Shown here in pieces: positions 1-64,000 of a stretch of DNA of 64,000 nt. How positions within the stretch are numbered: position 1 is the first letter of the stretch; the number at the start of each line of letters is the position of its first letter. The DNA lies in IMG/VR virus record IMGVR_UViG_3300029305_003884, positions 64,001 to 128,000 of that record. One strand, 5' to 3'. Origin of the DNA: a virus (taxonomy: Duplodnaviria > Caudoviricetes). The position numbers and the translations under genes are program-made. The notes beneath the pieces are model-generated. The model searched no databases and was not told the DNA's origin. It saw only the letters and a list, made by a program, of their open reading frames with translations.

Positions 1-20
1 TGAAGGAACTTCTGTCCAAC

Positions 21-431
21 ATGGAAACCATCAAGCGGTTCCCTATGATTTGTTACGACAAAGTCGAAAGCAACATAGAAGGAAAGACCGCTGCCGAAAT
101 CATGAACGAGGCAAAGACCATGAACTACGACGGGGAATGGATGGTATTTCGTAGCATGGGTGTGGTGATTGGACTTGCCTGTGCGACCGTGGAAGACAAG
201 ACTACACGCAACCTGTACCTGTATGACTTCGAGGTTGCGACTGATGCACAAGGAAACGGATTCTCAAACACGATGCTGGACTACGTGTACAAGTACGCAC
301 GACAGCACGATTGCCAGTACATAACCCTGATGGCATTCGATGACAACGCTTTTGAATACTGGAAGCATCAGGGATTCAGGGTATCCCCAAAATCAAATAA
401 CAACATCAGACTATTGTTCAAGAAACTCTAA
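21..431 (+). CDS. GNAT-family N-acetyltransferase
   Basis: Acetyl-CoA motif A (VATDAQGNGF), followed by ITL...AFEYWKHQGF; size typical of a GNAT. Confidence 0.8.
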   Translation: METIKRFPMICYDKVESNIEGKTAAEIMNEAKTMNYDGEWMVFRSMGVVIGLACATVEDKTTRNLYLYDFEVATDAQGNGFSNTMLDYVYKYARQHDCQYITLMAFDDNAFEYWKHQGFRVSPKSNNNIRLLFKKL

Positions 432-468
432 AACGAAAGGGACTCCCAGCGTCGACACTGAGAGTCCC
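430..468 (-). terminator. Rho-independent terminator closing the candidate ncRNA
   Basis: On the minus strand: 13-bp stem GGGACUCUCAGUG/CGCUGGGAGUCCC with G-U pairs, UCGA loop, then UUUCGUUUU. Confidence 0.8.
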
Positions 469-686
469 CATGCCATACATCCCATGGTGTTGGGTAACGG
501 GATGGCGGCCAAGTCCTGTGGCGAAATGGCTTGCCTCCGTGCTACGGGTCACGGTCCCCGTCCGGCCATGTTTAACGAGCTGTTCCGAACTCAGCCTTTT
601 CTGAGAATTCCTTACCGTTATAAGGAAAAGCATCAGATTCCTTTGCTCGGCGGCCTTCCAGGTACCAGCCTGAAAAACCTTCCATC
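430..686 (-). ncRNA. Candidate structured non-coding RNA (~255 nt), family unknown
   Basis: Lies between a near-consensus sigma70 promoter (691-719) and a terminator (430-468). Contains several stems with strand-specific G-U pairs and no convincing ORF. Confidence 0.6.
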
Positions 687-690
687 ACAT

Positions 691-719
691 ATTATAGAAA
701 ATTTAAGTGGCTTCGTCAA
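691..719 (-). promoter_or_regulatory. Sigma70-type promoter TTGACG-N17-TATAAT
   Basis: -35 at 714-719, -10 at 691-696, exact 17-nt spacer. Confidence 0.75.
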
Positions 720-994
720 GACTTATGCCGAATTTTTCTGGATGACTGGTCGTTATCGTGAAGTATGCGGTGTGCCCACCATCTCCCGCACGAGGCATCT
801 TCACATCTGTAGTGGCCTCTGGGTCGATTTTCTGGACGAGAGCCGAGGTTATCACCTGTAAATTCCGTTCGGTATTCGCCATCTCCTCATCTCGGCCAAT
901 GGGGGTTCCGACATATTCATCCATCTTGTCATGAATATGCCTGAGCATCATTCGTACATGAATTAGGTTTAGGGCAGACTGTTCTTTTTTTCAT
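703..994 (-). pseudogene. Small hypothetical gene apparently frameshifted in an A7 run (intact ORF part 703..951)
   Basis: ATG at 994 overlaps the upstream stop (TAATG) and follows an AGGAAGG RBS. Removing one A from the run at 985-991 joins it in frame to ORF 703..951. Confidence 0.5.
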
Positions 995-1416
995 TATGTA
1001 CCTTCCTGTTGTCTCTTTTCCTGCCATATAGCCATGGCTTCTAAAATCGTGATTGGCTCCAGCTCCCAACCTCTACTCCTGTTTAATTCCTTGCACGCAT
1101 CCTTTGCATTACTCTCGCACAGCCACTTGTACGCATACCTCGGGTCATCGACAAAATCCCCATATCGCTCGTCATTGTATTCACCGAAGAACTTTCCTTG
1201 TTTGAAATCAACAAGCACAAGGCTACGGTCGCTTATCGAATCGTCAAGTTCGATGGTTGTAGTGGTCGTGCGCTTGGCATAGTATTTCAACGCTACGAAC
1301 GCCGCTATCAGGAATACGATTAGAAGCAGTCCTGGAAGAAACATCATCCAGGTCTGCACTGTGTACATCTCGTATGCGTTATACAGGGGTTCCATCTCGG
1401 CAGCTACGATGTTCAT
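994..1416 (-). CDS. Hypothetical membrane protein
   Basis: One hydrophobic helix (WMMFLPGLLLIVFLIAAFVAL); ATGA overlap with the upstream gene. Confidence 0.65.
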   Translation of the reverse strand: MNIVAAEMEPLYNAYEMYTVQTWMMFLPGLLLIVFLIAAFVALKYYAKRTTTTTIELDDSISDRSLVLVDFKQGKFFGEYNDERYGDFVDDPRYAYKWLCESNAKDACKELNRSRGWELEPITILEAMAIWQEKRQQEGT

Positions 1417-1721
1417 ACCGTCCCCGGTTTAAGCACAGGAAACATTCGTCTTAGGAGAGGCAATTCCACTGGCTGCGGAGTATAATCTTTTTCTTCGTCA
1501 GGCAAATAGTAGTCTCCACGATATAGTTTTTGGTAGAACTCGTAGAGGTATTCTTCGGTCTTTGTAAGAAGCACGGTGACATTCCAGACGAAATGAGTCG
1601 GACCGTCCATGTTGAACTCCCACTCACCCGCTTCATTCAATTCCTTCGTGTATCTTCCATAAGATACAGGGACGGACTTAATCATGTCGATGATTTCACG
1701 CTTGCTAAGATTGACGTTCAT
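1413..1721 (-). CDS. Hypothetical protein
   Basis: AAGGAGA RBS; part of a tightly packed minus-strand operon. Confidence 0.65.
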   Translation of the reverse strand: MNVNLSKREIIDMIKSVPVSYGRYTKELNEAGEWEFNMDGPTHFVWNVTVLLTKTEEYLYEFYQKLYRGDYYLPDEEKDYTPQPVELPLLRRMFPVLKPGTV

Positions 1722-1751
1722 TTTTTTCTCCTTTGAAATTTGTATACTCGA

Positions 1752-1994
1752 TTAGAAAAAGATGTATTTGAGGCAGGCTGTCATTGCGATTCCGAGCATC
1801 AGCATCACCGGAACCATGAAGAGGATTAGCCAAACGATGACACGCACATTGAACGTGTTCGCCTCGATGTTGTATAGCTTGAAGTCAGCCATGAGGCGAA
1901 GAATCTGGTTAGCTATGAAGATTCCTGTTTTCTCGAAAATGTTCTGGTATTCGGAAATGTTGTTCCTTTTGTATTTTGCGATAATCATGGTCAT
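1752..1994 (-). CDS. Hypothetical small membrane protein
   Basis: C-terminal hydrophobic helix; ATGA overlap. Confidence 0.55.
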   Translation of the reverse strand: MTMIIAKYKRNNISEYQNIFEKTGIFIANQILRLMADFKLYNIEANTFNVRVIVWLILFMVPVMLMLGIAMTACLKYIFF

Positions 1995-2440
1995 CCCTCG
2001 AATGCGACATATATAAGGTTGAAATCTTCTACGACTTTCCTTCCATCCCGTTCGACAACGTTTCCCGTGGCGATAGGGAAGATTTTGAGGTTCTTTACGC
2101 CGTAGCTTTCACAAATGTTCATCAACTTCTTGCCATGCTTATTGGACTCACACTTGAAGGTCATAACGAGCTTGCCGTCGACGTTTTTCGCATCGATGCA
2201 GTGACCCATGACCTGTTCTTCCCACACTGCTGCAAGGGAAACCTTCTTCATTTCCCTTTCAATCGGGTTGAACTCCTGGATGATGAACCGTTCACCTTCC
2301 TTGACCTTCTTGATTATTGCCTCGACCGTATCCAAGGTGTACCAATGGACATCCTTCTTCGGGCTGTTGCCGTCAATGGTAGGTTTGGTCGTGTCGATAA
2401 CTTCCGCATCGAACTGGTAGTCAACTTTAATCCTTGGCAT
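1991..2440 (-). CDS. Hypothetical protein
   Basis: Protein-like composition; overlaps neighbours in the operon. Confidence 0.65.
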   Translation of the reverse strand: MPRIKVDYQFDAEVIDTTKPTIDGNSPKKDVHWYTLDTVEAIIKKVKEGERFIIQEFNPIEREMKKVSLAAVWEEQVMGHCIDAKNVDGKLVMTFKCESNKHGKKLMNICESYGVKNLKIFPIATGNVVERDGRKVVEDFNLIYVAFEG

Positions 2441-2729
2441 TCTTCACTTCCTTGACAAAATCGGGTCCACACAAAGCTTCAAGACTTCTTTCCATTATAG
2501 TCATGCGGCGTTGCCAGTAGTCACTCACGTTACGCAGGAACAACCGTACCTGCGGGCCGCATTCCTTCTTGCTGATAACGTCGATAACGTCACCATAAAA
2601 CTGGCGGCAAAGCTTGAACTCGTTATGCAAACGGGCCTTGTCGCCTACAAGGTTTTCGTACACTTTTCTCTGCTCGTCCGTAAAGGACTTGATAATCTTT
2701 TCTCTAAGTTCGGGTTTAATTTCAGACAT
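2427..2729 (-). CDS. Hypothetical protein (start MSEIK at 2729)
   Basis: GAGG RBS before ATG 2729, directly after the stop of the GT gene. Confidence 0.6.
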   Translation of the reverse strand: MSEIKPELREKIIKSFTDEQRKVYENLVGDKARLHNEFKLCRQFYGDVIDVISKKECGPQVRLFLRNVSDYWQRRMTIMERSLEALCGPDFVKEVKNAKD

Positions 2730-2730
2730 T

Positions 2731-3573
2731 TTACACCTCGTAGTTATCCAGGAGATACCTGTGTGCGGCAACCGCATTCCTTAACGGTTCGATGAATGTG
2801 GCGTGGCCGTATTGAGCCTTCGGCCTGCCATGATGGATATGGGTGATTCCCGTTCTAGGTACACCAAGACCAGCAAGGACAATTTCCTTGTCGTAGAAGC
2901 ACTCAATACCAAGGAATCCGTCCTCACCACCCCAGCGTCCGCTGAATATGGGAGAGAACACACAGTTGTAGCCGTAAAGCGTGCTGTTGATTTTGATTAG
3001 ACGTTCGATTGCCGCCTTGTTCATTCCGATATTGCACGACCAGAGAACAGCGGAGTCGAGAACTGGAGCTTCCTCGTCAATGACCGTGAACGGGTCACGG
3101 AAGATGTTCCTATACTTGTTGTGCTCCCTCTGGTCAGTGTAACCAAAGCTAAAATCGTCACGCTTGCCGCAAAGGACAATAGGTCTCTCGTCGGTCAGGT
3201 ACTCGTCATACCCCTTGATGATGTCGCCTTCTGGGAGACAGTCGCCATCAATGAATACAAGCTTGTCGCAGCCATCGGCCAACGCTTCCTTGATGCAGAT
3301 GTTGCGGCAATAGCCAGCAAGGAAATAATCTACATTCGGGGTCATCATAGGACGATATACGGTCTCTGGAACCTTGTCGTTGAACATCAGCTTGGAGAAG
3401 GACTTGCACTCATGTTTTGCTATTATGGCAGTAGCGTCTTCCTTGGTCTTCTGACTTTCACGGTCGAGCATGTAGTACAGACGGTCGGGTTTGACACTCA
3501 TGCCGTCAACCTTGCTCAACATCTGGTCCATGTACGGAACCTGGTTCTTGCTTATGATTATTAGACCTATCAT
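2731..3573 (-). CDS. Glycosyltransferase family 2 (GT-A fold)
   Basis: RN...LVFIDGD (DxD), WSCN and WGGED motifs, HIHH. Confidence 0.8.
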   Translation of the reverse strand: MIGLIIISKNQVPYMDQMLSKVDGMSVKPDRLYYMLDRESQKTKEDATAIIAKHECKSFSKLMFNDKVPETVYRPMMTPNVDYFLAGYCRNICIKEALADGCDKLVFIDGDCLPEGDIIKGYDEYLTDERPIVLCGKRDDFSFGYTDQREHNKYRNIFRDPFTVIDEEAPVLDSAVLWSCNIGMNKAAIERLIKINSTLYGYNCVFSPIFSGRWGGEDGFLGIECFYDKEIVLAGLGVPRTGITHIHHGRPKAQYGHATFIEPLRNAVAAHRYLLDNYEV

Positions 3574-4478
3574 ACGACTATTCCGATTATTCCGAGTACC
3601 ATTGCTACGACCGCCAATGCGATGAAGACATATTCTATTGGGAACTTCTTCTCTTCGCTCAAAGTTTCAATCGACCTAACCCTTTCCTGCAAGGATATCT
3701 GGGCACTGATTATCTGCTGGTCCTGCTTTATTAGCATGTTCAGCTTGTCTGTTATGGATTTCTGATTGTTTGCATAAATACCGACAATATCGTACAGACC
3801 ATCGACGTTGTTCGCCAAGTCGTAGACAGCCTTGTTGACCTCCTGCTCCTCAAGGTCATCCATTCCGTAATCGCCGTTGGAAAACACCGATGCGAGCATG
3901 TTGTCCACCTCGGCTTCCTCCTTCGCTGTCAGCGTGGTGACAGGTTTCTTTACGGCGGGAGTCTTCATATCTTCTAGCGGGGTAATCGGCAACTGGCTGT
4001 TCGGGATGGCGGAAAAGTGCTTAACGATATAGCCATCCTTCTGTTCAAGCTTGGTAAGGGAGAAACTCTTCGGGCCGACCGATATAAACTTGATTCCCTC
4101 ATGCTGTCCTGGAACGACATAGAGTATCATGTTCGTCACGACACCCTCGCTCAGGAAGGACATGGCCGTCTGGTTGCCCCCAAGGATGTAGACAGGCTTG
4201 TCGATACGCTTCGCCAACGTAAGGGCGGTGAACACATTGGTCGTATACGACGTGTGTTTCAACCGTGTGGTCAGGCTCTTCGAAAACAGAATCCGTGAGG
4301 CCACCCTGGTCTTCCTGAAACACTTCAATTCATTGTACGCATTGCGACCCATGATAATCGTGTTTCCCTTGATTAGTTTTTCCATGTCCTTGTGGATGCC
4401 TTCACAATCCCAAGGAATCGAGGTACCGTTCCCTATCGTGTTGTTCGCATCAATCGTCAAAAGAAGTGTAATATCCAT
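3570..4478 (-). CDS. Dihydrofolate reductase-like domain fused to a coiled coil and C-terminal transmembrane anchor
   Basis: IGNG..IPW, IIMGR and VYILGG DHFR motifs in the first ~160 aa; hydrophobic C-terminus. Confidence 0.7.
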   Translation of the reverse strand: MDITLLLTIDANNTIGNGTSIPWDCEGIHKDMEKLIKGNTIIMGRNAYNELKCFRKTRVASRILFSKSLTTRLKHTSYTTNVFTALTLAKRIDKPVYILGGNQTAMSFLSEGVVTNMILYVVPGQHEGIKFISVGPKSFSLTKLEQKDGYIVKHFSAIPNSQLPITPLEDMKTPAVKKPVTTLTAKEEAEVDNMLASVFSNGDYGMDDLEEQEVNKAVYDLANNVDGLYDIVGIYANNQKSITDKLNMLIKQDQQIISAQISLQERVRSIETLSEEKKFPIEYVFIALAVVAMVLGIIGIVV

Positions 4479-4521
4479 AACACATAGTCGTATAATCCAG
4501 TTATTAAACTACATTTTTCGA

Positions 4522-5910
4522 CTAATTGTAGATATGGAGGTTCTTTGCCGCACGGGTAAATGCGGTATATTTCAACTTATTCCTCTGGATGACATCCCAG
4601 TCACAGATGTTGATGTCCTTTTCGACAACGTAAACATTGTCGATTGTGGAGCCCTGGGCCTTGTGGATAGTCATTGCATAGCTGTAATTGACGTAGCAGA
4701 ACGAGTCGATGAAGTCATAGAACTCCTGCCAGACCTCATGTCTGTTATGGACAGGTATGCCAGTCATGGGGTTCACTTCGGCACACAGGGTCTTGGCCTT
4801 TCCGATAAGCTGTCTTTTAACAGCCATGTACGTGCTATATCCTTCGGAAGAAAGAACCTTGATGTGGCGGAGTTCCCTCTTGTTGGATGCTGCCATGTAG
4901 TTATCGACAAGCAGACTCCAGACAACAATACCAGTACCATCTTCGACATACTTGGTCGCTTCCTTCACCAGCAGTCGTTCACCATTGGCGTAAACCTGCA
5001 GTTTCTTCTCGCCAGCAAGAGCAACGCTGTAACCTTCTGTCACAATAAGGTCGTCACCTGCGGTGTATTCCTGAACATCATTACCGAAGATGTGGCGTCT
5101 GATAAAGCTGTTTGACTTGTCCACGGCATTGTTCGTGTAGGCAAGGAGACGGCAGAAGTTCTTGTTCTCCTTGTACTCGTCGGACATGAAGTCGGCAAAC
5201 AGGTTATCAAAGAACGGTTTCTTCATTGTGTAGAAACGGACGCCTTCTCCCCTATCGTTCACACGGTCTACATGGTCGAAGCAGTCCTCCACACGGAGCA
5301 TATTCCTGGGGTCACGGATTGGCGTGACAAGCCCGATGATTGGGTTGTCGGCAGAAACACGCATGACCTGGGTCAAACGGAAAAGGTTCGGGACTCGGGT
5401 AAATACAACCGATGCCTGGAAATTGACAGGCGGCAGCTGTGCCTCGTCTCCGACATAAAGGATTTTCATTTTAGGAAATTCACGCAGGACGCTCTGAATC
5501 ATTTCATAACATTCATCGTTAACCATCGACGCTTCGTCAATGACGATGAGACGGTACTTGCCAGCGTGGCACTTACCGTCACGAACAAGAACCTTGCCAT
5601 GGTCCTCATTCTGTTCCAGTTTGAGCCCAAGCAATCCGCTGATAGTCTTGTCATAGTTCTTACCGCTTCTCTGCGAAAGAACACGCACCGCTTCATTGGT
5701 GTAGGCGGTGCAGTATACCTTGATTTTCTTAAATTCTCGACTCAGTTCCTTCAAGAACACATTGAGGAGGGAGGTCTTTCCAGTGCCAGCGGCCCCGGCC
5801 AAGACCATCTCCCGCTGGGAGTCGTCATGCATAAAAGCAAGCATTTCAGCCAACCCCTTGCGCTGGTCGGGGCTGAGCTGTTTCTTTGTAATTAGATTTG
5901 AGTGACTCAT
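4522..5910 (-). CDS. dda: Dda-like SF1B DNA helicase
   Basis: Walker A GAAGTGKT, DEASM, GDEAQLPPV, YAMTIHKAQGST, YTAFTRA. Confidence 0.9.
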   Translation of the reverse strand: MSHSNLITKKQLSPDQRKGLAEMLAFMHDDSQREMVLAGAAGTGKTSLLNVFLKELSREFKKIKVYCTAYTNEAVRVLSQRSGKNYDKTISGLLGLKLEQNEDHGKVLVRDGKCHAGKYRLIVIDEASMVNDECYEMIQSVLREFPKMKILYVGDEAQLPPVNFQASVVFTRVPNLFRLTQVMRVSADNPIIGLVTPIRDPRNMLRVEDCFDHVDRVNDRGEGVRFYTMKKPFFDNLFADFMSDEYKENKNFCRLLAYTNNAVDKSNSFIRRHIFGNDVQEYTAGDDLIVTEGYSVALAGEKKLQVYANGERLLVKEATKYVEDGTGIVVWSLLVDNYMAASNKRELRHIKVLSSEGYSTYMAVKRQLIGKAKTLCAEVNPMTGIPVHNRHEVWQEFYDFIDSFCYVNYSYAMTIHKAQGSTIDNVYVVEKDINICDWDVIQRNKLKYTAFTRAAKNLHIYN

Positions 5911-5917
5911 ACCGATA

Positions 5918-5946
5918 AATATAGCTATTCAATCGAGAATTGTCAA
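5918..5946 (-). promoter_or_regulatory. Sigma70-type promoter TTGACA-N17-TATATT (dda)
   Basis: -35 at 5941-5946, -10 at 5918-5923. Confidence 0.7.
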
Positions 5947-5957
5947 CTCAAATCTTT

Positions 5958-7046
5958 CTAATAGACGGTCGTCATGAACTGGGTCGCATCTATGGCTTGC
6001 TGAACGCTGTCGTACACCCTTGCATCCGTATTCATCGTCTGGTGGTTGTACTTGACCTGACGCCAGATAGCCTCGATTCGTTCCTCACGTTCCTTGGCGT
6101 TGTACGCCTTCATGTTGATGCCAATCCTCGTTCTAGGGGGAGGCGGCAACTCACGGAGCTTGACAAGGCACTTCAATGCGTGTTCGAGCTTGTTCACCTT
6201 GACGTTGTACACATAGCGGTAATAGAAACTCTCCGCACGGTGCGGGATGTTTTCAATCATCTCCATAGTCAGAGCGTCGGCGAACTCGAACTGGCCGTTC
6301 TTCAGAGCGTCGGCCACCACATAGTCTGCTGCAGCAATAGTCTCGTCAAACTCCCAGTACGGGAACTCGTTAAGACAGATTTCGTACCAGAGTCGGGCCA
6401 TTTCTGGGTTCTTGGTGTCCTTATAGCTCGTCGCAATGTAGTATGCGGTACGGAGGGAATGACCCTTCTTCCAGAGTTTAATCAGAGCCTTCAAGTTTCG
6501 GGCAACGTCACGCTGCTTCTTGAAATTGAGGAACTCGTTCTTGAAGGTAATCACCTTTCTCGGCTCGGCGGTGTCAATCACATACTCGTGAATCGGGTTG
6601 ATAAACCTCGATGTCGCCTTTCGGACAATCCTGACTCTCGGGAACTTCAATGTCTTCGTAATCCTTGTGTACATGACGATGTCCGAGGTCGAGTACATGT
6701 TGCTCGCCTTGTCGAACTTCTCCCTGACCTCACGGGCATTGTCGAGCATGTCGTTCACGTCGACCCACATCACATATTCCTTGGTAGCGAGCGAGAAACC
6801 GTAGTTCTTCGCCTTTCCGAAGTCAAAGTTGTCTTCATCGTCAAGGAACAGCGTACCAACCGCATCAATGATTACGGGCTGGCGAACCATGCTCTGGAAC
6901 TTCCTGACCTCAGCAAGCGTATTGTCGGTAGAACCAGTATCGACGACGACAAACTCGTCGGCCAGTCCTACAAGCCGTCTAAGGCATTCCTGAATCCTCT
7001 TTTCCCCGTTTCTAACTACCAGAACCGCTGACAGTTCATGTCTCAT
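5958..7046 (-). CDS. Glycosyltransferase family 2 with C-terminal TPR-like repeats
   Basis: VVVDTGSTD, DFGKAKNYG, IHE motifs followed by a helical TPR-like region. Confidence 0.8.
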   Translation of the reverse strand: MRHELSAVLVVRNGEKRIQECLRRLVGLADEFVVVDTGSTDNTLAEVRKFQSMVRQPVIIDAVGTLFLDDEDNFDFGKAKNYGFSLATKEYVMWVDVNDMLDNAREVREKFDKASNMYSTSDIVMYTRITKTLKFPRVRIVRKATSRFINPIHEYVIDTAEPRKVITFKNEFLNFKKQRDVARNLKALIKLWKKGHSLRTAYYIATSYKDTKNPEMARLWYEICLNEFPYWEFDETIAAADYVVADALKNGQFEFADALTMEMIENIPHRAESFYYRYVYNVKVNKLEHALKCLVKLRELPPPPRTRIGINMKAYNAKEREERIEAIWRQVKYNHQTMNTDARVYDSVQQAIDATQFMTTVY

Positions 7047-7049
7047 ATT

Positions 7050-7715
7050 TTACCCTTCCGTGTAATCGTCGTCATTAAGCTGCTTGGCCAATTCATCGAC
7101 CTGCATGGAGGAGAAATTCGAATCATCGGGAGTGATACCCATTTCGGCATTTTCCTTTTCCAGCTTTTCCTCCTCGTCAATCTTCTTGTTTGCGTCGATA
7201 GCAAATTCGTCGATGGAAGAGTAGTTGTTCATCGTTCCCTCGTTCAACTGCACGAACTTGATTTTCTTGCTTCGGGCGGCAAGCTTGTTGTGGGCCTGAA
7301 TGAAGGCACAGAACGTGATTTTGGCCAAGTAGTAATACGGGTCGACGTTCTTGGTCACCTGCATCTTGACAGGGTCGAAGTTGTGGCTGTGCTTGATAAG
7401 GAGTTCAATGGCCCTGTCACGCATTTCCTGCTTCCAGTCAGGGGTATATCCTCGCCATTTCTGGTTACCAAGGTTCTTGTCGATAACCACGTTGAACACA
7501 TACCCGAGCGGTTCGGATACTGGGTATTCCTTGCCATACTTCTTGCGGCAGTCTTTAAGCTCGACAAGCAACTTCGTCAGGATATCCTTGTCAATCTTTC
7601 CGCTTCTCATCTGGGCATCAAACGCTTTCAACTGCTCTGGAGTCCAGGAATAGCCGCTCTCTGGGATTTCAAAGTCAAGAGTTACTTCCTCATTTGTCGG
7701 TTCTACTTTTTCCAT
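7050..7715 (-). CDS. gp55: T4 gp55-like late-transcription sigma factor
   Basis: RGYT..WK.EM...AIE......NFD....P..Y...I...AF pattern of gp55; acidic tail. Confidence 0.8.
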   Translation of the reverse strand: MEKVEPTNEEVTLDFEIPESGYSWTPEQLKAFDAQMRSGKIDKDILTKLLVELKDCRKKYGKEYPVSEPLGYVFNVVIDKNLGNQKWRGYTPDWKQEMRDRAIELLIKHSHNFDPVKMQVTKNVDPYYYLAKITFCAFIQAHNKLAARSKKIKFVQLNEGTMNNYSSIDEFAIDANKKIDEEEKLEKENAEMGITPDDSNFSSMQVDELAKQLNDDDYTEG

Positions 7716-7841
7716 ATTCTACTCATGGATTGAATCTCATAAGTAAAATACATTTTAATTAAACTGCCATAGATACAGAAACCCATCCCACCCAAAATGA
7801 ATCTACTTTATAAACCATGGATATACCACTTGGGTACGACC

Positions 7842-8537
7842 ATGAATCTATTTGAATCGGAAATCAGCAAGCTAAAACTCAGCCCGACGGCAAAAGAGAC
7901 CATCATTCAACTGCGAAAGATATGTCTTGAATCGGAGAACGACGAACAATTCGGAGAAGAAGAAGGTGCAAAGAACGATGTCAGCAACCGTCGTCATTTT
8001 GCCAATGAAAACAATCCTGACACCCGCCCGACTGATGAAGTAAATACTCTTCCAGATATATGGGGATTCGGTCCCCTGTCCGACATAGAAGGTGAAGAAA
8101 ACAAGGTAGACTACAAGAAGATTGACGAGGCCAAACAGCTATTTCTGCACCAAGGTGGACATTCTAAAATAGTGAGCCGCCTTCTGGAGTTTTTAGATGA
8201 AGAATGGCGTTCCAGCGGCGTCGAAGTCACCGGCGTGGACGAATATGACCCGAACGAAGATAATTTCCCGAGAGCCCACATCCACTGCGATGTAGGAGAC
8301 CACCATATCGAAATAGATGTTAGGATTAATTCCAACGAAGGCCTCCTTTCATACGTCATGTGGGATGAGGACAGACGTCGAAATCTGAATGTCCTCCTGT
8401 GTGAATATAGGGATGTCGACCCGAGTACATTGGAAGACCGTTACGAACTATCCAAGAAATACTCTCTTGATAACATCGACGAAATGCTCGAAGACATCTC
8501 GACGGACATTTCATCAATCTTTATCTGGGGTATATAA
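7842..8537 (+). CDS. Acidic late protein with the shared N-terminal leader (candidate internal head protein)
   Basis: Late box TATAAACCA at 7809-7817 places the start at 7842; leader aligns with the genes at 21970 and 25666. Confidence 0.6.
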   Translation: MNLFESEISKLKLSPTAKETIIQLRKICLESENDEQFGEEEGAKNDVSNRRHFANENNPDTRPTDEVNTLPDIWGFGPLSDIEGEENKVDYKKIDEAKQLFLHQGGHSKIVSRLLEFLDEEWRSSGVEVTGVDEYDPNEDNFPRAHIHCDVGDHHIEIDVRINSNEGLLSYVMWDEDRRRNLNVLLCEYRDVDPSTLEDRYELSKKYSLDNIDEMLEDISTDISSIFIWGI

Positions 8538-8584
8538 AAAAGCCCCGCCGTATTTCTACGACGGGACAACTCAGGGAGAAAATA

Positions 8585-9097
8585 CTAGGCTTCGATGTAT
8601 GTCCCCTGGTCTTCCTTCGGGATTAGCTTCAATGCCTCCCTACTAGGAAGATTGGACATTGTACGTCGAATCTTTTCGAACTTTCTGGTCTCGATATCCT
8701 TGAATTGCGGATACCAACGCTTCTTGCTTCCCAGTTTCTTACGATAGAACTGGTGAAGGACGTTGATATAGCAGAATAGCGGGAACAGGGCCTTCTCGGC
8801 CTCCTTCGTGACATCGAACTCCACCTGCGGGAATGTCTTGGCCAGCTTGTCGACTGCGGTGTCGGTCAGCATAAGGAACTTGTACTTCCATGGGTAGGAG
8901 AATACATCGTCATTGAACTCGACTCCACGCATGCTGAACTTGCCATACTGGTTCACTCGAAGAACGGCGGTGCTGAACTCGGTAAAGTTCATGTAAAAGC
9001 CGCCAGGGAAATTGTGGTCGTCAACAATCTCTACCGTGACCCCCGCCTTCGACTGTAATTCCTGAGCCAGCTTGTCTAGGAAATCCTTGATATTCAT
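8585..9097 (-). CDS. Hypothetical protein
   Basis: ORF track 8585..9115; start MNIKD at 9097 preferred. Confidence 0.6.
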   Translation of the reverse strand: MNIKDFLDKLAQELQSKAGVTVEIVDDHNFPGGFYMNFTEFSTAVLRVNQYGKFSMRGVEFNDDVFSYPWKYKFLMLTDTAVDKLAKTFPQVEFDVTKEAEKALFPLFCYINVLHQFYRKKLGSKKRWYPQFKDIETRKFEKIRRTMSNLPSREALKLIPKEDQGTYIEA

Positions 9098-9105
9098 TGG
9101 ACTAC

Positions 9106-9660
9106 CTACTTGCATTCGTAAGGAACGATATCGGAAAGATTGTCGCTTTCCTTGGCCGGGATGAGCATCGGATAGATGGCATCAAATATGTAGATTGCTG
9201 AATCGCCAATGATGTCAGGGCACTGTTCTGCAGGAACCATCGCAATATCGATTTCAATCTTTTCCTTCATGAACGTGTTGAGCTCAGCATCGTTATCCCT
9301 CTGACGTTCAAGGGCTTCCTTGTAACGGTCAGCAAGGTCAGTCTGCAGCTTTGTAAACTCTGCGTTCTTTTCAGGCGGAAGAGCCATAACAGCGGCTTCG
9401 AATTCCCTGATGTTCACAAGAGGAGGCAGACCAAAGGTCTTGGCGATTTCACCAAGTTCACTGGTATACTTCATGTAATCATCGTCAGGTTTGAAGGCAT
9501 CAATCATGCTCGAAACTTCCTTGTCGGTCGTCTCGATATTCTTGTGCATTGCATATCTGAACGTGCTGCTAATACGTCCAGTAAACAACTTTTCGCCGAT
9601 AGCCCTCTTGAAGGCCTGGTTCATGTCAAAAATGGCTTGGTGGGTCAGTAATCTTTTCAT
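9106..9660 (-). CDS. Hypothetical helical protein
   Basis: Clean ORF with upstream AAATGTATATT element. Confidence 0.65.
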   Translation of the reverse strand: MKRLLTHQAIFDMNQAFKRAIGEKLFTGRISSTFRYAMHKNIETTDKEVSSMIDAFKPDDDYMKYTSELGEIAKTFGLPPLVNIREFEAAVMALPPEKNAEFTKLQTDLADRYKEALERQRDNDAELNTFMKEKIEIDIAMVPAEQCPDIIGDSAIYIFDAIYPMLIPAKESDNLSDIVPYECK

Positions 9661-9714
9661 ATGAGTCCCGTTTTAATGTTACTTGCTTATATAATATACA
9701 TTTATTTTGTCTTA

Positions 9715-11949
9715 CTAGGAATTTAACGTACTGCAACTTCCAATAGTCGAGAACAAGCCGTTGTTTTCAATGTTCAGCTTGTAGTCGAACAGGTCCTGAA
9801 TGATGGCTTCACGGTGAGTTACGGCAAAAATGCTCGGAGTTTGCTTGGTTCTCGTACGGACAAGCGACACCATGTCCCTGAGGGCGACATCATCCGTGGA
9901 AACATCCAGGATTTCATCGAGGAACAGGCAGTTAATCTTGAAGTTGGCCACACGGAAGACAAAGTCACAGAACGCCATGGCGACCGCAAAGTTAACCTTA
10001 CGCTTCTGACCCTGGGACAGCATTTCGTAGCAGGGGGCGGCACCGTACACGGATTCGAACTTGTAGTCCATGCTCTTGTCGAACGTGATGTTGTACGGTA
10101 GGTTGAAGCGGCGAAGGTTGCTTTCTATCGCCTGGTTGAAGAACGGTACGAACATCTTGATAACATAAGATTTCAAACCGTCGTCCGAACACATATAGGA
10201 AATGTACTTGCAGATGGCAATCTTGTCCGAATAATCCTTGATAGAGGCGGTAACCCCTTCAAGCTCCTTCTGCAACTCGAGCAGATGCGCTTCGGAGTCC
10301 TTCAATGCCTTATCGTCATTACTGCTTTCTTCCTTCTGGATTGTAGCCTTCAACGAATTGATGTTGAGGTTGACCTGATTCAATGCGCTAGCCGCCTGGA
10401 AATACTTTTCCCTCGCCTGCGAAGCTTCCTCAACGACAGAACCATTAGAGTTAATCCAGTTGGTCAAATCAGTCTGCTTCTGAACCAGTTCGTTAATCTC
10501 AGACTGGACTTTCTGGAAATCGTTACCGAAACGGTAGGCATTCGTCGTCAGAGAGGCAAGCCTCGACTTAGCCGCAATCAACTGACCATTGATAGGTCCG
10601 TAAACAGTAGCCTGAAACTGGTTGTATGCCTGGATGTTGCCATTAAGCTCGTTAATCTGCGTATCAAGCGACGTATCGGAAACCTGAACTGACAACTCAG
10701 CCAACTCCTTCTTCTTGGCTTCATTGTCGTTCAGGATAGCAAGCTGTTCGGAGCGAAGACTACGCCACTGTTCTCGATAGGCTTCCTTGACGTGTTCAAC
10801 GTCAGCTTCGGTCGACGGCTTGCCACAGGTCGGGCAAGGTACTCCAGCCTTGACCGATGTAGCCTTATCGGTAACCTCTTTCATCTTCGTCTGATACGAC
10901 ATGATTTGTCGTTCGTTGGAAGCGATGGTTGAATTGAGGACGTTAATCTGGCTAATCATCCCGTTCTTTTTCGCAATAATTTCATTCAGTTTTGCCTGAG
11001 TTTCACTGATTTTGTAAGCTTCCGACTGCGTAGCAGCCTGTGCAAGCTCCGAAGTAAGGTCTTCGACATTCTTCGTTTCCTTATCGATGTCAGCAAAGAG
11101 GGTGAGGCAAGAAGACATGTCGTTGACCTTTGTCATGACATTCCGCAACTCGGCCTGAGCCTTGTTATACTCACCAGCCTTGCGTTCAGCTTCATCCTTG
11201 GTAATCGCTGCCGATTCAGCACTCTGACTCAACGAAGGGAACGTCGCTTCAAGCTCGGATAACTGACGCTTCAATTCATCAATCTGTTCGTGCTTTTTAG
11301 CCTTCAAGGTGGAAATCATGTTGTTGGTGTAGTTGATATCCGCCGTGATTCTATCCACGGAATTCTTTGCGATATCGAACTGCATGTTAGATTCGCTGAG
11401 AACCTTGTTGTTGGCCTGCTTCCACTTGTCAGTAGAAAGCGAAATCGTATTCTCGATAAGTTTCCTTTCCTTGTCCGCAGGAAGTTCAAGGAACGGGATT
11501 GTTTCCTGGCTGTTCATCGCAACCACAGTCTGGTACAATGCGATGGACGGGCCGAGAACTCGGTTTTCGAAGTCCTGCTGCGTCATCCCAGCACGTTTCA
11601 ACTGCTCCTGCCCGTCAATCCATATCGTAAAACTCGTCTTGAGGCTCTTGGCCTTCATACGGCGTTCGATATGGTATTCATGCTTACCAGTTCCAGTATC
11701 GACATCAAAGTCGAGCGTCACAAGCATGTCTGCGTTCGTGTTCTCCGTATTCTTCAAGTCACTCTGGTTTCCGCCACGGTAGGACTTCCCGTAAAGAACA
11801 AAGGTCAACGCCTCGACAATACTGGATTTTCCGTATCCGTTAGGGGCGCTCAGGTAAATGAGACCAGGTTTAAACTCGACAACATTGTCAATGTCGCCGT
11901 AGGACATGAAATTTCTGAAAATAAGCTTCTTGAACGTAATATCATGCAT
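9715..11949 (-). CDS. gp46: gp46/SbcC/Rad50-like recombination ATPase
   Basis: Walker A PNGYGKSS, coiled coils, CPTC zinc hook, LSQGQ signature, Walker B LFLDE, TH loop. Confidence 0.92.
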   Translation of the reverse strand: MHDITFKKLIFRNFMSYGDIDNVVEFKPGLIYLSAPNGYGKSSIVEALTFVLYGKSYRGGNQSDLKNTENTNADMLVTLDFDVDTGTGKHEYHIERRMKAKSLKTSFTIWIDGQEQLKRAGMTQQDFENRVLGPSIALYQTVVAMNSQETIPFLELPADKERKLIENTISLSTDKWKQANNKVLSESNMQFDIAKNSVDRITADINYTNNMISTLKAKKHEQIDELKRQLSELEATFPSLSQSAESAAITKDEAERKAGEYNKAQAELRNVMTKVNDMSSCLTLFADIDKETKNVEDLTSELAQAATQSEAYKISETQAKLNEIIAKKNGMISQINVLNSTIASNERQIMSYQTKMKEVTDKATSVKAGVPCPTCGKPSTEADVEHVKEAYREQWRSLRSEQLAILNDNEAKKKELAELSVQVSDTSLDTQINELNGNIQAYNQFQATVYGPINGQLIAAKSRLASLTTNAYRFGNDFQKVQSEINELVQKQTDLTNWINSNGSVVEEASQAREKYFQAASALNQVNLNINSLKATIQKEESSNDDKALKDSEAHLLELQKELEGVTASIKDYSDKIAICKYISYMCSDDGLKSYVIKMFVPFFNQAIESNLRRFNLPYNITFDKSMDYKFESVYGAAPCYEMLSQGQKRKVNFAVAMAFCDFVFRVANFKINCLFLDEILDVSTDDVALRDMVSLVRTRTKQTPSIFAVTHREAIIQDLFDYKLNIENNGLFSTIGSCSTLNS

Positions 11950-11965
11950 AGGACGCTAACCAATA

Positions 11966-12547
11966 CTAGAAGTTAAAGGTGATGTCGAAGGTATATCCAG
12001 AGGTGAGATAGTCAGCCTTCGGAAGCACAGCGTAGTAACCAAGGCAAAGGTCAACCTTGCCGAGCATATAGACCACGCCAGCATAAGGTTCCCACGAATT
12101 GTCAGTATCGACAGTGGAGCCACCATAAAGGATAATGTCGGAGAGCAGGAGGTAATCGAGTTCGGCACCAAAACGGCTAACCTTGGTATCGGTATCAAAC
12201 AGGTATTCACCACCGATGCTAAACTTACCGATATCCTTGTAGCCATGGATAAACGGACGAACGCTAGTTTCAGTCAGCTCAACACCGACAGCGGCAACGT
12301 CATAGATGTCAGTCCTTACCGACATGCTGGAAACTTCCCCAGCATAGAGGGATGCGGCGATTTCGACATTGCCCTTGATAATTGCACGGAAATTTTCATA
12401 ATGGGCGGCGCTTTCTGCTTCATGGTCGAAGGAAACGCCTGTACGGAACTGGGCCGTACCACCCGAGGACGGATTGAACCAGTCCCAGCCTCCTGCGAAC
12501 GCCACGGAGGAAAGCATAAATGCGAGAATGAGTATGAGTTTTTTCAT
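11966..12547 (-). CDS. Secreted outer-membrane beta-barrel-like protein
   Basis: Sec signal peptide (MKKLILILAFMLSSVAFA), alternating amphipathic strands, C-terminal YTFDITFNF ending in Phe. Confidence 0.65.
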   Translation of the reverse strand: MKKLILILAFMLSSVAFAGGWDWFNPSSGGTAQFRTGVSFDHEAESAAHYENFRAIIKGNVEIAASLYAGEVSSMSVRTDIYDVAAVGVELTETSVRPFIHGYKDIGKFSIGGEYLFDTDTKVSRFGAELDYLLLSDIILYGGSTVDTDNSWEPYAGVVYMLGKVDLCLGYYAVLPKADYLTSGYTFDITFNF

Positions 12548-12589
12548 GTTGATATCCTTTTTTGATGGTTTTTGTTTATAGATATCAAC

Positions 12590-12618
12590 AATATAGTAAC
12601 AAGATTGACAGTTGTCAA
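12590..12618 (-). promoter_or_regulatory. Sigma70-type promoter TTGACA-N17-TATATT (omp-gp46 operon)
   Basis: Reverse complement reads ttgaca-actgtcaatcttgttac-tatatt. Confidence 0.7.
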
Positions 12619-12620
12619 GC

Positions 12621-13556
12621 TTATTCTAGCAGATTGATTGATTTGGTCAATGTCATCAACTTATTTTCGTTACAGATAATCGGGCTCATGAAGATTGCCG
12701 TGTTCCCGAACGTGACCCTTTTCCACGGGAATGATGACTGAGCGATGGGAAACGGCCTCAACGAGATGATAACAAATGGATTGTAGGCGTTCTCCTTGGC
12801 CAGGTCGAGAACCTGAATGTTCTTGGAAAGTTCGATATTCACGTACGGGCCGTTTGCCGATACAACCTTGGCATATCCAGGGGTACCGTCACTGCGTAGG
12901 AGAATGGTCGGCCTCGTCTTCGGTCTGGAGAATGATGCAAACAGGGTCGTTGCCTGGGACTGGATTATCCTCAGGTAGTTCTCCATGTTGAAGTATCCTA
13001 TCGGGAGGGTACTCTTATCCAGCAACCCAGCCAGAATGTTCACGTATCTCCTGATGAGAGGCTGGTACATCTTGCCATTATCGTAATCTAATCTACTTAG
13101 CAAAGCATTGATAGCCTCGACATCCCTGACCTGGGAACTCGAAAGCATGATGTGGTTGCCAGCGGAATCGGTGATGGTATTCATTGTCGCATAGTTAAGC
13201 GCACGGAACGGACCGAGATACACCTTGTCCCCGAGTTTGATACGGGAGTTCTCGAAGAAGTTAAGCCCGTCAAGGATGGTCTTGAACATTTCCTTGTCCA
13301 GGTTACCCTTGTGCTTGATGTCCAGCTTTACCGAATCGTTCATGACGTAGTAGGAAAGGTTGCTGTACCCGTTTATGCGTACCGCCTTGACCTTAGCACC
13401 GTTGGCGTTCGTAAACTCGATGGGCGACGTAGTGACATAACTGGCCAGACCAGCGCCGCTACCAAGGCCAAGCGCCTTGGCTACGTCAAGGTAATCCCTT
13501 GACGCATCAGGGGTGTAGATGTATTGAGTGTTGTCATTTTTTATCTGGACTATCAT
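12621..13556 (-). CDS. Hypothetical late protein, possibly structural
   Basis: ATGA-coupled to the gp25 fusion gene. Confidence 0.6.
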   Translation of the reverse strand: MIVQIKNDNTQYIYTPDASRDYLDVAKALGLGSGAGLASYVTTSPIEFTNANGAKVKAVRINGYSNLSYYVMNDSVKLDIKHKGNLDKEMFKTILDGLNFFENSRIKLGDKVYLGPFRALNYATMNTITDSAGNHIMLSSSQVRDVEAINALLSRLDYDNGKMYQPLIRRYVNILAGLLDKSTLPIGYFNMENYLRIIQSQATTLFASFSRPKTRPTILLRSDGTPGYAKVVSANGPYVNIELSKNIQVLDLAKENAYNPFVIISLRPFPIAQSSFPWKRVTFGNTAIFMSPIICNENKLMTLTKSINLLE

Positions 13557-16500
13557 GAATCATTCCTGAATGTAAGCTCAATCTTTCTTGCAATACCACG
13601 AGGTACCTTGATGTAAAGGACGATGACAACCGTGTTGTCCTCGTTGATGGCAACATAGCTCTTGTCCTCGACCACTACCACCCTCGGTTCATACTTGTTG
13701 ATGAGGGTAACGCACTGGTTCAGTAGCTTGGACTCACCATTGAGGTCTCCGATAATATCGAACACGCTCTCCTCCAAGGTAGAACCGAACTCGTCGTCAT
13801 ACAGACGTTCACCAAGGTTGGTTAACAGGATGCTGTACACGTTCTGCATCAGGCTGTTCTCGTCAGCGGTGATGCTGAATGATGCGTAAGCCAAGTCCTT
13901 ATTGTATATCGGTTCGAAGTTCAGGTCATCGAATCGAGAGACGCTGTTCTTTTTCTTGACTATCGACGCCTTTCCGTCCACATCGAGCGGTTTGTCCTGC
14001 TCTTCCTTGGAAACTAGGTTAAGACAAACAGGGTCAGACATGCTACAAGTAATAACATCGCTATTATCGCCTCCGACATCAACCCTCAATTTAATATCAT
14101 TAGCAATGACGCCTGGATTCTTTATAGTAAGCCTTTCACGGTCAGGAGTTCCTGACAAGATGATAGCTGTAATCCATTCCTCTGAATCGGGAAGACAATA
14201 CTCCACAACATTGTTCATGAAATTCTGATTGAACCTCACCGTACTTTCAGGAGCAATCATTATCTCGATGTCTTCATAGGTGTCAAAGGTTGGACACTCC
14301 TCATCATCGGATTTTTTAACAAGTATTATTGGAATATCGCACTCAGTCACGATGACCGTCCTATCAAGGTCAGCAGTGACATGACAGCTATCTTCCGCAG
14401 TGTATCTGATTGTATAACGTCCTGGCTCCTTCCACCACTCTTGATTATCAGTCAATACCTGTGATGTATATGATATTGGCTTGCCCAAACCATCCTCGGC
14501 ATAGATATCCTTCGGTTCAGGTTCAACCCAAGGGGTACCTTTCGCCCACTTTACGGTCTGTAATGACGTGTCAATATAGTATATGATTGGACCAGGGATG
14601 AGAGAAACACTCTTTTCATGTCCCTCAACGTATGGGCGGGTCTTGCTGCCATCCTCTACCCACCTTATACCGAAGCTATGAGTTCCATACTTAGTGGTAA
14701 CCACCTTGATGGATATGTTCGCCGCAGTTACAGAATCTATACTATCTATCGAGAAGTAATTCCAGTTAGTTCCGCACAGTCTCAATTTCAGGTTATCGGT
14801 TTCGTACAGGTTGACTCCACGGTATGCAAGGACATCCCCACTTTTAGTACAACTAAATGCTTTTTGGAATATCACAGGTTCAGTCCAGTTTGCAGTCTGG
14901 TGGAGAGCACCCTCGTTCGTATCGCCTGCCCACACTTCAAGGCGTCCTCCCCTTTGACTAAGTTCATCGTCACTGATAACCAAGTCAAATGTAAAGTTTC
15001 CCCTACCATCATCGCTATGCGAAATTGGACTGATATTTGTGAAATGCGTATAGTCAAGATAGGCGTTGCCAAGCATAGCCCATATTCCAGATACCCCTGG
15101 ATTCTGCGTGCTAGTCGACAAAATACGGTAATCACTATCGGACACTTTAAAGCTCAATGTATGAGTATCACCAGTACTAGAAAATCCCATCAACGTCAAG
15201 TCAATTTTAGTATCGATTACGGTCAAAGGAAGAGCTGTATGGTTTCCAGCAACATCGTATATATCGATTACTGTGCTACGGTTCAGGGTCAGTGTAAGCT
15301 TGATAAACCTAGAGTCATTGCCCCCAAGCAAGTATTCGATATTATAGTTAGACAACGGGTTTCCATCGATGTTATCAATTTCGTTCAAGTCAGAGATGTA
15401 AACATCGAATGGCACATCGACATGGTGTTCCTGTTCGGGAATATAGCATATAGGGGGTTCTTCGTCAATCTGCATGTACAGACGGTTAGCATAATCCGTT
15501 GTACTACAATTAGTATCCTCTATGGTGACCGACGTTACCGTGTTGTACAAAACAACAGGATTACCACCTTCCTCTATGATATCCTCAATGTACTCTACAT
15601 CCTCAGGTGAAAGCGAAACATATGTAGGGGTAAGCCATTCGTATCTGAATATATATGTAGACGAGAGTCTTAACCAGTAGTAGGGACCTTCGCCATCTTC
15701 GACCACGTTGACGACATAATAATTCCTGCCATATACAAGTCCTTCTGGTAGTTCAGCATCTTCTGCTGCATCCGTATTTTCTGTATGCGAGTATTCACCC
15801 GTGTAAACAGCAGCAACAATATCACCAGGCCCACAGAACGGATAATCCGAGGCTTTCACCTTAAATTCAGTAACTCCGTTTTCATCATTACGAATACCGT
15901 AAAGAGGCATTGACCTTTGTAGGTCCAAATGGTCATAGTCGAAATAAGGCTCATCGTTATTCCAACGGAGGGACACTGGAACTCCCCCAGCAGCAATTCC
16001 GTCTTCCCATCTGGGATGACCTAGAACCGCTTTCGCTGTTTCCTTATTCAACTTATCAAAATTAAAGCCCTTCAATATCACCCTGTTATTTGGGCCGACA
16101 TGTGAAAAACGGTCAGTCTCTCTGTCGGTACTTTCTTCCGATGCGACAACAACATCAATATCGGTAAGAATTACAGGATTGACTTCATTCGATTGATTGA
16201 CACCGTTATTATATACGACAGAGAGAGATGGCTTATCGTCAGTAGCTTCATCATGTATAACATCAAACTGGAGGAAACCATCCACATACCCATATTTTCC
16301 ATACCACTCTGGGCCATCTACACCTAGATTAGATGGTTCGTTCTCGGCATCCGTAGCCTTGTACGTAGAAATCATCCTTGAAAGATTCCTGATAATTCCA
16401 CCTTCTTCACCATGGTCGCCTGGGTCCCATTCGTTGTTGTATTTGAAATACACCTTACGTTCACTGTACTCTACATGAAGAACAGTAGCAGTAACCTTCT

Positions 16501-18535
16501 TCTTTCCCTCGACAGGGTCGTCTACAATTCGGCCCGTGTCATAATGGTCACTGTTCATTATTTCAATTTTGTCGCCGACCGCAAAAAACGGCTTGTCCGC
16601 ATCCCAACTACGAACGTTCAATAGACTAGAATCATCAAAAAACTTAGGAGAAATTGTCGCAACAAACGCACCGACAGAGCCCAAGGTCGTCTTTTCAATC
16701 GAATCACATACAAGGTACATGTAAGTATTGTAAATCTCAATAGTAGGTGTCACTCCGATATATTTAGGTGAATTCACCGCTATGTATGGCCATAAACCAT
16801 CATCGTTTTCACGAGAGGCAAACTTGATAGGGTCGCTAACATTCACGGCTCCATTTAGCGACTTAATGAAAATTGTATTACTACCTCTGGCAGTGAACAT
16901 CTTTACCATGTGTTCATTGTCAATGTAGAATTGAACGTACTTGTTTGTAAACGTCCTTGAAGGGTTACCATACGAATACTCAGAGATGCTTCCGACAGGA
17001 TATCCATTCCATGAGCCGTTACGTATATCCAAAAGGACTCGGCTAACATCAGATTCGGTCCATCTATCGTTGCCAAAGTCATACAGTTCGAGTGTATTAT
17101 TTCCTGTTCCACCAGAGGACAAAGCGTATATATACATTCTTGCTACCATGTCTGGGTCAGGTTCAGCATCGCCACCATAGTATGGAACAGGGAACTTAAT
17201 AATCGGTAGATACACTTCACCAGTAAGACACAATTGAGCTTTTTCACCATTAGATACATTCAGGTCATTAGAAGCGTAGTAAGTATCTTGGCATGCATAA
17301 AAAATTGCACTATCGTTGGAATGGCTTTTTACCTTTTGAGGTGCAATCTCATCATGAACCACATTGAATGCAACATCTGAGGAGGGTACACGAGGGGTGT
17401 ACACGAGTGTTCCAGAAGTCACTCCCGTAGGGAATGTCTCACCATCGACAGGAACTGCGGTTATTCCATTCGAACTCACCGAAGTTACAACCATGTGAAC
17501 GTCGTGGTCAGATGAGTTGTACCGGAACGTAACATTGTCATTCTCGGCAAAGTTCCGACGGCAACTGATTCCGCTAGGGTCAGTTCCAGTAAAAGTGAAG
17601 GTTACTGCTGAACCGTTAACTGCTGCCGATACGCTCTCTGTATACTCATACAACACCCAACGTTCCCACACAAGGTCACTCCATGTGGCATGTGTGTATT
17701 CAGGATGATTCAGTGCATTTATCTTTAATGGATTATGATACGTTTTGTACTTAAACGAAGTTTCGGTCGTTTCGATAACGATGAAGTCACCAAGATATCT
17801 TTCGCCAGGAGCTTTACCGAAAAGTCTACCCTGTCTTTCGGTATATACTGGAACATCAGAGACAGACCTACTGTACAGCGTTACAGCATCACCGACCTGT
17901 AATCCATGTGGCCCATCAGTCTCTACAACGACAGTTTCAACCTTATACAAGTCGCTATCGTCTGAACAAGTAGACGCCCTGCCACTAGGAAGCGTGGCCG
18001 GGTCAGTATAAATCCTACTGACATCTCCATCATCTATCTTGTGTTCAAGAACGACGTTCATCGGGTTCTTGACATACTCATTGGAATTAGAATATCCTAA
18101 AAACGAGAATGCGTCTTCAACGTCAGACGGTGAGAAGATACCGTTGTCTCCCGCATACGGTGCGGTAATCCAAGCCTCGGCATTGTTTGGCATAGAGCTA
18201 AAAGGTCGGTCATCGTCAAACCTCATTATCAGCTCTGTATTGAACTTTGATTTGGAACCATCAAACTTTGGTGGACGGTTAGGGTTCGTCCAGTCATTAT
18301 ATGAACCCGTTAGACGGGTCATACCGTTTCCATCATACACCATAAGTCCACTATTCGGAGTAACAGTGGAGTTAGGCGTATTCGCCGTTAAAAAATGACG
18401 AATACGGTAGTTTTTTATAGGTACACTCTCGTCCCCATCAGTCGCCAGGAAACGGTACGCTTCTTTGTAATGTTGAGACATCTGTTGGAAATCTGCCTCG
18501 GATGTCATCAGCCGCATGTATAGATTTATCGCCAT
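13553..18535 (-). CDS. 1660-aa virion protein: DNRLRE/CBM96-like and Ig-like domains fused to a C-terminal gp25 baseplate-wedge domain
   Basis: C-terminal SILLTNLGERLYDDEFGS..FD..YEPRV is the gp25 signature; late box at 18559-18567. Confidence 0.75.
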   Translation of the reverse strand: MAINLYMRLMTSEADFQQMSQHYKEAYRFLATDGDESVPIKNYRIRHFLTANTPNSTVTPNSGLMVYDGNGMTRLTGSYNDWTNPNRPPKFDGSKSKFNTELIMRFDDDRPFSSMPNNAEAWITAPYAGDNGIFSPSDVEDAFSFLGYSNSNEYVKNPMNVVLEHKIDDGDVSRIYTDPATLPSGRASTCSDDSDLYKVETVVVETDGPHGLQVGDAVTLYSRSVSDVPVYTERQGRLFGKAPGERYLGDFIVIETTETSFKYKTYHNPLKINALNHPEYTHATWSDLVWERWVLYEYTESVSAAVNGSAVTFTFTGTDPSGISCRRNFAENDNVTFRYNSSDHDVHMVVTSVSSNGITAVPVDGETFPTGVTSGTLVYTPRVPSSDVAFNVVHDEIAPQKVKSHSNDSAIFYACQDTYYASNDLNVSNGEKAQLCLTGEVYLPIIKFPVPYYGGDAEPDPDMVARMYIYALSSGGTGNNTLELYDFGNDRWTESDVSRVLLDIRNGSWNGYPVGSISEYSYGNPSRTFTNKYVQFYIDNEHMVKMFTARGSNTIFIKSLNGAVNVSDPIKFASRENDDGLWPYIAVNSPKYIGVTPTIEIYNTYMYLVCDSIEKTTLGSVGAFVATISPKFFDDSSLLNVRSWDADKPFFAVGDKIEIMNSDHYDTGRIVDDPVEGKKKVTATVLHVEYSERKVYFKYNNEWDPGDHGEEGGIIRNLSRMISTYKATDAENEPSNLGVDGPEWYGKYGYVDGFLQFDVIHDEATDDKPSLSVVYNNGVNQSNEVNPVILTDIDVVVASEESTDRETDRFSHVGPNNRVILKGFNFDKLNKETAKAVLGHPRWEDGIAAGGVPVSLRWNNDEPYFDYDHLDLQRSMPLYGIRNDENGVTEFKVKASDYPFCGPGDIVAAVYTGEYSHTENTDAAEDAELPEGLVYGRNYYVVNVVEDGEGPYYWLRLSSTYIFRYEWLTPTYVSLSPEDVEYIEDIIEEGGNPVVLYNTVTSVTIEDTNCSTTDYANRLYMQIDEEPPICYIPEQEHHVDVPFDVYISDLNEIDNIDGNPLSNYNIEYLLGGNDSRFIKLTLTLNRSTVIDIYDVAGNHTALPLTVIDTKIDLTLMGFSSTGDTHTLSFKVSDSDYRILSTSTQNPGVSGIWAMLGNAYLDYTHFTNISPISHSDDGRGNFTFDLVISDDELSQRGGRLEVWAGDTNEGALHQTANWTEPVIFQKAFSCTKSGDVLAYRGVNLYETDNLKLRLCGTNWNYFSIDSIDSVTAANISIKVVTTKYGTHSFGIRWVEDGSKTRPYVEGHEKSVSLIPGPIIYYIDTSLQTVKWAKGTPWVEPEPKDIYAEDGLGKPISYTSQVLTDNQEWWKEPGRYTIRYTAEDSCHVTADLDRTVIVTECDIPIILVKKSDDEECPTFDTYEDIEIMIAPESTVRFNQNFMNNVVEYCLPDSEEWITAIILSGTPDRERLTIKNPGVIANDIKLRVDVGGDNSDVITCSMSDPVCLNLVSKEEQDKPLDVDGKASIVKKKNSVSRFDDLNFEPIYNKDLAYASFSITADENSLMQNVYSILLTNLGERLYDDEFGSTLEESVFDIIGDLNGESKLLNQCVTLINKYEPRVVVVEDKSYVAINEDNTVVIVLYIKVPRGIARKIELTFRNDS

Positions 18536-18558
18536 AATTCACCATTTTAATCAAAAAA

Positions 18559-18567
18559 TAGTTTATA
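18559..18567 (-). promoter_or_regulatory. Late promoter TATAAACTA
   Basis: Exact motif, upstream of a structural gene. Confidence 0.75.
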
Positions 18568-18576
18568 ATCGGGGCA

Positions 18577-19470
18577 CTAAATCGTAGCGGCAACAGCTTG
18601 GTCTTCCTGGTTCTGCAAAAGCTTACTTTTCCTCATGTGCATGATGATATGCTCGCCAAGGGCGTTAGACATGTCAGTGAGGTCATTCTCGATTGCTTCT
18701 ACGGGGAAATCCTCGGCAATCACGGTAGCCCGATTGATATACTTTGGGGAATTGCTTGTCCATATCGTGTACATGAACCCGTCGGAACCGCACTTTACCG
18801 AAACCTCACGAATCGAGGCATTTCCCCCTATTCCGACAAGGTAGTAGACCCCGTCGCTATTGTCGTAGTCGACAATCGTTTGATTTGACGGATTGTTATA
18901 GTTCTTATCCCGCTGCAATGCATCCATCTCGGCACCCGTCAGGGCATAAACCTCGACATATCCCGCATTCGGGAGTTCGAGTTTACGCACGGGTTCAATC
19001 TCGTTCTGGATGAGCAGCGTACTCAGCATTTCAGGGTCAATCTGGTCGTTTTCCAGCAAGTTTCCCGCCACCGCCTGCTGCAAGGTGGGGTCGATGGCGT
19101 CAGCCGAGTCGATTGCACCGAACTGGTACACATGGGTGTTGTTGTATGTGAGCATCTCGGTTATAAACGAACCGCCACCCCCATTGGTATCAATGCTTTC
19201 CAATGACTCCCCAGACAGGCGGAAGCAGGTGGAGAATATGAGGGGAACGCCGTCAATGACTATAAAGTACAACGGTTCCAGACTGTAAGTCGGATTTTCC
19301 TCATCGCCCCCACGCACAATGAAGATGGGAACTATCTTGTTGTTGGCCTCACCAGAATCGACAAGCTCGTCGAGGTGTTCGGCAAAGTTCTCAACCATCG
19401 TGGATGCCGTATTCTCGTCATCGTGGACGTAGAAATCGGACATCAGGTAATAATAACGAGACATCAACAT
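18577..19470 (-). CDS. Hypothetical acidic protein
   Basis: Long ORF in an operon with 19472..19807. Confidence 0.65.
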   Translation of the reverse strand: MLMSRYYYLMSDFYVHDDENTASTMVENFAEHLDELVDSGEANNKIVPIFIVRGGDEENPTYSLEPLYFIVIDGVPLIFSTCFRLSGESLESIDTNGGGGSFITEMLTYNNTHVYQFGAIDSADAIDPTLQQAVAGNLLENDQIDPEMLSTLLIQNEIEPVRKLELPNAGYVEVYALTGAEMDALQRDKNYNNPSNQTIVDYDNSDGVYYLVGIGGNASIREVSVKCGSDGFMYTIWTSNSPKYINRATVIAEDFPVEAIENDLTDMSNALGEHIIMHMRKSKLLQNQEDQAVAATI

Positions 19471-19471
19471 A

Positions 19472-19807
19472 TTAAATCAACTTCTTCAATGCGGATGTGA
19501 CCCTTTCGACGTAGGCGGCGTCTGCATTCTTGTTGGATTCCAGCTTTTCGATAAAGTCGGCGACACCTTCCTTGATGACCCTCGGAACATCTTCATCGCT
19601 GAACGACTTGACGAAATCGTCCTTAATCTTGGCCAGCTTGCCCATTTCGATTACGGCACCAGCCTTCTTGAGTTCTTCGGCGGTCGGGACGAACTTGTCA
19701 TTGAAATCGTCGATGACGAGACGGATTGGGATTGTGCAACGGATGAGGTTGATGTAACGTCCGATTGCAATTCTGTCGCTAATGGTCAAATCAATAGTCT
19801 TGCTCAT
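19472..19807 (-). CDS. Hypothetical protein
   Basis: RBS AGGGA and upstream AAAAATGTATTTT element (19843-19855). Confidence 0.65.
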   Translation of the reverse strand: MSKTIDLTISDRIAIGRYINLIRCTIPIRLVIDDFNDKFVPTAEELKKAGAVIEMGKLAKIKDDFVKSFSDEDVPRVIKEGVADFIEKLESNKNADAAYVERVTSALKKLI

Positions 19808-19880
19808 GATAATCCCTGTAAAATATAGGTACTTACGTCTATAAAATACATTTTTCGAGCGACATTATGCACCCAGGGGG

Positions 19881-19889
19881 TATAAACTA
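19881..19889 (+). promoter_or_regulatory. Late promoter TATAAACTA (portal operon)
   Basis: Exact motif. Confidence 0.75.
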
Positions 19890-19926
19890 TTGGTAAAACG
19901 CCAAAAATATAATTTACTGTGTGAAT

Positions 19927-20133
19927 ATGGGTGAACTTTATAGATACAACGGCCTCCCAGTCTTTCAAGTGGACTTGTGCGATTTCCGTACGATAGTCGA
20001 TGCGGAAGTAAACAAGCGGCGTCTTTTGTCTAAGAACATCCTGAACGAAGCATTGAAGGAATTCTACAAATCAGAACGAAAACCAACCTTTTACGTGATG
20101 TTCGAAGGCATCAGATTCAAGTATCCCAGGTAG
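19927..20133 (+). CDS. Small hypothetical protein upstream of the portal
   Basis: Fills the gap between late promoter and gp20. Confidence 0.5.
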   Translation: MGELYRYNGLPVFQVDLCDFRTIVDAEVNKRRLLSKNILNEALKEFYKSERKPTFYVMFEGIRFKYPR

Positions 20134-20139
20134 GAAATT

Positions 20140-21855
20140 ATGCTCTTTTCATCGAAAAAGAAAAACCCCGAAAATGTAGCGTCGATGGTCATGACGCACG
20201 TAAGGAACTACGGGGAGAACAACCCGAAAGGCGAACTGTTCGACCGAGTGTTCAACGGCGAAGACCTCTCCCGCAACATATCCAGGTCTAGGAACGCCGT
20301 AGGACAGGGCGTCCAGCAGATGATGTACCCGAACGGGTTGTCACCTGACGGATTCTCCACCTACATGCCGGCCATAATGATTAACGATGGCCAGATTGAC
20401 CCGAGCAAGGTACAGGACACCATCGCTGAAAACCAGGTTCAGCTATACTGGCGAAACAATGTGGAACGCATGTTGAAGTACAACATCATCGCCACCCGCT
20501 CGGAAGTGAACGAGTCCCTGACCCAGATTTGCAACGAGGCAATCTACAAGGACGACAAGGGCGACATCTGCAGCTTGCAGGTGAACGAGTACTCTGGAAT
20601 TGCGGAAGTGACCAAGATGAGCTTGCAGACAATCTTCAAGAGGGACGTCCTCAGGAAGATTTGCAACTTCAAGAACACGGCATGGCAATACATGAAGAAG
20701 ATGCTGACCGAAGGCCGTATCTTCCTCGAAGTCGTATATGACGAGTCGACCAACGAAATAGTAGGCCTGAACCTCCTCCCTGGTGAGAACATGATTGTGG
20801 TTGTCCAGGACAACATGATTATCGGCTACCGCCAGATGTTGACTGGAACCTACGCCCATAGCAGCAAGAACTACATCGACTATTCCCCGAACCAGATTTT
20901 GTTCCTCTCACTCGACCTTTACGGCCCAGGTGGCGTGAACGACCCGAGGTCCATTCTCGAACCAGCAGTTAAGGCCCATAACCAATTGAACACGATTGAA
21001 GACAGCGTTGTTATGTACCGTGTGCTTTGGGGCTCCGAAAAGATGGTTCTGAAAGTGGACGTGGCTGGCCAGCCTAAACCACAGGCCGAAGCGACCATGA
21101 AGGAACAGGCCAAGCTGTTCAGCCGACAAATCGACTATAACGCCACCACGGGTGAAATTACCAACTGGGGTAAGGCGATAGGTCTGTCAGAACACTTCGT
21201 TATCCCTGTCAACGGCAGCTCCTCTGGTTCCAGCATCGAAAGGCTCCCAGGTGGCGACCAATTGGGAAACATCGACGACCTTAAATTCTTCAAGAGGAAC
21301 CTCGTTAACGCATTGATGGTTCCCCCTGGACGTATCACGGCATTGGCTGGAGATAACGTAAACTACTCTAACGGTAAGATTGGTGAAGTCACACAGGCGG
21401 AAGTTGCCTTCGCTCGACTCGTCGAACGCTACCAGACCCCGTTCGAGCAAGGCCTCGTCAGGCTGTTCATCATGGTTCTGAACACAAGGAAGGAGTTCAA
21501 CGAAGAGATTAAACTCGAAGAGAACTTCGATATCAAGTTCAAGCGAAGCAACGGCTTCCAGAGCTATATCGACGCCGACGTTTGGACTACCCGACTGTCC
21601 GTGTTCTCCCAGATGATGGAATACGCAGTGAAGGACGAAGCCCCGAACAACCCGCTTTCACAGGAATACTGCCTCCGTTACGGTCTAGGCATTTCCGATG
21701 CAGACCTAACCCAGAACCGCAAGTGGCGTGAACACGAACAGAAGGTTCTTCTCGGTGAAGAAACCGATGTCGACAGCGGTGGCGAGGGTGGCGGCCTGAA
21801 CGAGTTCGGTGGTGGCGGCGAAATGGCCCCCGCACCCGAGACAGGAGCCTTCTAG
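20140..21855 (+). CDS. gp20: Portal protein
   Basis: EV...I.NEAI, S.LEPA.K..NQL..IEDS.V.YR, VDV, LPGG.QLG.IDDL.FF...L..AL.VP, E..F...V.R.Q..F. Confidence 0.93.
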   Translation: MLFSSKKKNPENVASMVMTHVRNYGENNPKGELFDRVFNGEDLSRNISRSRNAVGQGVQQMMYPNGLSPDGFSTYMPAIMINDGQIDPSKVQDTIAENQVQLYWRNNVERMLKYNIIATRSEVNESLTQICNEAIYKDDKGDICSLQVNEYSGIAEVTKMSLQTIFKRDVLRKICNFKNTAWQYMKKMLTEGRIFLEVVYDESTNEIVGLNLLPGENMIVVVQDNMIIGYRQMLTGTYAHSSKNYIDYSPNQILFLSLDLYGPGGVNDPRSILEPAVKAHNQLNTIEDSVVMYRVLWGSEKMVLKVDVAGQPKPQAEATMKEQAKLFSRQIDYNATTGEITNWGKAIGLSEHFVIPVNGSSSGSSIERLPGGDQLGNIDDLKFFKRNLVNALMVPPGRITALAGDNVNYSNGKIGEVTQAEVAFARLVERYQTPFEQGLVRLFIMVLNTRKEFNEEIKLEENFDIKFKRSNGFQSYIDADVWTTRLSVFSQMMEYAVKDEAPNNPLSQEYCLRYGLGISDADLTQNRKWREHEQKVLLGEETDVDSGGEGGGLNEFGGGGEMAPAPETGAF

Positions 21856-21886
21856 GAAAGCCAGCAGGATATGGCAGCTGCTCAAT

Positions 21887-21916
21887 AGCCCTCGTACCAA
21901 GTACGGGGGCTTTATT
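21887..21916 (+). terminator. Rho-independent terminator after the portal
   Basis: AGCCCTCGTAC-CAA-GTACGGGGGCT then TTATT. Confidence 0.65.
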
Positions 21917-21969
21917 CATACCCCCATTCCTTTATAAACTATACATGTACGATTTTATTGGACTATAAA

Positions 21970-22572
21970 ATGGACAAGACCAAACTCTTTATGGAATCCA
22001 TCGGACAACTGTGATTGACAAGGGCTCAATTCGATGCCGTCAGGTCTCTGTATGAAGCAATCAATGATGACACAGGTGTAGACCCCTCTGTGTATGAACC
22101 ATTATTGGCTAAATACGGTATTGACAAGATGATTGACCTACTCAAGGAACATCAGTTCGAAGTACATGACATCAGCGTCTACAAAGAAAAAGACCACGGG
22201 TATGGACATTACACGCTATATCACGTATTCATCCAAGTAAAGGAACGTGGCGAAAAGAATTATACAGGAAGAGACATCGAACTTAGAATCACACTTTTCC
22301 CCACCTGCTATAATAACCCATTTGATGGAAGAATCTTCCTCGTAGATTGGGAGACATACTATGTATGCCAAGATGGAACTACATCAGAAAAGAGCTGCAA
22401 CTACAAGACTGGTGACGACATGTATATGGCCCTAGAAAACTTCTTTACGCAAGATGCGAAACGGGAACCAGCAGAAACAGAGCCCTGGACCGAGGAACAG
22501 AAACAAGCCGCACTGAGATACTGGGGTGACTTACAGCTAAGCAATGACATACGCAATATGTTCAATGATTAA
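21970..22572 (+). pseudogene. Late gene with the shared leader, interrupted by an in-frame TGA at 22012-22014
   Basis: ATG 21970 reads MDKTKLFMESIGQL*LTRAQFDAV... in frame with ORF 22015..22572; late box at 21933-21941. Confidence 0.65.
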
Positions 22573-22709
22573 CCATTTTAACAAAAAAGCCTCCATTTTA
22601 AGGCTTTTTTCATTTCAATGCAGATTTTGAGGTAAAAAAATTTTTGTGAAAATACCTCAATAAACTTAAAGTAGAACTCAAACAGTGCCAGGTGGCACAG
22701 GATAACAAT

Positions 22710-24200
22710 ATGCAACAGTTCAGACCTAAGTCAGCTACGAGCAAGTGGGCTCCGATTTTGGAATCCAACCTTGGCCGTAAGCTCAAGTCCCGTGCTGAAG
22801 CTTCTGTGGTTTCCACTCTTCTCGAAACCCAGTGCAAGCTCAACAAGGGTTTCCTCCCCGAATCTGCTAACGTCTCTGCAGACGTGGCTCAGTACCAGCA
22901 GTACGCTTTGCCGCTGGTGCGTCGTCAGTTCCCTGACCTCCTCGCTATGCAGACCGTGGCAACCATTCCAACAACAACTCCTAACGGAATTTACTTCGCA
23001 CTTCGTTTCCTCTATGACGACGAAGCTCCGAAGACTGTTGGTTTCCGTAAGGGCCTGAAGAAAGAAATCGGTTACGACCTCGTTGCCGACCATACTGGTG
23101 TGAAGGGCACGTTCAACCCGTGGACAACGACCGCTGGTGAAATGCTTTCCAACTATGCCGAAGGTACGTTCGGTGGCCCGTCTTTCGATGGCGCTGCTAT
23201 GAACTCTCAGAACGGTGCTGGTCACGCTTACGTTACCAACCACTGGGCTGACAAGCCGGGCTATGGCGACTACTACGATGAAGCCGAAGGTCACTACAAC
23301 ATCAAGAAGGCCAGCATCAAGGTGGTGTCTGGTGCTATCCGTGTTGGTACCAAGGCTATCAAGAGCCATTACACCCTCGAACTCCAGCAGGATATGGCTG
23401 CTGCTCACGGCCAGGACGTTGAAGCCCTGTTGCTCGAAGGCTTGCAGTTTGAAATCCAGCAGGAAATCGACCGTGAAATCCTCGCTGCTATGGTGTCTGT
23501 CGCTCAGAACCCTGCATTCGGTGGTGAAGCTGCTATCACCGTTGACCTCTCTGGTCACGCAAACTTCCAGGATGGCCGTTGGGTCGCCGAAAAGATTGCT
23601 GGTGGTATCGTGAACACGATTATCGCCGTTGCCCGTAAGATTTCTCTTACGACCCGTATGGGCTCTGGTAACTTCGCAATCTGCTCTCCGAGCATCGTTG
23701 CTGCAATCTCTACCCTTAACTCTGGTATCTATATCCCGACTTACCTCGGTACGGATGCCGCTGTTCAGCCGGGTGGTGGCGTTTCCGACGCTGGTTCTCT
23801 CCTGAGCGGTCAGATTAAGCTCTACCAGGATATCTACTCTTGGCAGGACTACGCTCTCGTTGGTTACAAGGGACCTCGTCAGGGCGAATCTGGTATCATC
23901 TTCATGCCTTACATCCCGTACATCTTCTGCAAGACCGCTGGTCAGGAAGACGGTAGCCCACGTCTCATCGTGAAGAGCCGTTACGCCATTGTCAGCAACT
24001 TGCTCGGTTGCGGCCTGTTCTACCGTGTTGTTCGCTTCGTGAACAACGACCTCTTGGGTGTTTCCTTCACTGGCGACATTCCTTGGGAATCTAACGAAGG
24101 TCCTACTGTGGGCGTAACCCTCGACACCGTTGGTGTTGCAGTTGGTGGCCACACGCTCGACCGTCCGTTCGGTACGGCTGCTCAGGAAGAAGAGTGGTAA
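22710..24200 (+). CDS. gp23: Major capsid protein
   Basis: KW.PILE, LPLVRR.FP.L.A, P.G..FALR..Y, K.HYTLELQQD..A.HG.D.E, EI..EIDREI, VGYKG, PYIP, SRY; AGGA RBS before ATG 22710. Confidence 0.96.
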   Translation: MQQFRPKSATSKWAPILESNLGRKLKSRAEASVVSTLLETQCKLNKGFLPESANVSADVAQYQQYALPLVRRQFPDLLAMQTVATIPTTTPNGIYFALRFLYDDEAPKTVGFRKGLKKEIGYDLVADHTGVKGTFNPWTTTAGEMLSNYAEGTFGGPSFDGAAMNSQNGAGHAYVTNHWADKPGYGDYYDEAEGHYNIKKASIKVVSGAIRVGTKAIKSHYTLELQQDMAAAHGQDVEALLLEGLQFEIQQEIDREILAAMVSVAQNPAFGGEAAITVDLSGHANFQDGRWVAEKIAGGIVNTIIAVARKISLTTRMGSGNFAICSPSIVAAISTLNSGIYIPTYLGTDAAVQPGGGVSDAGSLLSGQIKLYQDIYSWQDYALVGYKGPRQGESGIIFMPYIPYIFCKTAGQEDGSPRLIVKSRYAIVSNLLGCGLFYRVVRFVNNDLLGVSFTGDIPWESNEGPTVGVTLDTVGVAVGGHTLDRPFGTAAQEEEW

Positions 24201-24226
24201 TCACTCTGAACCCTGAAAAGGAACTG

Positions 24227-24258
24227 AAAGGGAGCTTGCCGCAAGGCAGGCTCCTTTT
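24227..24258 (+). terminator. Terminator after gp23, possibly bidirectional
   Basis: AAAGGGAGCTTGCC-GCAA-GGCAGGCTCCTTTT with a GNRA loop. Confidence 0.8.
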
Positions 24259-24271
24259 CCTATAATGCAGA

Positions 24272-25534
24272 CTAAGTGTCTTTAGCGGCTTTGATTCTAC
24301 ATGTATCAACCAATCGTCTAGCTTGTTCAAGCATCCATTCACCATCCGAACGCCGATAACGTATATCGCTTGTACAAGCTCCAGATTCTGACGGTTTCAT
24401 TATGAATTCCACACGGCAATACTGAAATTTCATATCATCTACCGTTGGAATAAAAACGCAAACAATAGAGCCATCATTATTTTCATTGAAAAAGGTAAGA
24501 CTAATAATACTGTTATTATATACCATGGCGGCTGAACATCGTATACCACAATTACCTTTTTCAGCATTATTCATTAATGTCTGTATAATTTGTTTAGTTA
24601 TATTATCCATTTGTGGATAATTAACAGTTGATGTATCATTTTCGACTAAACCTTGAATATACTTTGATACATTTCCGCATAACGCTCCTTTATACTTAGC
24701 ATGTTCATACAATTTAGGTGACATGGACACTGTCAAAACCTTTCTACCATTATCAAATTCGGATATTATTTTAGAGTTTACATACGAAAAACTAGCCAGT
24801 TGAGAAAGCTTTCCAAATCGCATACCAGTACAGCATCGTGTAACGCTTGATGTACTATAACGCTTAACAAGGAAATGTCCATCTTCATTCTTGATATATA
24901 TGAATCCAAATTTACTTAAGTCGTCCGGCAAGCCAACCACCTCATTAGACATGCATTGCAAACTAAAAGAAAGTTCATCGAAAACAATCTCCGTACGACG
25001 GTCATTCATTAAGTACATGAACGTACAATCGAATGCATCACACAGACCAACATTATAACAATATTTCACACCATTCTCTATACGAGTGACCCGAGATTTC
25101 GCTAATGCATATACATCATTGCTATCTACAACTGTTGACGGATGGCATAACCTAAACTTTAAAGAAAATTCTTCTGTCCTATACCCAATGAATGCACTCC
25201 ATGATTTACCAACTGCATAAAAAAACGAAATAGCAAGTTCTTGTTTAGCTTCTGTATATGTATCACACGTGGCGGCATTTGTATATACATGCTCTGTATT
25301 TAGTTCATATATGCACCATGGGTCACACGACGGATATTCACAACCACCTATTCGTCCTACCAGAAATGAAGTTCTGAGAACAACGTCGGTTGTTTTCGCC
25401 CACAGAGTATCAACGGTTATTATTTCGTGTGGTTTAATATCTGGTGGCAAATTGATTCCTTCATATTGTAAACCATATGCGGACTTCCGCGACACAATTC
25501 TATATAAAAAACTATGCTCTGTATTGTTATTCAT
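24272..25534 (-). CDS. AT-rich hypothetical protein with an internal ribbon-helix-helix-like segment
   Basis: LTVSMSPKLYEHAK..G...NVSKYIQGLVE; AGGAG RBS; promoter ATGACA-N17-TATATT at 25563-25591. Confidence 0.55.
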   Translation of the reverse strand: MNNNTEHSFLYRIVSRKSAYGLQYEGINLPPDIKPHEIITVDTLWAKTTDVVLRTSFLVGRIGGCEYPSCDPWCIYELNTEHVYTNAATCDTYTEAKQELAISFFYAVGKSWSAFIGYRTEEFSLKFRLCHPSTVVDSNDVYALAKSRVTRIENGVKYCYNVGLCDAFDCTFMYLMNDRRTEIVFDELSFSLQCMSNEVVGLPDDLSKFGFIYIKNEDGHFLVKRYSTSSVTRCCTGMRFGKLSQLASFSYVNSKIISEFDNGRKVLTVSMSPKLYEHAKYKGALCGNVSKYIQGLVENDTSTVNYPQMDNITKQIIQTLMNNAEKGNCGIRCSAAMVYNNSIISLTFFNENNDGSIVCVFIPTVDDMKFQYCRVEFIMKPSESGACTSDIRYRRSDGEWMLEQARRLVDTCRIKAAKDT

Positions 25535-25665
25535 ATTTTTATCTCCTATAGATGTCTAATACAATATATATTATTTTATGCCAAGTGTCATACATTTTTT
25601 TAATTTTATAACGCTATGCTCATAGCCATATTATAAACTATTAATATAAAATTTCGTAATATACA

Positions 25666-26250
25666 ATGACCTCAGAATACGCACTAGATGTATTTACCAA
25701 GTCCGCCGAACAGATACTTACCTCCAAGGTACAATTGGAAGCGGTAACAGATTTGGCAAAGACGTTACTTGAATTTGCCGACCCAAGAAACGATGTAAAC
25801 CATCCGTCCTGTTCGTCAGGTCTTCTCATCACGGATGGAAAGGTATTCCTAGCAGAACTCCCGACAGGCAACAAGAAAGGCAAGCCGCATCAGTATGACC
25901 TTCCAAAGGGTCACGTTGAAAACGATGGCGAATCCGTAAAGGATGCCGCTTTCAGGGAAGCCTTGGAGGAAACTGGGTATAACTGGCATAAGTATTACAA
26001 CGATGCCAAGGGAATCTTCCGCAAGCAAGTGCCATTCCGTAAAGGAAACAACCTGATGTTATACAGGATAAATCTGAAAGAACTTCCTCCCCTGACATCC
26101 TATTCCTGCAAGTCCTACTTCCATGACCCTAAGAAGAACGCCGCCATACCCGAAGCATGCTCCTACGAGTACCTCCCGTTGAAGGAAATCGGAAAGTGGC
26201 TGTGGCCCGAGTTCGACAAGACCTTCAAGAGGGAAGGAATCAAGTTCTAA
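25666..26250 (+). CDS. NUDIX hydrolase, late paralogue with N-terminal leader
   Basis: LPKGHVE...AAFREALEETG NUDIX box; late box at 25632-25640. Confidence 0.88.
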   Translation: MTSEYALDVFTKSAEQILTSKVQLEAVTDLAKTLLEFADPRNDVNHPSCSSGLLITDGKVFLAELPTGNKKGKPHQYDLPKGHVENDGESVKDAAFREALEETGYNWHKYYNDAKGIFRKQVPFRKGNNLMLYRINLKELPPLTSYSCKSYFHDPKKNAAIPEACSYEYLPLKEIGKWLWPEFDKTFKREGIKF

Positions 26251-26251
26251 A

Positions 26252-26267
26252 TGTTTCACGTGAAACA
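26252..26267. promoter_or_regulatory. parS: parS site (ParB/Spo0J binding palindrome)
   Basis: TGTTTCACGTGAAACA is an exact match to the bacterial chromosomal parS consensus TGTTNCACGTGAAACA; intergenic. Confidence 0.75.
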
Positions 26268-26271
26268 TTAG

Positions 26272-26299
26272 AAAAGCCCCCGTGAAACACGGAGGCTTT
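26272..26299. terminator. Bidirectional terminator between convergent genes
   Basis: AAAAGCCCCCGTG-AAA-CACGGAGGCTTT. Confidence 0.65.
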
Positions 26300-26317
26300 G
26301 TTTGTGTGGAGAAATTC

Positions 26318-27664
26318 TTATTTAGAAGGCGCTATCTTCGCCTTGATTTTCTTCTTTACAAGATTAGCATTCGGCAATTCTTTGGGTGTGATAGGAATTT
26401 CAGGAACTTCCTCTTCTTTAGGAATTACTGGACGGTCATCCGTCTTTATCTCCGAGGCATCCTTCTTCAAGTTTTCCTCGGTTAACGAAGCTTCCGCTTC
26501 CTTCATTGCATCGTTTCCAGGTATTGCGGGAGATTTAGCCAAGTCGTTGCATTTATCCAGCATGTCCGTCATTTTACCTACGGATTCCTTTGCATCAATA
26601 CTTTCCAGGTATTGCTTTGTCATGGCAGCTTGGACTAAGTCTTGCGGAGTTTTCGGCAAGTCCATCTGCTTAACCATAAATTCATCTGGCTTCGGGCTAA
26701 AGAAATTGTCCATCGAGGCTTTTAAATCCTTTCCGACACTAACCCCACGTTGCGACATGACACGTTGACTTTCATACTGACACTCAGCAATAGCCTTAGC
26801 TCTCATGCCTTCATTCTCGTCGACGGCATCGTTGAAAGCCTTGAGTGCAACTGGATTACCTTTAAGTTCTTCGATAATGAATTTCTTTCCAACGTCATTC
26901 GGCTGGAAGTTGAGATAGGTGCGAGCAAAAGTTAGACCAATGAGCTTATTGGACACCTCGCTCATAGAACCAGGTTTACCCATAAGAGTCATCTCGTTCA
27001 ATGCTTTTGTAAGAGACTCGATTTCCCGTTCTATTTTACCGTTGCTCAGATTCTGACAAATACCAAGGGATGGATTCATCTTCTGCACATTGGTTTTAGC
27101 TGCATCAAGAGCCGTCGGGTGTTCCTTAACCAGATTGGAAATCGGCTCTGGGTGTCCATCAGCGGTGTCAACCATGGTTTTCATCCGTAGTGGGACATTC
27201 TTGTTATAATCCATGCCAAAATAATCGGGATTCGATTCAAGATTCACTTTCTGGTTCGGCTTCATAAACGGGTCAGCCAAGATGGTAGCTTCCGACGGGA
27301 CATTGCCATTCAACTGCTGGAAAGTGTAGTCCTGCATGTTGCAGAACTGGTTCGGGCCAGAAGGTATCGGGCGTTGCTTATCATGCCATGGTTCCTTCGG
27401 GTTCATAATCGGCTTGAAACCGAGACCACCGTACCTTTCTGGCTGTCTGACCAGCACAGGCGGCGGGCTAAATTGCTGTGGCGGGAAGGTCTGGCTCGGC
27501 GTAGGCGGAATAGGCGGCACCTGCGACGGCACTTGCTGCGGAGATTGTGGAGCAGCATGTTCTTCCTTGTAGATATGCTTTACCGTGGCACCGACATCAT
27601 AAAGAGCCTTCGCCAGGAATTCCATTATGTTTAGGTATTTATCGTTGTTCATTTTTGCCTCCAT
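26318..27664 (-). CDS. Hypothetical Pro/Gln-rich, largely disordered protein
   Basis: Long ORF in the minus-strand operon; low-complexity N-terminus. Confidence 0.65.
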   Translation of the reverse strand: MEAKMNNDKYLNIMEFLAKALYDVGATVKHIYKEEHAAPQSPQQVPSQVPPIPPTPSQTFPPQQFSPPPVLVRQPERYGGLGFKPIMNPKEPWHDKQRPIPSGPNQFCNMQDYTFQQLNGNVPSEATILADPFMKPNQKVNLESNPDYFGMDYNKNVPLRMKTMVDTADGHPEPISNLVKEHPTALDAAKTNVQKMNPSLGICQNLSNGKIEREIESLTKALNEMTLMGKPGSMSEVSNKLIGLTFARTYLNFQPNDVGKKFIIEELKGNPVALKAFNDAVDENEGMRAKAIAECQYESQRVMSQRGVSVGKDLKASMDNFFSPKPDEFMVKQMDLPKTPQDLVQAAMTKQYLESIDAKESVGKMTDMLDKCNDLAKSPAIPGNDAMKEAEASLTEENLKKDASEIKTDDRPVIPKEEEVPEIPITPKELPNANLVKKKIKAKIAPSK

Positions 27665-28155
27665 TACAAACGATTTGCTTTGTTAGATTCAGCCTCAACG
27701 AATTTAGCCAATTCGATAAGGCCGACATTTCCGTAAATCAATTTCATTTCCTCGCTGCAATCAGCCTCGGGTTCGTCACTTATCTTGTTGCACATGTCTA
27801 CATAGGATTCGAGTTCCTTCTTTCGTTCTTTCGCATAGTTCAAAAGAAGCTGGTATTCAGATGCGGTAAGCTTGTTCGCATCGAACTCATACTCGCCTTC
27901 TCCGTAACGTACAGTAGACTTTGCAAGGATGCGGCGTATCTCTGCGGCGAGTTCAACATCACGCTTTACCTTCTCAATTTCCTCACTGTACTCAGGAGGT
28001 TTAACCTTCTGTGGTTCAGTCTTGGGCGGTTCAGCAATCTTGCGGGCCCTAACCTTCGCCTTGCGGAACAGCCACCACTCACGCACCAGCATGGCGATAG
28101 CGCCAAAGACATGACAACCGACCAGAGCGGCAACTATAAATTCAATCAGTTTCAT
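27664..28155 (-). CDS. Hypothetical protein with N-terminal membrane anchor
   Basis: Hydrophobic N-terminus; coupled start/stop overlaps. Confidence 0.65.
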   Translation of the reverse strand: MKLIEFIVAALVGCHVFGAIAMLVREWWLFRKAKVRARKIAEPPKTEPQKVKPPEYSEEIEKVKRDVELAAEIRRILAKSTVRYGEGEYEFDANKLTASEYQLLLNYAKERKKELESYVDMCNKISDEPEADCSEEMKLIYGNVGLIELAKFVEAESNKANRL

Positions 28156-28607
28156 TTGGATTCCTGGAACAGGCCTAGCCTGTCAAATGTGCGGCTGTAA
28201 CCCTTGAAGAGCCACTTCCTGATTTCGGAAAGAGGTTTGTAGGCATAGCCAATAACCTCGGGGACAGTCTTGCCAGTCCTCTTGTCTGGGAAGAAGCTCT
28301 GGCACTTGTACTCGCCGATATCAGGCATCTCTTCCTTCGTCAAGTCGAGACGGTACAGGACAATCTGCTTGCCCTTGATGTAGCTGACAGGTTCATTACA
28401 CAATGCGTATGCACGGTCCTTATAAGCATCAAAATCGTAACCAGTTTCTTCCTTCGCTTCTCTAAACGCAGTGCCCCTAAAGTCACTGTCGAAATCCTCG
28501 ACGTGACCCTTAGGCAAATCAAAATGGTGTTCACCAGGAGTCTGGTGTAGCGGCAGTTCGACAAGGAACTTTTCGCCGTCTGTTATCAAAAGGCCAGCCG
28601 ATACCAT
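28152..28607 (-). CDS. NUDIX hydrolase, paralogue without the leader
   Basis: LPKGHVE...AFREAKEETG; GGAGG RBS. Confidence 0.88.
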   Translation of the reverse strand: MVSAGLLITDGEKFLVELPLHQTPGEHHFDLPKGHVEDFDSDFRGTAFREAKEETGYDFDAYKDRAYALCNEPVSYIKGKQIVLYRLDLTKEEMPDIGEYKCQSFFPDKRTGKTVPEVIGYAYKPLSEIRKWLFKGYSRTFDRLGLFQESK

Positions 28608-28709
28608 ATCGGTTTCCTCCTATTTCTATTCCACATTAAAATATATTATTCCAATACAAAAACGCCGACCACTATTGCAGGTCGGCTGAAATCATGCGTC
28701 GTTTCAGGC

Positions 28710-29837
28710 TTATTTCTTGCTGAGATACAGTAACAGCAGGTTGAATCCGTAGCAGATGCAACATGCAACAAACAGCATGTCCACTGGTAGACCTTTGAGG
28801 AAGAGCGATGCAATGCCAGCGATACCCCAAGCGCTCAACGTCAACGAGTGTATCGTAGATGTATTCGTTATCCCGTACTTGCTTGCAAGCAGTGCAGGCA
28901 ATGCAGAAAATCCACCGCCATAACATGCGTTGATGAGCATGACGCTGACGACGAACACACCAAGTCCGCCGACGCCGAAGTTCACCAGGCACAGCAGAGA
29001 ACTCAATGCAAAGAGGATTACATACGGAACATACCGTCCGAACTTGTCGCTAACCCAAGCAAAACCAAATCGGCCACCAGCGTTGAACACGGCACTCAAT
29101 GTACAAAGCGCAGTCGCCATCCCGAGCGCCACACCGTAGTGGGAATACAACTGGGCTTCCTGACTGATGAAGGCAAGGCCGCAAGCGATGTTGATGAAGA
29201 AGAACAGCCAAATCGAGATGTATGGCAACGTCCGTACCGTCTTCCCGATATTGATTGTCTCGACCGTAGGCGGCTTGTAGTTGACAGGGAACTTCCTGAA
29301 CAGGAACGATGTCACGATAAGCGGAACCGTATAGATTAAGGCAAGAAGGAAGAACACCTGGTCGATAGCGAAGTTCGAAGTCATGTAGGTATACAACGGG
29401 CTCGCAACAGACTTTGACAACCCGAAGGACAGGATGGCTATTGCTGATGCGACCGCCTTGTTATGACGGAAGTACAGCATCAGGGTTTTAATCGGCGCCA
29501 CATATCCGAGGCCACATGAGCACCCGAAAAGGCATCCGTAGGCCAGATAGAATAGCCAGACACTTCCTATGCTGCAGGCCACCCCGCTTAGGACAAATCC
29601 ACCCACGAAGAAAATCACCGATAGGATATATGTTGCCTTCGGGTTCTTCTCGACGAACTTTCCCATGAATGCTGCAGACAGTCCGAGGAACAGGATTGCA
29701 AGAGAGAATGCAAACGACATGTCATGGTTGAGAACAGCGTTGACAGCATTAGAGAGAAGAGACCAGGCATATACCTGGCCAATGCATAAAGAAAGAAGGA
29801 CGGTTGCAAGCACCGTCCTGATTTGTAGAATTTTCAT
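28710..29837 (-). CDS. MFS transporter, OFA (oxalate/formate antiporter-like) family
   Basis: G.VYAWS, FS..I..LGLSAA..G..VE, G.GY.AP.KTL..YF, FNA.GR..F...SD..GR, YGGGFS.LPA; many TM helices. Confidence 0.85.
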   Translation of the reverse strand: MKILQIRTVLATVLLSLCIGQVYAWSLLSNAVNAVLNHDMSFAFSLAILFLGLSAAFMGKFVEKNPKATYILSVIFFVGGFVLSGVACSIGSVWLFYLAYGCLFGCSCGLGYVAPIKTLMLYFRHNKAVASAIAILSFGLSKSVASPLYTYMTSNFAIDQVFFLLALIYTVPLIVTSFLFRKFPVNYKPPTVETINIGKTVRTLPYISIWLFFFINIACGLAFISQEAQLYSHYGVALGMATALCTLSAVFNAGGRFGFAWVSDKFGRYVPYVILFALSSLLCLVNFGVGGLGVFVVSVMLINACYGGGFSALPALLASKYGITNTSTIHSLTLSAWGIAGIASLFLKGLPVDMLFVACCICYGFNLLLLYLSKK

Positions 29838-29865
29838 ATTGACGTCTTGGCTTTGCACCAAGAGT

Positions 29866-30849
29866 TTATAGGGTCTCGTCGATATCAGTAGGCACCTGGA
29901 AGGTGCCGTCGAGCTGTTGCTGGATATACTTGATAGCCTTGGTAATCATTTCCATTGCAGCAGTTTCGTCGACAGCCTGACCGCCACATGAAAGCGGATG
30001 GCCACCCATAGACACGGCGCCAGGAGTAGTTTTCTCGATTACCTTTGCAAACTTGTCAAAGGAAATCTTCTTGTTGTAACCACGGAACATCAGGCCAATG
30101 TTGTTGCAGCGGGTGTTATGATAAATGTTGACCCAGTAGTTGTATTTACCCGTATCTTCGATACGGACACCGACTTCGGTGGAGCGCTTGTCACAATGAG
30201 TAAGCACACCGCCACCAGGGAGGTCTGTAAATTGAAGTTGACCATAGATATCATTGACTTCGCCTTCGATGCTCTCGATAATACGGAGGTCGTCTTCGGA
30301 GAAATCAGTATGGCCATCCTTGTAAGCTTCCATCCACGGTTCAAATTTCAGGTTATACTTGGCCTTGAAGAGCATGTTCAGACGGAATGCATGTTCAAAG
30401 CGTTCCTTGTCAGTTTTAACCCAGCGGTCAAACGTATCGATGTAACCGATGAGTTCTTCAAGGTAGGAAATATCCTTGACATCACGGTAGAAATCATAGG
30501 TCAGACGTGAGCCGCAAGCAGACTTGTCAATAAAGATGCAATTAGACGGGTCGTTGAGTCCTTCCACGCTACCATGATGGTCCAAAACCATGAACGGAAT
30601 GCGAGTTGCACGGACACGGTCCATGAAATCGGCAGGTGTGTAATCAGTAAACACGATTGCGTTGTACAGTTCCATGTTGGGGATGCTACTGAAAGTCAGT
30701 ATATCCTTTTCCTTGCCGTAGAACATCTTCGCATACTTTGCGTTAGGATAGATGGTCTTAACTACTAGATGGGAACCTACTCCATCAAGGTCATTGTGGG
30801 TGCAGTTAAGCACGTTCAGGTTGGGGTTTTTGAAGTATTGGATATCCAT
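29866..30849 (-). CDS. DHH/DHHA1 phosphoesterase (NrnA/NrnB-like)
   Basis: THNDLDG, FTD, LDHH and GGH motifs. Confidence 0.85.
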   Translation of the reverse strand: MDIQYFKNPNLNVLNCTHNDLDGVGSHLVVKTIYPNAKYAKMFYGKEKDILTFSSIPNMELYNAIVFTDYTPADFMDRVRATRIPFMVLDHHGSVEGLNDPSNCIFIDKSACGSRLTYDFYRDVKDISYLEELIGYIDTFDRWVKTDKERFEHAFRLNMLFKAKYNLKFEPWMEAYKDGHTDFSEDDLRIIESIEGEVNDIYGQLQFTDLPGGGVLTHCDKRSTEVGVRIEDTGKYNYWVNIYHNTRCNNIGLMFRGYNKKISFDKFAKVIEKTTPGAVSMGGHPLSCGGQAVDETAAMEMITKAIKYIQQQLDGTFQVPTDIDETL

Positions 30850-30869
30850 GATTTTAGTCCTTTTCGTTA

Positions 30870-30898
30870 AATATAGTTTATTAAATCTGTGTTGTCAA
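30870..30898 (-). promoter_or_regulatory. Sigma70-type promoter TTGACA-N17-TATATT (DHH gene)
   Basis: Reverse complement reads ttgaca-acacagatttaataaac-tatatt. Confidence 0.7.
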
Positions 30899-32425
30899 GG
30901 TCTTGTCAGCAATAAAAATGTCTTCGATGAACGCTTCCATGCATTCCTGTTCGGTAAAGGTAGGAATCTGCAGTTCCGTCAAGGCATCGTCAAAGATTTT
31001 CTTGGCACGCTCGGCATACTCTTCTGCCACGATGATGCTGTCATGTACTGTGCATACAGGGCAATGCAGTTCGTCCTTGATTCTGCGGTAAACGATGCTG
31101 AAAATCAGGTGGCTTTCGGTGCGTTGCAGTTCATGTGCCAGCTCAGCGTAGTGCCCACGCTTGATAATCTGGATTGCCTTGTACAGGTTGGGGAACTTTT
31201 CCTTCCAGAGCTTCTGAATTGCGCCAACCAACTTGTGCTTCTTTCTCGAATAGAACTTGCCGCAGAATAGGCAAGTAAGGAATTCCTTCTTCACCTTATT
31301 GCGGTCTACGTTGATATGTAAAGTTTTGTTTACATAGCTAAGAAAAAATTCGTACAGACTGCCGCTAACAAGCAGATTGCGGTAAACTTCCAATTCTTTA
31401 TGGAAATTATCCACGCAATCCCAAGTATCCTCCACTTTCCAGTATGCCTCCGCAAACCCACCTATAGGGAAAATCACAATATGTTCTCGGCCATCAAATT
31501 TAGAAATATATCGGTCAAGCACACGGTACAGGAATGCGCCCTGGGAGCTCTTGATGTCTATTTCGACCGTCGGCTTGCCATCGCAGGAGATGCAGCTCTT
31601 TCGCACTTCCTTCTTCATCTGGGTTATATTCGTGTGTACACGCCCGTATGCATCACGTTTGCAATAAAGAGCGTATTTATCGGTCGAATAACTGTTGAAA
31701 AGCTTAACTTTGTTCATTTCAGACGTCATTCTTTCAGGAGGAATAGCGCCATTTGACACCATTTCGCCCAAAATGTCATGACTTTTCTGCTCGTCTATGC
31801 TGAAATGGGTCAAGTCTTCGTAAAGTTCCTTGATTTCAGGCAATTTCATTTGTTCGCAATGAACTTCTTCGGCTCTTTCTGCAAGTTTTCTGTACAAAAT
31901 GGGGTTTGTGACCATGACGACACGTACTCCACCCTGTCTTTTTGCGATATCGCCAGCCTCTTCTTGTGCCCTGGTGTGCAAATATCGTTGCACATAGCTC
32001 AAAAACTCCTTCGTGAACCAATAATGCTTGCATTTTCCAGGAACATCCTTTGTACCCTTGATGTAAGAGCGGCTCCTACCGATTACTCCCCACTGTTCAA
32101 GGATATTGACGTAGTCCAAGTAGTTGGAACCGAGTATCCTGTCGTAGATTTTCGAGTAGATTGGGACAGCCCACTTGTCAATATCGATTGACCAATGGTG
32201 CTTTATAGCCATGTTGAAGGCCATCTGGTAACGTCGGTAGACTGTATTCACGATGTAGACCAGAAATTCGAAATTTTTCCTATGCACTCCATCCAAAGTC
32301 TCAGATTTAGCCATCAAATACTCGAAAATACGGTTAGGAACCAGCATCTTATCGAAGGAATAATGGCTGTCTGACTCAGAAAATTGGTCTAAAATACGTA
32401 AAGAAAGTGCAAGTTTCGAACTCAT
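30881..32425 (-). CDS. Family-A polymerase / T7-RNAP-like palm protein (TV-Pol-like)
   Basis: YGRVHT, motif A VEIDIKSSQ, motif B R..VK....LF.G, LQ..ES, motif C TVHDS. Start moved to 32425 because a promoter lies at 32433-32461. Confidence 0.65.
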   Translation of the reverse strand: MSSKLALSLRILDQFSESDSHYSFDKMLVPNRIFEYLMAKSETLDGVHRKNFEFLVYIVNTVYRRYQMAFNMAIKHHWSIDIDKWAVPIYSKIYDRILGSNYLDYVNILEQWGVIGRSRSYIKGTKDVPGKCKHYWFTKEFLSYVQRYLHTRAQEEAGDIAKRQGGVRVVMVTNPILYRKLAERAEEVHCEQMKLPEIKELYEDLTHFSIDEQKSHDILGEMVSNGAIPPERMTSEMNKVKLFNSYSTDKYALYCKRDAYGRVHTNITQMKKEVRKSCISCDGKPTVEIDIKSSQGAFLYRVLDRYISKFDGREHIVIFPIGGFAEAYWKVEDTWDCVDNFHKELEVYRNLLVSGSLYEFFLSYVNKTLHINVDRNKVKKEFLTCLFCGKFYSRKKHKLVGAIQKLWKEKFPNLYKAIQIIKRGHYAELAHELQRTESHLIFSIVYRRIKDELHCPVCTVHDSIIVAEEYAERAKKIFDDALTELQIPTFTEQECMEAFIEDIFIADKTLTTQI

Positions 32426-32624
32426 CGGCGATAAAATAAAATTAAAATCGGGTTTTGTCAAGTACCTACTCAAATGAAATCCACATTTGCACCCCATTTA
32501 CCAAGGATAACACTATATGTTCTCACTTTTTGATATTAAAATATAAACTTAGGCTGTAAAAAAGATATTTTAGTTTAGAAAAACATCATTTTTTTTTCTC
32601 AACCCTAGTTTATTCACTCAGATT

Positions 32625-34382
32625 ATGAAAGTTTACTTCGATTTCCTTAAAGATAACTCGGCTGTCGTCAACGTCTATGACGGCACCCCAACTGAAATCA
32701 ATCGAGTATATGCCTACCTTAACACTTGCATCAAGTATGAGGACAAGCAGGCCACCTACACCGAAAAGTACAAGAACGGATACAAGAAGGAATACGTCAA
32801 TTTTTACGACAAGGATGAACGGACCGTGCCCATCGGTCTGATTGCTAGGGTGTGCGACATGTTGAAGGGTAAGTTCCCGACGATGCAAATCGGGATGTCG
32901 TCCCTGTCCCCGAGGATTCAGTCGATGTTCACGCCGAAGGTCGTATTGAGCAGGGAGGACATCATCAAGTACGCCGAGACGCTCAACATCCACGACCGCA
33001 AGGAGGGGTTCAAGCTCAGTCTATATGACCATCAGGTTGAACTCATCTATCAGGCCATGCTGCACCGACGTGGTTCGTTGAAGGCCTGCACAGCCTCTGG
33101 AAAGTCACTGTCCATCTATGTGATGGCGAGGTACATGACCGAGGTCGAACACAAGAAGATTGCCATAGTCGTTCCGAACTCGGGCCTCGTGGTCCAGTTG
33201 ATGGAAAACTTCTACGACGACTACTCCTGGGACGAGGCGCACGAGAACTGTACCCTAATCTACGGGGACTCCAAGGACAAGCTGACTGCCTCACAGAAAA
33301 AGAAGCTGGCTGAACTGCACCTTGGCGAGGAAGTGATGTTGAAGCCTATCGTCATCACGACTTGGCAGAGTCTGCAGAACAAGGAGCCGTCCTTCTTCAA
33401 GCGGTTCGATGCGGTTATCGTTGACGAATGCCAGGGATGCCGTGGTCCAGTCCTCCGTAAGATTCTCGACTATTGCACGTCGGCGGAGAACTTCAAGATA
33501 GGCGTTTCGGGTACGATTCCGAAGGAAGGCCTTGAAGCAGCCTGCATCGAGGCGTCTCTTGGAAAGAGGTACGAGATTGTCAGCCTGTGGCAGCTTGCCG
33601 AGAAGAAGCTTATCTGTCCTGTGAAGGTGGTCGGCCTGTTCGTTCCGTATCCGCTGGATTGCCGAACGACCATCTGCTACTCGAAGTTCGATGAGGAGTA
33701 TTCAATCGTGACTGGCAACCGCAGTCGGTACGACATCCTCGACATGCTCATCAACAACAAGATGATAACGACGGAGCAGAACACGGTTATTCTTTTCCGA
33801 AACATCGACCCGCTGGAACGAGTCGCCGCATACTTGCAGGAACATCATCCAGAGTTCAAGTACAGCATCATCAAGGGAGACGTAAAGGCCGTCGAGAGAA
33901 ACAAAATCCGTGCCGAAATGGATTCATCTTACGGGCACATTCTTCTCGGCACATACGGCTGTCTCCAAGCGGGAATGAACGTGAAGAAGTTGAACAACCT
34001 TGTTTTCGGCGACCCAGGAAAGTCGATGTACATGATTATGCAGTCGATTGGCCGTATCGTCCGTAAGTGCAACGGCAAGGAAATCGCAACCTGTTACGAC
34101 ATCGTTGACGACGCTTCGTACATGGTACATGGTCGCAAGCTGGGTGACCACATCAACGAGAACTGCATGGTTCGTCACTTCCGTGAAAGGATGAATTACT
34201 ACGATGATGACAAGATTCCTGTAACCACGGTCGACCTCACGGGTATAGTCGAGGCCGATGTCAAGCTCGACGATATCAAGCAGAAGAGAAAGGAGAAGGC
34301 GGAGAAGCGTGCGGCCCAGATGGAGAAAAAGAAAAAGAAGGCCGCAGAGGGCCTTCTGAAAAACTACCGCAGGCAGTTCTAG
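32625..34382 (+). CDS. uvsW: UvsW-like SF2 helicase
   Basis: TASGKS, TTWQSL, DECQ, SGT, QSIGR..R, YDIVDD; late-type box TATAAACTT at 32542-32550. Confidence 0.9.
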   Translation: MKVYFDFLKDNSAVVNVYDGTPTEINRVYAYLNTCIKYEDKQATYTEKYKNGYKKEYVNFYDKDERTVPIGLIARVCDMLKGKFPTMQIGMSSLSPRIQSMFTPKVVLSREDIIKYAETLNIHDRKEGFKLSLYDHQVELIYQAMLHRRGSLKACTASGKSLSIYVMARYMTEVEHKKIAIVVPNSGLVVQLMENFYDDYSWDEAHENCTLIYGDSKDKLTASQKKKLAELHLGEEVMLKPIVITTWQSLQNKEPSFFKRFDAVIVDECQGCRGPVLRKILDYCTSAENFKIGVSGTIPKEGLEAACIEASLGKRYEIVSLWQLAEKKLICPVKVVGLFVPYPLDCRTTICYSKFDEEYSIVTGNRSRYDILDMLINNKMITTEQNTVILFRNIDPLERVAAYLQEHHPEFKYSIIKGDVKAVERNKIRAEMDSSYGHILLGTYGCLQAGMNVKKLNNLVFGDPGKSMYMIMQSIGRIVRKCNGKEIATCYDIVDDASYMVHGRKLGDHINENCMVRHFRERMNYYDDDKIPVTTVDLTGIVEADVKLDDIKQKRKEKAEKRAAQMEKKKKKAAEGLLKNYRRQF

Positions 34383-37300
34383 TCTTCATCATCCATCGGA
34401 ATGAATTCGTTACGCCAATCCGCTTTTCTACGCTTAGTGACTTGGCTATTCTGCTTATCTTCGATTTCTGACAAGACCTTTTTCGAGGTCATGTTATTCG
34501 TATATCCTGTAATCGTTCTATATTGGCGGCCTGTGACCTTAGTTATCTGCGGGTTGGTGGACATTACGATTACAACCATATTCAGCATCGAGATGTTGAA
34601 GAGGATACGCAGTCTGGGGATGATTGCGTTCACCAACTGTTGGTAACCCAAGTTTCCTTCGAATGCGATTTGTATGTTGTCGTTGATGTACTTCTGCATT
34701 TTCTTGATGTCGTCCATATCCAACACTTCTTGCACGGTATATGTACTCTGCCCGGCCAGATTGAAGTTAACGGTGAGCAGGTATACAGTCTCGAACAGGA
34801 TGTCGATTAGATATGCGTTCAGCAAGAAATCGTTCTGGCATCCGAGTCCGCCTTCGTTGTAAAGCTTTCCTGACGGTGACTGTCCTTTTGTCATCCCTTC
34901 TATTTCTTGTGAATTGACGTATCCACGTACAGGGAAACTGGATGCGATACTCGGGTCTTTTCCCATAACGTCTGTACGAACCTTGTTGTACAGCATGATT
35001 ATGTGTTCAGTGAGTGTGAATGAATCTTGGATATCCTTCTTGAACGAATCGTCTGCCATGATGCCCAAGTTCGTCTTCTTCACGCCGTCGAAAATCGTGT
35101 TGATGAGTTTAGTCTTGCTTCCGTTGCGGTTGAACTTGCTAATGAGAGCCTTTCGTGTCTGGTCGTTCAGCATCTTGTTGGTGCGAAGGGCTTCCTTGAT
35201 TTTGCTGCAGCAAGTTTTTGCTGCGTTTTCGTATCTCTCGATTATCTTGTTCAGGAAGTATCCTTGTGCAAGACGGTCGACGGATTCCATTGATTCGTCC
35301 ATACCGAGCATTTCCAACGCCTTTTTGTCAACGGACATGGTGGTGTCATCAACGGTCGGTGCTTCGGCTGGGGGTATGGTGTCGATACCGTAGTCCTGAC
35401 GGATGCGCTCGATAATCTCGTTGAGGTGTCTCAGCTGGAAAACGTATGGCTTGATGCTGCCCTGCAAATCTTCAATCATGCTCACGAATTTTCCGATATG
35501 CTCGAACGAAGTCTTCGCCTTGGATTTATTTTCAATTTTGGTGAAGTGGTTGACTTTCATTTCAGCAGGGCTCATGTGAGTCCATCCGTTATGCTTGTAT
35601 ATGTATGAACAGTTGCGGAGGGCGTCAGGCATCATATTGTGGTAATGGTCGCTCGGGAGTTGCAGCCACTCCATTCCGTCCAGGATGTTCTTGATGGCTG
35701 CGTTATCCGTTTCCAGAGTATACATTCCATCAGATTCCATGAGCAATCCGCTTTGTTCAAGGAAATTGAGTGCCGAGGTAAGTGGGTTGGGGTCGGTCAG
35801 CGTTATAGAAGCAATGATTTTGCCTTCCATCGCTTTTGCCGCCATCAAGTTTACCACGGTCGGCAGGTTGTTTAGGCTGTACGTCTTGCCGCCGCTTTTG
35901 AGCGTGATTGGATGGTGTGTGTTGATATTGGCAGAACGATTCTGGGATGTCCTGCTGTCTGGGTCCATCTGGGCAAGCTTAGAAAGTTGGCTCAGTATGG
36001 TTGCAAACGCCATGACATGTGCGTCACGCTCGACCATTTCCTGATTAACTGATTGGGCCGAGTTGAGGAATTTCTCTCGGAGCTTTTCCATTTCGCTTGC
36101 CTTATCTTGAAGCTCAGGCGGCAACTCGCCCAGTGTAAGGTAGCCGACAAGTCCCTGAATCGTTTCGTAAGGAGAATTGAACAACTCCCTGACGAGGATT
36201 CGGTTTAGGTCATACACAACGGAGTTCGGGTTATTCTTAGGCTCGATTTGGTCTGGAACCTTTTCGGGATGTCCGTTGAGAGTAGCCAACATCTTTGCGA
36301 ACATCAGCTTCTTGGTCTTCTCGACGGTCAGGGTTGTCGAATCGAACGAGTCATCATACTCCTGTTCGAACTTTTCCTCTCCCGTATAATTGTCAATTAC
36401 GCTACCAGCCTCATCACCGCTCTTCATAGTTGCCTTGCCCATTTCCGTCTCGGTTTTCAGCTTATCCTTGATGATACCGAATGTCACGAAGTATTCAGGG
36501 AAAATCGCACGGTATTGTGCCTCGGACATGATGACGGTTCCGAGGTTTCTGTAAGTGCCAGATTCGACTGGTCCAAGATTTTCGATTGCAAGAAGTTTGT
36601 TCAGGGTAGTGACGAACTGGGTATATACGTCGATGCCGTTGCTATCGGTACGGTCCTGTTTTCGAACGCTAACCTCGATGGTGTTCACCGGAGCCGAGCC
36701 GTCCTCCCCTTTGCTCCCTCTTATGTACTTCATGGTACCAGCAAAGCGGTATATACCAGCTGTCTTCAACAGGTTACCAACGTCAGCGGTAGATTTTATC
36801 ATGTCCCTGACCTTCTTCTCGCAACGGTCACGCAAGTCGTCGAAGGAAGAAGTGTCATCATCGGCTTCTTTTAGTTCGGCTGCTTTGCGTATGGCATTGA
36901 GCAGGGTTACATCATTGAGGATATTGTGGTAATCCGACCTGATGGATGCCAAAACGACATTCAGGTCCTGGTTCGTGAAGTTGTTTTTGACCATCTCTGA
37001 GGCGTACATGCTGAGTTGTTTTGTATCTTTGATGATTTCCGCTCTCGGGTAACGGGAGCTTAACACGTTGATGAATTCTTGTGCGCTCGGATGCTTATCT
37101 AGTGTGGCGAGCTTAATGAAATCGTCGCTGACCATGTCGCTTCGTGTGAAACAGGACATGAAATATGCGGCGAGGCCGTCTTTTGCATCAGTGATGTCGT
37201 CAACGAATATCCTCTGCTGCATGTTGAGAAGAGCGTTGTCTATCGTCTTGCCCATGTACAGCTCCATCAAGCTTACTGGACTGAATGGAAGGACGTTGAA

Positions 37301-37546
37301 CTTGGCGTTGGGCTTGTTCGGGTCGACCAGTGTATCCGTGCGGATTTTTGGCATGATGGAGTCGACGACCTGTTCGACGCTGATTGTCGCCTGGTCCTTG
37401 ACCTTGTTTTTGACTAGCGCTTCAACAATGTCCCTTATGTTCTTTTCAGTGTACAACTCATGCAGGAAGCCGTTGTTGTTGGCCTGTCCTAGTACGTGCC
37501 GAATATAGAAAATTAAAGCGTATTCCTTTTGAAGAGTCGTAAACAT
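34379..37546 (-). CDS. Large hypothetical helical late protein (1055 aa)
   Basis: Late box TATAAACTA at 37569-37577 (minus); GAGGA RBS. Confidence 0.7.
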   Translation of the reverse strand: MFTTLQKEYALIFYIRHVLGQANNNGFLHELYTEKNIRDIVEALVKNKVKDQATISVEQVVDSIMPKIRTDTLVDPNKPNAKFNVLPFSPVSLMELYMGKTIDNALLNMQQRIFVDDITDAKDGLAAYFMSCFTRSDMVSDDFIKLATLDKHPSAQEFINVLSSRYPRAEIIKDTKQLSMYASEMVKNNFTNQDLNVVLASIRSDYHNILNDVTLLNAIRKAAELKEADDDTSSFDDLRDRCEKKVRDMIKSTADVGNLLKTAGIYRFAGTMKYIRGSKGEDGSAPVNTIEVSVRKQDRTDSNGIDVYTQFVTTLNKLLAIENLGPVESGTYRNLGTVIMSEAQYRAIFPEYFVTFGIIKDKLKTETEMGKATMKSGDEAGSVIDNYTGEEKFEQEYDDSFDSTTLTVEKTKKLMFAKMLATLNGHPEKVPDQIEPKNNPNSVVYDLNRILVRELFNSPYETIQGLVGYLTLGELPPELQDKASEMEKLREKFLNSAQSVNQEMVERDAHVMAFATILSQLSKLAQMDPDSRTSQNRSANINTHHPITLKSGGKTYSLNNLPTVVNLMAAKAMEGKIIASITLTDPNPLTSALNFLEQSGLLMESDGMYTLETDNAAIKNILDGMEWLQLPSDHYHNMMPDALRNCSYIYKHNGWTHMSPAEMKVNHFTKIENKSKAKTSFEHIGKFVSMIEDLQGSIKPYVFQLRHLNEIIERIRQDYGIDTIPPAEAPTVDDTTMSVDKKALEMLGMDESMESVDRLAQGYFLNKIIERYENAAKTCCSKIKEALRTNKMLNDQTRKALISKFNRNGSKTKLINTIFDGVKKTNLGIMADDSFKKDIQDSFTLTEHIIMLYNKVRTDVMGKDPSIASSFPVRGYVNSQEIEGMTKGQSPSGKLYNEGGLGCQNDFLLNAYLIDILFETVYLLTVNFNLAGQSTYTVQEVLDMDDIKKMQKYINDNIQIAFEGNLGYQQLVNAIIPRLRILFNISMLNMVVIVMSTNPQITKVTGRQYRTITGYTNNMTSKKVLSEIEDKQNSQVTKRRKADWRNEFIPMDDED

Positions 37547-37587
37547 GGGATATCCTCTTAATTAACTCTAGTTTATACTTTTTTGGT

Positions 37588-37616
37588 TGACAAGCCGCTT
37601 GGAAAAGACTATATTG
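37588..37616 (+). promoter_or_regulatory. Sigma70-type promoter TTGACA-N17-TATATT (rnh)
   Basis: ttgaca-agccgcttggaaaagac-tatatt. Confidence 0.7.
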
Positions 37617-37635
37617 TCAAATTAGGAGTTTAATT

Positions 37636-39051
37636 ATGATAAATACCCATTCTACTTACAAGTACGACACAAACAGGCTCATGGTGATAGACTGGTCGTC
37701 CATCGCCCACCAGAACATCCATTCGATTCAGGCTGCAGAGAAGGCGGGAGACGATTACGGAATCCAGACTAAGGAAGACGAACTTCGTCTATGGCGGAAC
37801 AAGATGGTCACCTCGATGAACGACTTGATTCAGCGGTTCAATCCCCTTGATATCATCATTGCCGTCGACGATAAGTCTTGGCGAAAAGATTTCGTCAAGG
37901 AGTATTACGGTAAGCATACCATCGTCTATTACGACGAGACCTACCTGTACACCGAGACGGAAAACTATGCATACCGCATAGGAAAGCCAGACAAGACCAA
38001 GGAAGAGTACACCGTCGATAGGATTGCTGTGAAGGATTACAAGACGTTCAGGGATAAGCCGCACAAGCTTCTCAATGAACTCTCGCCCGCAAAGCAGGAA
38101 ACCTTGTGGAATCTCTATGAAATCAGCAAAAAGTCCAAGAACGAGAGTAAGACGCCAATCATTCCCAGCTACAAGGGAAAGAGAAAGTACAGTGAATGGA
38201 CTGCCATCACGCCTAAGGCCGAATGGCAGGCGTACAAGGATAAGTTCGCCCTTGACCTAGCCAAGTACTACCGTGCGGTCGCAATCCAGGTGAGCGGTGC
38301 CGAAGGTGACGATGTTATCTACGGTGCGGTCACGTCGTTGCAGGACAAGTACAGTAGCATCGTTGTTGTCACGAGAGATAGTGACATGATGCAGATTGAA
38401 TGCAAAAAAGCGGTGTTCTATGACCACCTGAACGGCAATTTCCTTTCCTGCGAATCCCCGTCCGACTACCTCATCGCTAAAATCGTCTCTGGCGACAGTA
38501 GCGACAATATCCATGGCATGTGCTTGCCTAACCCGAAGACACCAGGTTTCCCGAAGGCGACCTGCGTGGGCAAGGATGGCGCACCGAAGTTCGTCAAGGA
38601 GTGCGGCGATGTATATGAGACGGCGAAGCGTGACGGATGGCTCGACCAGTTCATGAGGAACAAGACCCTTATCGACCTCAGTTGCAGTCCTGTTGAACTC
38701 AAGACGGCGATTACCGAGGCATGTAGCCGTGTCGGAACGAGCGAGCTTGCCCCTGCCGAGGCCATGGAAAACATTGGCATCACGAAACACCAGATTGATT
38801 TCATCAAGAACCTGCGTGGCCGTGGATTCTATTCATTTAACCCGAGAAGCGATATTGAAAATTGCAATAGGCTGTTTGAGGGTGATAGGAATGCCCAGTC
38901 GGCAAAGATAGACCGAATCCAGGAAGACCTGACTTCCCCGATTTCGGCGGTGCCTGTTTCTACTCTGGTAGGCAATCAGGCTCAACCTGTCCCAGACTTC
39001 AATGTCGGCAACGCATTTGCAAGCCCGTTTGGCGACGACCCACCGTTTTAG
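37636..39051 (+). CDS. rnh: T4 RNase H / FEN-like 5'-3' exonuclease
   Basis: VID, SWRK, YKGKR, EGDD, TRDSD..Q, GD.SDNI. Confidence 0.88.
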   Translation: MINTHSTYKYDTNRLMVIDWSSIAHQNIHSIQAAEKAGDDYGIQTKEDELRLWRNKMVTSMNDLIQRFNPLDIIIAVDDKSWRKDFVKEYYGKHTIVYYDETYLYTETENYAYRIGKPDKTKEEYTVDRIAVKDYKTFRDKPHKLLNELSPAKQETLWNLYEISKKSKNESKTPIIPSYKGKRKYSEWTAITPKAEWQAYKDKFALDLAKYYRAVAIQVSGAEGDDVIYGAVTSLQDKYSSIVVVTRDSDMMQIECKKAVFYDHLNGNFLSCESPSDYLIAKIVSGDSSDNIHGMCLPNPKTPGFPKATCVGKDGAPKFVKECGDVYETAKRDGWLDQFMRNKTLIDLSCSPVELKTAITEACSRVGTSELAPAEAMENIGITKHQIDFIKNLRGRGFYSFNPRSDIENCNRLFEGDRNAQSAKIDRIQEDLTSPISAVPVSTLVGNQAQPVPDFNVGNAFASPFGDDPPF

Positions 39052-39150
39052 CATTTATTGTTCGACTCATCAGGGTGTCGGGCGGATTTCCGTCCGACAT
39101 TTCTGTTTGGAAAAATGTAATTTATTGTTGAAATATAACGGGATAATATC

Positions 39151-40506
39151 ATGAATCCACGAGTCTATCTATTGGCCAGAGTAGCCAAACAGTCCAAAAT
39201 GAAGTTCAAGATGTGGTGTAAGTACCATGAAAACATTGGATTTCGTAAAATTTACATCTTTACCAACGATGAACCCGAATGGTTCCAGGAAGCCAAGAAG
39301 GAAGTCATCGAATCTAGCGACCGTTTCGTGTTCATCAAGCCTGACGAAAGGTGGAGGAAGGTGAGTGAAATCGTCAAGGCGTTTCTCAAACACTGTGGAA
39401 ACGGTGACTGGGGTATGCTCCTGTCAACTGACGAATACATCTTTACGGAAAAGCGTGACAAGTTCAATGTCGGCAACCTCGTCGGCTACGTCATCCAGAG
39501 GCTTCATGCCCGTTCCGTTACGCTCTACAAGGAATACGTCAGGGAAAACGATGGTTTCGAGTTCAAGGCAAAGGATTATGACACTTACAGCATGGACGAC
39601 GAGAAGTTCCCTGTGGCCAGCACTATACTGTTCAGCGTTCAGGATGTAAACAGCAACCCGTTGTCTAGTCCGTTCACCCCAGCAAACCAGGCTCAGTGGA
39701 TTGACTCCCGCTGGCAGCCGATGAACAAGGACATCCTGACTACGCAGGTGCCGAGGTTTACCGAATGTGCCGTCCGTGTAATCAAGCTCCTTGAAGCCGA
39801 TGCCGTGGACGAAGAATCCGACAAGAGTTTCGATGTGAAGGCAACCGCTTTCTGGCAGTATTACCTCTACAAGTTCCCTGAAATCACCCCGAGATTCCCG
39901 CCGAAGGCTACCAAGGCAAAGGAGGAATTGGAGACGAAGATTCAGGAAATCGCCGAGGAGTCCAAGGTGGAAGCTCCTGCCGAAGAAAAGGTCGAATACA
40001 ACCTCGATGGCGAACTGATTGGCCGTGTGATTGCCGCTATCTTGAACGGAAGTGACTATGCCAAGGTTCTTGAAGACATCCATGCGGCAAGACTCCCTGT
40101 GTCGGACGATGCTGTCAAAATTGTCTACGAACGTGAATGCTACAACATCATCGAAGGAAGCGAACCGTTCCAGCGTTTGCTGCAGCTTTTGACCGAAGGT
40201 GCAAAGCCGCAGGCAATCATGAAGGAACTGCACGTTTCCCCGAAGAACTTGAAGAAGTGGCGTGAAATGCTTGAAAGCATCCCGCCTGAAATCAAGGCGA
40301 AGTTCGACAAGGCTGAATCCGAAGAGTCAACCGTCGCTGTCGAGGAAGAACTGGTTCCTGTTGCGGTAGAAGAGAAGAAGCCGAAAAAGAGGGGCCGCAA
40401 GAAGAAGGATGCTCCCGTTACCGTGGAAGATATCGACAACGGTATCCAGCCTGGAACGAAGGACTGCCCCGTAGAGGAAATTCCGACAGATTCACAGGAA
40501 GAATAA
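39151..40506 (+). CDS. GT92/GT2-like domain fused to an HTH-like segment and acidic tail
   Basis: W..YH..IGF..IYIF.N and W.MLL..DEY motifs; KPQAIMKELHVSPKNLKKW resembles an HTH. Confidence 0.5.
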   Translation: MNPRVYLLARVAKQSKMKFKMWCKYHENIGFRKIYIFTNDEPEWFQEAKKEVIESSDRFVFIKPDERWRKVSEIVKAFLKHCGNGDWGMLLSTDEYIFTEKRDKFNVGNLVGYVIQRLHARSVTLYKEYVRENDGFEFKAKDYDTYSMDDEKFPVASTILFSVQDVNSNPLSSPFTPANQAQWIDSRWQPMNKDILTTQVPRFTECAVRVIKLLEADAVDEESDKSFDVKATAFWQYYLYKFPEITPRFPPKATKAKEELETKIQEIAEESKVEAPAEEKVEYNLDGELIGRVIAAILNGSDYAKVLEDIHAARLPVSDDAVKIVYERECYNIIEGSEPFQRLLQLLTEGAKPQAIMKELHVSPKNLKKWREMLESIPPEIKAKFDKAESEESTVAVEEELVPVAVEEKKPKKRGRKKKDAPVTVEDIDNGIQPGTKDCPVEEIPTDSQEE

Positions 40507-40535
40507 CGGAATAGCCTGAAAACAATATATTTTTA

Positions 40536-40991
40536 ATGGGAATCCAGTGGATTCCCATTTTTGTTGGAGATACGATGACGGAAGATAATTTCAAGAATAC
40601 AGTTTTGCCTATGGCCGAGAAGTATATCACCATACCCGATGCCGTTCCAGAAGTCGTCGAGTACTTGAGACATGTCTCGAACTACGAATACACTTTCGCC
40701 CGTTTTGTGGACGAGGAAACCCGTCTTATTGCTGAAATGAAGTTGACAAAGGACGATATCCTGTCCGAAGTCACGGAAAAGCACAAGTTCAAGACAATTC
40801 CCCGCTACACGAACAATACGCTCCTCATGAACCGAATCAATGGAGACCCCCGCCTCGTGGACTGGAACGGGAAGATTGCCGAGCAGGAGGAATACCTTAG
40901 CTCGATGAAGAACGTTCTGAGCATCATCCGAGAGAACAGGTTTGCTTGCCAGAAGATTCTTGACCATGAGGTCTCGGTCGGACACCAGTAA
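40536..40991 (+). CDS. uvsY: UvsY-like recombination mediator (start uncertain)
   Basis: Helical ~150-aa protein with I.GD..L....K......L....I..R.F pattern, directly upstream of uvsX. Confidence 0.55.
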   Translation: MGIQWIPIFVGDTMTEDNFKNTVLPMAEKYITIPDAVPEVVEYLRHVSNYEYTFARFVDEETRLIAEMKLTKDDILSEVTEKHKFKTIPRYTNNTLLMNRINGDPRLVDWNGKIAEQEEYLSSMKNVLSIIRENRFACQKILDHEVSVGHQ

Positions 40992-41077
40992 TCTTATAAA
41001 CATAGAATGTCAACACATTAGCAAGTCTGAAGACCATGACCCCCTGGGTTGAACGTCGAACCAGACAGGAGTACAAT

Positions 41078-42334
41078 ATGTCTAAATTGACAGACAGGTT
41101 GAAGGCAAATAAAGCCTTCGCAGAAAACATCATTAGCAAGAACGAACCAGTCGAATACATTGGTTCAGGAATCCCAGTTCTTGATATCCTTTTCAGTGGT
41201 ATGATTGGCCACGGTATCAAGAAAGGCCACATGACGGAAATCGCAGCCCCGTCTACAATGGGTAAGTCCCTCATCGGTCTTTACTATCTCGCCACTGCTT
41301 ATCACGCTGGCATGGACTGCCTCGTAGTATCGTCGGAAGGCGCATTCAACTTTACGTTGGCCCAGCGTCTCGGTGTGAATACTGACGACATCGTTGTGTT
41401 CGAGTCCAAGTATATCCACCAAATCAACGAATTTATCACTAATGCCCAGAAGGAGATGAGCCGTAAGGAACGTCACGAAGTGTTCCTCCTGTTCGACTCT
41501 TGGGGCCCGATTATCTCCTTGCAGCGTGTCGAAGCCATTGAAAAGCAGACGGGTAAGGACAAACCGACTGCCGACATGGGTCAGACCGCTATCAAGAAGA
41601 ACGAACTCGCCAAGCTGATTAACGCATCCGAGTTCACTTCACTTATCATCAACCACGTTTACGACTCCCTCGAACAGTACAAGGACCCGAAGAATATCCC
41701 TGGTGGTTGCGAACTGTACTTCAACAGCGATGCCATCGTGCTTGTTTGTACGAATGGAAGAGCCTACAAGTCGAAGAACGAGTCTTCCAAGATTGGTAAG
41801 ATTGGTAAGATTGCCACCGCCCAGATTAAGAAGGGTCGTGACGGTATGGAAAACCGCACCTGCGAATACCGTATCCTTACGAACGGTGGTATCGACCGCT
41901 GGTATGGTCTTGTCGACGATGCGATTGCCGCTGGTGTTGCCGTTGTAACGCCGAAGGGTAATAAGGGCACATTCGTGCATCGTCCTGACTACGACATCGA
42001 CAAGGAAACTGGCGAACTTCTCCGTGAGTTCCGCTGGACGGATGACGATAGCGACCAGTGCAACACCAAGGAGTTCATGGAACCGCTGGTAAGCGACCCG
42101 AAGTTCCTTGCTTACATCGAGAAGGCATACATGTACGATGTGTCTCTCTTCGCCCGTGACCTCGTGGGTGACATGCCCGCCCCGATTTCCGAGGAAGAAG
42201 CCACCAAGAAGAAGGCCCGTAAGAGCAAGTTGAAGGCTGAAGCTGCAGCAACCCCGAAGAACATCAGCGACGAAATCGAAGGTGTTCAGGAAGAGACCGC
42301 AGCCGAGATTGCCGCAAAGGGCACTCAGGCTTAA
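41078..42334 (+). CDS. uvsX: UvsX/RecA-like recombinase
   Basis: SG...LD...SG, Walker A APSTMGKS, SEGA, FDS, INHVY, PGG; AGGAG RBS. Confidence 0.9.
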   Translation: MSKLTDRLKANKAFAENIISKNEPVEYIGSGIPVLDILFSGMIGHGIKKGHMTEIAAPSTMGKSLIGLYYLATAYHAGMDCLVVSSEGAFNFTLAQRLGVNTDDIVVFESKYIHQINEFITNAQKEMSRKERHEVFLLFDSWGPIISLQRVEAIEKQTGKDKPTADMGQTAIKKNELAKLINASEFTSLIINHVYDSLEQYKDPKNIPGGCELYFNSDAIVLVCTNGRAYKSKNESSKIGKIGKIATAQIKKGRDGMENRTCEYRILTNGGIDRWYGLVDDAIAAGVAVVTPKGNKGTFVHRPDYDIDKETGELLREFRWTDDDSDQCNTKEFMEPLVSDPKFLAYIEKAYMYDVSLFARDLVGDMPAPISEEEATKKKARKSKLKAEAAATPKNISDEIEGVQEETAAEIAAKGTQA

Positions 42335-42350
42335 TTAAAAGTACCTAATT

Positions 42351-42388
42351 AAAACCAGGCGGTTTCCCGTATTCCGCCTGGTTTTTTA
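42351..42388 (+). terminator. Rho-independent terminator
   Basis: AAAACCAGGCGG...CCGCCTGGTTTTTT. Confidence 0.75.
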
Positions 42389-42454
42389 TCTTGCCAATCT
42401 TGTATTTATAATGTATTTTTAGACTGCAATATATTATAACCGAAGGAATTTTTT

Positions 42455-43966
42455 ATGGTAGTAGCAGACTTAAACGATGAAGAATATGTCCTGCGGTGTT
42501 TCTTTGAAGATGAAAATGTCCGTCTGCGTATAACGGACAAGATAAAAGAAGAGAATTTTGAAGATAAGGCGGACAAGCAGATTGTCCACCTCGTTCACTC
42601 GTTTAATAGAAAGTATGGTCGTTATCCTACTGCACAGGAACTTGTAACTGGATTAAATCAGAACCCAGGATACAGCGATGAAGCCAAGGAACAGCTCCTG
42701 AAGATTACTAAGCCTATTGGCGTTATCGCACCAGACGTTAAGAAGAAAATCATTGAGGATTATTTCAAGTTCAAGGTGTCACAGAGGCTTATGGAGGAAT
42801 ATGCCCTCCACATGCACGGAAAGGACCCGAATGCAATGCGTGGTATCATGCCGAAGTTGCAGGATGCGTTGAACTTCAAGCTGAGTACAAACATGGGTAT
42901 TCACTACATCCGTGACGCTAAGTTCGCAAAGTCGAAGCTCGGTGACATGGAAAAGAGTATCCCTTCCAAGATTGGTGCAATCAGGCAATACACAAGTGAA
43001 GCTCCTGAATCTCAGGGAACTTGCGGTGGATATTTCCGCAAGTGTTTGAGCGTTGTCGGTGGTACATCTGGTGGCGGTAAATCCATGTTCATGGTGAACG
43101 AGGCTGCCTTTGCTGCAACCTTGGGCTACAACGTGGTTTACATCAGTCTTGAACTTGATGCCGCCAAGATTTGGGAACGTGTCACTAGCTCGTTGCTCAA
43201 TGTTTCCCGTTACGACATTGCCAAGATGACGGATGAGGAAGTTATCGTCAAGTTGCAGGATACACACGACCCGTCGATAACTGCTCCTGGAAACCTGTAT
43301 ATCAACTGGATGCCTACCCGTAAGACGACGCCTGACGATATCGAGGGTTACCTGAACGAACTGGAACAGGTGGAAGGCGTAAAGATTGACTTCCTTGTGG
43401 TTGACTATATCGGTATTATCAGTCCGAACGCAGGTACATACAGTTCGTATGACGGAAGCTACCAGAAAATTCTGTATGCTGCCGAACAGTTGAGAAACAT
43501 GGCCGTCAACAGGGATATGGCTGTTCTTACTGGAACCCAGATGCAGCGTGCTGGCTACCGTATGAAGGATATCGGCATGGACCAGACGGCTGGTTCCATG
43601 GGTCTTGGCGATACGGCTGACGTCTACTACATCATTGTCCATGACGTTGCGTTAAAGCGTGCTGGCTTCCTGACTGTCACGATAGGAAAGAACCGAATGG
43701 GCTCGTCGGATGTCCAGTTCAACGTGAGGGTCGACTGGCCGCACATGTGTATCAGCGATGTTCTACCAGAGGATGCCGACATTATCAATAGCATAATGAT
43801 GGAATCCATTGCACAGGAAGCGATGGCGGCGAACGGGCAGCGGAGGCCGCCACAAGTACAACAGCCTCAGCAACCGCAGCTGCAGCAGCCACAGGAGCAA
43901 CCTCGGAAGAAAAAGGAGAAGCCGATAGACCCATCGTTTGCCAATGTGGCCCAGAACTACTTTTAA
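42455..43966 (+). CDS. gp41: Replicative DnaB-like helicase
   Basis: GGGKS Walker A, YISLE, VVDY, TGTQ..R, S.GL..TAD, KNR.G. Confidence 0.9.
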   Translation: MVVADLNDEEYVLRCFFEDENVRLRITDKIKEENFEDKADKQIVHLVHSFNRKYGRYPTAQELVTGLNQNPGYSDEAKEQLLKITKPIGVIAPDVKKKIIEDYFKFKVSQRLMEEYALHMHGKDPNAMRGIMPKLQDALNFKLSTNMGIHYIRDAKFAKSKLGDMEKSIPSKIGAIRQYTSEAPESQGTCGGYFRKCLSVVGGTSGGGKSMFMVNEAAFAATLGYNVVYISLELDAAKIWERVTSSLLNVSRYDIAKMTDEEVIVKLQDTHDPSITAPGNLYINWMPTRKTTPDDIEGYLNELEQVEGVKIDFLVVDYIGIISPNAGTYSSYDGSYQKILYAAEQLRNMAVNRDMAVLTGTQMQRAGYRMKDIGMDQTAGSMGLGDTADVYYIIVHDVALKRAGFLTVTIGKNRMGSSDVQFNVRVDWPHMCISDVLPEDADIINSIMMESIAQEAMAANGQRRPPQVQQPQQPQLQQPQEQPRKKKEKPIDPSFANVAQNYF

Positions 43967-43981
43967 ACACAGGAGTTAAAA

Positions 43982-44185
43982 ATGACGGAAGACTATTTTG
44001 TGAAGAACAGGGAAACCGTGCAGGTTGTCCCGTATGCCCTGTATGATACATTGCATGCTCTCGGGTTGGACGGATGCGAGTGTATAGTGTCCAAGGAAGA
44101 CGGTCACCTCGTTGTGCACTACTGCAAGCGTCCTAAGGTCAGTTGTACCGATGAACCTACATCAGGTGCTGTAAACTGCCCGTAG
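43982..44185 (+). CDS. Small hypothetical protein
   Basis: AGGAG RBS. Confidence 0.55.
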   Translation: MTEDYFVKNRETVQVVPYALYDTLHALGLDGCECIVSKEDGHLVVHYCKRPKVSCTDEPTSGAVNCP

Positions 44186-44295
44186 ATTACGGTTTAACGT
44201 GGCTTCCAAAACACGGCATTAAAGCTAGCAGCACTTTTGGTGGGCATAGCCTTTAAAAATGTATTTTACCCAGTAGATTGAACTACTGGGTATTT

Positions 44296-44709
44296 ATGTT
44301 TACCGTTTTAGACGAACACCAGAGGCAGATGATTTGCGGAAAGATTAAGGCGATGTTTTCGACTCCGTCCGCAGTTGATGGGACATGCGGACTGTTCAGC
44401 ATGCCCGAGCAGTTGATTAAGGACAGGGCGGCGTATTTCAACGAATGCGTCGAGTCGGTCTACCAGCTTTTACACGAAGGGAACTCCCAAATCGGGATGT
44501 TCGAGGTCGTGTCGAGCCTTGACGAGTATTTCGACATTGAGTTCCTTGTCAAGAATGTCTTCTCGGACGAAATCATTGAGTCGATAGTCGACCAGATTGC
44601 CGACACTTTCGAGAAGGCGAAGCGGGATGGCCGGTTGAACATGGATGAGTCCAGTTTGCCGCCTGGATTGAAGGAAAGGATTATAGCACGTTTGGAAAAG
44701 AGGGGTTAG
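44296..44709 (+). CDS. Hypothetical protein, possibly a gp33-like late co-activator
   Basis: Acidic helical protein of similar size, upstream of gp32 as in T4; motif resemblance is weak. Confidence 0.35.
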   Translation: MFTVLDEHQRQMICGKIKAMFSTPSAVDGTCGLFSMPEQLIKDRAAYFNECVESVYQLLHEGNSQIGMFEVVSSLDEYFDIEFLVKNVFSDEIIESIVDQIADTFEKAKRDGRLNMDESSLPPGLKERIIARLEKRG

Positions 44710-44710
44710 C

Positions 44711-45406
44711 ATGAAAAGATGTACACTTACTGGTGCCGACAAGAAGATGTTGGAGGAAAACCAGCGGGAAAAGAAGCAGCAGCTTGCCGCATTGAACGCC
44801 GACATGCAGAAGATGGTGGCTACTGGCCACAGCAAGATGCTTGACGAGACGCCGTTCCTGCCGACTGGTCCCAAGGCTTACCAGCTTGTCGAGACTGAGC
44901 ATTACAAGAAATGGATTCAGAAAATCCGTGAAAGCGCTCCTGAAAAGAAGTGGGTTGGTAAGAGCTACTTCGGTGTTGCAGAAGAATACACTGAATCGTC
45001 GGAAAAGGTTTCCGAGAAGGTACTTGACCAGCAGGAAGTCGATGAAATTACCGAGACTTACGTCGACGAGAACGGCAAGCAGCGTGTCAAGATTCGTGAC
45101 GACTACGACCCGAACCATGCCAACGAGGTCGAAGATACCGAGTTGAGCAAGGAAGAAAGGAACGTATTCGACTTCGCCACCATCAAGAACAAGGTGGTCG
45201 CCCACCTCGAATGGAGCCTTGACGACCTGTTCGACGACATCGAGGAGTCCCTGAACGAGCTTCATGCTGACGAGGAGGACTACCAGACCCCTGAGAACCT
45301 GAGGGAAGTTGTCGCCACGATGCAGAAGACCGAACAGACCAAGATGCTCGAATACAAGCGCCAGCAGGCGGAAGCGCTGGAATATAAAAAGAAAAATTTG
45401 CAATAA
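44711..45406 (+). CDS. Hypothetical acidic coiled-coil protein
   Basis: GAGG RBS; in operon. Confidence 0.65.
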   Translation: MKRCTLTGADKKMLEENQREKKQQLAALNADMQKMVATGHSKMLDETPFLPTGPKAYQLVETEHYKKWIQKIRESAPEKKWVGKSYFGVAEEYTESSEKVSEKVLDQQEVDEITETYVDENGKQRVKIRDDYDPNHANEVEDTELSKEERNVFDFATIKNKVVAHLEWSLDDLFDDIEESLNELHADEEDYQTPENLREVVATMQKTEQTKMLEYKRQQAEALEYKKKNLQ

Positions 45407-45521
45407 CATCTTGCAAACTGGATTGAAATAATCTATATTTGCACTAAACGGTGTCATGTTATAAACTTTAATCGAGGAAATTCCTCAGTTAATAACATGG
45501 CACTAACAACTAGGTAATAAC

Positions 45522-46952
45522 ATGAATACTAACATGAATAATAACATCGACCTGAATTATGTCCCTGCGGCTGCTTCCGCACCGCAATCCCAGTCAACCG
45601 ACCAGTCTCGTCAGACGGACGAACGTATCTGGAAAACTAGATTGGACAAAGACCATAAGTCCTATTCCGCACAGGTTCGTATTCTTCCGAACATGAAGCG
45701 TGATGCACAGGGTAACTTGGATTACGACCGTGCTAATCCGTCCCCGTTCCGTAAGATTATGGTCCACTACCTCCGCATTGGAAACTGCGAAAAGAAGTAC
45801 TTCAAGTGCTTGAAGACTACCCACGACGGTATCAAGCAGAAGGGCATCTGCCCTTACTGCGATTGGACGTTTAACCGCTACTTCATGCTCAAAAAGGCAG
45901 CTGATGCAGGTGATGCAGTGGCCGCAGCCGAATTGGAGGTTAACCAGATGAACCAGGCTTCGACATCTTATGTTGTCAACGCTTTGATTCGTTTGGATGG
46001 CGTTAACCAGGAATACAACAACAAGGTGAAAATCTGGGACCATTCCGTGAAGGTTAACGAAACCCTCGACTATCCCCGTGAACCTGAAGTCGTTGCGCTC
46101 CGTCGTTGGCATAACACCAAGGAACACCGTTACTCGCCAGATTCCGAGTTTGAACCTGACATGATTGAGATGAAGAACGCTTCCCGTTTCTTCCCCGAAC
46201 AGATTATCGGTGGTCGTGACTTTGTTGTTACCTGTCAGGAATCTGGTAAGGAAATAAACGGAAAGAAGCTCAACAGCTATGACAGCAGCAAGTTCGTCGA
46301 CACTCCGAGCGACTTGGCCAGCACGAGGGAAGAAGCAATCGCTATCCTCAACCAGTGCGTGGACCTCGACGAATACCAGAAGGAAGACCTCCCTGCCAAC
46401 TATCAGGAAGCACAGAAGATGCTTAATGACTGGTTGGCTACACAGGTCGGTAGCGCTGCCGTTGAAGTGACCCCGAATTCCGCTGCTCCTGCCGCCAGGG
46501 CTAACCCGAACGTGACTCACGTTTCTGGTGCAGAATTCCTCGGCAATGCTCAGCAGCAACAGGGCGCACAGCAACCTGCCTTGGGCAATCCTCCTGTAAT
46601 CAATGAGGCAGTGAACCAGCCCGCTCAGCAGGCCGCTCCTACACAGCCGTCCTTGAATGGTCTGGCCAATCAGGCCGCACCGCAGGCTCAGCCGCAGTTC
46701 GCACAGCAACCGCAGATGAATATGCAGACTCAGCCTCAGATGGCTCCGCAGCCTCAGATGGCTCCGCAACCGCAGATGGCCCCGCAGCCCCAGTTTGCAC
46801 AGCCGACTATGGGTGCTCAACCGACGATGGCAGCTCAGCCGACGATGGCAGCTCAGCAGCAGGTTGTACAGCAGTCGCAGTTTGCTCAGCAGAATCAGCC
46901 CGCTCCGCAGCCGAATGCCGCAGGTTTCGCTGATGATGACCTTCCGTTCTAA
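45522..46952 (+). CDS. gp32: Single-stranded DNA-binding protein, gp32-like, with a long Q/P/A linker and DDDLPF tail
   Basis: DERIWK, VRILP, H/C..CPYC zinc ligands, N.L...D, G.DF, YDSSKF. Confidence 0.85.
   Translation: MNTNMNNNIDLNYVPAAASAPQSQSTDQSRQTDERIWKTRLDKDHKSYSAQVRILPNMKRDAQGNLDYDRANPSPFRKIMVHYLRIGNCEKKYFKCLKTTHDGIKQKGICPYCDWTFNRYFMLKKAADAGDAVAAAELEVNQMNQASTSYVVNALIRLDGVNQEYNNKVKIWDHSVKVNETLDYPREPEVVALRRWHNTKEHRYSPDSEFEPDMIEMKNASRFFPEQIIGGRDFVVTCQESGKEINGKKLNSYDSSKFVDTPSDLASTREEAIAILNQCVDLDEYQKEDLPANYQEAQKMLNDWLATQVGSAAVEVTPNSAAPAARANPNVTHVSGAEFLGNAQQQQGAQQPALGNPPVINEAVNQPAQQAAPTQPSLNGLANQAAPQAQPQFAQQPQMNMQTQPQMAPQPQMAPQPQMAPQPQFAQPTMGAQPTMAAQPTMAAQQQVVQQSQFAQQNQPAPQPNAAGFADDDLPF
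46731..46857 (+). repeat. 18-bp coding tandem repeats (QPQMAP x3; QPTM(G/A)A x3)
   Basis: cagcctcagatggctccg and ccgacgatggcagctcag units are directly visible. Confidence 0.85.
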
Positions 46953-46967
46953 TCAGAAATGATTATT

Positions 46968-46995
46968 AAGGGCGTGCCGATTGGCACGCCTTTTT
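46968..46995 (+). terminator. Rho-independent terminator
   Basis: AAGGGCGTGCC-GATT-GGCACGCCTTTTT. Confidence 0.75.
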
Positions 46996-47025
46996 CGTTT
47001 TAATGTATTTTAATGTAGAAAGTAA

Positions 47026-48213
47026 ATGGATGGAAGTTTTATGATACTTTTTGATACCAATTCTCCTGCACTTCGTTATGCCGCTTCTCTTATCTCTGGT
47101 GTGGAAAGTGAAGACGAACCAGTGAAGGTCGTTATCGGTGATGACGCCGTGTTATTCACCTTGAAATGTGGTCTTAAAATCAAGACCCCGATTTGGAAAG
47201 GTGACTACGACGTGTCCGACTTCGCTGACTGCAACGAGTTCTACTTTAATGCTCGTTTCCTCGGAAAGGCGCTCAATACCTGCATCAACAGCGACCAGAT
47301 TGCATTCATGCGACAGGACGACACCGTCCATGTTGCTGGCTACCTGAAAAAGCCTGACGTTCCGAAGGAGGATGTCAAGAAGCTTGAAGATGGTTCCGAT
47401 AAGGAAGCTGCTGGCACTGACATTGTCGTTGCCGAAGAAGAGGAAGCCGAACCGATTTTCTCCTACGAGGCCGAACTTGTCAATGTGGAACCGTTTGACG
47501 AAGCCGAATTTGGCGAATCTAATGCTACGTTCGTTATGGAACAGAGCGACATGGTCGAACTGTTCAGTCTCAGCGACTACTTCACTGATGTGGACATCTG
47601 CCGCAAGTCTGGCGTCGTTTCCTTCCGTGTTGGAAACGACGATATGTCCGTGGTTACCCGCTACAACATGAGCAATGTTGGAAACTCCAAGAGCGACCCG
47701 AACTTCGCCTTCAACGTAAGCAAGTCCACGATGAAACTTCTCTCCTTCATCGGTACGGGAAGCGTGACCATCGACTATGACGAGAAGAACAGCGCCATTA
47801 CCGCAAGTGACGGTTCTATCACCGTTGTTGCCAAGGTCGAACCGAGCAAGTACGAGACTTTGGTGTTCAAGGATGGAGAAACCAAGTTCATCACTCCTGG
47901 TACTGCCTTCGACGAGGCAATTCCGAAGCTGTGCGAAAACCTTGCTGCTACGAACAAGGATGACGAACTCACGTTCGAATACATCGGCCCGCTCAATGTG
48001 GGTATCACTTGGAAGGAAAAGTACGGCGAAATCTTCAAAATGGTTTCAGTTGGGGAAGCAAAACCGTTCGAACCGTTCGCAATCAAGTGTCGAATCCTGC
48101 ATATCCTTCTCGGTAGCATCCATGACAGTTCCGTCATCTTTGCCGAAACCGCTACGGGAAAGCAGGTCGCCCTGTGTTCGAACAAGCGGTATCAGCGAAA
48201 GGTGATATTCTAG
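47026..48213 (+). CDS. Probable sliding-clamp-fold protein of three-domain (beta-clamp) length
   Basis: Repeating helix/strand pattern (FYFNARFLGKAL; FNVSKSTMKLL; FAIKCRILHILL), acidic, adjacent to gp45 and primase. Confidence 0.45.
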   Translation: MDGSFMILFDTNSPALRYAASLISGVESEDEPVKVVIGDDAVLFTLKCGLKIKTPIWKGDYDVSDFADCNEFYFNARFLGKALNTCINSDQIAFMRQDDTVHVAGYLKKPDVPKEDVKKLEDGSDKEAAGTDIVVAEEEEAEPIFSYEAELVNVEPFDEAEFGESNATFVMEQSDMVELFSLSDYFTDVDICRKSGVVSFRVGNDDMSVVTRYNMSNVGNSKSDPNFAFNVSKSTMKLLSFIGTGSVTIDYDEKNSAITASDGSITVVAKVEPSKYETLVFKDGETKFITPGTAFDEAIPKLCENLAATNKDDELTFEYIGPLNVGITWKEKYGEIFKMVSVGEAKPFEPFAIKCRILHILLGSIHDSSVIFAETATGKQVALCSNKRYQRKVIF

Positions 48214-48252
48214 TTAACGAGCCAGCCAAAAGCTGGCTTTTTTAATATCCCC

Positions 48253-48281
48253 TTGCAAAATGTTTCTTGATGTACTATATT
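48253..48281 (+). promoter_or_regulatory. Sigma70-type promoter TTGCAA-N17-TATATT (gp45-primase)
   Basis: ttgcaa-aatgtttcttgatgtac-tatatt. Confidence 0.65.
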
Positions 48282-48335
48282 TAATGGGTAAAGTAAGTCC
48301 GCTTAAATTAAAACTGAAAAATAGCGAGGTTTGAC

Positions 48336-49229
48336 ATGGGCGTCGTCCGTATTAGCCAAGAATACTTCAATGTGTTGAAGACCATAAACTCGATGATGAA
48401 AATGAAGGCTGGCCTTATATTCAAGGGCAGGGGCAGTGATGGCCAGTTCACTGGAAACTACTACTTCAACGGTATTTGCGACAGTGCTATGATTCACGTT
48501 GTTGCGACCGAAAATGACGTGTCCTTCGAAGAACCTCGTCTGCAGATTTCATCCCTTCCAGACTTCATCAAGTATGCGGAAGCCACTGGCTTCCCGAAAT
48601 GCGAGATTAAGGTCGCTCGTGAAAGGACTATCCGTGGCATGGAGTATGACAACATCATCTTCACTGGTAAGGAAAAGGATGCTCGTATCGGTGTCGCCGA
48701 CGATTCAGTGTATGCGGACAAGAAGTACATGAAGATTTTTAACGAGCAGCTGGCCCTGGTTGCCCGCCTTGGTTTCAATGAGGACATTCTTCATGGTATC
48801 GTCAAGGATATCAAGTTGATTTCTACTTGCAAAGCCCTCTCGTTTACCGTCAGCAACGACCTGCAGTGTAAAATCCTCATCAAGGGAAGCGGAACGCAGC
48901 AGATTACGAGAAAGATTGACGAGCATTGCTTCTTCGTTGAAGACGAAGCGCAGTGCCTCGATGCATTCGCAGGCGGCAAACAGAGACTGTTCCCGTCTGG
49001 TTCCCTCCGTTTCATGGACACCATCGGTGGCGATGTGAATATCGAGCTCCGCCGTTTCAAGAATAGCGCAAACGACCTTATGACAATGAAGGGCTATATC
49101 GTTAAGCCTGGTGCCCTTATTGACAAGTCGAACAAGGAAAAGGATGCCCCGAGAAGCGAGATTAACGTTGTCGTGGCGAGCTCCGAATTTAGCGTAAAGA
49201 TTGTATCTAACGTGGACTACTTCGCATAA
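48336..49229 (+). CDS. gp45: Sliding clamp, gp45-like
   Basis: N-terminus ISQEYFNVLKTINS..L.F..G and I..L..F resemble gp45; located in the replication cluster. Confidence 0.6.
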   Translation: MGVVRISQEYFNVLKTINSMMKMKAGLIFKGRGSDGQFTGNYYFNGICDSAMIHVVATENDVSFEEPRLQISSLPDFIKYAEATGFPKCEIKVARERTIRGMEYDNIIFTGKEKDARIGVADDSVYADKKYMKIFNEQLALVARLGFNEDILHGIVKDIKLISTCKALSFTVSNDLQCKILIKGSGTQQITRKIDEHCFFVEDEAQCLDAFAGGKQRLFPSGSLRFMDTIGGDVNIELRRFKNSANDLMTMKGYIVKPGALIDKSNKEKDAPRSEINVVVASSEFSVKIVSNVDYFA

Positions 49230-50344
49230 TGGCCGATTTTCGTGACATACCTGATGCCGACATGAAAGCTGCCGTAGAGGAAGCTTTTGGTGGCTACGAA
49301 ATGGTAGAGGAGTTGAACGCTTTCAACTTCGTGTGTCCATATTGCGGGCAGATACCGACGAACAAGATGCTCAAGCCTGAACGAAAGGCTTATGTGTACA
49401 AGGATACTTGGAACTTTGTCTGCTACAAGTGCCATCCTATGCATCACGTCATGTGGGAATTTCAGGAATCACATCCTGACATTTTCAAGCGATTGCTGTT
49501 CATGATGTATGGCAAGAACGGTCAGCCCAAGACAGAACGTCACAAGCGCCAGTATATAGAGGATGCTTATCCTTTCAAAGACGGCGAACTCGTTTCTCTT
49601 GAAGATGAAAATGATGCTGATGCCCAGATGGCCGTCGAATACTGCAAGAGTCGAAAAATCAGGGAAAAAGTATACAAGGACTGGTTTGTCTGCAAGAAGG
49701 ATAAGAAATTCCTTGATACGAACCCTGATGGAAGCTTAAAATTGAACGCCTATGGTCTTCCTACGGGAAACGAGTATGGGGGCCGACTGATTATCCCATA
49801 TTACCGTTTCGGTGGTTCGTGGGTCCAGTTTGATGCCCGAGACTTGACCAATACATCAAAGCTCCGTTACAGGAACTATGCAGGCGCCAAGCGTGAGCTG
49901 TACAATGGAGATTTCCTCCATTTCAACAAACCGTTCTTCATGCTTGAAGGAGCGGTCGACTCTACGTTTATCAAGAACTCCGTCGCTGTCGGCGGATTGA
50001 AACACTTCAAGAGCTTTATCGAGGCTAACCCGAATTTCATGGAATACAAGGAAAACGGCGTCATCATATTCGATGCTGACGAGGCTGGAATTGACGACCT
50101 TCGTTCCGTTATGAACCTTGGATTCAAGTGGTTCGACTGGGGTAAGCTTCGTAATGACAACCCTCAGTCAAAGGGTTTCGGCGGTAAGGTGAAGGATATC
50201 AACGATGCCGTGCTGAACTGTTCTGAAGTGAAGATGACACCAGACGGTTATGTAGACCCTGAGTTCATTGCCAGCCACACTTACAGTGCCGAGGCTGGAA
50301 TCATGTTGCTGAATCTGCGTTACGGGGCCCCTAAGAAGCGTTAA
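49229..50344 (+). CDS. gp61: DNA primase
   Basis: CPYC...CYKC zinc finger, RLIIP, EGAVD and FDAD.AG TOPRIM motifs, KDIND. Confidence 0.9.
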   Translation: MADFRDIPDADMKAAVEEAFGGYEMVEELNAFNFVCPYCGQIPTNKMLKPERKAYVYKDTWNFVCYKCHPMHHVMWEFQESHPDIFKRLLFMMYGKNGQPKTERHKRQYIEDAYPFKDGELVSLEDENDADAQMAVEYCKSRKIREKVYKDWFVCKKDKKFLDTNPDGSLKLNAYGLPTGNEYGGRLIIPYYRFGGSWVQFDARDLTNTSKLRYRNYAGAKRELYNGDFLHFNKPFFMLEGAVDSTFIKNSVAVGGLKHFKSFIEANPNFMEYKENGVIIFDADEAGIDDLRSVMNLGFKWFDWGKLRNDNPQSKGFGGKVKDINDAVLNCSEVKMTPDGYVDPEFIASHTYSAEAGIMLLNLRYGAPKKR

Positions 50345-52658
50345 GCTTGTCGTTGTGGTCCTTTGCGTATGCGTTATCCCAGTTACTGTCGTCAGTCAGG
50401 TTAGTATTGTCGAGTCCTACTTCCACTGTTGGAAGCAGTTGTGCCAAGTCCAGATTTTCGGTATCGAACATTGCCAGTTTCGGGTCCTTCTGACTGATTT
50501 CAAGATGGATACACGGGTCGACTTCCTTCGGTCCGAAACCCTTCGGGGCGTAATAGTCCATAAGCAGGGTCTGGTAGGAGTTGTCCTGTTTTCCGTTTGG
50601 CGTGTTCTTGTACGGTTCCGATGACATGTAGCAGATTGACGAGAACTTCTTCATCTGTGCCTCGGTCACCTTCGGGAACTTTGCGTAACATACGCTCGTC
50701 GCAATATCGACACACTGGGAGACACTCGGGTCCTTCGTGTGGTTGGAAACGGGGTTTTCATAGCCGAATGATTTGCACTTGGATATCATTGCGGCAAGTG
50801 CGGCCTTTGCTCCTGGTGAATTGGGAGGGAATGGTTCCTTTGCGTATGCCTGAACATATACGGGCTTTCCGAAACGGTCGGTAACGATTGAGCCGTCCTT
50901 TGAAATCTTCGGTTCGAGACCGTCATTTCCCTTTCCATAGAACTTATACCAGATACGGGCGTACTCGTCGGTCACTGCACGTCCCTTAGAACCGTATGCT
51001 ACAGTGGGCTGGCCAGTTTTCTGCATGCTGTTGAACATGATGGTGGCCTGTTTCTCGGGGCTTCTGTACAGAGATGTCACCATCACGTATTTCACCCCGG
51101 CCAGACGGGCCAGGTAAGTAATCACGTTCTTTGTCCTTGTGGACATTTCGCCTTCCGTAGCCTTGTTGTCGATTGTAACGTCGGTTGCTGGGGGCAAGGT
51201 CGAAGCTACATTCTCATGTACGAGAACTCTTGCGGCGAAGAGTCCTTTCAGGTTGCGGGAAATCATGTTTATTCTCTTGCATCGGTTGTCAATGCGAGAA
51301 AGGTCTGTACCATACTCTGGCGGACGGAACCCGACGTATTTGTAAATCAAGTTTGCTTCGTCACAACGGCGTTTCCTCATGTCCATATCGAGTGACTCTG
51401 GGTTTGTTCCGTATGTGAGTCTGGAAAGGATGTCTGCTATGTAAGTGAAATACTGGTTGGCGAGCTTTTCGTCACGAGGAACACCCTCTACCGTAATCGA
51501 CCTGGTGGAGTTCTTTTGTACTGTAACGACCTGTCCGTTTTGAATATACTTGTCACCTTTTAAAGGAACCATAGACAATGTCTTTGAGTATCCAAGGTGG
51601 TAATACATTCCTGTACGAAGGCAATAGCTCAAAAATGCCGATGTTGCGTAGTTTCCGCTGACATCGCAAGCGAATCCAGAGGTCTTCAAGTAGCTAACCA
51701 AAGCTGTCTTAACACAATCGGGGCATGAGTTGTGGCTTAGCATACCCCAATGGTAGTAAGGCCAATTCTGTTGGTAAACAATCGGGCCCCATACGGCCAT
51801 TTGAACATAGCGGTAGAACGAGAATCTAATCTGGGTTTCGGTTAGTGTAAGTCCCTTCACGTCATCGTCAAGGTCATTATAAGTCTTCCCGAGTACGACG
51901 GCGTTGGATGCCTTCATAATTAGTTCAAACTGTTCTTCCTGAATGCCGCCCTTCACGTCGCCTTGCGGTTCGCCATTCTCGTCAACCGTCACGACAGCAA
52001 ATATCTTTTTGAGAACCATCTCACGGGTACTGCCACCGATATCGAGAGGGATACCAGCGCCGATGTAGATGCTTCCTTCCGAATCATAGATGGTCGGGCT
52101 CTTCTTAATCTCATGGTCATAGAGGAATGACCAGTCAGGCATGAAATGTCCTCTACGGAAACACGAACCCATGCTGATGGGAAGGCCTCCCAATCCGATA
52201 AGGAGAGGCGGTAGAATGTCGATATCGTACGGGTTCAGGCCCATAGCGGCGGCGTTTGCGGAATACATGCTTTCGGCGGATGCTCCGACAGGGGCAAAAA
52301 CACCGCTAGCGGATATACCCGCCTGAATCGTGTCGGTCTTTGCCTTGGTACAGGTAAGGAAACCATCGAGCTTGTTGATGATTTCTTCCAGCTTCGTTGT
52401 CATAACGCCATAGGACTCGTTTCCAAGGAAATCCTTTATCATGTCGGAGATAGCGGAAGCGAGAGCGCTCATGCGGCGTTTGTTGTACTCTGGTACGGAA
52501 TCTCGTTGCCAAGGGGTCAAGCCGTTGCTTTCGTCGTCGATGTCATAGAAACCGTACTTGTTCAGAATCGAGTAGAAAGCACCTTCCCTGTCGGTGGTCT
52601 GTGCAGCAGCATCGTCGATAGCTGTCTTGAGTTCCCCTGTGTAGTGACCTGAAATCAT
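50331..52658 (-). CDS. Putative two-domain peptidoglycan hydrolase (lysozyme-like plus peptidase M15-like)
   Basis: E...IYIGAG...ALVS...RR.DEANL (muramidase-like) and TSLYRS..KQ...SNH......VDI...HLE (M15 zinc peptidase). Confidence 0.55.
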   Translation of the reverse strand: MISGHYTGELKTAIDDAAAQTTDREGAFYSILNKYGFYDIDDESNGLTPWQRDSVPEYNKRRMSALASAISDMIKDFLGNESYGVMTTKLEEIINKLDGFLTCTKAKTDTIQAGISASGVFAPVGASAESMYSANAAAMGLNPYDIDILPPLLIGLGGLPISMGSCFRRGHFMPDWSFLYDHEIKKSPTIYDSEGSIYIGAGIPLDIGGSTREMVLKKIFAVVTVDENGEPQGDVKGGIQEEQFELIMKASNAVVLGKTYNDLDDDVKGLTLTETQIRFSFYRYVQMAVWGPIVYQQNWPYYHWGMLSHNSCPDCVKTALVSYLKTSGFACDVSGNYATSAFLSYCLRTGMYYHLGYSKTLSMVPLKGDKYIQNGQVVTVQKNSTRSITVEGVPRDEKLANQYFTYIADILSRLTYGTNPESLDMDMRKRRCDEANLIYKYVGFRPPEYGTDLSRIDNRCKRINMISRNLKGLFAARVLVHENVASTLPPATDVTIDNKATEGEMSTRTKNVITYLARLAGVKYVMVTSLYRSPEKQATIMFNSMQKTGQPTVAYGSKGRAVTDEYARIWYKFYGKGNDGLEPKISKDGSIVTDRFGKPVYVQAYAKEPFPPNSPGAKAALAAMISKCKSFGYENPVSNHTKDPSVSQCVDIATSVCYAKFPKVTEAQMKKFSSICYMSSEPYKNTPNGKQDNSYQTLLMDYYAPKGFGPKEVDPCIHLEISQKDPKLAMFDTENLDLAQLLPTVEVGLDNTNLTDDSNWDNAYAKDHNDKLNAS

Positions 52659-53368
52659 TTCTTTTTCCCTCTGAGATGGATAATGACGCTACCGTTTTCG
52701 CCGTTGTTCTTTCCGCTGTGTCCCTTACCGACGAACGTGTAGTCCATTTGCTTGCCGTCATGCATGAATGTCAGCTTTACATCCTTTTCTATGAACCCAG
52801 TTCCATTGCATACGCTGCATTTTTCCTGAGGTTCAAGCCCACGACCGTTGCAGAATTTACATGCGAGGACTACGTCATGGAGACCATCATCTTTGCGTTC
52901 GACCGTGCGAACCTTACCGATACCGTTGCAATGGGTGCATTTCCTGAACCTGCTGGCACCAGTGCCCGAGCAGTTGTAGCACAGGCACCTGCGGACGTAC
53001 TTTACGCTGATTTCGCCTGGGCAGAACAGCTTTTCGTCACTCAACCTTATGGTGCGGGTTACGTTCCTTCCCCGTTTCTGGTATTTCTTGTCGACTGGCT
53101 TCTTGTGGAAGTTCTTGCAGATGTTGCATTCGCCGAATAGCTTTGACCATAGTGTAAAATCGGAGTTGTTCTGGTGTTCACGGTCATATTTCTTACGGAG
53201 TTCTTCTGTTTTAATCAGATTGTATGCTTCCGTGATTTCAGCCATCTTGTCGGAAGTGTCCGATTTAGAGTGGTCGGGGTGAAACTGTATCGCCAACTGG
53301 CGGTACGCCTCTTTCACCTGTTTGTCGGTGCAATCTGGCTCTAAGTTTAGTACGCTATACGGGTTCAT
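52655..53368 (-). CDS. dnaJ: DnaJ-like co-chaperone (J domain plus zinc finger, C-terminally short)
   Basis: NPY.VL, HPD, four CxxCxGxG repeats; AGAGG RBS before ATG 53368; late box at 53391-53399. Confidence 0.9.
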   Translation of the reverse strand: MNPYSVLNLEPDCTDKQVKEAYRQLAIQFHPDHSKSDTSDKMAEITEAYNLIKTEELRKKYDREHQNNSDFTLWSKLFGECNICKNFHKKPVDKKYQKRGRNVTRTIRLSDEKLFCPGEISVKYVRRCLCYNCSGTGASRFRKCTHCNGIGKVRTVERKDDGLHDVVLACKFCNGRGLEPQEKCSVCNGTGFIEKDVKLTFMHDGKQMDYTFVGKGHSGKNNGENGSVIIHLRGKKK

Positions 53369-53390
53369 TTTGTGCCTCTTTTTCACTCAA

Positions 53391-53436
53391 TAGTTTATAT
53401 TGCGTGCGGGAAATCGTGCCGCTATATTATAAACTA
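53391..53436. promoter_or_regulatory. Back-to-back late promoters TATAAACTA (minus 53391-53399; plus 53428-53436)
   Basis: Exact motifs on opposite strands. Confidence 0.75.
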
Positions 53437-53461
53437 TGTTAGAATAATGCTGGATTGACTT

Positions 53462-53956
53462 ATGGATGCAAAAATTCTGACAGAAGCTCACTGGAAACGC
53501 AAAAAGACCAAGGGCAAGAAAGGTGGAACGCCTAGGTTCCAGCCAACGATTGGGTTTGGTTCCCGTAAATTTATCGGTGCATACGCTCCTGGAAGAGCGT
53601 ATGGCCCAGCATTCCCTATGGGTTTCGGTTGGGGCGAGATGTCAAGCGTTCCTGGCGGCCCTTGCGGAGACGGTACGGTGGCTGCCGACGCATCTGGTGC
53701 TATGGAAGCTGCCGAGGGAGTAGCGAACGACGACGAAGACTTGATGATTAGCGACAGGGATAAGCTCATTTATGCCCTTCGTGGAATCATCGAGAACGCC
53801 AAGGTTGCCTACGAGGCGGTTACTGGCGTTCCGTATGACGAAGAAGACGATGTCCCCGAGAAGAAGGATGAAAACCCATCCGAACAGGAAGAGCCAGGTG
53901 AAGTCGAATATGACGATGACGATGGCCCAGACGAAGACGGTAGTGACGATAACTAA
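53462..53956 (+). CDS. Hypothetical late protein with basic N-terminus and acidic C-terminus
   Basis: Follows a late box. Confidence 0.65.
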   Translation: MDAKILTEAHWKRKKTKGKKGGTPRFQPTIGFGSRKFIGAYAPGRAYGPAFPMGFGWGEMSSVPGGPCGDGTVAADASGAMEAAEGVANDDEDLMISDRDKLIYALRGIIENAKVAYEAVTGVPYDEEDDVPEKKDENPSEQEEPGEVEYDDDDGPDEDGSDDN

Positions 53957-53967
53957 GCGGTAAGGTT

Positions 53968-56145
53968 ATGGATAATAATGACGTCCTACAAGATGTAGTT
54001 GACAGCGTCTACCAGAAGACGTTGCTTAGTATACCAGCATCGGTTACATCTATTGCTGACGCCGTCAATGATGAGTTCATCAACAATTTCATCATGTTCT
54101 TCAAGGGAAGTCGGTTGGATTCCGTTCCTCTGTTGGACCCTCTTAACGACAAAAGCCGTCAAAAGGTGATAGAGCTTTTCGAGTCAATCGAAACTGACTT
54201 CTACAAAACCAGCAATAGTACGACAGACGTATCGACATTGCATAGGGACATGAACACCCTTAATATGTACCTTGACGGCAGGAAATCCTATGACGATGTG
54301 GTGAAGGATGCATACCATAACGTACAGAATATGGCGGGTGCGAACGCTGAAGCCGCTGAGCTTGTCAATAAGGTGAATGAGAAAAGACAGGGTATTCAGG
54401 CGTTCATGAGGCAGCGTGGGTCTTCATACGACAACGATACTCGTGAAGGAATACGCACGCATTTCTTGGAAAACGGTCTTATTTTCGAGACGACCGACTC
54501 GCAGGGTAATCCTATCGACAAGATAGTACCCGAGGAAATGCAGAAGCGTCCGAGTGAAGTTGAGGAACTGATGAACGCCGTCATGCAAGTAGTCAATAAT
54601 GCCAGAACGATTACTGGTATTTCTGACTGTAGATGGGCGGGCTTTCTTTCGGCATCTGGCCTTAAAATTGGTAAAGAGATTGTCGGTAGCGTTGAACGGG
54701 GTGACCCTATCATGCATGCATACCAGGCATGCCAGACGGTGGCCGAGGCAAGTAAGGAAAGGGCTCTTCTTCTCAAAAAGAACATCGTTCATAACGAAGA
54801 AACTTCTTTGTCGTATTCGGGTGACCCGTACATGTCATTATTGTTTGACATGATTAAGGAAGGGAAGGTGACTAAGGAGCCTACTGGCCCTATAACTATC
54901 GTTGATGCAACTAAGATAACGGTAGATGATATCAGAACACTCTATAATCATGTAAAGAGCGCTTTGTTCAATCTAGGCCCGATTGAGACCAGTCCAGTAC
55001 AGTTCACCGAGAACTTCGATGAGAAGGCAATGCGCTTGAAAGAATATATCGAGTTCATGAATAGCCGTGAGATTAGCTCTATTGTCGCTCAGGACAAAAC
55101 ACTAAAGAGCAATATGACGAAGTTGATTGCGGCATACATCCTATCAAAGTCGGTGCATGATACATTTGATGGTTGTAGCATGATGTACTCGAAGACTGAC
55201 GTCACGATGGATGATGGAAAGCTTCCATCGCTGGACACATTCAAACAGGCAATAGACACGAACTGCAAGTCATTCCCTAATTCGGACATTGACAGGGACT
55301 ATATCTTTGACTACAAGATAATGTTCACGTCTGAAATACCGTATTTCCCGATTGAACAAATTGTCAAACATAATCCGATTCTCTATAACCTGATGGTTGA
55401 ATACTCCCGCAGTTGCATGGATGACTTTACATCAAGGGTAATGGAAAAGCGTGCCAACTCAAACATACCCGTACAACATATTTCGGGTGAGTTTGCTGAC
55501 CACTTTAACGAACAGATGCGAGGTGTTGCACGTATTGATGAGTACTGCGAGAAATTGAAGATATCTACACTGGTTAATCCGACTCAGTTTGCCGATGCTT
55601 TCAATGCGGTATCTAACGGGATTGCTTATGCATCCAGCAAGGATATTAACGACACGGAGACTGAGTACAGGCTTTGGTCAATTCTGAAGACTCTTGCAAG
55701 CAAGACGCCCGAAGCTCTCGGAAATGACGTGAAGAAGGAATTCATCAATGTCTCACATGTACAAGAAGACCTGTTGTTTAGACTGAATCTTGCTATCAGT
55801 GCTGGCGTTCTTTCAAAGAAATCGGGATACCACTTCTCGGGTAACTTCGGTACGGTTACGGAAGGACGAAATCCACAGGCCACACGTATCGACCGAATCA
55901 TGAAGATATTCTATGCATATATTATTGGGTTGCGTTTCATTAAGACTAATGCCGCATTGGCAATGGTGGGCTACCCAAGAATAATGAGCATGAAACTGGT
56001 CAAGCCTTACATGAACAAGATATATGAATTGGTGAAGGAATACAATACCGCCTTTGAGGAAAACCATGCCGAGACATTGCAATGCTCACGGGAGTGGTCG
56101 GATAAAATAATTGCCGAGCTTGAAAGGTGTTTTAGGAGGGTTTAA
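53968..56145 (+). CDS. Hypothetical helical late protein (725 aa)
   Basis: Long ORF in the late operon. Confidence 0.7.
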   Translation: MDNNDVLQDVVDSVYQKTLLSIPASVTSIADAVNDEFINNFIMFFKGSRLDSVPLLDPLNDKSRQKVIELFESIETDFYKTSNSTTDVSTLHRDMNTLNMYLDGRKSYDDVVKDAYHNVQNMAGANAEAAELVNKVNEKRQGIQAFMRQRGSSYDNDTREGIRTHFLENGLIFETTDSQGNPIDKIVPEEMQKRPSEVEELMNAVMQVVNNARTITGISDCRWAGFLSASGLKIGKEIVGSVERGDPIMHAYQACQTVAEASKERALLLKKNIVHNEETSLSYSGDPYMSLLFDMIKEGKVTKEPTGPITIVDATKITVDDIRTLYNHVKSALFNLGPIETSPVQFTENFDEKAMRLKEYIEFMNSREISSIVAQDKTLKSNMTKLIAAYILSKSVHDTFDGCSMMYSKTDVTMDDGKLPSLDTFKQAIDTNCKSFPNSDIDRDYIFDYKIMFTSEIPYFPIEQIVKHNPILYNLMVEYSRSCMDDFTSRVMEKRANSNIPVQHISGEFADHFNEQMRGVARIDEYCEKLKISTLVNPTQFADAFNAVSNGIAYASSKDINDTETEYRLWSILKTLASKTPEALGNDVKKEFINVSHVQEDLLFRLNLAISAGVLSKKSGYHFSGNFGTVTEGRNPQATRIDRIMKIFYAYIIGLRFIKTNAALAMVGYPRIMSMKLVKPYMNKIYELVKEYNTAFEENHAETLQCSREWSDKIIAELERCFRRV

Positions 56146-56147
56146 AG

Positions 56148-57539
56148 ATGTCCGCTAGGTTGGAACTTTACAAATATACAGGAAAGGATGGAGACTTCGG
56201 CACACATGTCGAGAGTCTTGGTCTCAAACGCATCGACACATGCGTTCCCTCGGTTTACTCTGATAAACATTCGGACGGAGAAACTAAACCGTCGGATGAT
56301 GCAAGCGACAGTGCGACATACTGCATTTACAGGCCTGACGACCCTGAGTGCAAGGCATACTCTTTCGAGTGTGTTTTCAAGCTCGTGTTGAAGGACCCGC
56401 CCGATGTACAGTTGAGCAACGTACGTCTGTATCCAGTCGGACCTCGACCAGAGGAACCAGATACTGCAAGGCTGTATATAGGCAATTCGGTGGACTATCA
56501 CCAGCCGACGAACAGCAAGTCGGTAATCGCCGTAAACGACATCTGGAATTACAGCAAGGACCATCCATTCTACCTGACGGTGGCTGGAAACAGCGGTCAG
56601 ATGCTCGACTATCGTCTGACGAATACGTCGTACAATGTCGAGTGGAAGGACTATGGTTTTGGCAACGTAATGGTCATGAACGGTATCCGTCAGCCGATGA
56701 TACCAGTCCCGAACAAGCAGGACGGTACTCCTGTAATGATTACGTTCTTCAACCACACGTTCATGCCTACCGAGGACGACTTCATCAGGTTTGTCGACCC
56801 GGCCACAGGCGTAGACATCACTGGCGACAGCTCCTTTGTCGTAGACCGTGGAGTTGGCGAGAATAACGTGAAGTATCTGACGATATCGGTTGACGTGAAG
56901 TTTATGCTCGCCCACCCGAAGGGAATCATCTATCATATTCCTGGTTTCCCTCCGACTACTGGCTACTTTATTTCATGGGCGTTGTTGCCTTCTCAGGCCG
57001 AACCTGGTGGAAAGGTTACGGACAAGTTGATTGAGACAGTGGACGTGCAGGTTAAGTGCGGTCCACACGGTCATCCAGAATACTACCTTAACGGTGCAAG
57101 GAAGCCAATGCTGACCTTGGCCCCTGGTGTAATCTACCATTTCATCAACCATGACGGCTCCCGTTTCCCGATGAGGTTCATCAAGGATTGCCGAATCCCG
57201 AACGCCGCTGATGTTAATAACATAGTGGTTGATGGCGTAACTGTCCTCAACGGGGGTACTGACCAGGAAGAAATCTTTGTTGACCCAGAAATTACCTTGA
57301 AACATGGTGCCTGCATAAACGCCTACGAGGCTGTATGCGAGCTGAATGTTGGTAATTCGGCGTTCGTCCACCCGATTTGCATGGTCGGAAACTACAATAT
57401 CTGCCGTCCGATGGGTTCGATTTACAACCCGATGCTGGCGGGAGAGACGGATTACGTCTACTTGCAGCTTGAAATCGACGGAAAGACCAAGCCAGGGTAC
57501 TGTGTTCCCGACATTAAGATAGAATATGATGAAAACTAA
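56148..57539 (+). CDS. Hypothetical beta-rich protein, probably virion structural
   Basis: AGGAGG RBS; late operon. Confidence 0.65.
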   Translation: MSARLELYKYTGKDGDFGTHVESLGLKRIDTCVPSVYSDKHSDGETKPSDDASDSATYCIYRPDDPECKAYSFECVFKLVLKDPPDVQLSNVRLYPVGPRPEEPDTARLYIGNSVDYHQPTNSKSVIAVNDIWNYSKDHPFYLTVAGNSGQMLDYRLTNTSYNVEWKDYGFGNVMVMNGIRQPMIPVPNKQDGTPVMITFFNHTFMPTEDDFIRFVDPATGVDITGDSSFVVDRGVGENNVKYLTISVDVKFMLAHPKGIIYHIPGFPPTTGYFISWALLPSQAEPGGKVTDKLIETVDVQVKCGPHGHPEYYLNGARKPMLTLAPGVIYHFINHDGSRFPMRFIKDCRIPNAADVNNIVVDGVTVLNGGTDQEEIFVDPEITLKHGACINAYEAVCELNVGNSAFVHPICMVGNYNICRPMGSIYNPMLAGETDYVYLQLEIDGKTKPGYCVPDIKIEYDEN

Positions 57540-57602
57540 TTTTTAACAGCTGATTAAATCCTATAAACTATGTGTATAATGAATCGTTTTACGAGGAAGA
57601 AA

Positions 57603-59075
57603 ATGTCTAACGAAAAAGAACAGAAACCAACGGTGCTTGAAGCAAACATGGCCTTTGATGCTTCGCCCGCTCTTTTCGAGTCAATTATGAACGAAGGTCC
57701 CATCAAGTATGGACCGGAAGACGACGGTATTGACATGATTACTACCCCAGAAGGTGATGAGGTTGTAGACCCTCGTACCATCATGGACGTTAATATCGAA
57801 GCTCCCGTACAGTCTGGTGCGACATTCAATTCAACAGTTGACCCGATTTCCGATGAAGAAGGCGACAACTACATGAGTCAGTTCCAGGACTACATCGAGA
57901 ATATCCACAAGCAGGAAATCACTGATGACGATATTGACGTGGCTGGTGCAACGATTCAGATGTTGAATAACACTAGACAGGACGTTGCTGGTTACATCCG
58001 TCAGCAGATTGCCGACGCATCCGAACGTCTTAGCAAGCAGAATGCCAACCCTGCACAGCCTGATGGCGTTGTTGCCGACATGACTGGCGAGGGCCGTATC
58101 CCGAGCGAAGGTACTGCTGGTGTTAGCGATGGTGCCGAAGGTGGTCTGGAACCTGGCATGGAAGAAGGCGCACCTGACCTTGGCGATGGCGGACTTGTCG
58201 AACTCGACACTACCACTCATCTCACCCCAGAGGAAGATGCTGGTGCTGGTGAAGACCTTGGTGCCATGTCTTCTGACCCCGACTTCGGTATTGGCGGTTT
58301 TGATGCTGGTAACGAAGCTCCTGCTGAACCTGCCGAACCTGCTCTTGAAGAGCCTGCTGAACCTGCTGCTGGTGAAGAAACTCCTGCCGAACCTGAAAGT
58401 GCAGAAGAACCTGCAGGAGGAGAGGAAGAGTACGACCCTTTTAGCGACCTAGACCTTGGCGACGAAGAACCGAAGTCCGGCGAAGGTGCTTCCGAGGAAG
58501 GTGCTGCTGAAGGTGGCGAATCGGAAAGTGGCGAAGTTTCAGAAGATGAACTTCCTGGTGTCGTTGACGATGGCGAAGGCGAAGGCGATGGTGACGGCGA
58601 AGAAGAGGACAAGGGTGAAAAGCCGTTGACTGAATCCGTCCAGATGAGAAACTTTCGTGCCCGTCTCGAATCCGTGCTGAACAACTACGACAGAATCTGT
58701 AAGCAGCGTGAAGCACAGGCAAAGTGCGAAGCCATTGTGAACGCAGCCAACAAGAAGATGCTCGCTGAATCCGTACAGCAAAAGAACCTCAAGGCGCAGT
58801 GCGAATCTATCGTTGGTGCTTACCGTAAGGCCACTAGCCAGAGCAGACTGAAAACCAAGCTTGAATCTATCGTTGGCAAGTACAACCAGCAGAAGATGCT
58901 CGCTGAATCGGCTTCTTTCGCTGCTCCGCAGAGTAAGCCTATGCTTGAAAGCGAAAACCGTCTTGCAATGATGAAGGCTCAGTGCGAGTCCATCGTTAGC
59001 GACTTCCGCAGGGCAGAATCCACTGCAAATGCGGCAAAGGCGATTATCGATAACTACAAGCAGAAGCTCGCCTAA
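57603..59075 (+). CDS. Acidic prohead core/scaffold-like protein
   Basis: Own late box at 57562-57570; GAGGA RBS; very acidic disordered centre; many hydrophobic-x-E-S/A motifs. Confidence 0.5.
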   Translation: MSNEKEQKPTVLEANMAFDASPALFESIMNEGPIKYGPEDDGIDMITTPEGDEVVDPRTIMDVNIEAPVQSGATFNSTVDPISDEEGDNYMSQFQDYIENIHKQEITDDDIDVAGATIQMLNNTRQDVAGYIRQQIADASERLSKQNANPAQPDGVVADMTGEGRIPSEGTAGVSDGAEGGLEPGMEEGAPDLGDGGLVELDTTTHLTPEEDAGAGEDLGAMSSDPDFGIGGFDAGNEAPAEPAEPALEEPAEPAAGEETPAEPESAEEPAGGEEEYDPFSDLDLGDEEPKSGEGASEEGAAEGGESESGEVSEDELPGVVDDGEGEGDGDGEEEDKGEKPLTESVQMRNFRARLESVLNNYDRICKQREAQAKCEAIVNAANKKMLAESVQQKNLKAQCESIVGAYRKATSQSRLKTKLESIVGKYNQQKMLAESASFAAPQSKPMLESENRLAMMKAQCESIVSDFRRAESTANAAKAIIDNYKQKLA

Positions 59076-59102
59076 TACGGTCTGTAATATATTTCATTAG
59101 AC

Positions 59103-59129
59103 GGCGTAAGTATTTACGCCGCCTTTTTT
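59103..59129 (+). terminator. Rho-independent terminator
   Basis: GGCGTAAG-TA-TTTACGCC followed by GCCTTTTTT. Confidence 0.6.
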
Positions 59130-59185
59130 ATGGTCTGAAATTCGTACCAGATTATAAACTATTTTTGAAATAAAGGCAGTTTATT

Positions 59186-61789
59186 ATGGCAACTAACATA
59201 TCTCGAAAATACACCAACATATCGTATGATGACATCAGGGACAACCTGTTGACCATCTTTAAGGCTAAGGGTGGCAAGCTTGCTGATTTCAGCACATCTT
59301 CATACGGAAGAATGATGATTGAACTCTTCTCTGGCGTAGCGGACCTTATGGCCTACTACGGTGAAAGCTCGTTCAACAACGCCTTCCTTGAAACTGCCTA
59401 CAACACCCCTGCCATCTATGCTGGTGCGAGAATGCTTGGATACAGCATCCGCCGCCCAGTTCCTGCAAAGGCTGCCTTCGCTATACAGACCAAGAAGACT
59501 GGCGTCTATGGCAAGATTAAGATTTTCATCCCTATGGGCACCCAGTTCAGTATCGGTAGCAGCATCCTTACTGCCGTCAGTGATTCCGAATGGGAATATG
59601 ACCGTAACAACGACCCCGATGAAACGGGCTTGCTGAAACTGATATCGGGAACATGTGTTTGTGCTGAGGGATACTTCAAGGAAACTGTCTTCGTGTCTAA
59701 CGGAACTCAGAACCAGACCTTCTATCTTGCTGATGGCGGGTTTAGTGACTATTTCGGGGAAAATGACCCCAACTATGCCGAAGACCATAAGTTTGAAAGC
59801 AGGAAGAATACTTTCACGAGCGTAACTACTGATGCTTCCCTTGTCGACAACTTCGACAGCACGGATGCCATCAATGGCAACATCTATTGGAGAATCTCCC
59901 GCAGAGGCTTCATTGACCCAGCCTTGGAAAACAAGGTGAACGACATCGAGGCTTTCGTGGAAGGCGAAAACTCCACGACCAACTATACGGTCTTGCTTGA
60001 AACTGCCAACGACGGAAGCGTTCAGGTTAGGTTTGGTGACGGTCTGAAATCCGCCATTCCTTACGGAGAAGTGAAGGTTCACTACTTCTACACCAACGGT
60101 GAGCGTGGAAACCTCATCAATGTTGTCGGAACGAAGATTAACCCGTACAAGTCCAACATTCACATCAGGAACGAGTACGAAAACGAATCCGATATCAAGC
60201 TGGATGACCTGAGTTTCGCCTTGACGAGCGATGTGAGGGGTGGTCTCGATATTGAAAGTATCGACTCCATCAAGAATAACGCCCCGTCAATCTATGCTAC
60301 TTTGGATAGGCTGGTGAACAAGCTGAGTTACCAGATATTCCTCAGCAGGTATGCCGACATCAAGTATGCTACGGCATTTGGCGAGGACATTCTGAATACG
60401 AAGCTGCCTGACGGAACGCTTGACATCAAGTATATGAACCAGGTAAGGTTTACCGCAATCAAGGACCTTTACAGGTTGAAGGAAGATAAGTATTATCCTA
60501 CCGCACCTGACGAGTATTTCCTCTCTGGATTCAAGGTTAACGGCTTGATGTACATCTGGCAATATGACAACCAGAAGATGCCCGACAAGACATGTGCATA
60601 CAAGTTCAGGGATGCGATGGAAACCGCTGTGAATAACATAGCGGAAGTCCTGTACAACAACGACCCATCGCACAACGTCGAGTATTACAAACAGATGATG
60701 GTAAATGCAGTTCCTCATGGCCAGTCATTCCAGGATGTCGTCACCTTGCCGTATGTCGATACGGTGTTCGGTGCTAAGCTGACCCCGTATGACTTTGTCG
60801 AGGTAGGAAGCGAAATTGACAGCATAATGAGGGCTCTGAACCGTCGTGGTATGATTACGGTTGGCGCTGGATACCACATGTATGTGTACCCAGTTGTGCA
60901 TAACTACAACATTAAGCTTGACCTTATCCTGTATCGTGGAAACAACTTCAGTGACATCAAGGAAAAGCTGAAATACAACGTATACAAGTACCTCAAAGAC
61001 AATACAGATTTCAAGACTGGAATTTACAGGTCGAGGATTGCCTCCCTGATTCACGCTTTCCCCGAAGTGGCTGGCGTTAATGTCACGTTCGAGGCGGCAA
61101 ACGACATGTATGACAACCTGGATTTGACCGAGTTGACATGGATGGGTGATGCGACGAGTGAGTACATCACTTCTGGCTCGATAGGCAAGGAAGGATTCAA
61201 CATTACGCTCGACTACACGCACCATGCACCTGGTCATGAGTCCTATACGGAATCTCTCACGTTCCCCGTTCCGTCTCAGACGGAAATGTCTAGCCTTATC
61301 AGCGCCTACTACAAGCAGTATCTGGCAACTACGGCAGATGGCAGGTATGTCATCAGGGAAGGAATCAACGAGGATGACGTAGACAAGTTCGTCGCCTATA
61401 TTTGGGACCTTTTGATGCAGTCCATGTTCAAGTCGATTTATGCCGCATACAAGGATACCCGTGGAACGGGAGACCTCGACCGTGCGAACAGGTATTACGA
61501 CTTGATTGATGCGATAAAGGGATGGACGCTGACGAAGGAAAATAAGCTGGCTTTCGTCGATACGGACGTTGTGACTTCCTTGAAGGAAACGAACGGAAAC
61601 TTCATGTATGACTACATCCGTTACGGATTGGAATACGTGAAGCTGGTCAGAAACATCCTCCTCTACAAGGTTGCCAAGAGCCTTATCGACAAGGACGGAA
61701 ACATCACGAACTATTCTATGGACAATGAGATTGTCCAGTGCGAGATACATCCCGAGGACATCACGATTTCCTACGACAGGGAAATCTAA
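59186..61789 (+). CDS. gp6: Baseplate wedge subunit gp6
   Basis: YD.IR..L...DF..S....IEL, FLETA..A..LGY, V.FGDG, T.GE.GN, GG.D.ESI.SIK.NAP..Y...R.V...Y; late box at 59153-59161. Confidence 0.88.
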   Translation: MATNISRKYTNISYDDIRDNLLTIFKAKGGKLADFSTSSYGRMMIELFSGVADLMAYYGESSFNNAFLETAYNTPAIYAGARMLGYSIRRPVPAKAAFAIQTKKTGVYGKIKIFIPMGTQFSIGSSILTAVSDSEWEYDRNNDPDETGLLKLISGTCVCAEGYFKETVFVSNGTQNQTFYLADGGFSDYFGENDPNYAEDHKFESRKNTFTSVTTDASLVDNFDSTDAINGNIYWRISRRGFIDPALENKVNDIEAFVEGENSTTNYTVLLETANDGSVQVRFGDGLKSAIPYGEVKVHYFYTNGERGNLINVVGTKINPYKSNIHIRNEYENESDIKLDDLSFALTSDVRGGLDIESIDSIKNNAPSIYATLDRLVNKLSYQIFLSRYADIKYATAFGEDILNTKLPDGTLDIKYMNQVRFTAIKDLYRLKEDKYYPTAPDEYFLSGFKVNGLMYIWQYDNQKMPDKTCAYKFRDAMETAVNNIAEVLYNNDPSHNVEYYKQMMVNAVPHGQSFQDVVTLPYVDTVFGAKLTPYDFVEVGSEIDSIMRALNRRGMITVGAGYHMYVYPVVHNYNIKLDLILYRGNNFSDIKEKLKYNVYKYLKDNTDFKTGIYRSRIASLIHAFPEVAGVNVTFEAANDMYDNLDLTELTWMGDATSEYITSGSIGKEGFNITLDYTHHAPGHESYTESLTFPVPSQTEMSSLISAYYKQYLATTADGRYVIREGINEDDVDKFVAYIWDLLMQSMFKSIYAAYKDTRGTGDLDRANRYYDLIDAIKGWTLTKENKLAFVDTDVVTSLKETNGNFMYDYIRYGLEYVKLVRNILLYKVAKSLIDKDGNITNYSMDNEIVQCEIHPEDITISYDREI

Positions 61790-61798
61790 GGGGCGATA

Positions 61799-64000
61799 AT
61801 GGCAAAGAATCCTATTGCAGTAAATGACGGCGGTCTATTCCGCTTCGTAGATTTCATGAACTACGTCCCAGACTTCCTGAAGGAAGAAGAGGACGTTGTT
61901 ACCCTTATGCAGCTGTTCAGCGACTACCTGAACAACGCTTACAGGAACCTCGAAGATTCGACTAGGTTTACGTTCAACTTTTTTGCTACCGAGAGTACGG
62001 CAAAGGCGATGAAGAACCGCATTGACGAGTTTGTCAAGAAACTGTCTGCATGCGATAGCAACAACCTTTATGTGTACTACCTGTCATTGCCTAGAACCAA
62101 TGCTACGTACAATACGACGAAGGCGTTGAGTTATATCAAGAACAACATCTATTATGAGGGTGAGTTTAGCGAGACAATCCCTCTGGATGTGTACAAGAAC
62201 ATGATGAAGGGCAATAGCAGTGGCGACCCGTCGAACGATGGTGACGTAATCTATATCCAGTACAAGGACAATAGCGTTTATCCGTATTACATTAACAAGG
62301 CAGATAACCTGTTGGTGCTCGACCCGATGAGGACTTCGCAGGACCCGTTCAAGAATACGATGAATGCGATGATTAACGGCGCCCCTCGTGTGATTAAGTT
62401 CATCCCGAAAGATGTGAGCGAAGCTGTTGTTTCCTTTGTCGGTCAGATTAACAACGCCAATGTGTACAGCATCAAGTTCGATGTCACGATTGACGAGGTG
62501 GAGAATTCCCCGTCGAGATACCGTGAGGAAATCGGTACCGACACCATTGATGTAGACCTTTATAAATACTTTGGTGAAAATACCAATTATGTTTCCATAG
62601 ACAACGCCAACGGTGGCGAGATTTTCAGCTGGAATGGCGATGCTCCGACTGGAATATTCTACTTCAAGGACCTGTATGAGTTCATGAACGGAAAGGACTC
62701 GTATATCTATCAGGAATACAGGATAGAAAAGGTAGAGTTTATCGAGAACGAACAGAATCCGAACCAGTCTGGCTCTGGATATCTGACTTTGTCCAATGTG
62801 GTCAACCTTAATGTAGGCGATTCGTTCATTATTGAAAGCAACGAGATTGTCGGAACTAGCGGCGCCCGTGATGTGACGCTGGCTGGTCAGTATACTGTCG
62901 AGACCGCACCTTGCGGAAACATATTGAAGGTAAAGTTCAGGGATGTGATAGACCTTACTCCTGGCGTATCTCGTGTAAAATACATGACTATGCCCAACAG
63001 GCTGTATAAGTATGCGGTGTCTTATTCTCATCTTGGTTACGATTATGGCAATGTAACGCCGAAACTCGAATGGGACCCAGACGCTTCCATAAATGCGGAA
63101 GCGGTTAAGGTAGGCGATACTGTATATCCGTACACGACTAGGGGTAACAAGAAGATTGGCGAACTCCGTTTTGAAAACATGTACAGTTTTGAGGACGACC
63201 CTAACGATTCCGATAACTACATAAACGTGAAGGTTAAGAATTTCGTGGATATTCCAGGTACTATCGAAATCATTGCGGGTAACCACTACTATTTCGAATG
63301 CCGCCATGATGAGATGGAATCCGAAGAATGGGTCGATGCGCTTGACAGTGCGTTTGGTGATGCTTTTGATACTCCATTGGCAAGCTATTCCGTATCTGGC
63401 GGACGTTCGTATTTCAGAAAACTGACAGATAACGGACAGGTTAAGTTCCCGTTGGGAAAACGAAGCATAAAGAGGGCTGATGCAGATTCGTTGGTGGTCG
63501 ATGTATATGCGATGGATGCTGCGATGGGATACTTTACAGACGAATATGATGCCCGAGATGTGGAGATGCACAGCGATGTCGTTCCTGAAGTAGGCGACTT
63601 CTGTTTAATATCAAAAATTGAGCGTGGTGATGAAGGAATTATTCGAACCGAAGATAACAAATTGTATACGATTCAGCAGGCCACTCTGATGGACCCTGCT
63701 GGTGCAAAGTATCATGTATGGTTTGATAAGGATATTCCTGAAATAACCGATGGAAACGATGAACCTACGATAAATGGATTATATGAGTTCACATTCTTGA
63801 AAGGACCCGCTAATAGGTCAAGGGCGGTTATTGGTTCAGTTGAAGGTAATACGGCAAAATGCCGTTATTGGTATGAAGATATATACACTGCGGATTACTG
63901 GATGCCGTCGGACGGTTCCTATCTGCTGAAGTGTGCCTACAAAGATGAATTTAATGATGTCATACGGATTAAGGAATTTATCCCTGGCAATGGATACAAG
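61799..64000 (+). CDS. Large baseplate protein, gp7-like; runs off the window end
   Basis: ATG 61799 reads MAKNPIAVNDGGLFRFVDFMNYVPDFLKEEEDVVTLMQLFSDYL..., directly after gp6. Absent from the ORF track, consistent with no stop before the window end. Confidence 0.6.
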   Translation, partial: MAKNPIAVNDGGLFRFVDFMNYVPDFLKEEEDVVTLMQLFSDYLNNAYRNLEDSTRFTFNFFATESTAKAMKNRIDEFVKKLSACDSNNLYVYYLSLPRTNATYNTTKALSYIKNNIYYEGEFSETIPLDVYKNMMKGNSSGDPSNDGDVIYIQYKDNSVYPYYINKADNLLVLDPMRTSQDPFKNTMNAMINGAPRVIKFIPKDVSEAVVSFVGQINNANVYSIKFDVTIDEVENSPSRYREEIGTDTIDVDLYKYFGENTNYVSIDNANGGEIFSWNGDAPTGIFYFKDLYEFMNGKDSYIYQEYRIEKVEFIENEQNPNQSGSGYLTLSNVVNLNVGDSFIIESNEIVGTSGARDVTLAGQYTVETAPCGNILKVKFRDVIDLTPGVSRVKYMTMPNRLYKYAVSYSHLGYDYGNVTPKLEWDPDASINAEAVKVGDTVYPYTTRGNKKIGELRFENMYSFEDDPNDSDNYINVKVKNFVDIPGTIEIIAGNHYYFECRHDEMESEEWVDALDSAFGDAFDTPLASYSVSGGRSYFRKLTDNGQVKFPLGKRSIKRADADSLVVDVYAMDAAMGYFTDEYDARDVEMHSDVVPEVGDFCLISKIERGDEGIIRTEDNKLYTIQQATLMDPAGAKYHVWFDKDIPEITDGNDEPTINGLYEFTFLKGPANRSRAVIGSVEGNTAKCRYWYEDIYTADYWMPSDGSYLLKCAYKDEFNDVIRIKEFIPGNGYK

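What the first reader, a model, noticed from the sequence alone, without database searches (positions are those of the whole stretch)
430..719. Stand-alone ~255-nt structured ncRNA gene with its own promoter and terminator
Seen: a near-perfect sigma70 promoter (TTGACG-N17-TATAAT, 719-691) fires leftwards into a region ending in a 13-bp terminator. The RNA folds densely: GGUUUUUCAGG/CCUGGAAGGCC (11 bp, three G-U pairs valid only on this strand); CGAGC/GCUCG enclosing UUCCUUA/UAAGGAA and CUCAG/CUGAG hairpins; AUGGC/GCCAU enclosing CCGUG/CACGG; and CAUCCC/GGGAUG. Possible long-range pairs are 5' GAUGG/CCAUC and GCCGAG/CUUGGC. I recognise no tRNA, tmRNA, SRP or 6S signature. Inference: an undescribed phage RNA (decoy, ribozyme or scaffold). 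The long-range pairs plus ACAGGA faintly recall the RNase P P1/P4 layout, but the conserved residues are missing.
Basis: partly seen in the sequence, partly recalled or inferred. Interest (0 to 1): 0.8.

Follow-up and report, generated by a model that had tools for sequence, protein, structure and literature searches.

The report
Orphan folded RNA gene, rumen jumbo phages
A clade of giant T4-like phages from ruminant-gut metagenomes carries an optional, stand-alone gene for a roughly 255-base RNA that makes no protein, is better conserved than the protein genes beside it, matches no catalogued RNA family, and has no known function.

Summary
The stretch is a real non-coding RNA gene on the minus strand (about window 685 to 431). 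It has a near-consensus sigma-70 promoter (719-691) and a covarying intrinsic terminator (469-438 plus a U run).

I found it in 21 other metagenomic or viral loci, giving 16 distinct sequences.
- **Conservation:** the RNA is 91-97% identical where the flanking GNAT gene is about 80% and orf82/96 about 77%.
- **Not coding:** the 71-aa frame fails. Variable sites fall 23/15/14 by codon position. Indels of +1, +2, -1 and -2/+2 sit in loops. The most divergent copy has lost the ATG and has stops in every frame.
- **Strand:** base changes keep pairing on the minus-sense RNA (98.5% of cells) but not on the other strand (83.6%).
- **Covariation:** six pairs changed on both sides, against 1.5 in shuffles.
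most hold. CUCAG/CUGAG and AUGGC/GCCAU do not. Two pseudoknots are likely.
- **Folding energy:** without the terminator it is not above chance (z -1.5).
- **Other searches:** Rfam gives nothing at E<=10, and no bacterial genome holds the RNA. A complete 419-kb sister phage lacks it, so it is accessory.

Function is unknown. My best guess is an early-expressed folded RNA that binds a protein or ligand. This scan already noted the same family on other DNA, a 422-kb phage. I could obtain no transcript data.

The parts
714..719 (-). -35 box TTGACG. It lies inside the last codons (L-D-E) of the upstream orf82/96.
   Evidence: It is conserved as TTGACG, TTGACA or TTGATA in all homologues with a fixed 17-nt spacing.
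691..696 (-). -10 box TATAAT
   Evidence: It is invariant in every homologue that reaches this far, while the spacer upstream varies.
431..685 (-). The RNA gene, about 255 nt. The 5' end near A685 is inferred from the -10 box, and the 3' end from the U run at 437-430.
   Evidence: Found in 21 loci as 16 distinct sequences, 83-99% identical to the window and more conserved than the flanking genes. The ends are inferred, not mapped.
652..679 (-). Hairpin H1, GGUUUUUCAGG / CCUGGAAGGCC, with a 6-nt loop
   Evidence: Three one-sided changes keep pairing through G-U or U-A. Pair 9/32 (alignment A7 columns) is mismatched in 5 of 16 sequences. The loop varies.
600..637 (-). Long irregular hairpin. The lower stem is UCUGA/UCAG-A (helix E). 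The upper stem is UUCCUUAU/GUAAGGAA (helix F) with loop AACG.
   Evidence: Pair 49-88 switches U-A to A-U in 2 sequences. Helix F has 4 pairs with G-U-compatible changes. It is the minimum-energy fold in every variant, and several substitutions lengthen the stem.
645..649 (-). 5' strand (CGAGC) of helix A. It pairs with GCUCG at 576-580 and crosses helix B, giving a candidate pseudoknot.
   Evidence: Invariant, so untested by covariation. The nested alternative CCGAGC/GUUCGG is broken twice in L026.
576..580 (-). 3' strand (GCUCG) of helix A
   Evidence: All 16 sequences pair and none vary.
560..590 (-). Helix B, GUUCGG (590-585) with CCGGAC (565-560)
   Evidence: In L026, G-C becomes A-U at one pair, and two further one-sided changes are compatible. 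All cells pair.
537..559 (-). H-type pseudoknot. Helix D is GGG (559-557) with CCC (548-546). Helix C is CCGUG (554-550) with CACGG (541-537).
   Evidence: Helix D changes G-C to C-G and G-C to U-G in L026, and G-C to G-U in six other sequences, with all cells paired. Helix C is invariant.
466..542 (-). Nearly invariant 3' core of 77 nt, with only 6 variable sites among 16 sequences. It contains the 8-bp hairpin CAUCCCGU (504-497) / AUGGGAUG (485-478).
   Evidence: The pairing inside the core cannot be tested because almost nothing varies.
430..469 (-). Intrinsic terminator. The stem-loop is at 469-438 and the tail UUCGUUUU at 437-430. It abuts the stop codon of the convergent GNAT gene (429-431).
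   Evidence: Two pairs have compensatory changes and three have compatible one-sided changes. There is a U run only on the minus strand.

Best explanation
This is a genuine, stand-alone, accessory gene for a non-coding RNA of about 255 nt in a clade of T4-like jumbo phages from ruminant-gut metagenomes.

**Shown or strongly supported**
- The promoter and terminator are conserved.
- Selection acts on the nucleotide sequence and on minus-strand base pairs, not on any reading frame.

**Inferred: how it is made**
- Host sigma-70 RNA polymerase starts at the near-consensus promoter (719-691), so transcription probably begins at infection without phage factors.
- Transcription stops at the covarying intrinsic terminator (469-438).

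**Inferred: what the product is**
- The 5' half is a more variable set of hairpins: H1 and a long irregular hairpin.
- Two probable pseudoknots follow: helix A crossing helix B, and helix D crossing helix C.
- The 3' core of about 77 nt is almost invariant.

**Inferred: how it acts**
- It acts in trans as a folded molecule.
- The invariant, compact core most likely binds a protein or small ligand. That would make it a decoy, sponge or scaffold used in host takeover or counter-defence.
- It is unlikely to work by base-pairing with a target.
For: **Gene signals**
- The promoter and terminator are present.
- The -10 box is invariant, the -35 box and the 17-nt spacing are conserved, and the spacer varies.
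- The terminator stem covaries.

**Conservation**
- There are 21 homologous loci with 16 distinct sequences.
- The RNA is 91-97% identical where GNAT is about 80%, orf82/96 about 77% and orf140 about 84%.

**Not coding**
- Variable sites fall 23/15/14 by codon position.
- Indels of +1, +2, -1 and -2/+2 lie in loops.
- L026 has lost the ATG and has stops in all frames.
- A phmmer search against 1.8 billion representatives found only the same locus plus repeat noise.

**RNA-level constraint**
- 98.5% of cells pair.
- Six pairs changed on both sides, against 1.5 in shuffles (0 of 500 reached it) and 0-3 in slid controls.
- The same pairs are only 83.6% complementary on the opposite strand.

**Accessory status and setting**
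- Six GNAT-syntenic relatives lack the RNA at this site.
- A covariance model of the core finds nothing in a complete 419-kb sister genome.
- The genome is T4-like, with a portal, a Dda-like helicase, gp46-like SbcC and baseplate wedge proteins.

**Against an antisense role within the phage**
- No complementarity above chance was found to the phage's own 178 kb.
Against: - No transcript evidence exists.
- Folding energy without the terminator is not above chance (z -1.5).
- Most compensatory changes outside the terminator come from one divergent sequence (L026). I chose helices B and D after seeing its changes, so the shuffle statistics flatter the model.
- A scan of all possible helices also turned up a few short alternatives with one double change.
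- The core is too invariant for its fold to be tested.
- Nothing identifies a binding partner. The neighbouring orf96 has no recognisable RNA-binding fold.
- The family is narrow (83-99% identity), so some of the conservation could reflect recent spread.
Confidence: 0.7

Rival explanations
1. It is a small protein gene. The product would be the 71-aa ORF at 418-633, or the 85-98-aa form that starts at the AUG beside the transcription start, read as a leaderless mRNA.
For: An open frame covers the 3' two-thirds in 15 of 16 sequences. AGGA lies 5 nt before the ATG at 633. Three independent indels (-1, -1, +2) each bring the 5'-terminal AUG into that frame. Gene callers did call such ORFs.
Against: Variable sites fall 23/15/14 by codon position. 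Amino-acid identity is 81% at about 91% nucleotide identity, which is the neutral expectation. The N-terminal part is read in different frames in different lineages. L024 (+1) and L026 (-2/+2, ATG lost, stops in every frame) have no equivalent ORF. There is no Pfam or PHROG hit and no relatives beyond the locus. The ORF would run through the terminator hairpin into the GNAT gene.
Confidence: 0.03
2. It is a base-pairing regulatory RNA whose conserved core is an extended seed against a host (or phage) transcript.
For: It has a strong promoter and terminator, as classic trans-acting sRNAs do. Its long invariant stretches could be target-complementary.
Against: No complementarity above chance was found to the phage's own 178 kb. 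The one 22-nt identity to a bacterial gene is in the same sense, not antisense, and is near chance expectation. The size (255 nt), the pseudoknots and 77 invariant nt are atypical of seed-type sRNAs. The host is unknown, so host targets could not be screened.
Confidence: 0.1
3. It is a sponge for a GGA-binding global regulator of the CsrA/RsmA type, sequestering it early in infection.
For: There are 12 GGA triplets against 6.9 +/- 1.9 in dinucleotide shuffles (6 of 1000 reach 12). Three copies are invariant in the core, including CAGGACU and AUGGGAUGU. The latter resembles the published CsrA SELEX consensus ending GGAUGU, recalled from my own knowledge and not tested here.
Against: Most GGA copies lie in predicted stems, with unpaired probability of 0.5 or less for nearly all. 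Several are lost in homologues. Known CsrA sponges are repetitive hairpin arrays, not pseudoknotted folds with a long invariant core. There was no Rfam CsrB/RsmZ-type hit. The host, and whether it has CsrA, is unknown.
Confidence: 0.06
4. It is a catalytic RNA: a self-cleaving or other ribozyme, or a degenerate RNase P-like or group I-like core.
For: The architecture is compact and multi-pseudoknotted with an invariant core, as in ribozymes. T4-like phages are known hosts of group I introns (my own knowledge).
Against: No Rfam ribozyme, RNase P or intron model matches, even at E<=10, in the window or in five homologous loci. It is not inserted in a gene. No conserved catalytic motif was recognised.
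Confidence: 0.08
5. It has no function of its own. It would be a decaying gene remnant, a long 3' UTR or terminator region of the upstream operon, or a DNA-level site that looks conserved because it spread recently.
For: The family is narrow. There is no terminator between orf82/96 and the RNA, so read-through transcripts would carry it as a 3' UTR. Folding energy alone is unremarkable.
Against: It is clearly more conserved than the protein genes on both sides in the same genomes. That is the opposite of a decaying remnant, and hitch-hiking does not explain it. It has its own conserved promoter. The strand asymmetry of G-U pairs and the placement of indels in loops point to RNA-level selection.
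Confidence: 0.05

Closest known systems
Large orphan 'ornate' RNAs of phages and gut or rumen bacteria (ROOL, GOLLD; also raiA, OLE)
   Same: It is a stand-alone, strongly conserved, intricately folded non-coding RNA of unknown function. It is found in phage and rumen-associated sequence, is not tied to a downstream gene, and probably contains pseudoknots.
   Different: It is much smaller (about 255 nt against roughly 580-800 nt for ROOL and GOLLD). There is no sequence or structure match to any of these Rfam models at E<=10. Its distribution is very narrow, a single phage clade. No multimer evidence exists.
T4 small stable RNAs (species 1 and 2, rnaC/rnaD) and other phage-encoded sRNAs
   Same: They are non-coding RNAs of T4-like phages with unknown function, made from their own transcription signals (my own knowledge of T4).
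   Different: The T4 RNAs lie in the tRNA cluster and are processed from it. This RNA is a solo unit between convergent genes in a window with no tRNA. No sequence similarity was tested, because no reference sequence was on hand.
Protein-sequestering RNAs (6S RNA, CsrB/RsmZ)
   Same: The proposed mode of action is the same: an abundant folded RNA that titrates a host protein. The RNA also shows GGA enrichment.
   Different: It lacks the rod-with-bubble shape of 6S and the repeated GGA-loop hairpins of CsrB. Neither Rfam model matches. The partner is unknown.
ARRPOF RNA (Rfam RF02933), named as closest known by an earlier agent of this scan
   Same: It is an orphan structured RNA on a mobile replicon.
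   Different: cmscan at E<=10 over the element, and at E<=1 over five homologous loci, gave no ARRPOF match. I see no basis for a relationship.

Membership tests
Any Rfam 15 family (4227 models, including RNase P, SRP, 6S, tmRNA, pRNA, ROOL, GOLLD, raiA, ARRPOF, riboswitches, ribozymes and group I/II introns) | Covariance-model score at or near the family's gathering threshold | tested here: not met
   There were no matches at gathering score in the 64-kb window. At E<=10 over 350-800 the only hits were miRNA-like matches to the terminator hairpin and two chance hits on the other strand. Nothing fell on the RNA in five homologous loci at E<=1.
Bacterial RNase P RNA | P4 helix with the conserved CR-I (GAGGAAAGUCC-like) and CR-V (ACAGAA-CCCGGCUUA-like) sequences in the right order, plus a P1 closing helix | tested here: not met
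   There was no RNase P model hit at E<=10. By eye, GAGCAAAGG and ACAGGACUUGGC are present, but the would-be P4 5' strand precedes the GAGCAAAG rather than following it. The GCCGAG/CUUGGC pairing is broken in L015 and competes with helix A.
tRNA / tmRNA | Cloverleaf or tRNA-like domain with an acceptor stem, plus a tag reading frame for tmRNA | tested here: not met
   ARAGORN found no tRNA or tmRNA in the window.
Protein-coding gene (small ORF) | A reading frame kept open and in register across homologues, with an excess of third-position (synonymous) change | tested here: not met
   Variable sites fall 23/15/14 by codon position. Frameshifting indels are present. L026 has no ORF.
Stand-alone bacterial-type ncRNA gene | Own promoter and intrinsic terminator, conserved in homologues | tested here: met
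   The -10 box is invariant, the -35 box and spacing are conserved, and the terminator stem covaries and has a U run on this strand only.
Stand-alone bacterial-type ncRNA gene | Secondary structure maintained by compensatory or compatible substitutions on the transcribed strand | tested here: met
   98.5% of cells pair and 6 pairs changed on both sides, against 1.5 in shuffles. The opposite strand pairs at 83.6%. Caveat: part of the model was chosen after seeing the data, and most events outside the terminator come from one sequence.
Stand-alone bacterial-type ncRNA gene | A discrete transcript of the predicted size and strand | not testable with these tools
CsrB/RsmZ-type CsrA sponge | Many GGA motifs displayed in the loops of short hairpins | tested here: inconclusive
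   GGA is enriched, 12 against 6.9 +/- 1.9. Most copies lie in predicted stems and only about 2-3 conserved copies could sit in loops.

The most novel reading that the evidence does not exclude
This is the founding member of a new class of compact, multi-pseudoknotted phage RNA. It would work on its own fold, as a ribozyme, a ligand sensor or an RNA-only decoy for a host defence or translation factor. Rumen jumbo phages would deploy it in the first minutes of infection as an optional host-range or counter-defence module, together with the two small proteins (orf82/96 and the membrane protein orf140) that always accompany it.
Probability: 0.25. Interest if true: 0.8.

Novelty: categorically new. 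Interest (0 to 1): 0.62.

Why it matters
Phage-encoded non-coding RNAs other than tRNAs are few and mostly unexplained. Large folded RNAs that match no family have repeatedly turned out to be new ribozymes, riboswitches or RNA-only assemblies.

This RNA is small enough (about 255 nt) for structure probing and cryo-EM. It has clean transcription signals and an almost invariant 77-nt core that invites a pull-down.

It also offers natural plus and minus genomes of about 420 kb for comparison, one with the RNA and one without. Finding its partner could reveal how giant phages of uncultured rumen bacteria take over or disarm their hosts.

Tried and rejected
**Searches that found nothing**
- Rfam at gathering score and at E<=10 gave nothing.
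- blastn against 50,697 GenBank phage records gave no match.
- My first DNA pattern, the UUCCUUA hairpin as a 20-mer, found nothing in IMG/VR. Four later patterns from invariant stretches found only the same two viral contigs.
- The peptide-pattern scan of 185,579 species genomes found no relative.
- The core covariance model found nothing in two relatives' records, two Lachnospiraceae MAGs or 151 Lachnospiraceae genomes. One hit at E=0.09 is chance.
- The search for related loci with orf140 found nothing.
- phmmer of the 71-aa translation against 1.8 billion representatives found only the known locus and repeat-rich junk.

**Matches set aside as chance**
- A 20-mer scan hit an ECF-transporter S-component gene in two Lachnospiraceae MAGs, identical over 22 nt. 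It is in the same sense, has no flanking similarity, and about one hit was expected by chance.

**Structural alternatives rejected or left open**
- Helix K (columns 56-60 with 88-92) has two compensatory pairs in the L016 group. It is broken in L018 and L026, cannot coexist sterically with helix E, and is never the minimum-energy fold, so I rejected it.
- The competing pairing AAGGAA (43-48) with UUCCUU is noted and unresolved.
- The terminal helix 1-8 with 250-257 from RNAalifold is broken in L026 and L035, so it is not adopted.

**Other attempts**
- orf96 gave an AlphaFold model with pLDDT 74 and no PDB fold match at E<=0.001, so there is no hint of an RNA-binding partner.
- Two literature searches found no description. 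The IMG/VR candidate-structured-RNA catalogue (PMC10690425) has no supplements held, so I could not check whether an unnamed model there covers this RNA.

Full report
**Setting.** The window is bases 64,001-128,000 of a 178-kb IMG/VR viral contig estimated to be 42% complete. It encodes a portal, a Dda-like helicase, an SbcC/gp46-like nuclease, a DnaB-like helicase and baseplate wedge proteins, so it is a T4-like jumbo phage.

The finding lies between two convergent genes. One is a GNAT acetyltransferase on the plus strand (21-431; Pfam PF00583). The other is a small minus-strand gene that ends at 703 (orf82/96). Alignment of seven orthologues at 62-93% amino-acid identity shows that orf82/96 is a real protein.

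**The observation.** The promoter scan reports TTGACG-N17-TATAAT at 719-691 on the minus strand, an 11/12 match. It also reports a 14-pair G+C-rich hairpin at 469-438 followed by UUCGUUUU. That gives an RNA of about 255 nt, from about 685 to about 431.

A single promoter of this quality is not rare. I count 7 in the 178-kb contig, against 3.1 in shuffles.

The whole RNA folds at -100.3 kcal/mol with z = -3.4, against z = -2.65 for the opposite strand. Without the terminator hairpin, z is only about -1.5 on either strand. So 'folds densely' is not evidence in itself.

ARAGORN finds no tRNA or tmRNA. Rfam 15 gives nothing at gathering score in the whole window. At E<=10 over 350-800 it gives only chance hits.

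**Homologues.** Six phage contigs that share the GNAT gene (78-83% amino-acid identity) lack the element. In them the convergent gene abuts the GNAT stop codon, and window 432-1751 is replaced by other DNA. One of these is a complete 419-kb genome with terminal repeats. Neither BLAST nor a covariance model of the RNA core finds anything in it.

I reached real homologues by searching the protein database with translations of the element on both strands and fetching the contigs behind the hits. I also used DNA patterns from invariant stretches and a peptide-pattern scan of metagenome contigs.

This gave 21 loci with 16 distinct RNA sequences, 83-99% identical to the window. One lies in a 422-kb phage contig. 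All have the same neighbours: orf140, orf82/96, the RNA, then the convergent GNAT. No bacterial or archaeal genome among 185,579 species holds the RNA.

**More conserved than its neighbours.** In the same loci, the RNA is 91-97% identical to the window. GNAT is about 80%, orf82/96 about 77% and orf140 about 84%. The last 77 nt before the terminator (window 542-466) have only six variable sites among the 16 sequences. A decaying remnant would show the opposite pattern.

**Not a protein gene.**
- Indels of -1 (twice), +1, +2 and -2/+2 occur among sequences more than 83% identical, and all lie in hairpin loops.
- The N-terminal third is read in different frames in different lineages.
- L024 and L026 have no equivalent ORF. 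L026 has lost the ATG and has stops in all three frames.
- Amino-acid identity is 81% at about 91% nucleotide identity, which is what neutral change gives.
- phmmer against 1.8 billion representatives found nothing beyond this locus.

One curiosity: three independent indels each bring the AUG at the predicted 5' end into the long frame. L024 and L026 break that pattern, so I treat it as coincidence.

**Structure.** I counted pairs on the 16-sequence alignment A7.

*Supported helices*
- The terminator has two pairs with compensatory changes and three with compatible changes.
- H1 (window 679-652) has three compatible changes and one position that is often mismatched.
- A long irregular hairpin (637-600) combines two stems. 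UCUGA/UCAG-A has pair 49-88 switching U-A to A-U in two sequences. UUCCUUAU/GUAAGGAA has four pairs with G-U-compatible changes. This hairpin is the minimum-energy fold in every variant, and several substitutions lengthen it.
- Helix B is GUUCGG/CCGGAC (590-585 with 565-560). It has one G-C to A-U switch and two compatible changes.
- Helix D is GGG/CCC (559-557 with 548-546). It changes G-C to C-G and G-C to U-G in L026, and G-C to G-U in six other sequences.

*Pseudoknots*
- Helix D crosses the invariant CCGUG/CACGG hairpin, which gives an H-type pseudoknot.
- Helix B crosses the invariant CGAGC/GCUCG helix A. The nested alternative to helix A is broken in L026.

*Overall counts*
- 98.5% of cells pair.
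- Six pairs have changes on both sides, against 1.5 in shuffles (0 of 500 reached it) and 0-3 in slid controls.
- On the opposite strand the same pairs would be only 83.6% complementary (on the 10-sequence alignment A5).

*Caveats*
- I picked helices B and D after seeing L026's substitutions.
- Most double changes outside the terminator come from that one sequence.
- A scan of all possible helices also finds a few short alternatives with one double change.

- CUCAG/CUGAG fails in 9 of 16 sequences.
- AUGGC/GCCAU is unsupported.
- CAUCCC/GGGAUG extends to 8 bp but is invariant, so it cannot be tested.

*Unresolved*
- The core contains several repeated AUGG and GCCA words, so many pairings are possible and none can be tested.
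- The loop UAACGG of the upper hairpin is complementary to both CCGUUA and UCGUUA further downstream. Either could form a further tertiary contact.

**Function.** Nothing identifies it.
- The promoter is host-type, so the RNA is probably made at the start of infection.
- The element is accessory and sits in a variable island beside GNAT genes. That is the usual home of host-takeover and counter-defence genes.
- It always travels with orf82/96 and the membrane protein orf140. Both are absent from the RNA-less complete genome, whereas orf102 has a copy elsewhere in that genome.
- orf96 gives a moderate AlphaFold model (pLDDT 74) with no PDB fold match.
- There is no complementarity above chance to the phage's own genome.
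- GGA triplets are enriched, 12 against 6.9 +/- 1.9 (6 of 1000 shuffles). Most lie in stems, so a CsrA-type sponge is only a weak idea.

The compact pseudoknotted fold and the long invariant core fit a molecule that works through its shape. I therefore favour an early folded RNA that binds a protein or ligand, acting as a decoy, sponge or scaffold. A ribozyme and a base-pairing regulator are the main rivals.

**Relation to earlier notes of this scan.** Two follow-up reports on another genome, a 422-kb phage, described the same family as a new non-coding RNA of about 255 nt. One of them claimed four pseudoknots and named ARRPOF as the closest relative.

My independent work agrees that it is a new non-coding RNA family in rumen jumbo phages. 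I can support two pseudoknots, not four. I find no ARRPOF match.

**Novelty.** There is no Rfam family, no literature description found and no homologue outside this phage clade. A 2023 catalogue of candidate structured RNAs from IMG/VR (PMC10690425) could contain an unnamed model for it. I could not check this.

Noticed in passing
window 478-499; L028:2735-2756, L027:3661-3682: A 22-nt stretch of the invariant core (CCATGGGATGTATGGCATGGGG) is identical, in the same sense, to part of an ECF-transporter S-component gene (PF12822) in two Lachnospiraceae MAGs. There is no flanking similarity, and about one 20-mer hit was expected by chance in 596 Gb. It is probably coincidence, but it is the only pointer to a possible host group.
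   Followed up: partly
window 432-1751: This is a variable cassette. The RNA, orf82/96 (703-951/990) and the membrane protein orf140 (994-1416) always occur together. They are absent from a complete 419-kb sister phage, where other genes fill the site. orf102 (1413-1721) is 93-96% conserved and has a 61%-identical copy about 100 kb away in that sister genome.
   Followed up: partly
window 703-725: The RNA's -35 box and spacer lie inside the last codons (I-S-L-D-E-A-T-stop) of orf82/96. The invariant L-D-x-A at the protein's C-terminus may therefore reflect promoter constraint as much as protein function.
   Followed up: no
window 608-643 (alignment A7 columns 43-78): AAGGAA occurs twice (columns 43-48 and 73-78), and both copies can pair with UUCCUU (59-64). 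In L017/L018 a G46-to-A change matches C61-to-U. This hints at two mutually exclusive hairpins, that is, a possible conformational switch.
   Followed up: partly
L015:964-2455, L016:3255-4746, L031:1-1447: In the RNA-bearing phages the element sits beside a cluster of two GNAT acetyltransferase genes separated by a 154-aa gene of unknown function.
   Followed up: no
window 695-709; G002:227832-227846, G004:217955-217969, window 37502-37517: The promoter-proximal word TATAGAAAATTTAAG (plus strand) recurs exactly in two RNA-less relatives. A 2-mismatch copy occurs elsewhere in this genome. It may be a shared early-promoter flavour (A/T-rich spacer before the -10 box).
   Followed up: no
L026:1092-1212, L036:1765-1847: There are sub-threshold Rfam PYLIS_3 matches (22-24 bits against a gathering score of 38) inside the orf96 coding region of two homologous loci. 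They are most likely chance.
   Followed up: no

Follow-up and report, generated by a model that had tools for sequence, protein, structure and literature searches.

A modular N-terminal leader on unrelated proteins of an uncultured giant T4-like phage: a candidate capsid-targeting propeptide

The window analysed here is a stretch of 64,000 nucleotides, bases 64001-128000 of a single virus contig (178,042 bp, 47.5% G+C) with an estimated completeness of 42% (CheckV); coordinates are those of the window unless genome positions are given, and genes are named by their starts. The contig belongs to an uncultured, giant, T4-like phage. Among its close relatives in IMG/VR are two complete genomes (419 and 422 kb) that have terminal repeats. 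No phage record was matched when the region was searched by Megablast, and the gp23-type major capsid protein shares only about 30% identity with its counterparts in cultured T4-like phages. A preliminary description had pointed to similar N-terminal peptides on the products of genes 7842, 21970 and 25666, and had proposed that these constitute a tag for loading proteins into the head. The three genes and the features around them are as follows (a slash after Glu marks the putative cut).

7809-7815, plus strand: TATAAAC promoter-like box, 33 nt upstream of the ATG of gene 7842
7842-7934, plus strand: leader of gene 7842 (residues 1-31), with Phe4 and with Glu30 (7929-7931) in ICLE/S
7842-8537, plus strand: gene 7842 (231 aa), consisting of the leader, a hypervariable acidic linker (about residues 32-85) and a conserved alpha/beta domain without assigned function
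20140-21855, plus strand: T4-type portal protein (gp20 family; PF07230, 228 bits)
21887-21911, plus strand: terminator-like hairpin after the portal gene, just 5' of the next box
21933-21939, plus strand: TATAAAC box, 37 nt upstream of the ATG of gene 21970, probably also serving the downstream capsid gene
21970-22056, plus strand: leader of gene 21970 (residues 1-29), a short form with four residues fewer, ending SLYE/A
21970-22572, plus strand: gene 21970 (200 codons including a TGA), between the portal and capsid genes
22012-22014, plus strand: in-frame TGA at the turn position of the gene 21970 leader; GGA (Gly) in relatives
22692-24200, plus strand: gp23-type major capsid protein (PF07068, 217 bits)
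25632-25638, plus strand: TATAAAC box, 34 nt upstream of the ATG of gene 25666
25666-25773, plus strand: leader of gene 25666 (residues 1-36), with Phe10 and with Glu36 in TLLE/F
25666-26250, plus strand: gene 25666 (194 aa), consisting of the leader and a Nudix hydrolase domain (PF00293, PHROG 1185)
28152-28607, minus strand: Nudix paralogue (151 aa) that lacks the leader and shares 44% identity with residues 49-192 of the gene 25666 product

All three peptides are present where they had been placed, and the Glu motif said to follow each of them can be read directly in the sequence. Gene 7842 is taken to start at 7842 rather than at 7797, because an open reading frame from 7797 would cross the TATAAAC box and because the paralogues and five orthologue calls use the downstream Met. 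The Nudix domain of the gene 25666 product is securely assigned (PF00293 at 38.9 bits over residues 53-129, with a cut-off of 21.1; PHROG 1185 at 4e-14). The part of the gene 21970 product that follows the leader forms a confident alpha+beta domain in the structure predicted by AlphaFold2, without a clear structural relative: no match at E <= 0.001 was obtained with Foldseek in the PDB or BFVD, and the best match in a wide VIA search (Z of 8.4) lies inside the stated background. The model of the gene 7842 product has a mean pLDDT of 57.5, too poor for a structure search.

Each of the three genes had been described as a solo unit behind its own TATAAAC late box. The boxes are there, but gene 21970 does not stand alone: the hairpin at 21887-21911 precedes its box and no terminator-like hairpin was found between it and the capsid gene at 22692, so that the two genes are probably co-transcribed, gene 21970 being the first. 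Genome-wide, the box lies upstream of 10 of 13 genes that carry the leader (the family is described below), at a distance of 33-40 nt, compared with 23 of 144 other genes (Fisher p = 9e-6). The same box also precedes genes for an MFS transporter (28710-29837, minus strand), a DnaJ protein with a J domain and a zinc-finger domain (52655-53368, minus strand) and a RecA/UvsX-like protein (41036-42334, plus strand). It is therefore not limited to virion genes, and to call it late is an interpretation.

The asterisk that interrupts the translated leader of gene 21970 was investigated as a possible case of recoding (for example, TGA read as Gly), which is ruled out because the site is GGA in all four relatives compared at the DNA level and TGA is an ordinary stop here, terminating 30 of the 154 called genes of this genome. 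The residue is Gly in all 15 protein orthologues, and Gly, Asn or Asp occupies the same position in other members of the family. The TGA is a single G-to-T change specific to this contig, a genuine nonsense allele or else an assembly error. In the first case, translation could restart at the TTG directly after it (22015), yielding a protein that lacks helix 1 of the leader.

By themselves, the three leaders are only weakly above chance: their pairwise gapless BLOSUM62 scores over 21 residues are 16, 15 and 30, and shuffled N-termini score 9.5 on average, with a 95th percentile of 19 and a 99th percentile of 24, so that two of the three pairs fall inside the shuffled range. The family-level evidence is decisive. 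A profile built from the leaders had been expected to find many more N-terminal matches in the genome and its relatives, and this is what happened. The hidden Markov model (HMM) of the three 21-residue peptides, run against all 2,037 stop-to-stop open reading frames of the genome, gave 10 matches at E < 1 and none in the reversed frames, and every new match falls directly after a Met. A second round with a ten-sequence HMM brought the family to 13 genome members against none in the reversed set, and in all 13 the match begins 3-10 residues after the Met. By genome position, the leader genes start as follows.

15970, 16683, 27320, 58331 and 133336, minus strand: leader genes
60040, 60458, 62198, 147737 and 161078, plus strand: leader genes
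71842 (gene 7842), 85970 (gene 21970) and 89666 (gene 25666), plus strand: leader genes of the window

The profile of the 13 members finds 21 and 23 genes in the complete 419- and 422-kb relatives, respectively, and 16 in a relative of 277 kb. Against 1.84 billion protein representatives it gave 89 matches at E <= 0.001, of which 75 lie within the first 35 residues; the remaining ones are mostly mis-called starts, and about six are unrelated repeat proteins. Five proteins of 1,300-5,200 residues (P0001, P0006, P0034, P0071 and P0083), each with 5-10 internal matches to the leader profile, appear to consist of helical repeats that have nothing to do with the leader, and were discarded as false positives. 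Among 50,697 phage records there were only chance-level matches (E >= 1), and no cultured phage among them carries the leader; nor does the leader match PDB sequences or, as a separate part, any Pfam or PHROG family. Outside the window, a protein of 195 residues encoded at genome 47506-48093 (plus strand) has Phe5 and CLME/S at residues 30-34 and does not reach the HMM threshold; its N-terminus may be a diverged leader, the fourteenth.

The leaders follow one plan. Met is separated by 2-9 residues from Phe, after which a short helix, a turn with Gly/Asn and a further helix lead to (V/I/A)-(C/L/I)-(L/F/M/Y)-Glu and a small residue. In a comparison of 84 distinct leaders, there is no exception to the Phe (80 of 80) or to the closing Glu (76 of 76), and Glu is followed by A, G or S in 65 of 73. 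Hydrophobic residues or Cys occupy the two positions that precede this Glu: P2 is L, F, M or Y, and P3 is C in 60 leaders, L in 10 and I in 6. Between Phe and Glu, position 8 is typically Leu, 9 Gly/Asn, 10 Leu/Ile, 17-18 Ala-Val/Ile and 21 Leu/Ile. In ten of the 13 genome members the distance between Phe and Glu was counted by hand: with Phe as residue 1, Glu is residue 27 in seven, 23 in two (including gene 21970) and 28 in one. From Met to Glu the leader measures 29-37 residues, and it is amphipathic and charged rather than a hydrophobic signal or SAR segment. The leader of gene 7842 hardly varies among orthologues that have as little as 57% overall identity, whereas the stretch of about 50 residues that comes after it is hypervariable and contains insertions and deletions, and orthologues of gene 21970 have the same pattern of a conserved leader followed by a hypervariable linker. 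Paralogous leaders have a median DNA identity of 50%, which indicates that conservation acts on the peptide and does not reflect recent copying. The tag had also been supposed to be helical, in agreement with the AlphaFold2 models of the gene 7842 product and of an intact orthologue of gene 21970, in which the leader is predicted to be a helix, a short loop and a second helix, preceding a linker of low confidence; the pLDDT of the leader is only about 60, and Glu is modelled inside helix 2, not in an exposed loop.

Beyond the leader, the proteins are unrelated as had been stated, with no BLASTP similarity among the 13 parts that follow Glu (best E of 0.04) and no relation in a profile-profile comparison of two of the cargo families. 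Recognisable cargoes are the Nudix hydrolase of gene 25666, an Amidase_2 protein, an SLT lytic transglycosylase, a peptidoglycan-binding protein (these last three of the 13 being directed at peptidoglycan) and a SWIM-like Cys/His protein; the remaining ones, among them a protein of 1,377 residues and the products of genes 7842 and 21970, have no family match. The idea that the tag is modular is borne out by the leaderless Nudix paralogue in the same phage, to which the gene 25666 product is 44% identical from residue 49 on, and which sits in a minus-strand gene block without a TATAAAC box of its own. Modularity can also be seen in the 260-kb genome of a sister clade (G004), whose capsid protein is 67% identical and in which neither the HMM nor an all-against-all comparison of N-termini detected the leader family. 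There, in the orthologue of the SWIM-like cargo (L099:17447-18526, plus strand), a 14-residue peptide ending IVE replaces the 32-residue leader; the alignment begins exactly at Glu (E33 = E15) and continues at 46% identity. On the evidence of the leaderless Nudix sequence and this exchange, the leader is an add-on module. The SWIM-like gene of G004 is followed on the same strand by an open reading frame of 233 codons (18547-19248), in the position held by the head protease gene in the phage studied here. Several other G004 proteins begin with short peptides ending in hydrophobic-x-Glu, and a scan of that genome for short Glu-ended N-terminal tags returned candidates only, with no consensus. 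Two G004 genes (1875-2426 and 32993-33346, both plus strand, on L096 and L097, respectively) encode a common N-terminal stretch that resembles helix 2 of the leader only and ends in FFE/G and LFE/Q, respectively; it may be a diverged or ancestral half-leader.

A protease of the gp21 type, on which the proposal of cleavage after Glu depended, is indeed encoded (Peptidase_S77, PF03420 at 51.4-51.8 bits with a cut-off of 27). The enzyme shares about 29% identity with its gp21 counterparts in T4-like phages, and its gene (genome 148768-149502) is directly preceded by a leader gene, that of the SWIM-like protein, and followed by a gene for a coiled-coil, scaffold-like protein (genome 149514-150464). 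In T4, gp21 cuts after L/I-X-E and removes 65 residues from gp23 (PMC9026906). The capsid protein of this phage has the sequence FLPE57/S58 (Glu codon at 22860-22862), conserved in all relatives examined, which aligns with the gp23 maturation site FLTE65/A66; a few leader variants that end in IYPE or TFPE resemble it. There is an LILE/G near the N-terminus of the S77 protease and one KLFE/A in the scaffold-like protein, and none of the scaffold-like protein, the protease and the capsid protein carries the leader. The cut-site motif shows no clear enrichment outside the leaders, where it occurs about 27 times, compared with 19.6 +/- 5.3 in shuffled sequences.

These features invite comparison with the capsid-targeting sequence (CTS) of T4, a concept already established along with CTS-like tags in relatives of T4 (PMC9026906). 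Internal proteins IPI, IPII and IPIII carry a CTS, and Alt a propeptide, that are removed by the prohead protease gp21 (PMC9026906, citing Mullaney and Black 1996); the propeptides of the internal proteins have 10-19 residues and target them to the prohead core before gp21 removes them (PMC9026906). The leader family resembles this system in being an N-terminal peptide common to unrelated proteins, ending in hydrophobic-x-Glu and a small residue, in a phage that likewise encodes an S77 protease and whose capsid maturation site aligns with that of T4; in both, the genes are dispersed behind boxes that resemble those of T4 late genes, and the set of cargoes turns over fast between relatives. T4 prohead-core genes lie between the portal and capsid genes, as gene 21970 does here. 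The differences are equally clear. As anticipated, the tag is not that of T4 in sequence, the leader HMM scoring IPI, IPII and IPIII below zero and finding no match in the whole T4 genome, and it is longer, by a factor of 2-3, with its 29-37 residues to Glu. It is predicted to be a helix-turn-helix in place of a short peptide; P3 is mostly Cys, as opposed to Leu/Ile in the T4 motif; there are 21-23 carriers per genome, compared with only a few in T4; peptidoglycan hydrolases and a Nudix enzyme are found among the cargo; and the leader is known from sequence alone.

In the giant phages phiKZ, 201phi2-1 and SPN3US, propeptides of head and ejection proteins are cut by gp21-like proteases (gp175, gp245), and the cut motifs described are S/A/G-X-E or A-X-E (PMC9026906, PMC10052503). 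Like the leader proteins as interpreted here, many of their head-internal proteins lose N-terminal propeptides after Glu through the action of a diverged gp21 homologue. However, those propeptides range from 20 to 254 residues, with no common leader described in PMC9026906 or PMC10052503; P3 in phiKZ and SPN3US is small (S, A or G), whereas in the leaders it is C, L or I; and the portal, capsid protein and protease of the present phage are closer to those of T4.

The explanation that best accounts for these observations, to which we assign a probability of roughly 0.65, is that the leader is a capsid-targeting propeptide cut by the head protease, working in the manner of a CTS without being homologous to it. 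The leader would dock each protein onto the scaffolding core during prohead assembly, the gp21-type (S77) protease would then cut after the invariant Glu and free the cargo inside the head, and at least part of the cargo would leave the head with the DNA at infection. A more specific and distinctly more tentative version is that the leader folds independently as a helix-turn-helix hairpin and acts as a docking domain peculiar to this clade, with a dedicated receptor in the prohead core; the domain may have arisen after the split from the sister clade and allowed more than 20 proteins, including cell-wall hydrolases, to be loaded, while the sister clade would still use short peptides of T4 size on the same cargo.

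Among other explanations, the one that survives best, though unlikely, is that the leader is a retained, uncleaved assembly or docking domain of an internal head body or of the portal or tail lumen, in which the Glu would be a contact residue. The length of the leader and its predicted helical hairpin, with Glu placed inside helix 2, would suit such a domain, as would the precedent of 42 SPN3US head proteins that are not cleaved at all (PMC10052503). Against it, an invariant Glu with hydrophobic residues before it and a small residue after it is the signature of a T4-type protease site, the linker becomes hypervariable immediately after this Glu, and the peptide ending in IVE that takes the place of the leader in the sister clade gives way to homology from the Glu on. 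Less probable still is an address tag with another purpose, for instance export to the cell wall (for lysis), recognition by a phage chaperone (for example DnaJ) or a host secretion system; the three peptidoglycan-directed cargoes and the phage DnaJ gene behind the same box could be cited in its favour, but the leader is amphipathic and charged, unlike a hydrophobic signal or SAR segment, a cytoplasmic-type Nudix enzyme and the SWIM-like protein encoded beside the head protease gene also carry it, and the genes of two members are neighbours of head genes, one being flanked by those for portal and capsid and the other coming immediately before that for the protease.

It is very improbable that the leader is a relic of common descent, retained without a targeting role at the N-termini of duplicates of an ancestral gene whose C-terminal parts diverged. 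The closest leaders are those shared by neighbouring members (genome 57-63 kb) and gene 7842, the leader of which is 70% identical in DNA sequence to that of the gene at genome 60040, as duplication would predict; but established folds and families that differ from one another (Nudix, Amidase_2, SLT) are represented among the cargoes, a Nudix paralogue exists without the leader, and the leader is far more constrained than the sequence after it. Chance similarity of the three N-termini, with which two of their three pairwise scores would agree, is refuted by the 13 members against none in reversed frames, the 21-23 per complete relative and the 75 N-terminal library matches.

What is new here, relative to the CTS of T4, is that the leader is long, probably folded, not homologous to the CTS, present on more than 20 proteins and attached to cell-wall hydrolases; the diagnosis of the TGA, the leaderless Nudix paralogue, the exchange of the leader for a short peptide in the sister clade and the alignment of the capsid site with that of T4 are likewise new. 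If the leader is indeed a capsid-targeting propeptide, one short profile suffices to name, from sequence alone, the head-loaded and probably injected proteins of a clade of uncultured phages of about 420 kb: 21-23 proteins per genome, most of them without assigned function, which would be prime candidates for roles in host take-over or anti-defence. It would also follow that the load-and-clip logic of T4 can work with a much longer, folded tag, and that the tag is exchangeable between sister clades on the same cargo. The CTS of T4 has served as a tool for packaging foreign proteins in phage heads, and a tag of 30 residues with a built-in release site could be useful for the same purpose. Should the leader prove to be an independently folded docking domain, this portable packaging domain could serve to read the injected proteome of uncultured giant phages from their sequences.

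Among the other window genes with a TATAAAC box, one (13553-18535, minus strand) encodes a protein of 1,660 residues with weak Pfam matches, below the cut-offs, to an Ig-like surface domain and the carbohydrate-binding module CBM96, and is probably a fibre or adhesin. Another (57570-59075, plus strand) encodes a protein of 501 residues without a family match; no more than 8 nt separate the box from the called ATG, and translation probably starts at an internal Met. With VLE/A and LFE/S within its first 40 residues, this protein may be another substrate of the protease.

Follow-up and report, generated by a model that had tools for sequence, protein, structure and literature searches.

Phages of a rumen clade with T4-like genomes of about 420 kb carry the parS sequence of bacterial chromosomes in one or two copies next to their inferred replication origin, and the most likely function that these sequences suggest for it is the loading of the host's ParB protein. 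The parS site is a real feature under selection. As to its mode of action, we lean, with rather more confidence than doubt, toward a functional, cis-acting and centromere-like site at which the chromosomal ParB of the host would be loaded onto the phage genome. Several lines of evidence point to this reading: the exact match to parS at 16 of 16 positions; the conservation of the site in phages that encode no ParA, ParB or SMC and that, where their genomes are complete, possess it at a single locus; its position close to the origin, as is found for chromosomal parS sites; the finding that the candidate host family possesses parAB, SMC and the same parS sequence; the precedent set by phage phi29; and an excess of perfect parS sites in viral contigs, with no ParB_N domain in most of those tested.

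The parS site and its surroundings

The DNA that we analyzed (64,000 nucleotides, referred to as the window) comprises bases 64001-128000 of a 178-kb (178042 nt) IMG/VR virus record with a CheckV completeness of 42%, which we label G000. The sequence TGTTTCACGTGAAACA matches the canonical chromosomal-type parS, tGTTNCACGTGAAACa, perfectly; it is the sole match in the window at up to three mismatches, and it forms the core of a perfect 20-bp palindrome, AATGTTTCACGTGAAACATT (Table 1). An earlier note on this DNA had reported both the site and the palindrome between convergent genes, and our analysis confirms them. parS begins two bases past the stop codon of a NUDIX hydrolase gene, and the intergenic gap in which it resides is bounded by this stop codon on one side and by a terminator and a convergent 448-aa open reading frame (ORF) on the other.

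Table 1. Features in and around the parS locus; positions are those of the window
Feature	Position	Strand	Basis or remark
Gp23-type major capsid protein	22692..24200	+	PF07068, E 9e-64
NUDIX hydrolase gene	25666..26250	+	PF00293, E 1e-9; phrog_1185
20-bp perfect palindrome around parS	26250..26269	no strand	conserved block is aA-parS-t
parS, TGTTTCACGTGAAACA	26252..26267	no strand	exact match and conservation in close relatives
Bidirectional intrinsic terminator, A-tract and T-tract	26273..26299	no strand	hairpin; its loop region holds 26281-26289
ORF of 448 aa with Pro/Gln-rich linker, convergent to the NUDIX gene	26318..27664	-	no family assigned
Cumulative GC-skew trough, inferred bidirectional origin	29000..33000	no strand	3-7 kb from parS

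In the entire 178-kb record, no further parS-like sequence with three or fewer mismatches was detected, the next-best matches having four. A given palindromic 16-mer is expected about 4e-5 times in a record of this size (178042/4^16), and the parS palindrome is the only perfect palindrome of at least 16 bp within it. Shorter palindromes are less frequent than in shuffled sequences (12-mers, 16 observed vs 33.7; 14-mers, 2 observed vs 7.5), and the hexamer CACGTG is depleted as well (7 observed vs 39 expected).

The Gp23-type major capsid gene bears out the designation of this phage as T4-like in the earlier note; a megablast search against cultured phages gave no match. Another ORF without a family match (420 aa; window 24272-25534, minus strand) is located between the capsid and the NUDIX genes. 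In most of the close relatives, the NUDIX gene directly follows the capsid gene, and parS is found about 700 bp past the capsid stop codon vs 2052 bp here. The 448-aa neighbor was considered as a DNA-binding protein; it has no match in Pfam, PHROG or PDB and no DNA-binding signature, and this candidate was therefore rejected.

Conservation of the site among relatives

Relatives were fetched with the NUDIX, 448-aa and capsid proteins as queries and stem from ruminant and other metagenomes; two of the genomes, 419 and 422 kb in size, possess terminal repeats and are complete, the 419-kb genome being IMGVR_UViG_3300021400_000141 (G001). Down to a capsid protein identity of 81%, all relatives with a contig of sufficient length have retained parS at the same spot, just downstream of the capsid(-NUDIX) unit, and all 15 NUDIX-bearing relatives that were found carry it directly downstream. 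Hence, conservation in relatives, which the earlier note had named as a check, holds for all close relatives. The site is kept despite differing flanks, neighboring genes and GC contents (38-49%). In a subclade represented by G004 (GC 41%, NUDIX protein 78% identical), for instance, parS is present within intergenic flanks and next to a terminator that are unrelated to ours, and at locus L242 (GC 38%) it directly follows the capsid terminator. Its persistence at one place within diverged flanks, and across this range of base compositions, argues for purifying selection on parS.

Fifteen distinct 44-bp contexts allowed us to delimit the conserved block. Thirteen of the 16 core positions are invariant, and only positions 5 (T/C), 8 and 9 vary; of the flanks, positions -2, -1 and +1 also show conservation, which breaks down further out. 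Position 5 is the known degenerate T/C position of parS. The change of T to C at this position, encountered in four loci and uncompensated on the other arm, yields TGTTCCACGTGAAACA, the other variant present on Fibrobacteraceae chromosomes.

The two complete genomes contain a single parS locus with one or two sites, and the relatives' full records are free of any further parS-like site with up to one mismatch, apart from the tandem copy within the same locus. Where such a copy exists, one of the two tandem sites is perfect and the central CG of the other has been replaced by TG or CA, so that its center reads CATGTG or CACATG. The tandem pairs are located at 4588 and 4627 in L005/L006 and at 4587 and 4626 in L009/L011; their centers are thus 39 bp apart in both haplotypes, with unrelated spacers and with the opposite order of the two sites. 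Equal spacing combined with unrelated spacers suggests that these duplications arose independently under a spacing constraint. In relatives at 57-71% capsid protein identity, no site was detected out to 8 kb from the capsid gene, and five large records from this group, one of them a 260-kb record rated 91% complete, lack a site anywhere; the absence from more distant relatives makes parS a trait that defines a subclade.

These data bear on the simplest alternative, namely that the site occurs by chance or is a neutral remnant of bacterial chromosomal DNA. A few chance 16-mers are to be expected when very many windows are scanned. Against this stand the retention of the same spot in the 15 distinct contexts with their diverged flanks, the apparently independent duplication of parS in relatives, and the survival of parS in a genome from which CACGTG and palindromes in general have been purged. 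Judged from these conservation data, an origin by chance or as a remnant appears to be effectively refuted.

The conserved locus also invites an explanation at the level of RNA, according to which a 3' hairpin would stabilize or terminate the highly expressed late capsid-NUDIX transcript. The site is indeed placed at the 3' end of this operon, it can fold as a hairpin of 8-10 bp, and the palindromes of relatives are extended to 18-36 bp. However, a canonical terminator follows immediately, the palindrome is not followed by a U-tract, and conservation is just as strong in the would-be loop, ACGU, as in the stem. Moreover, the change at position 5 breaks a stem pair without compensation in each of the four loci, which argues against an RNA stem and in favor of a site on DNA. 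A search of Rfam returned nothing near the gathering scores, and a known RNA family was consequently rejected. As the identity to parS would be left unexplained as well, we regard a function as an RNA element as very unlikely.

The terminator itself had been proposed in the earlier note to contain a further parS half-site, CGTGAAACA (26281-26289). This sequence is present within the terminator hairpin, of which it covers the loop and the adjoining end of the 5' arm; it is, however, not conserved. Relatives read CGTGTAACA, CGTATAACA or CGTGGAACA in this stretch (GTGTAAC, GTATAAC, GTGGAAC) or possess a different terminator, as do members of the G004 clade. Since the stretch varies or the terminator has been replaced, we rejected a second half-site at this position and take the resemblance to be a coincidence of this particular genome.

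One property of the locus does not fit smoothly with a pure ParB-binding site. In this phage clade, the parS core is always embedded in a longer palindrome of 18-36 bp, whereas the parS sites of the candidate host chromosomes lack such an extension beyond the 16-bp core. This difference counts against reading the element as a ParB site and nothing else, and hints at an additional or alternative role of the longer palindrome as a hairpin or cruciform. The longest version occurs in a distant subclade (L018/L019, at about 4590-4625; G004:C1, at about 202.3 kb), in which CATATTAAAATGTTTCAC followed by GTGAAACATTTTAATATG forms a perfect palindrome of 36 bp with parS at its center.

Partition genes, candidate host and replication origin

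A site of this type needs a ParB protein, and the phages do not seem to provide one. Searches with the Pfam models ParB_N, HTH_ParB, AAA_31 and CbiA found nothing real in our record and four relatives, two of them complete; the same holds for the NCBIfam SMC models in our record and the four relatives, both complete genomes included. Likewise, a phmmer search with the ParA and ParB proteins of Fibrobacteraceae metagenome-assembled genomes (MAGs) against all ORFs of at least 50 aa from G000 and G001 yielded nothing. A weak CbiA match was considered as a ParA candidate and rejected, as it corresponds to the Walker-A/P-loop of a gp41/DnaB-like replicative helicase. This helicase (window 42455-43966, plus strand) has a long Gln/Pro-rich basic C-terminal tail. 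The statement that the window contains no recognizable parA or parB was thus correct, and it is equally true of the entire record and of both complete relatives (419 and 422 kb). A self-contained ParABS cassette of the P1/N15 type requires linked parA and parB genes, neither of which was detected in these complete genomes.

A pointer to the host came from an MFS transporter gene (window 28710-29861, minus strand) whose closest counterparts, at 70-71% identity, reside in two MAGs, one assigned to Fibrobacteraceae and one to Fibrobacter; the next-best matches, from Enterococcus and halophilic Bacillaceae, are about 33% identical. The gene beside the homologue in the Fibrobacteraceae MAG is not phage-like. 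As the MFS gene was found in just two of 61 Fibrobacteraceae genomes, a firm host assignment through this gene was rejected, and we tentatively consider Fibrobacteraceae as the host family. One relative's 317-kb contig has been binned in a MAG labeled Bacteroidaceae, which also has chromosomal parS sites. Neither Fibrobacteraceae nor Bacteroidaceae are known to sporulate.

Both of the MAGs with the MFS homologue contain a parA-parB pair with parS at a distance of 1.5-2 kb, and SMC as well. Exact TGTT[T/C]CACGTGAAACA sites, one to four of them clustered on one contig, are present in 28 of the 41 Fibrobacteraceae genomes that we sampled; control matches in these 41 genomes amounted to zero. The T and C variants at position 5 found in this family are the same two that occur in the phage clade. 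As to the parS of the predicted host, a further check suggested by the earlier note, the tentative host family carries exactly the sequence under study beside a parAB operon. The idea that the phage DNA recruits host ParB stands insofar as parS is conserved, phage ParA and ParB are absent and the tentative host family carries the matching site; the binding itself is a prediction. No observation points specifically to a carrier state, which the same note had thought this recruitment might support.

A side observation concerns the accessibility of the phage DNA. GATC does not occur once in G000 (178 kb) or in G001 (419 kb), and ACGCGT, ACTAGT, CCGCGG, GTCGAC and CGCGCG, each expected 60-120 times, are likewise absent from both; the G004 subclade (GC 41%) has 1050 GATC sites in 277 kb. 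We interpret the absence of these motifs from G000 and G001 as an extreme, host-specific avoidance of restriction sites, and it suggests that the phage DNA relies on site avoidance rather than on base modification. With unmodified bases, parS should be readable by ParB.

The absence of a phage ParB leaves room for another reading, in which the site would be the operator of a phage DNA-binding protein unrelated to ParB, for example a regulator of the origin region or of late genes, with the identity to parS being convergent or irrelevant. Most of the approximately 500 phage genes have no known function, and the conserved block of 19 bp (aA-parS-t) is slightly wider than the host sites. Such an operator would, however, leave three findings unexplained: the identity to parS at all 16 positions, the toleration of T or C at position 5 that mirrors exactly the variant of host chromosomes, and the frequency of parS among unrelated viral contigs, which is at least 60-fold that of a control palindrome. 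We therefore consider this possibility to be quite improbable.

The position of parS on the replicon lends itself to a comparison with chromosomal centromere sites. In G001, the cumulative GC skew is V-shaped, with a minimum at about 204 kb and a maximum at about 396 kb; parS is located at 201.5 kb. The skew is negative in the left arm and positive in the right arm for genes of both strands. As the arm effect holds irrespective of the gene strand, the skew is not merely transcriptional and should mark a bidirectional origin. Gene orientation in G001 also largely diverges from the skew minimum, resulting in a two-replichore, chromosome-like architecture in a T4-like phage. In our own record, the skew minimum falls at 93-97 kb and parS at 90.25 kb. 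Expressed as the distance between parS and the global minimum of the cumulative GC skew, the values are 2.5 kb for G001, 6.7 kb for our record and 9 kb for G004, which has a flat trough. parS is accordingly placed within about 1-2% of the genome length from an origin that we infer from a GC-skew curve with a broad trough, and appears to be origin-proximal on the phage replicon. The chance of such a proximity is about 0.03 for one genome, the three genomes being syntenic and not independent. Mimicry of oriC through DnaA boxes was also considered and rejected, as there is no cluster of DnaA boxes near the origin.

This position helps to judge whether the phage might titrate ParB, as the earlier note had proposed. 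In such a scheme, phage parS would act in trans as a sink or decoy that drains ParB from the host origin and cripples segregation or division of the host; SMC loading and ParA control would be drained along with ParB as the phage genomes multiply. The same sequence and host evidence that favors loading in cis would fit. Furthermore, ParB loading at parS is catalytic, as known from the biology of ParB and CTP, so that a large share of the ParB pool might be tied up once phage copies are numerous. A decoy, however, would not need a fixed position near the origin, yet this position is conserved across subclades; it would also profit from many sites, whereas the complete genomes have one locus with one or two. 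One site at a fixed position would make a poor decoy and fits a cis-acting role better. We therefore hold titration to be less likely than cis-acting loading, and unlikely altogether.

Proposed action of the site and comparison with known systems

Supposing that parS serves to load host ParB in cis, the following sequence of events can be envisaged. After injection of the phage DNA, host ParB dimers would recognize the 16-bp site, bind CTP, close as a clamp and slide onto the flanking phage DNA, and a partition-type complex would build up over a region that includes the nearby replication origin. By engaging host ParA, this complex could position or separate the phage replicons, and by engaging host SMC it could align and individualize the two 200-kb arms, so that a phage replicon of 420 kb would be handled like a small bacterial chromosome. 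ParA-driven spacing, SMC loading and polar anchoring are thus candidate roles of ParB at this site; ParB might also locally silence the DNA near the origin and the capsid operon. T4-like phages are classically strictly lytic, and this counts against a need for segregation.

A more far-reaching version of this proposal, which we put forward tentatively and hold to be possible but doubtful, is that these giant phages mimic a chromosome as a whole, with one bidirectional origin, skewed arms, a terminus opposite to the origin, and parS as the element that recruits ParB, SMC and ParA. As the phage genomes replicate, the host's SMC and ParA would then zip them up, individualize them and space them. 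Such handling might be required by very large phage genomes or by long infections that span cell divisions; sporulation would not be involved. Should host ParB indeed be loaded at the site, the segregation and condensin machinery of the cell would become a host factor for giant phages of the lytic type, beyond phi29 and Bacillus spores, and one could explain how a 420-kb viral genome that has neither a phage nucleus nor its own partition genes is organized in the cell.

Loading of host ParB by a phage through a host-type parS has so far been documented only for the small Bacillus phage phi29. According to the account given in PMC2731898, which cites Meijer et al. (2005, EMBO J 24:3647), this virulent phage carries five parS sites, and the Spo0J protein of the host is involved in the segregation of its genome into the prespore. 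Like phi29, the phages studied here have no ParA or ParB of their own and carry the parS of the host chromosome. They differ from it as follows: phi29 is a protein-primed podovirus of 19 kb with five sites, whereas the phages of our clade are T4-like myoviruses of about 420 kb with one locus (one or two sites) near the inferred origin. The documented purpose of the phi29 sites is the entrapment of the phage in the Bacillus spore, and neither several spread sites nor a sporulating host are found here. As the probable host, a Gram-negative rumen bacterium that we tentatively place in the Fibrobacteraceae, is not known to sporulate, the spore rationale cannot apply. This clade would accordingly represent a use of host parS of the phi29 type that differs in the kind of phage, genome size, number and position of sites, and host.

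Bacterial chromosomes with ParABS-dependent SMC loading provide the second point of comparison, as far as they are described by Livny et al. (2007; cited in PMC12704722). They share the 16-bp sequence with our phages, and in both cases the site is found within about 1-2% of the replicon length from a skew-defined origin on a bidirectionally skewed replicon; the phage replicon differs in having no parAB operon and in carrying one parS locus where chromosomes have several clustered sites. Centromere-like sites on phage genomes are also known from the plasmid prophages P1 (parABS) and N15 (sopABC) and from the parABS systems of mycobacteriophages (PMC7157519). Those cassettes combine their own ParA and ParB with private centromeres and serve stable lysogeny, whereas our phages carry the host's centromere sequence alone. 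SGI1, which hijacks the parABS system of IncC plasmids (PMC10954446), resembles our phages in being a mobile element that has only the cis-acting site and takes advantage of partition proteins whose genes it does not carry; the partners are an integrative island and a helper plasmid in that case, and a phage and a host chromosome in ours.

The occurrence of parS is not limited to this clade. An exact scan detected perfect parS in at least 119 IMG/VR contigs (loci L091-L209) vs two for the reversed control palindrome of the same composition; among the matches listed, none belongs to the clade described here. ParB_N is absent from 48 of 50 parS-bearing IMG/VR records tested. This strong excess of perfect parS in viral contigs without ParB suggests that the site reflects a general strategy and is more than a curiosity. 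If orphan parS sites beside strand switches or origins prove to be general in several unrelated phage groups, many phages would depend on host ParB, a dependency factor so far unrecognized. Two or more sites are present in 32 of the at least 119 contigs, again among the matches listed. A protein-primed PolB is encoded by genomes of 15-17 kb that have inverted terminal repeats and two to six parS sites, which marks these genomes as phi29-like.
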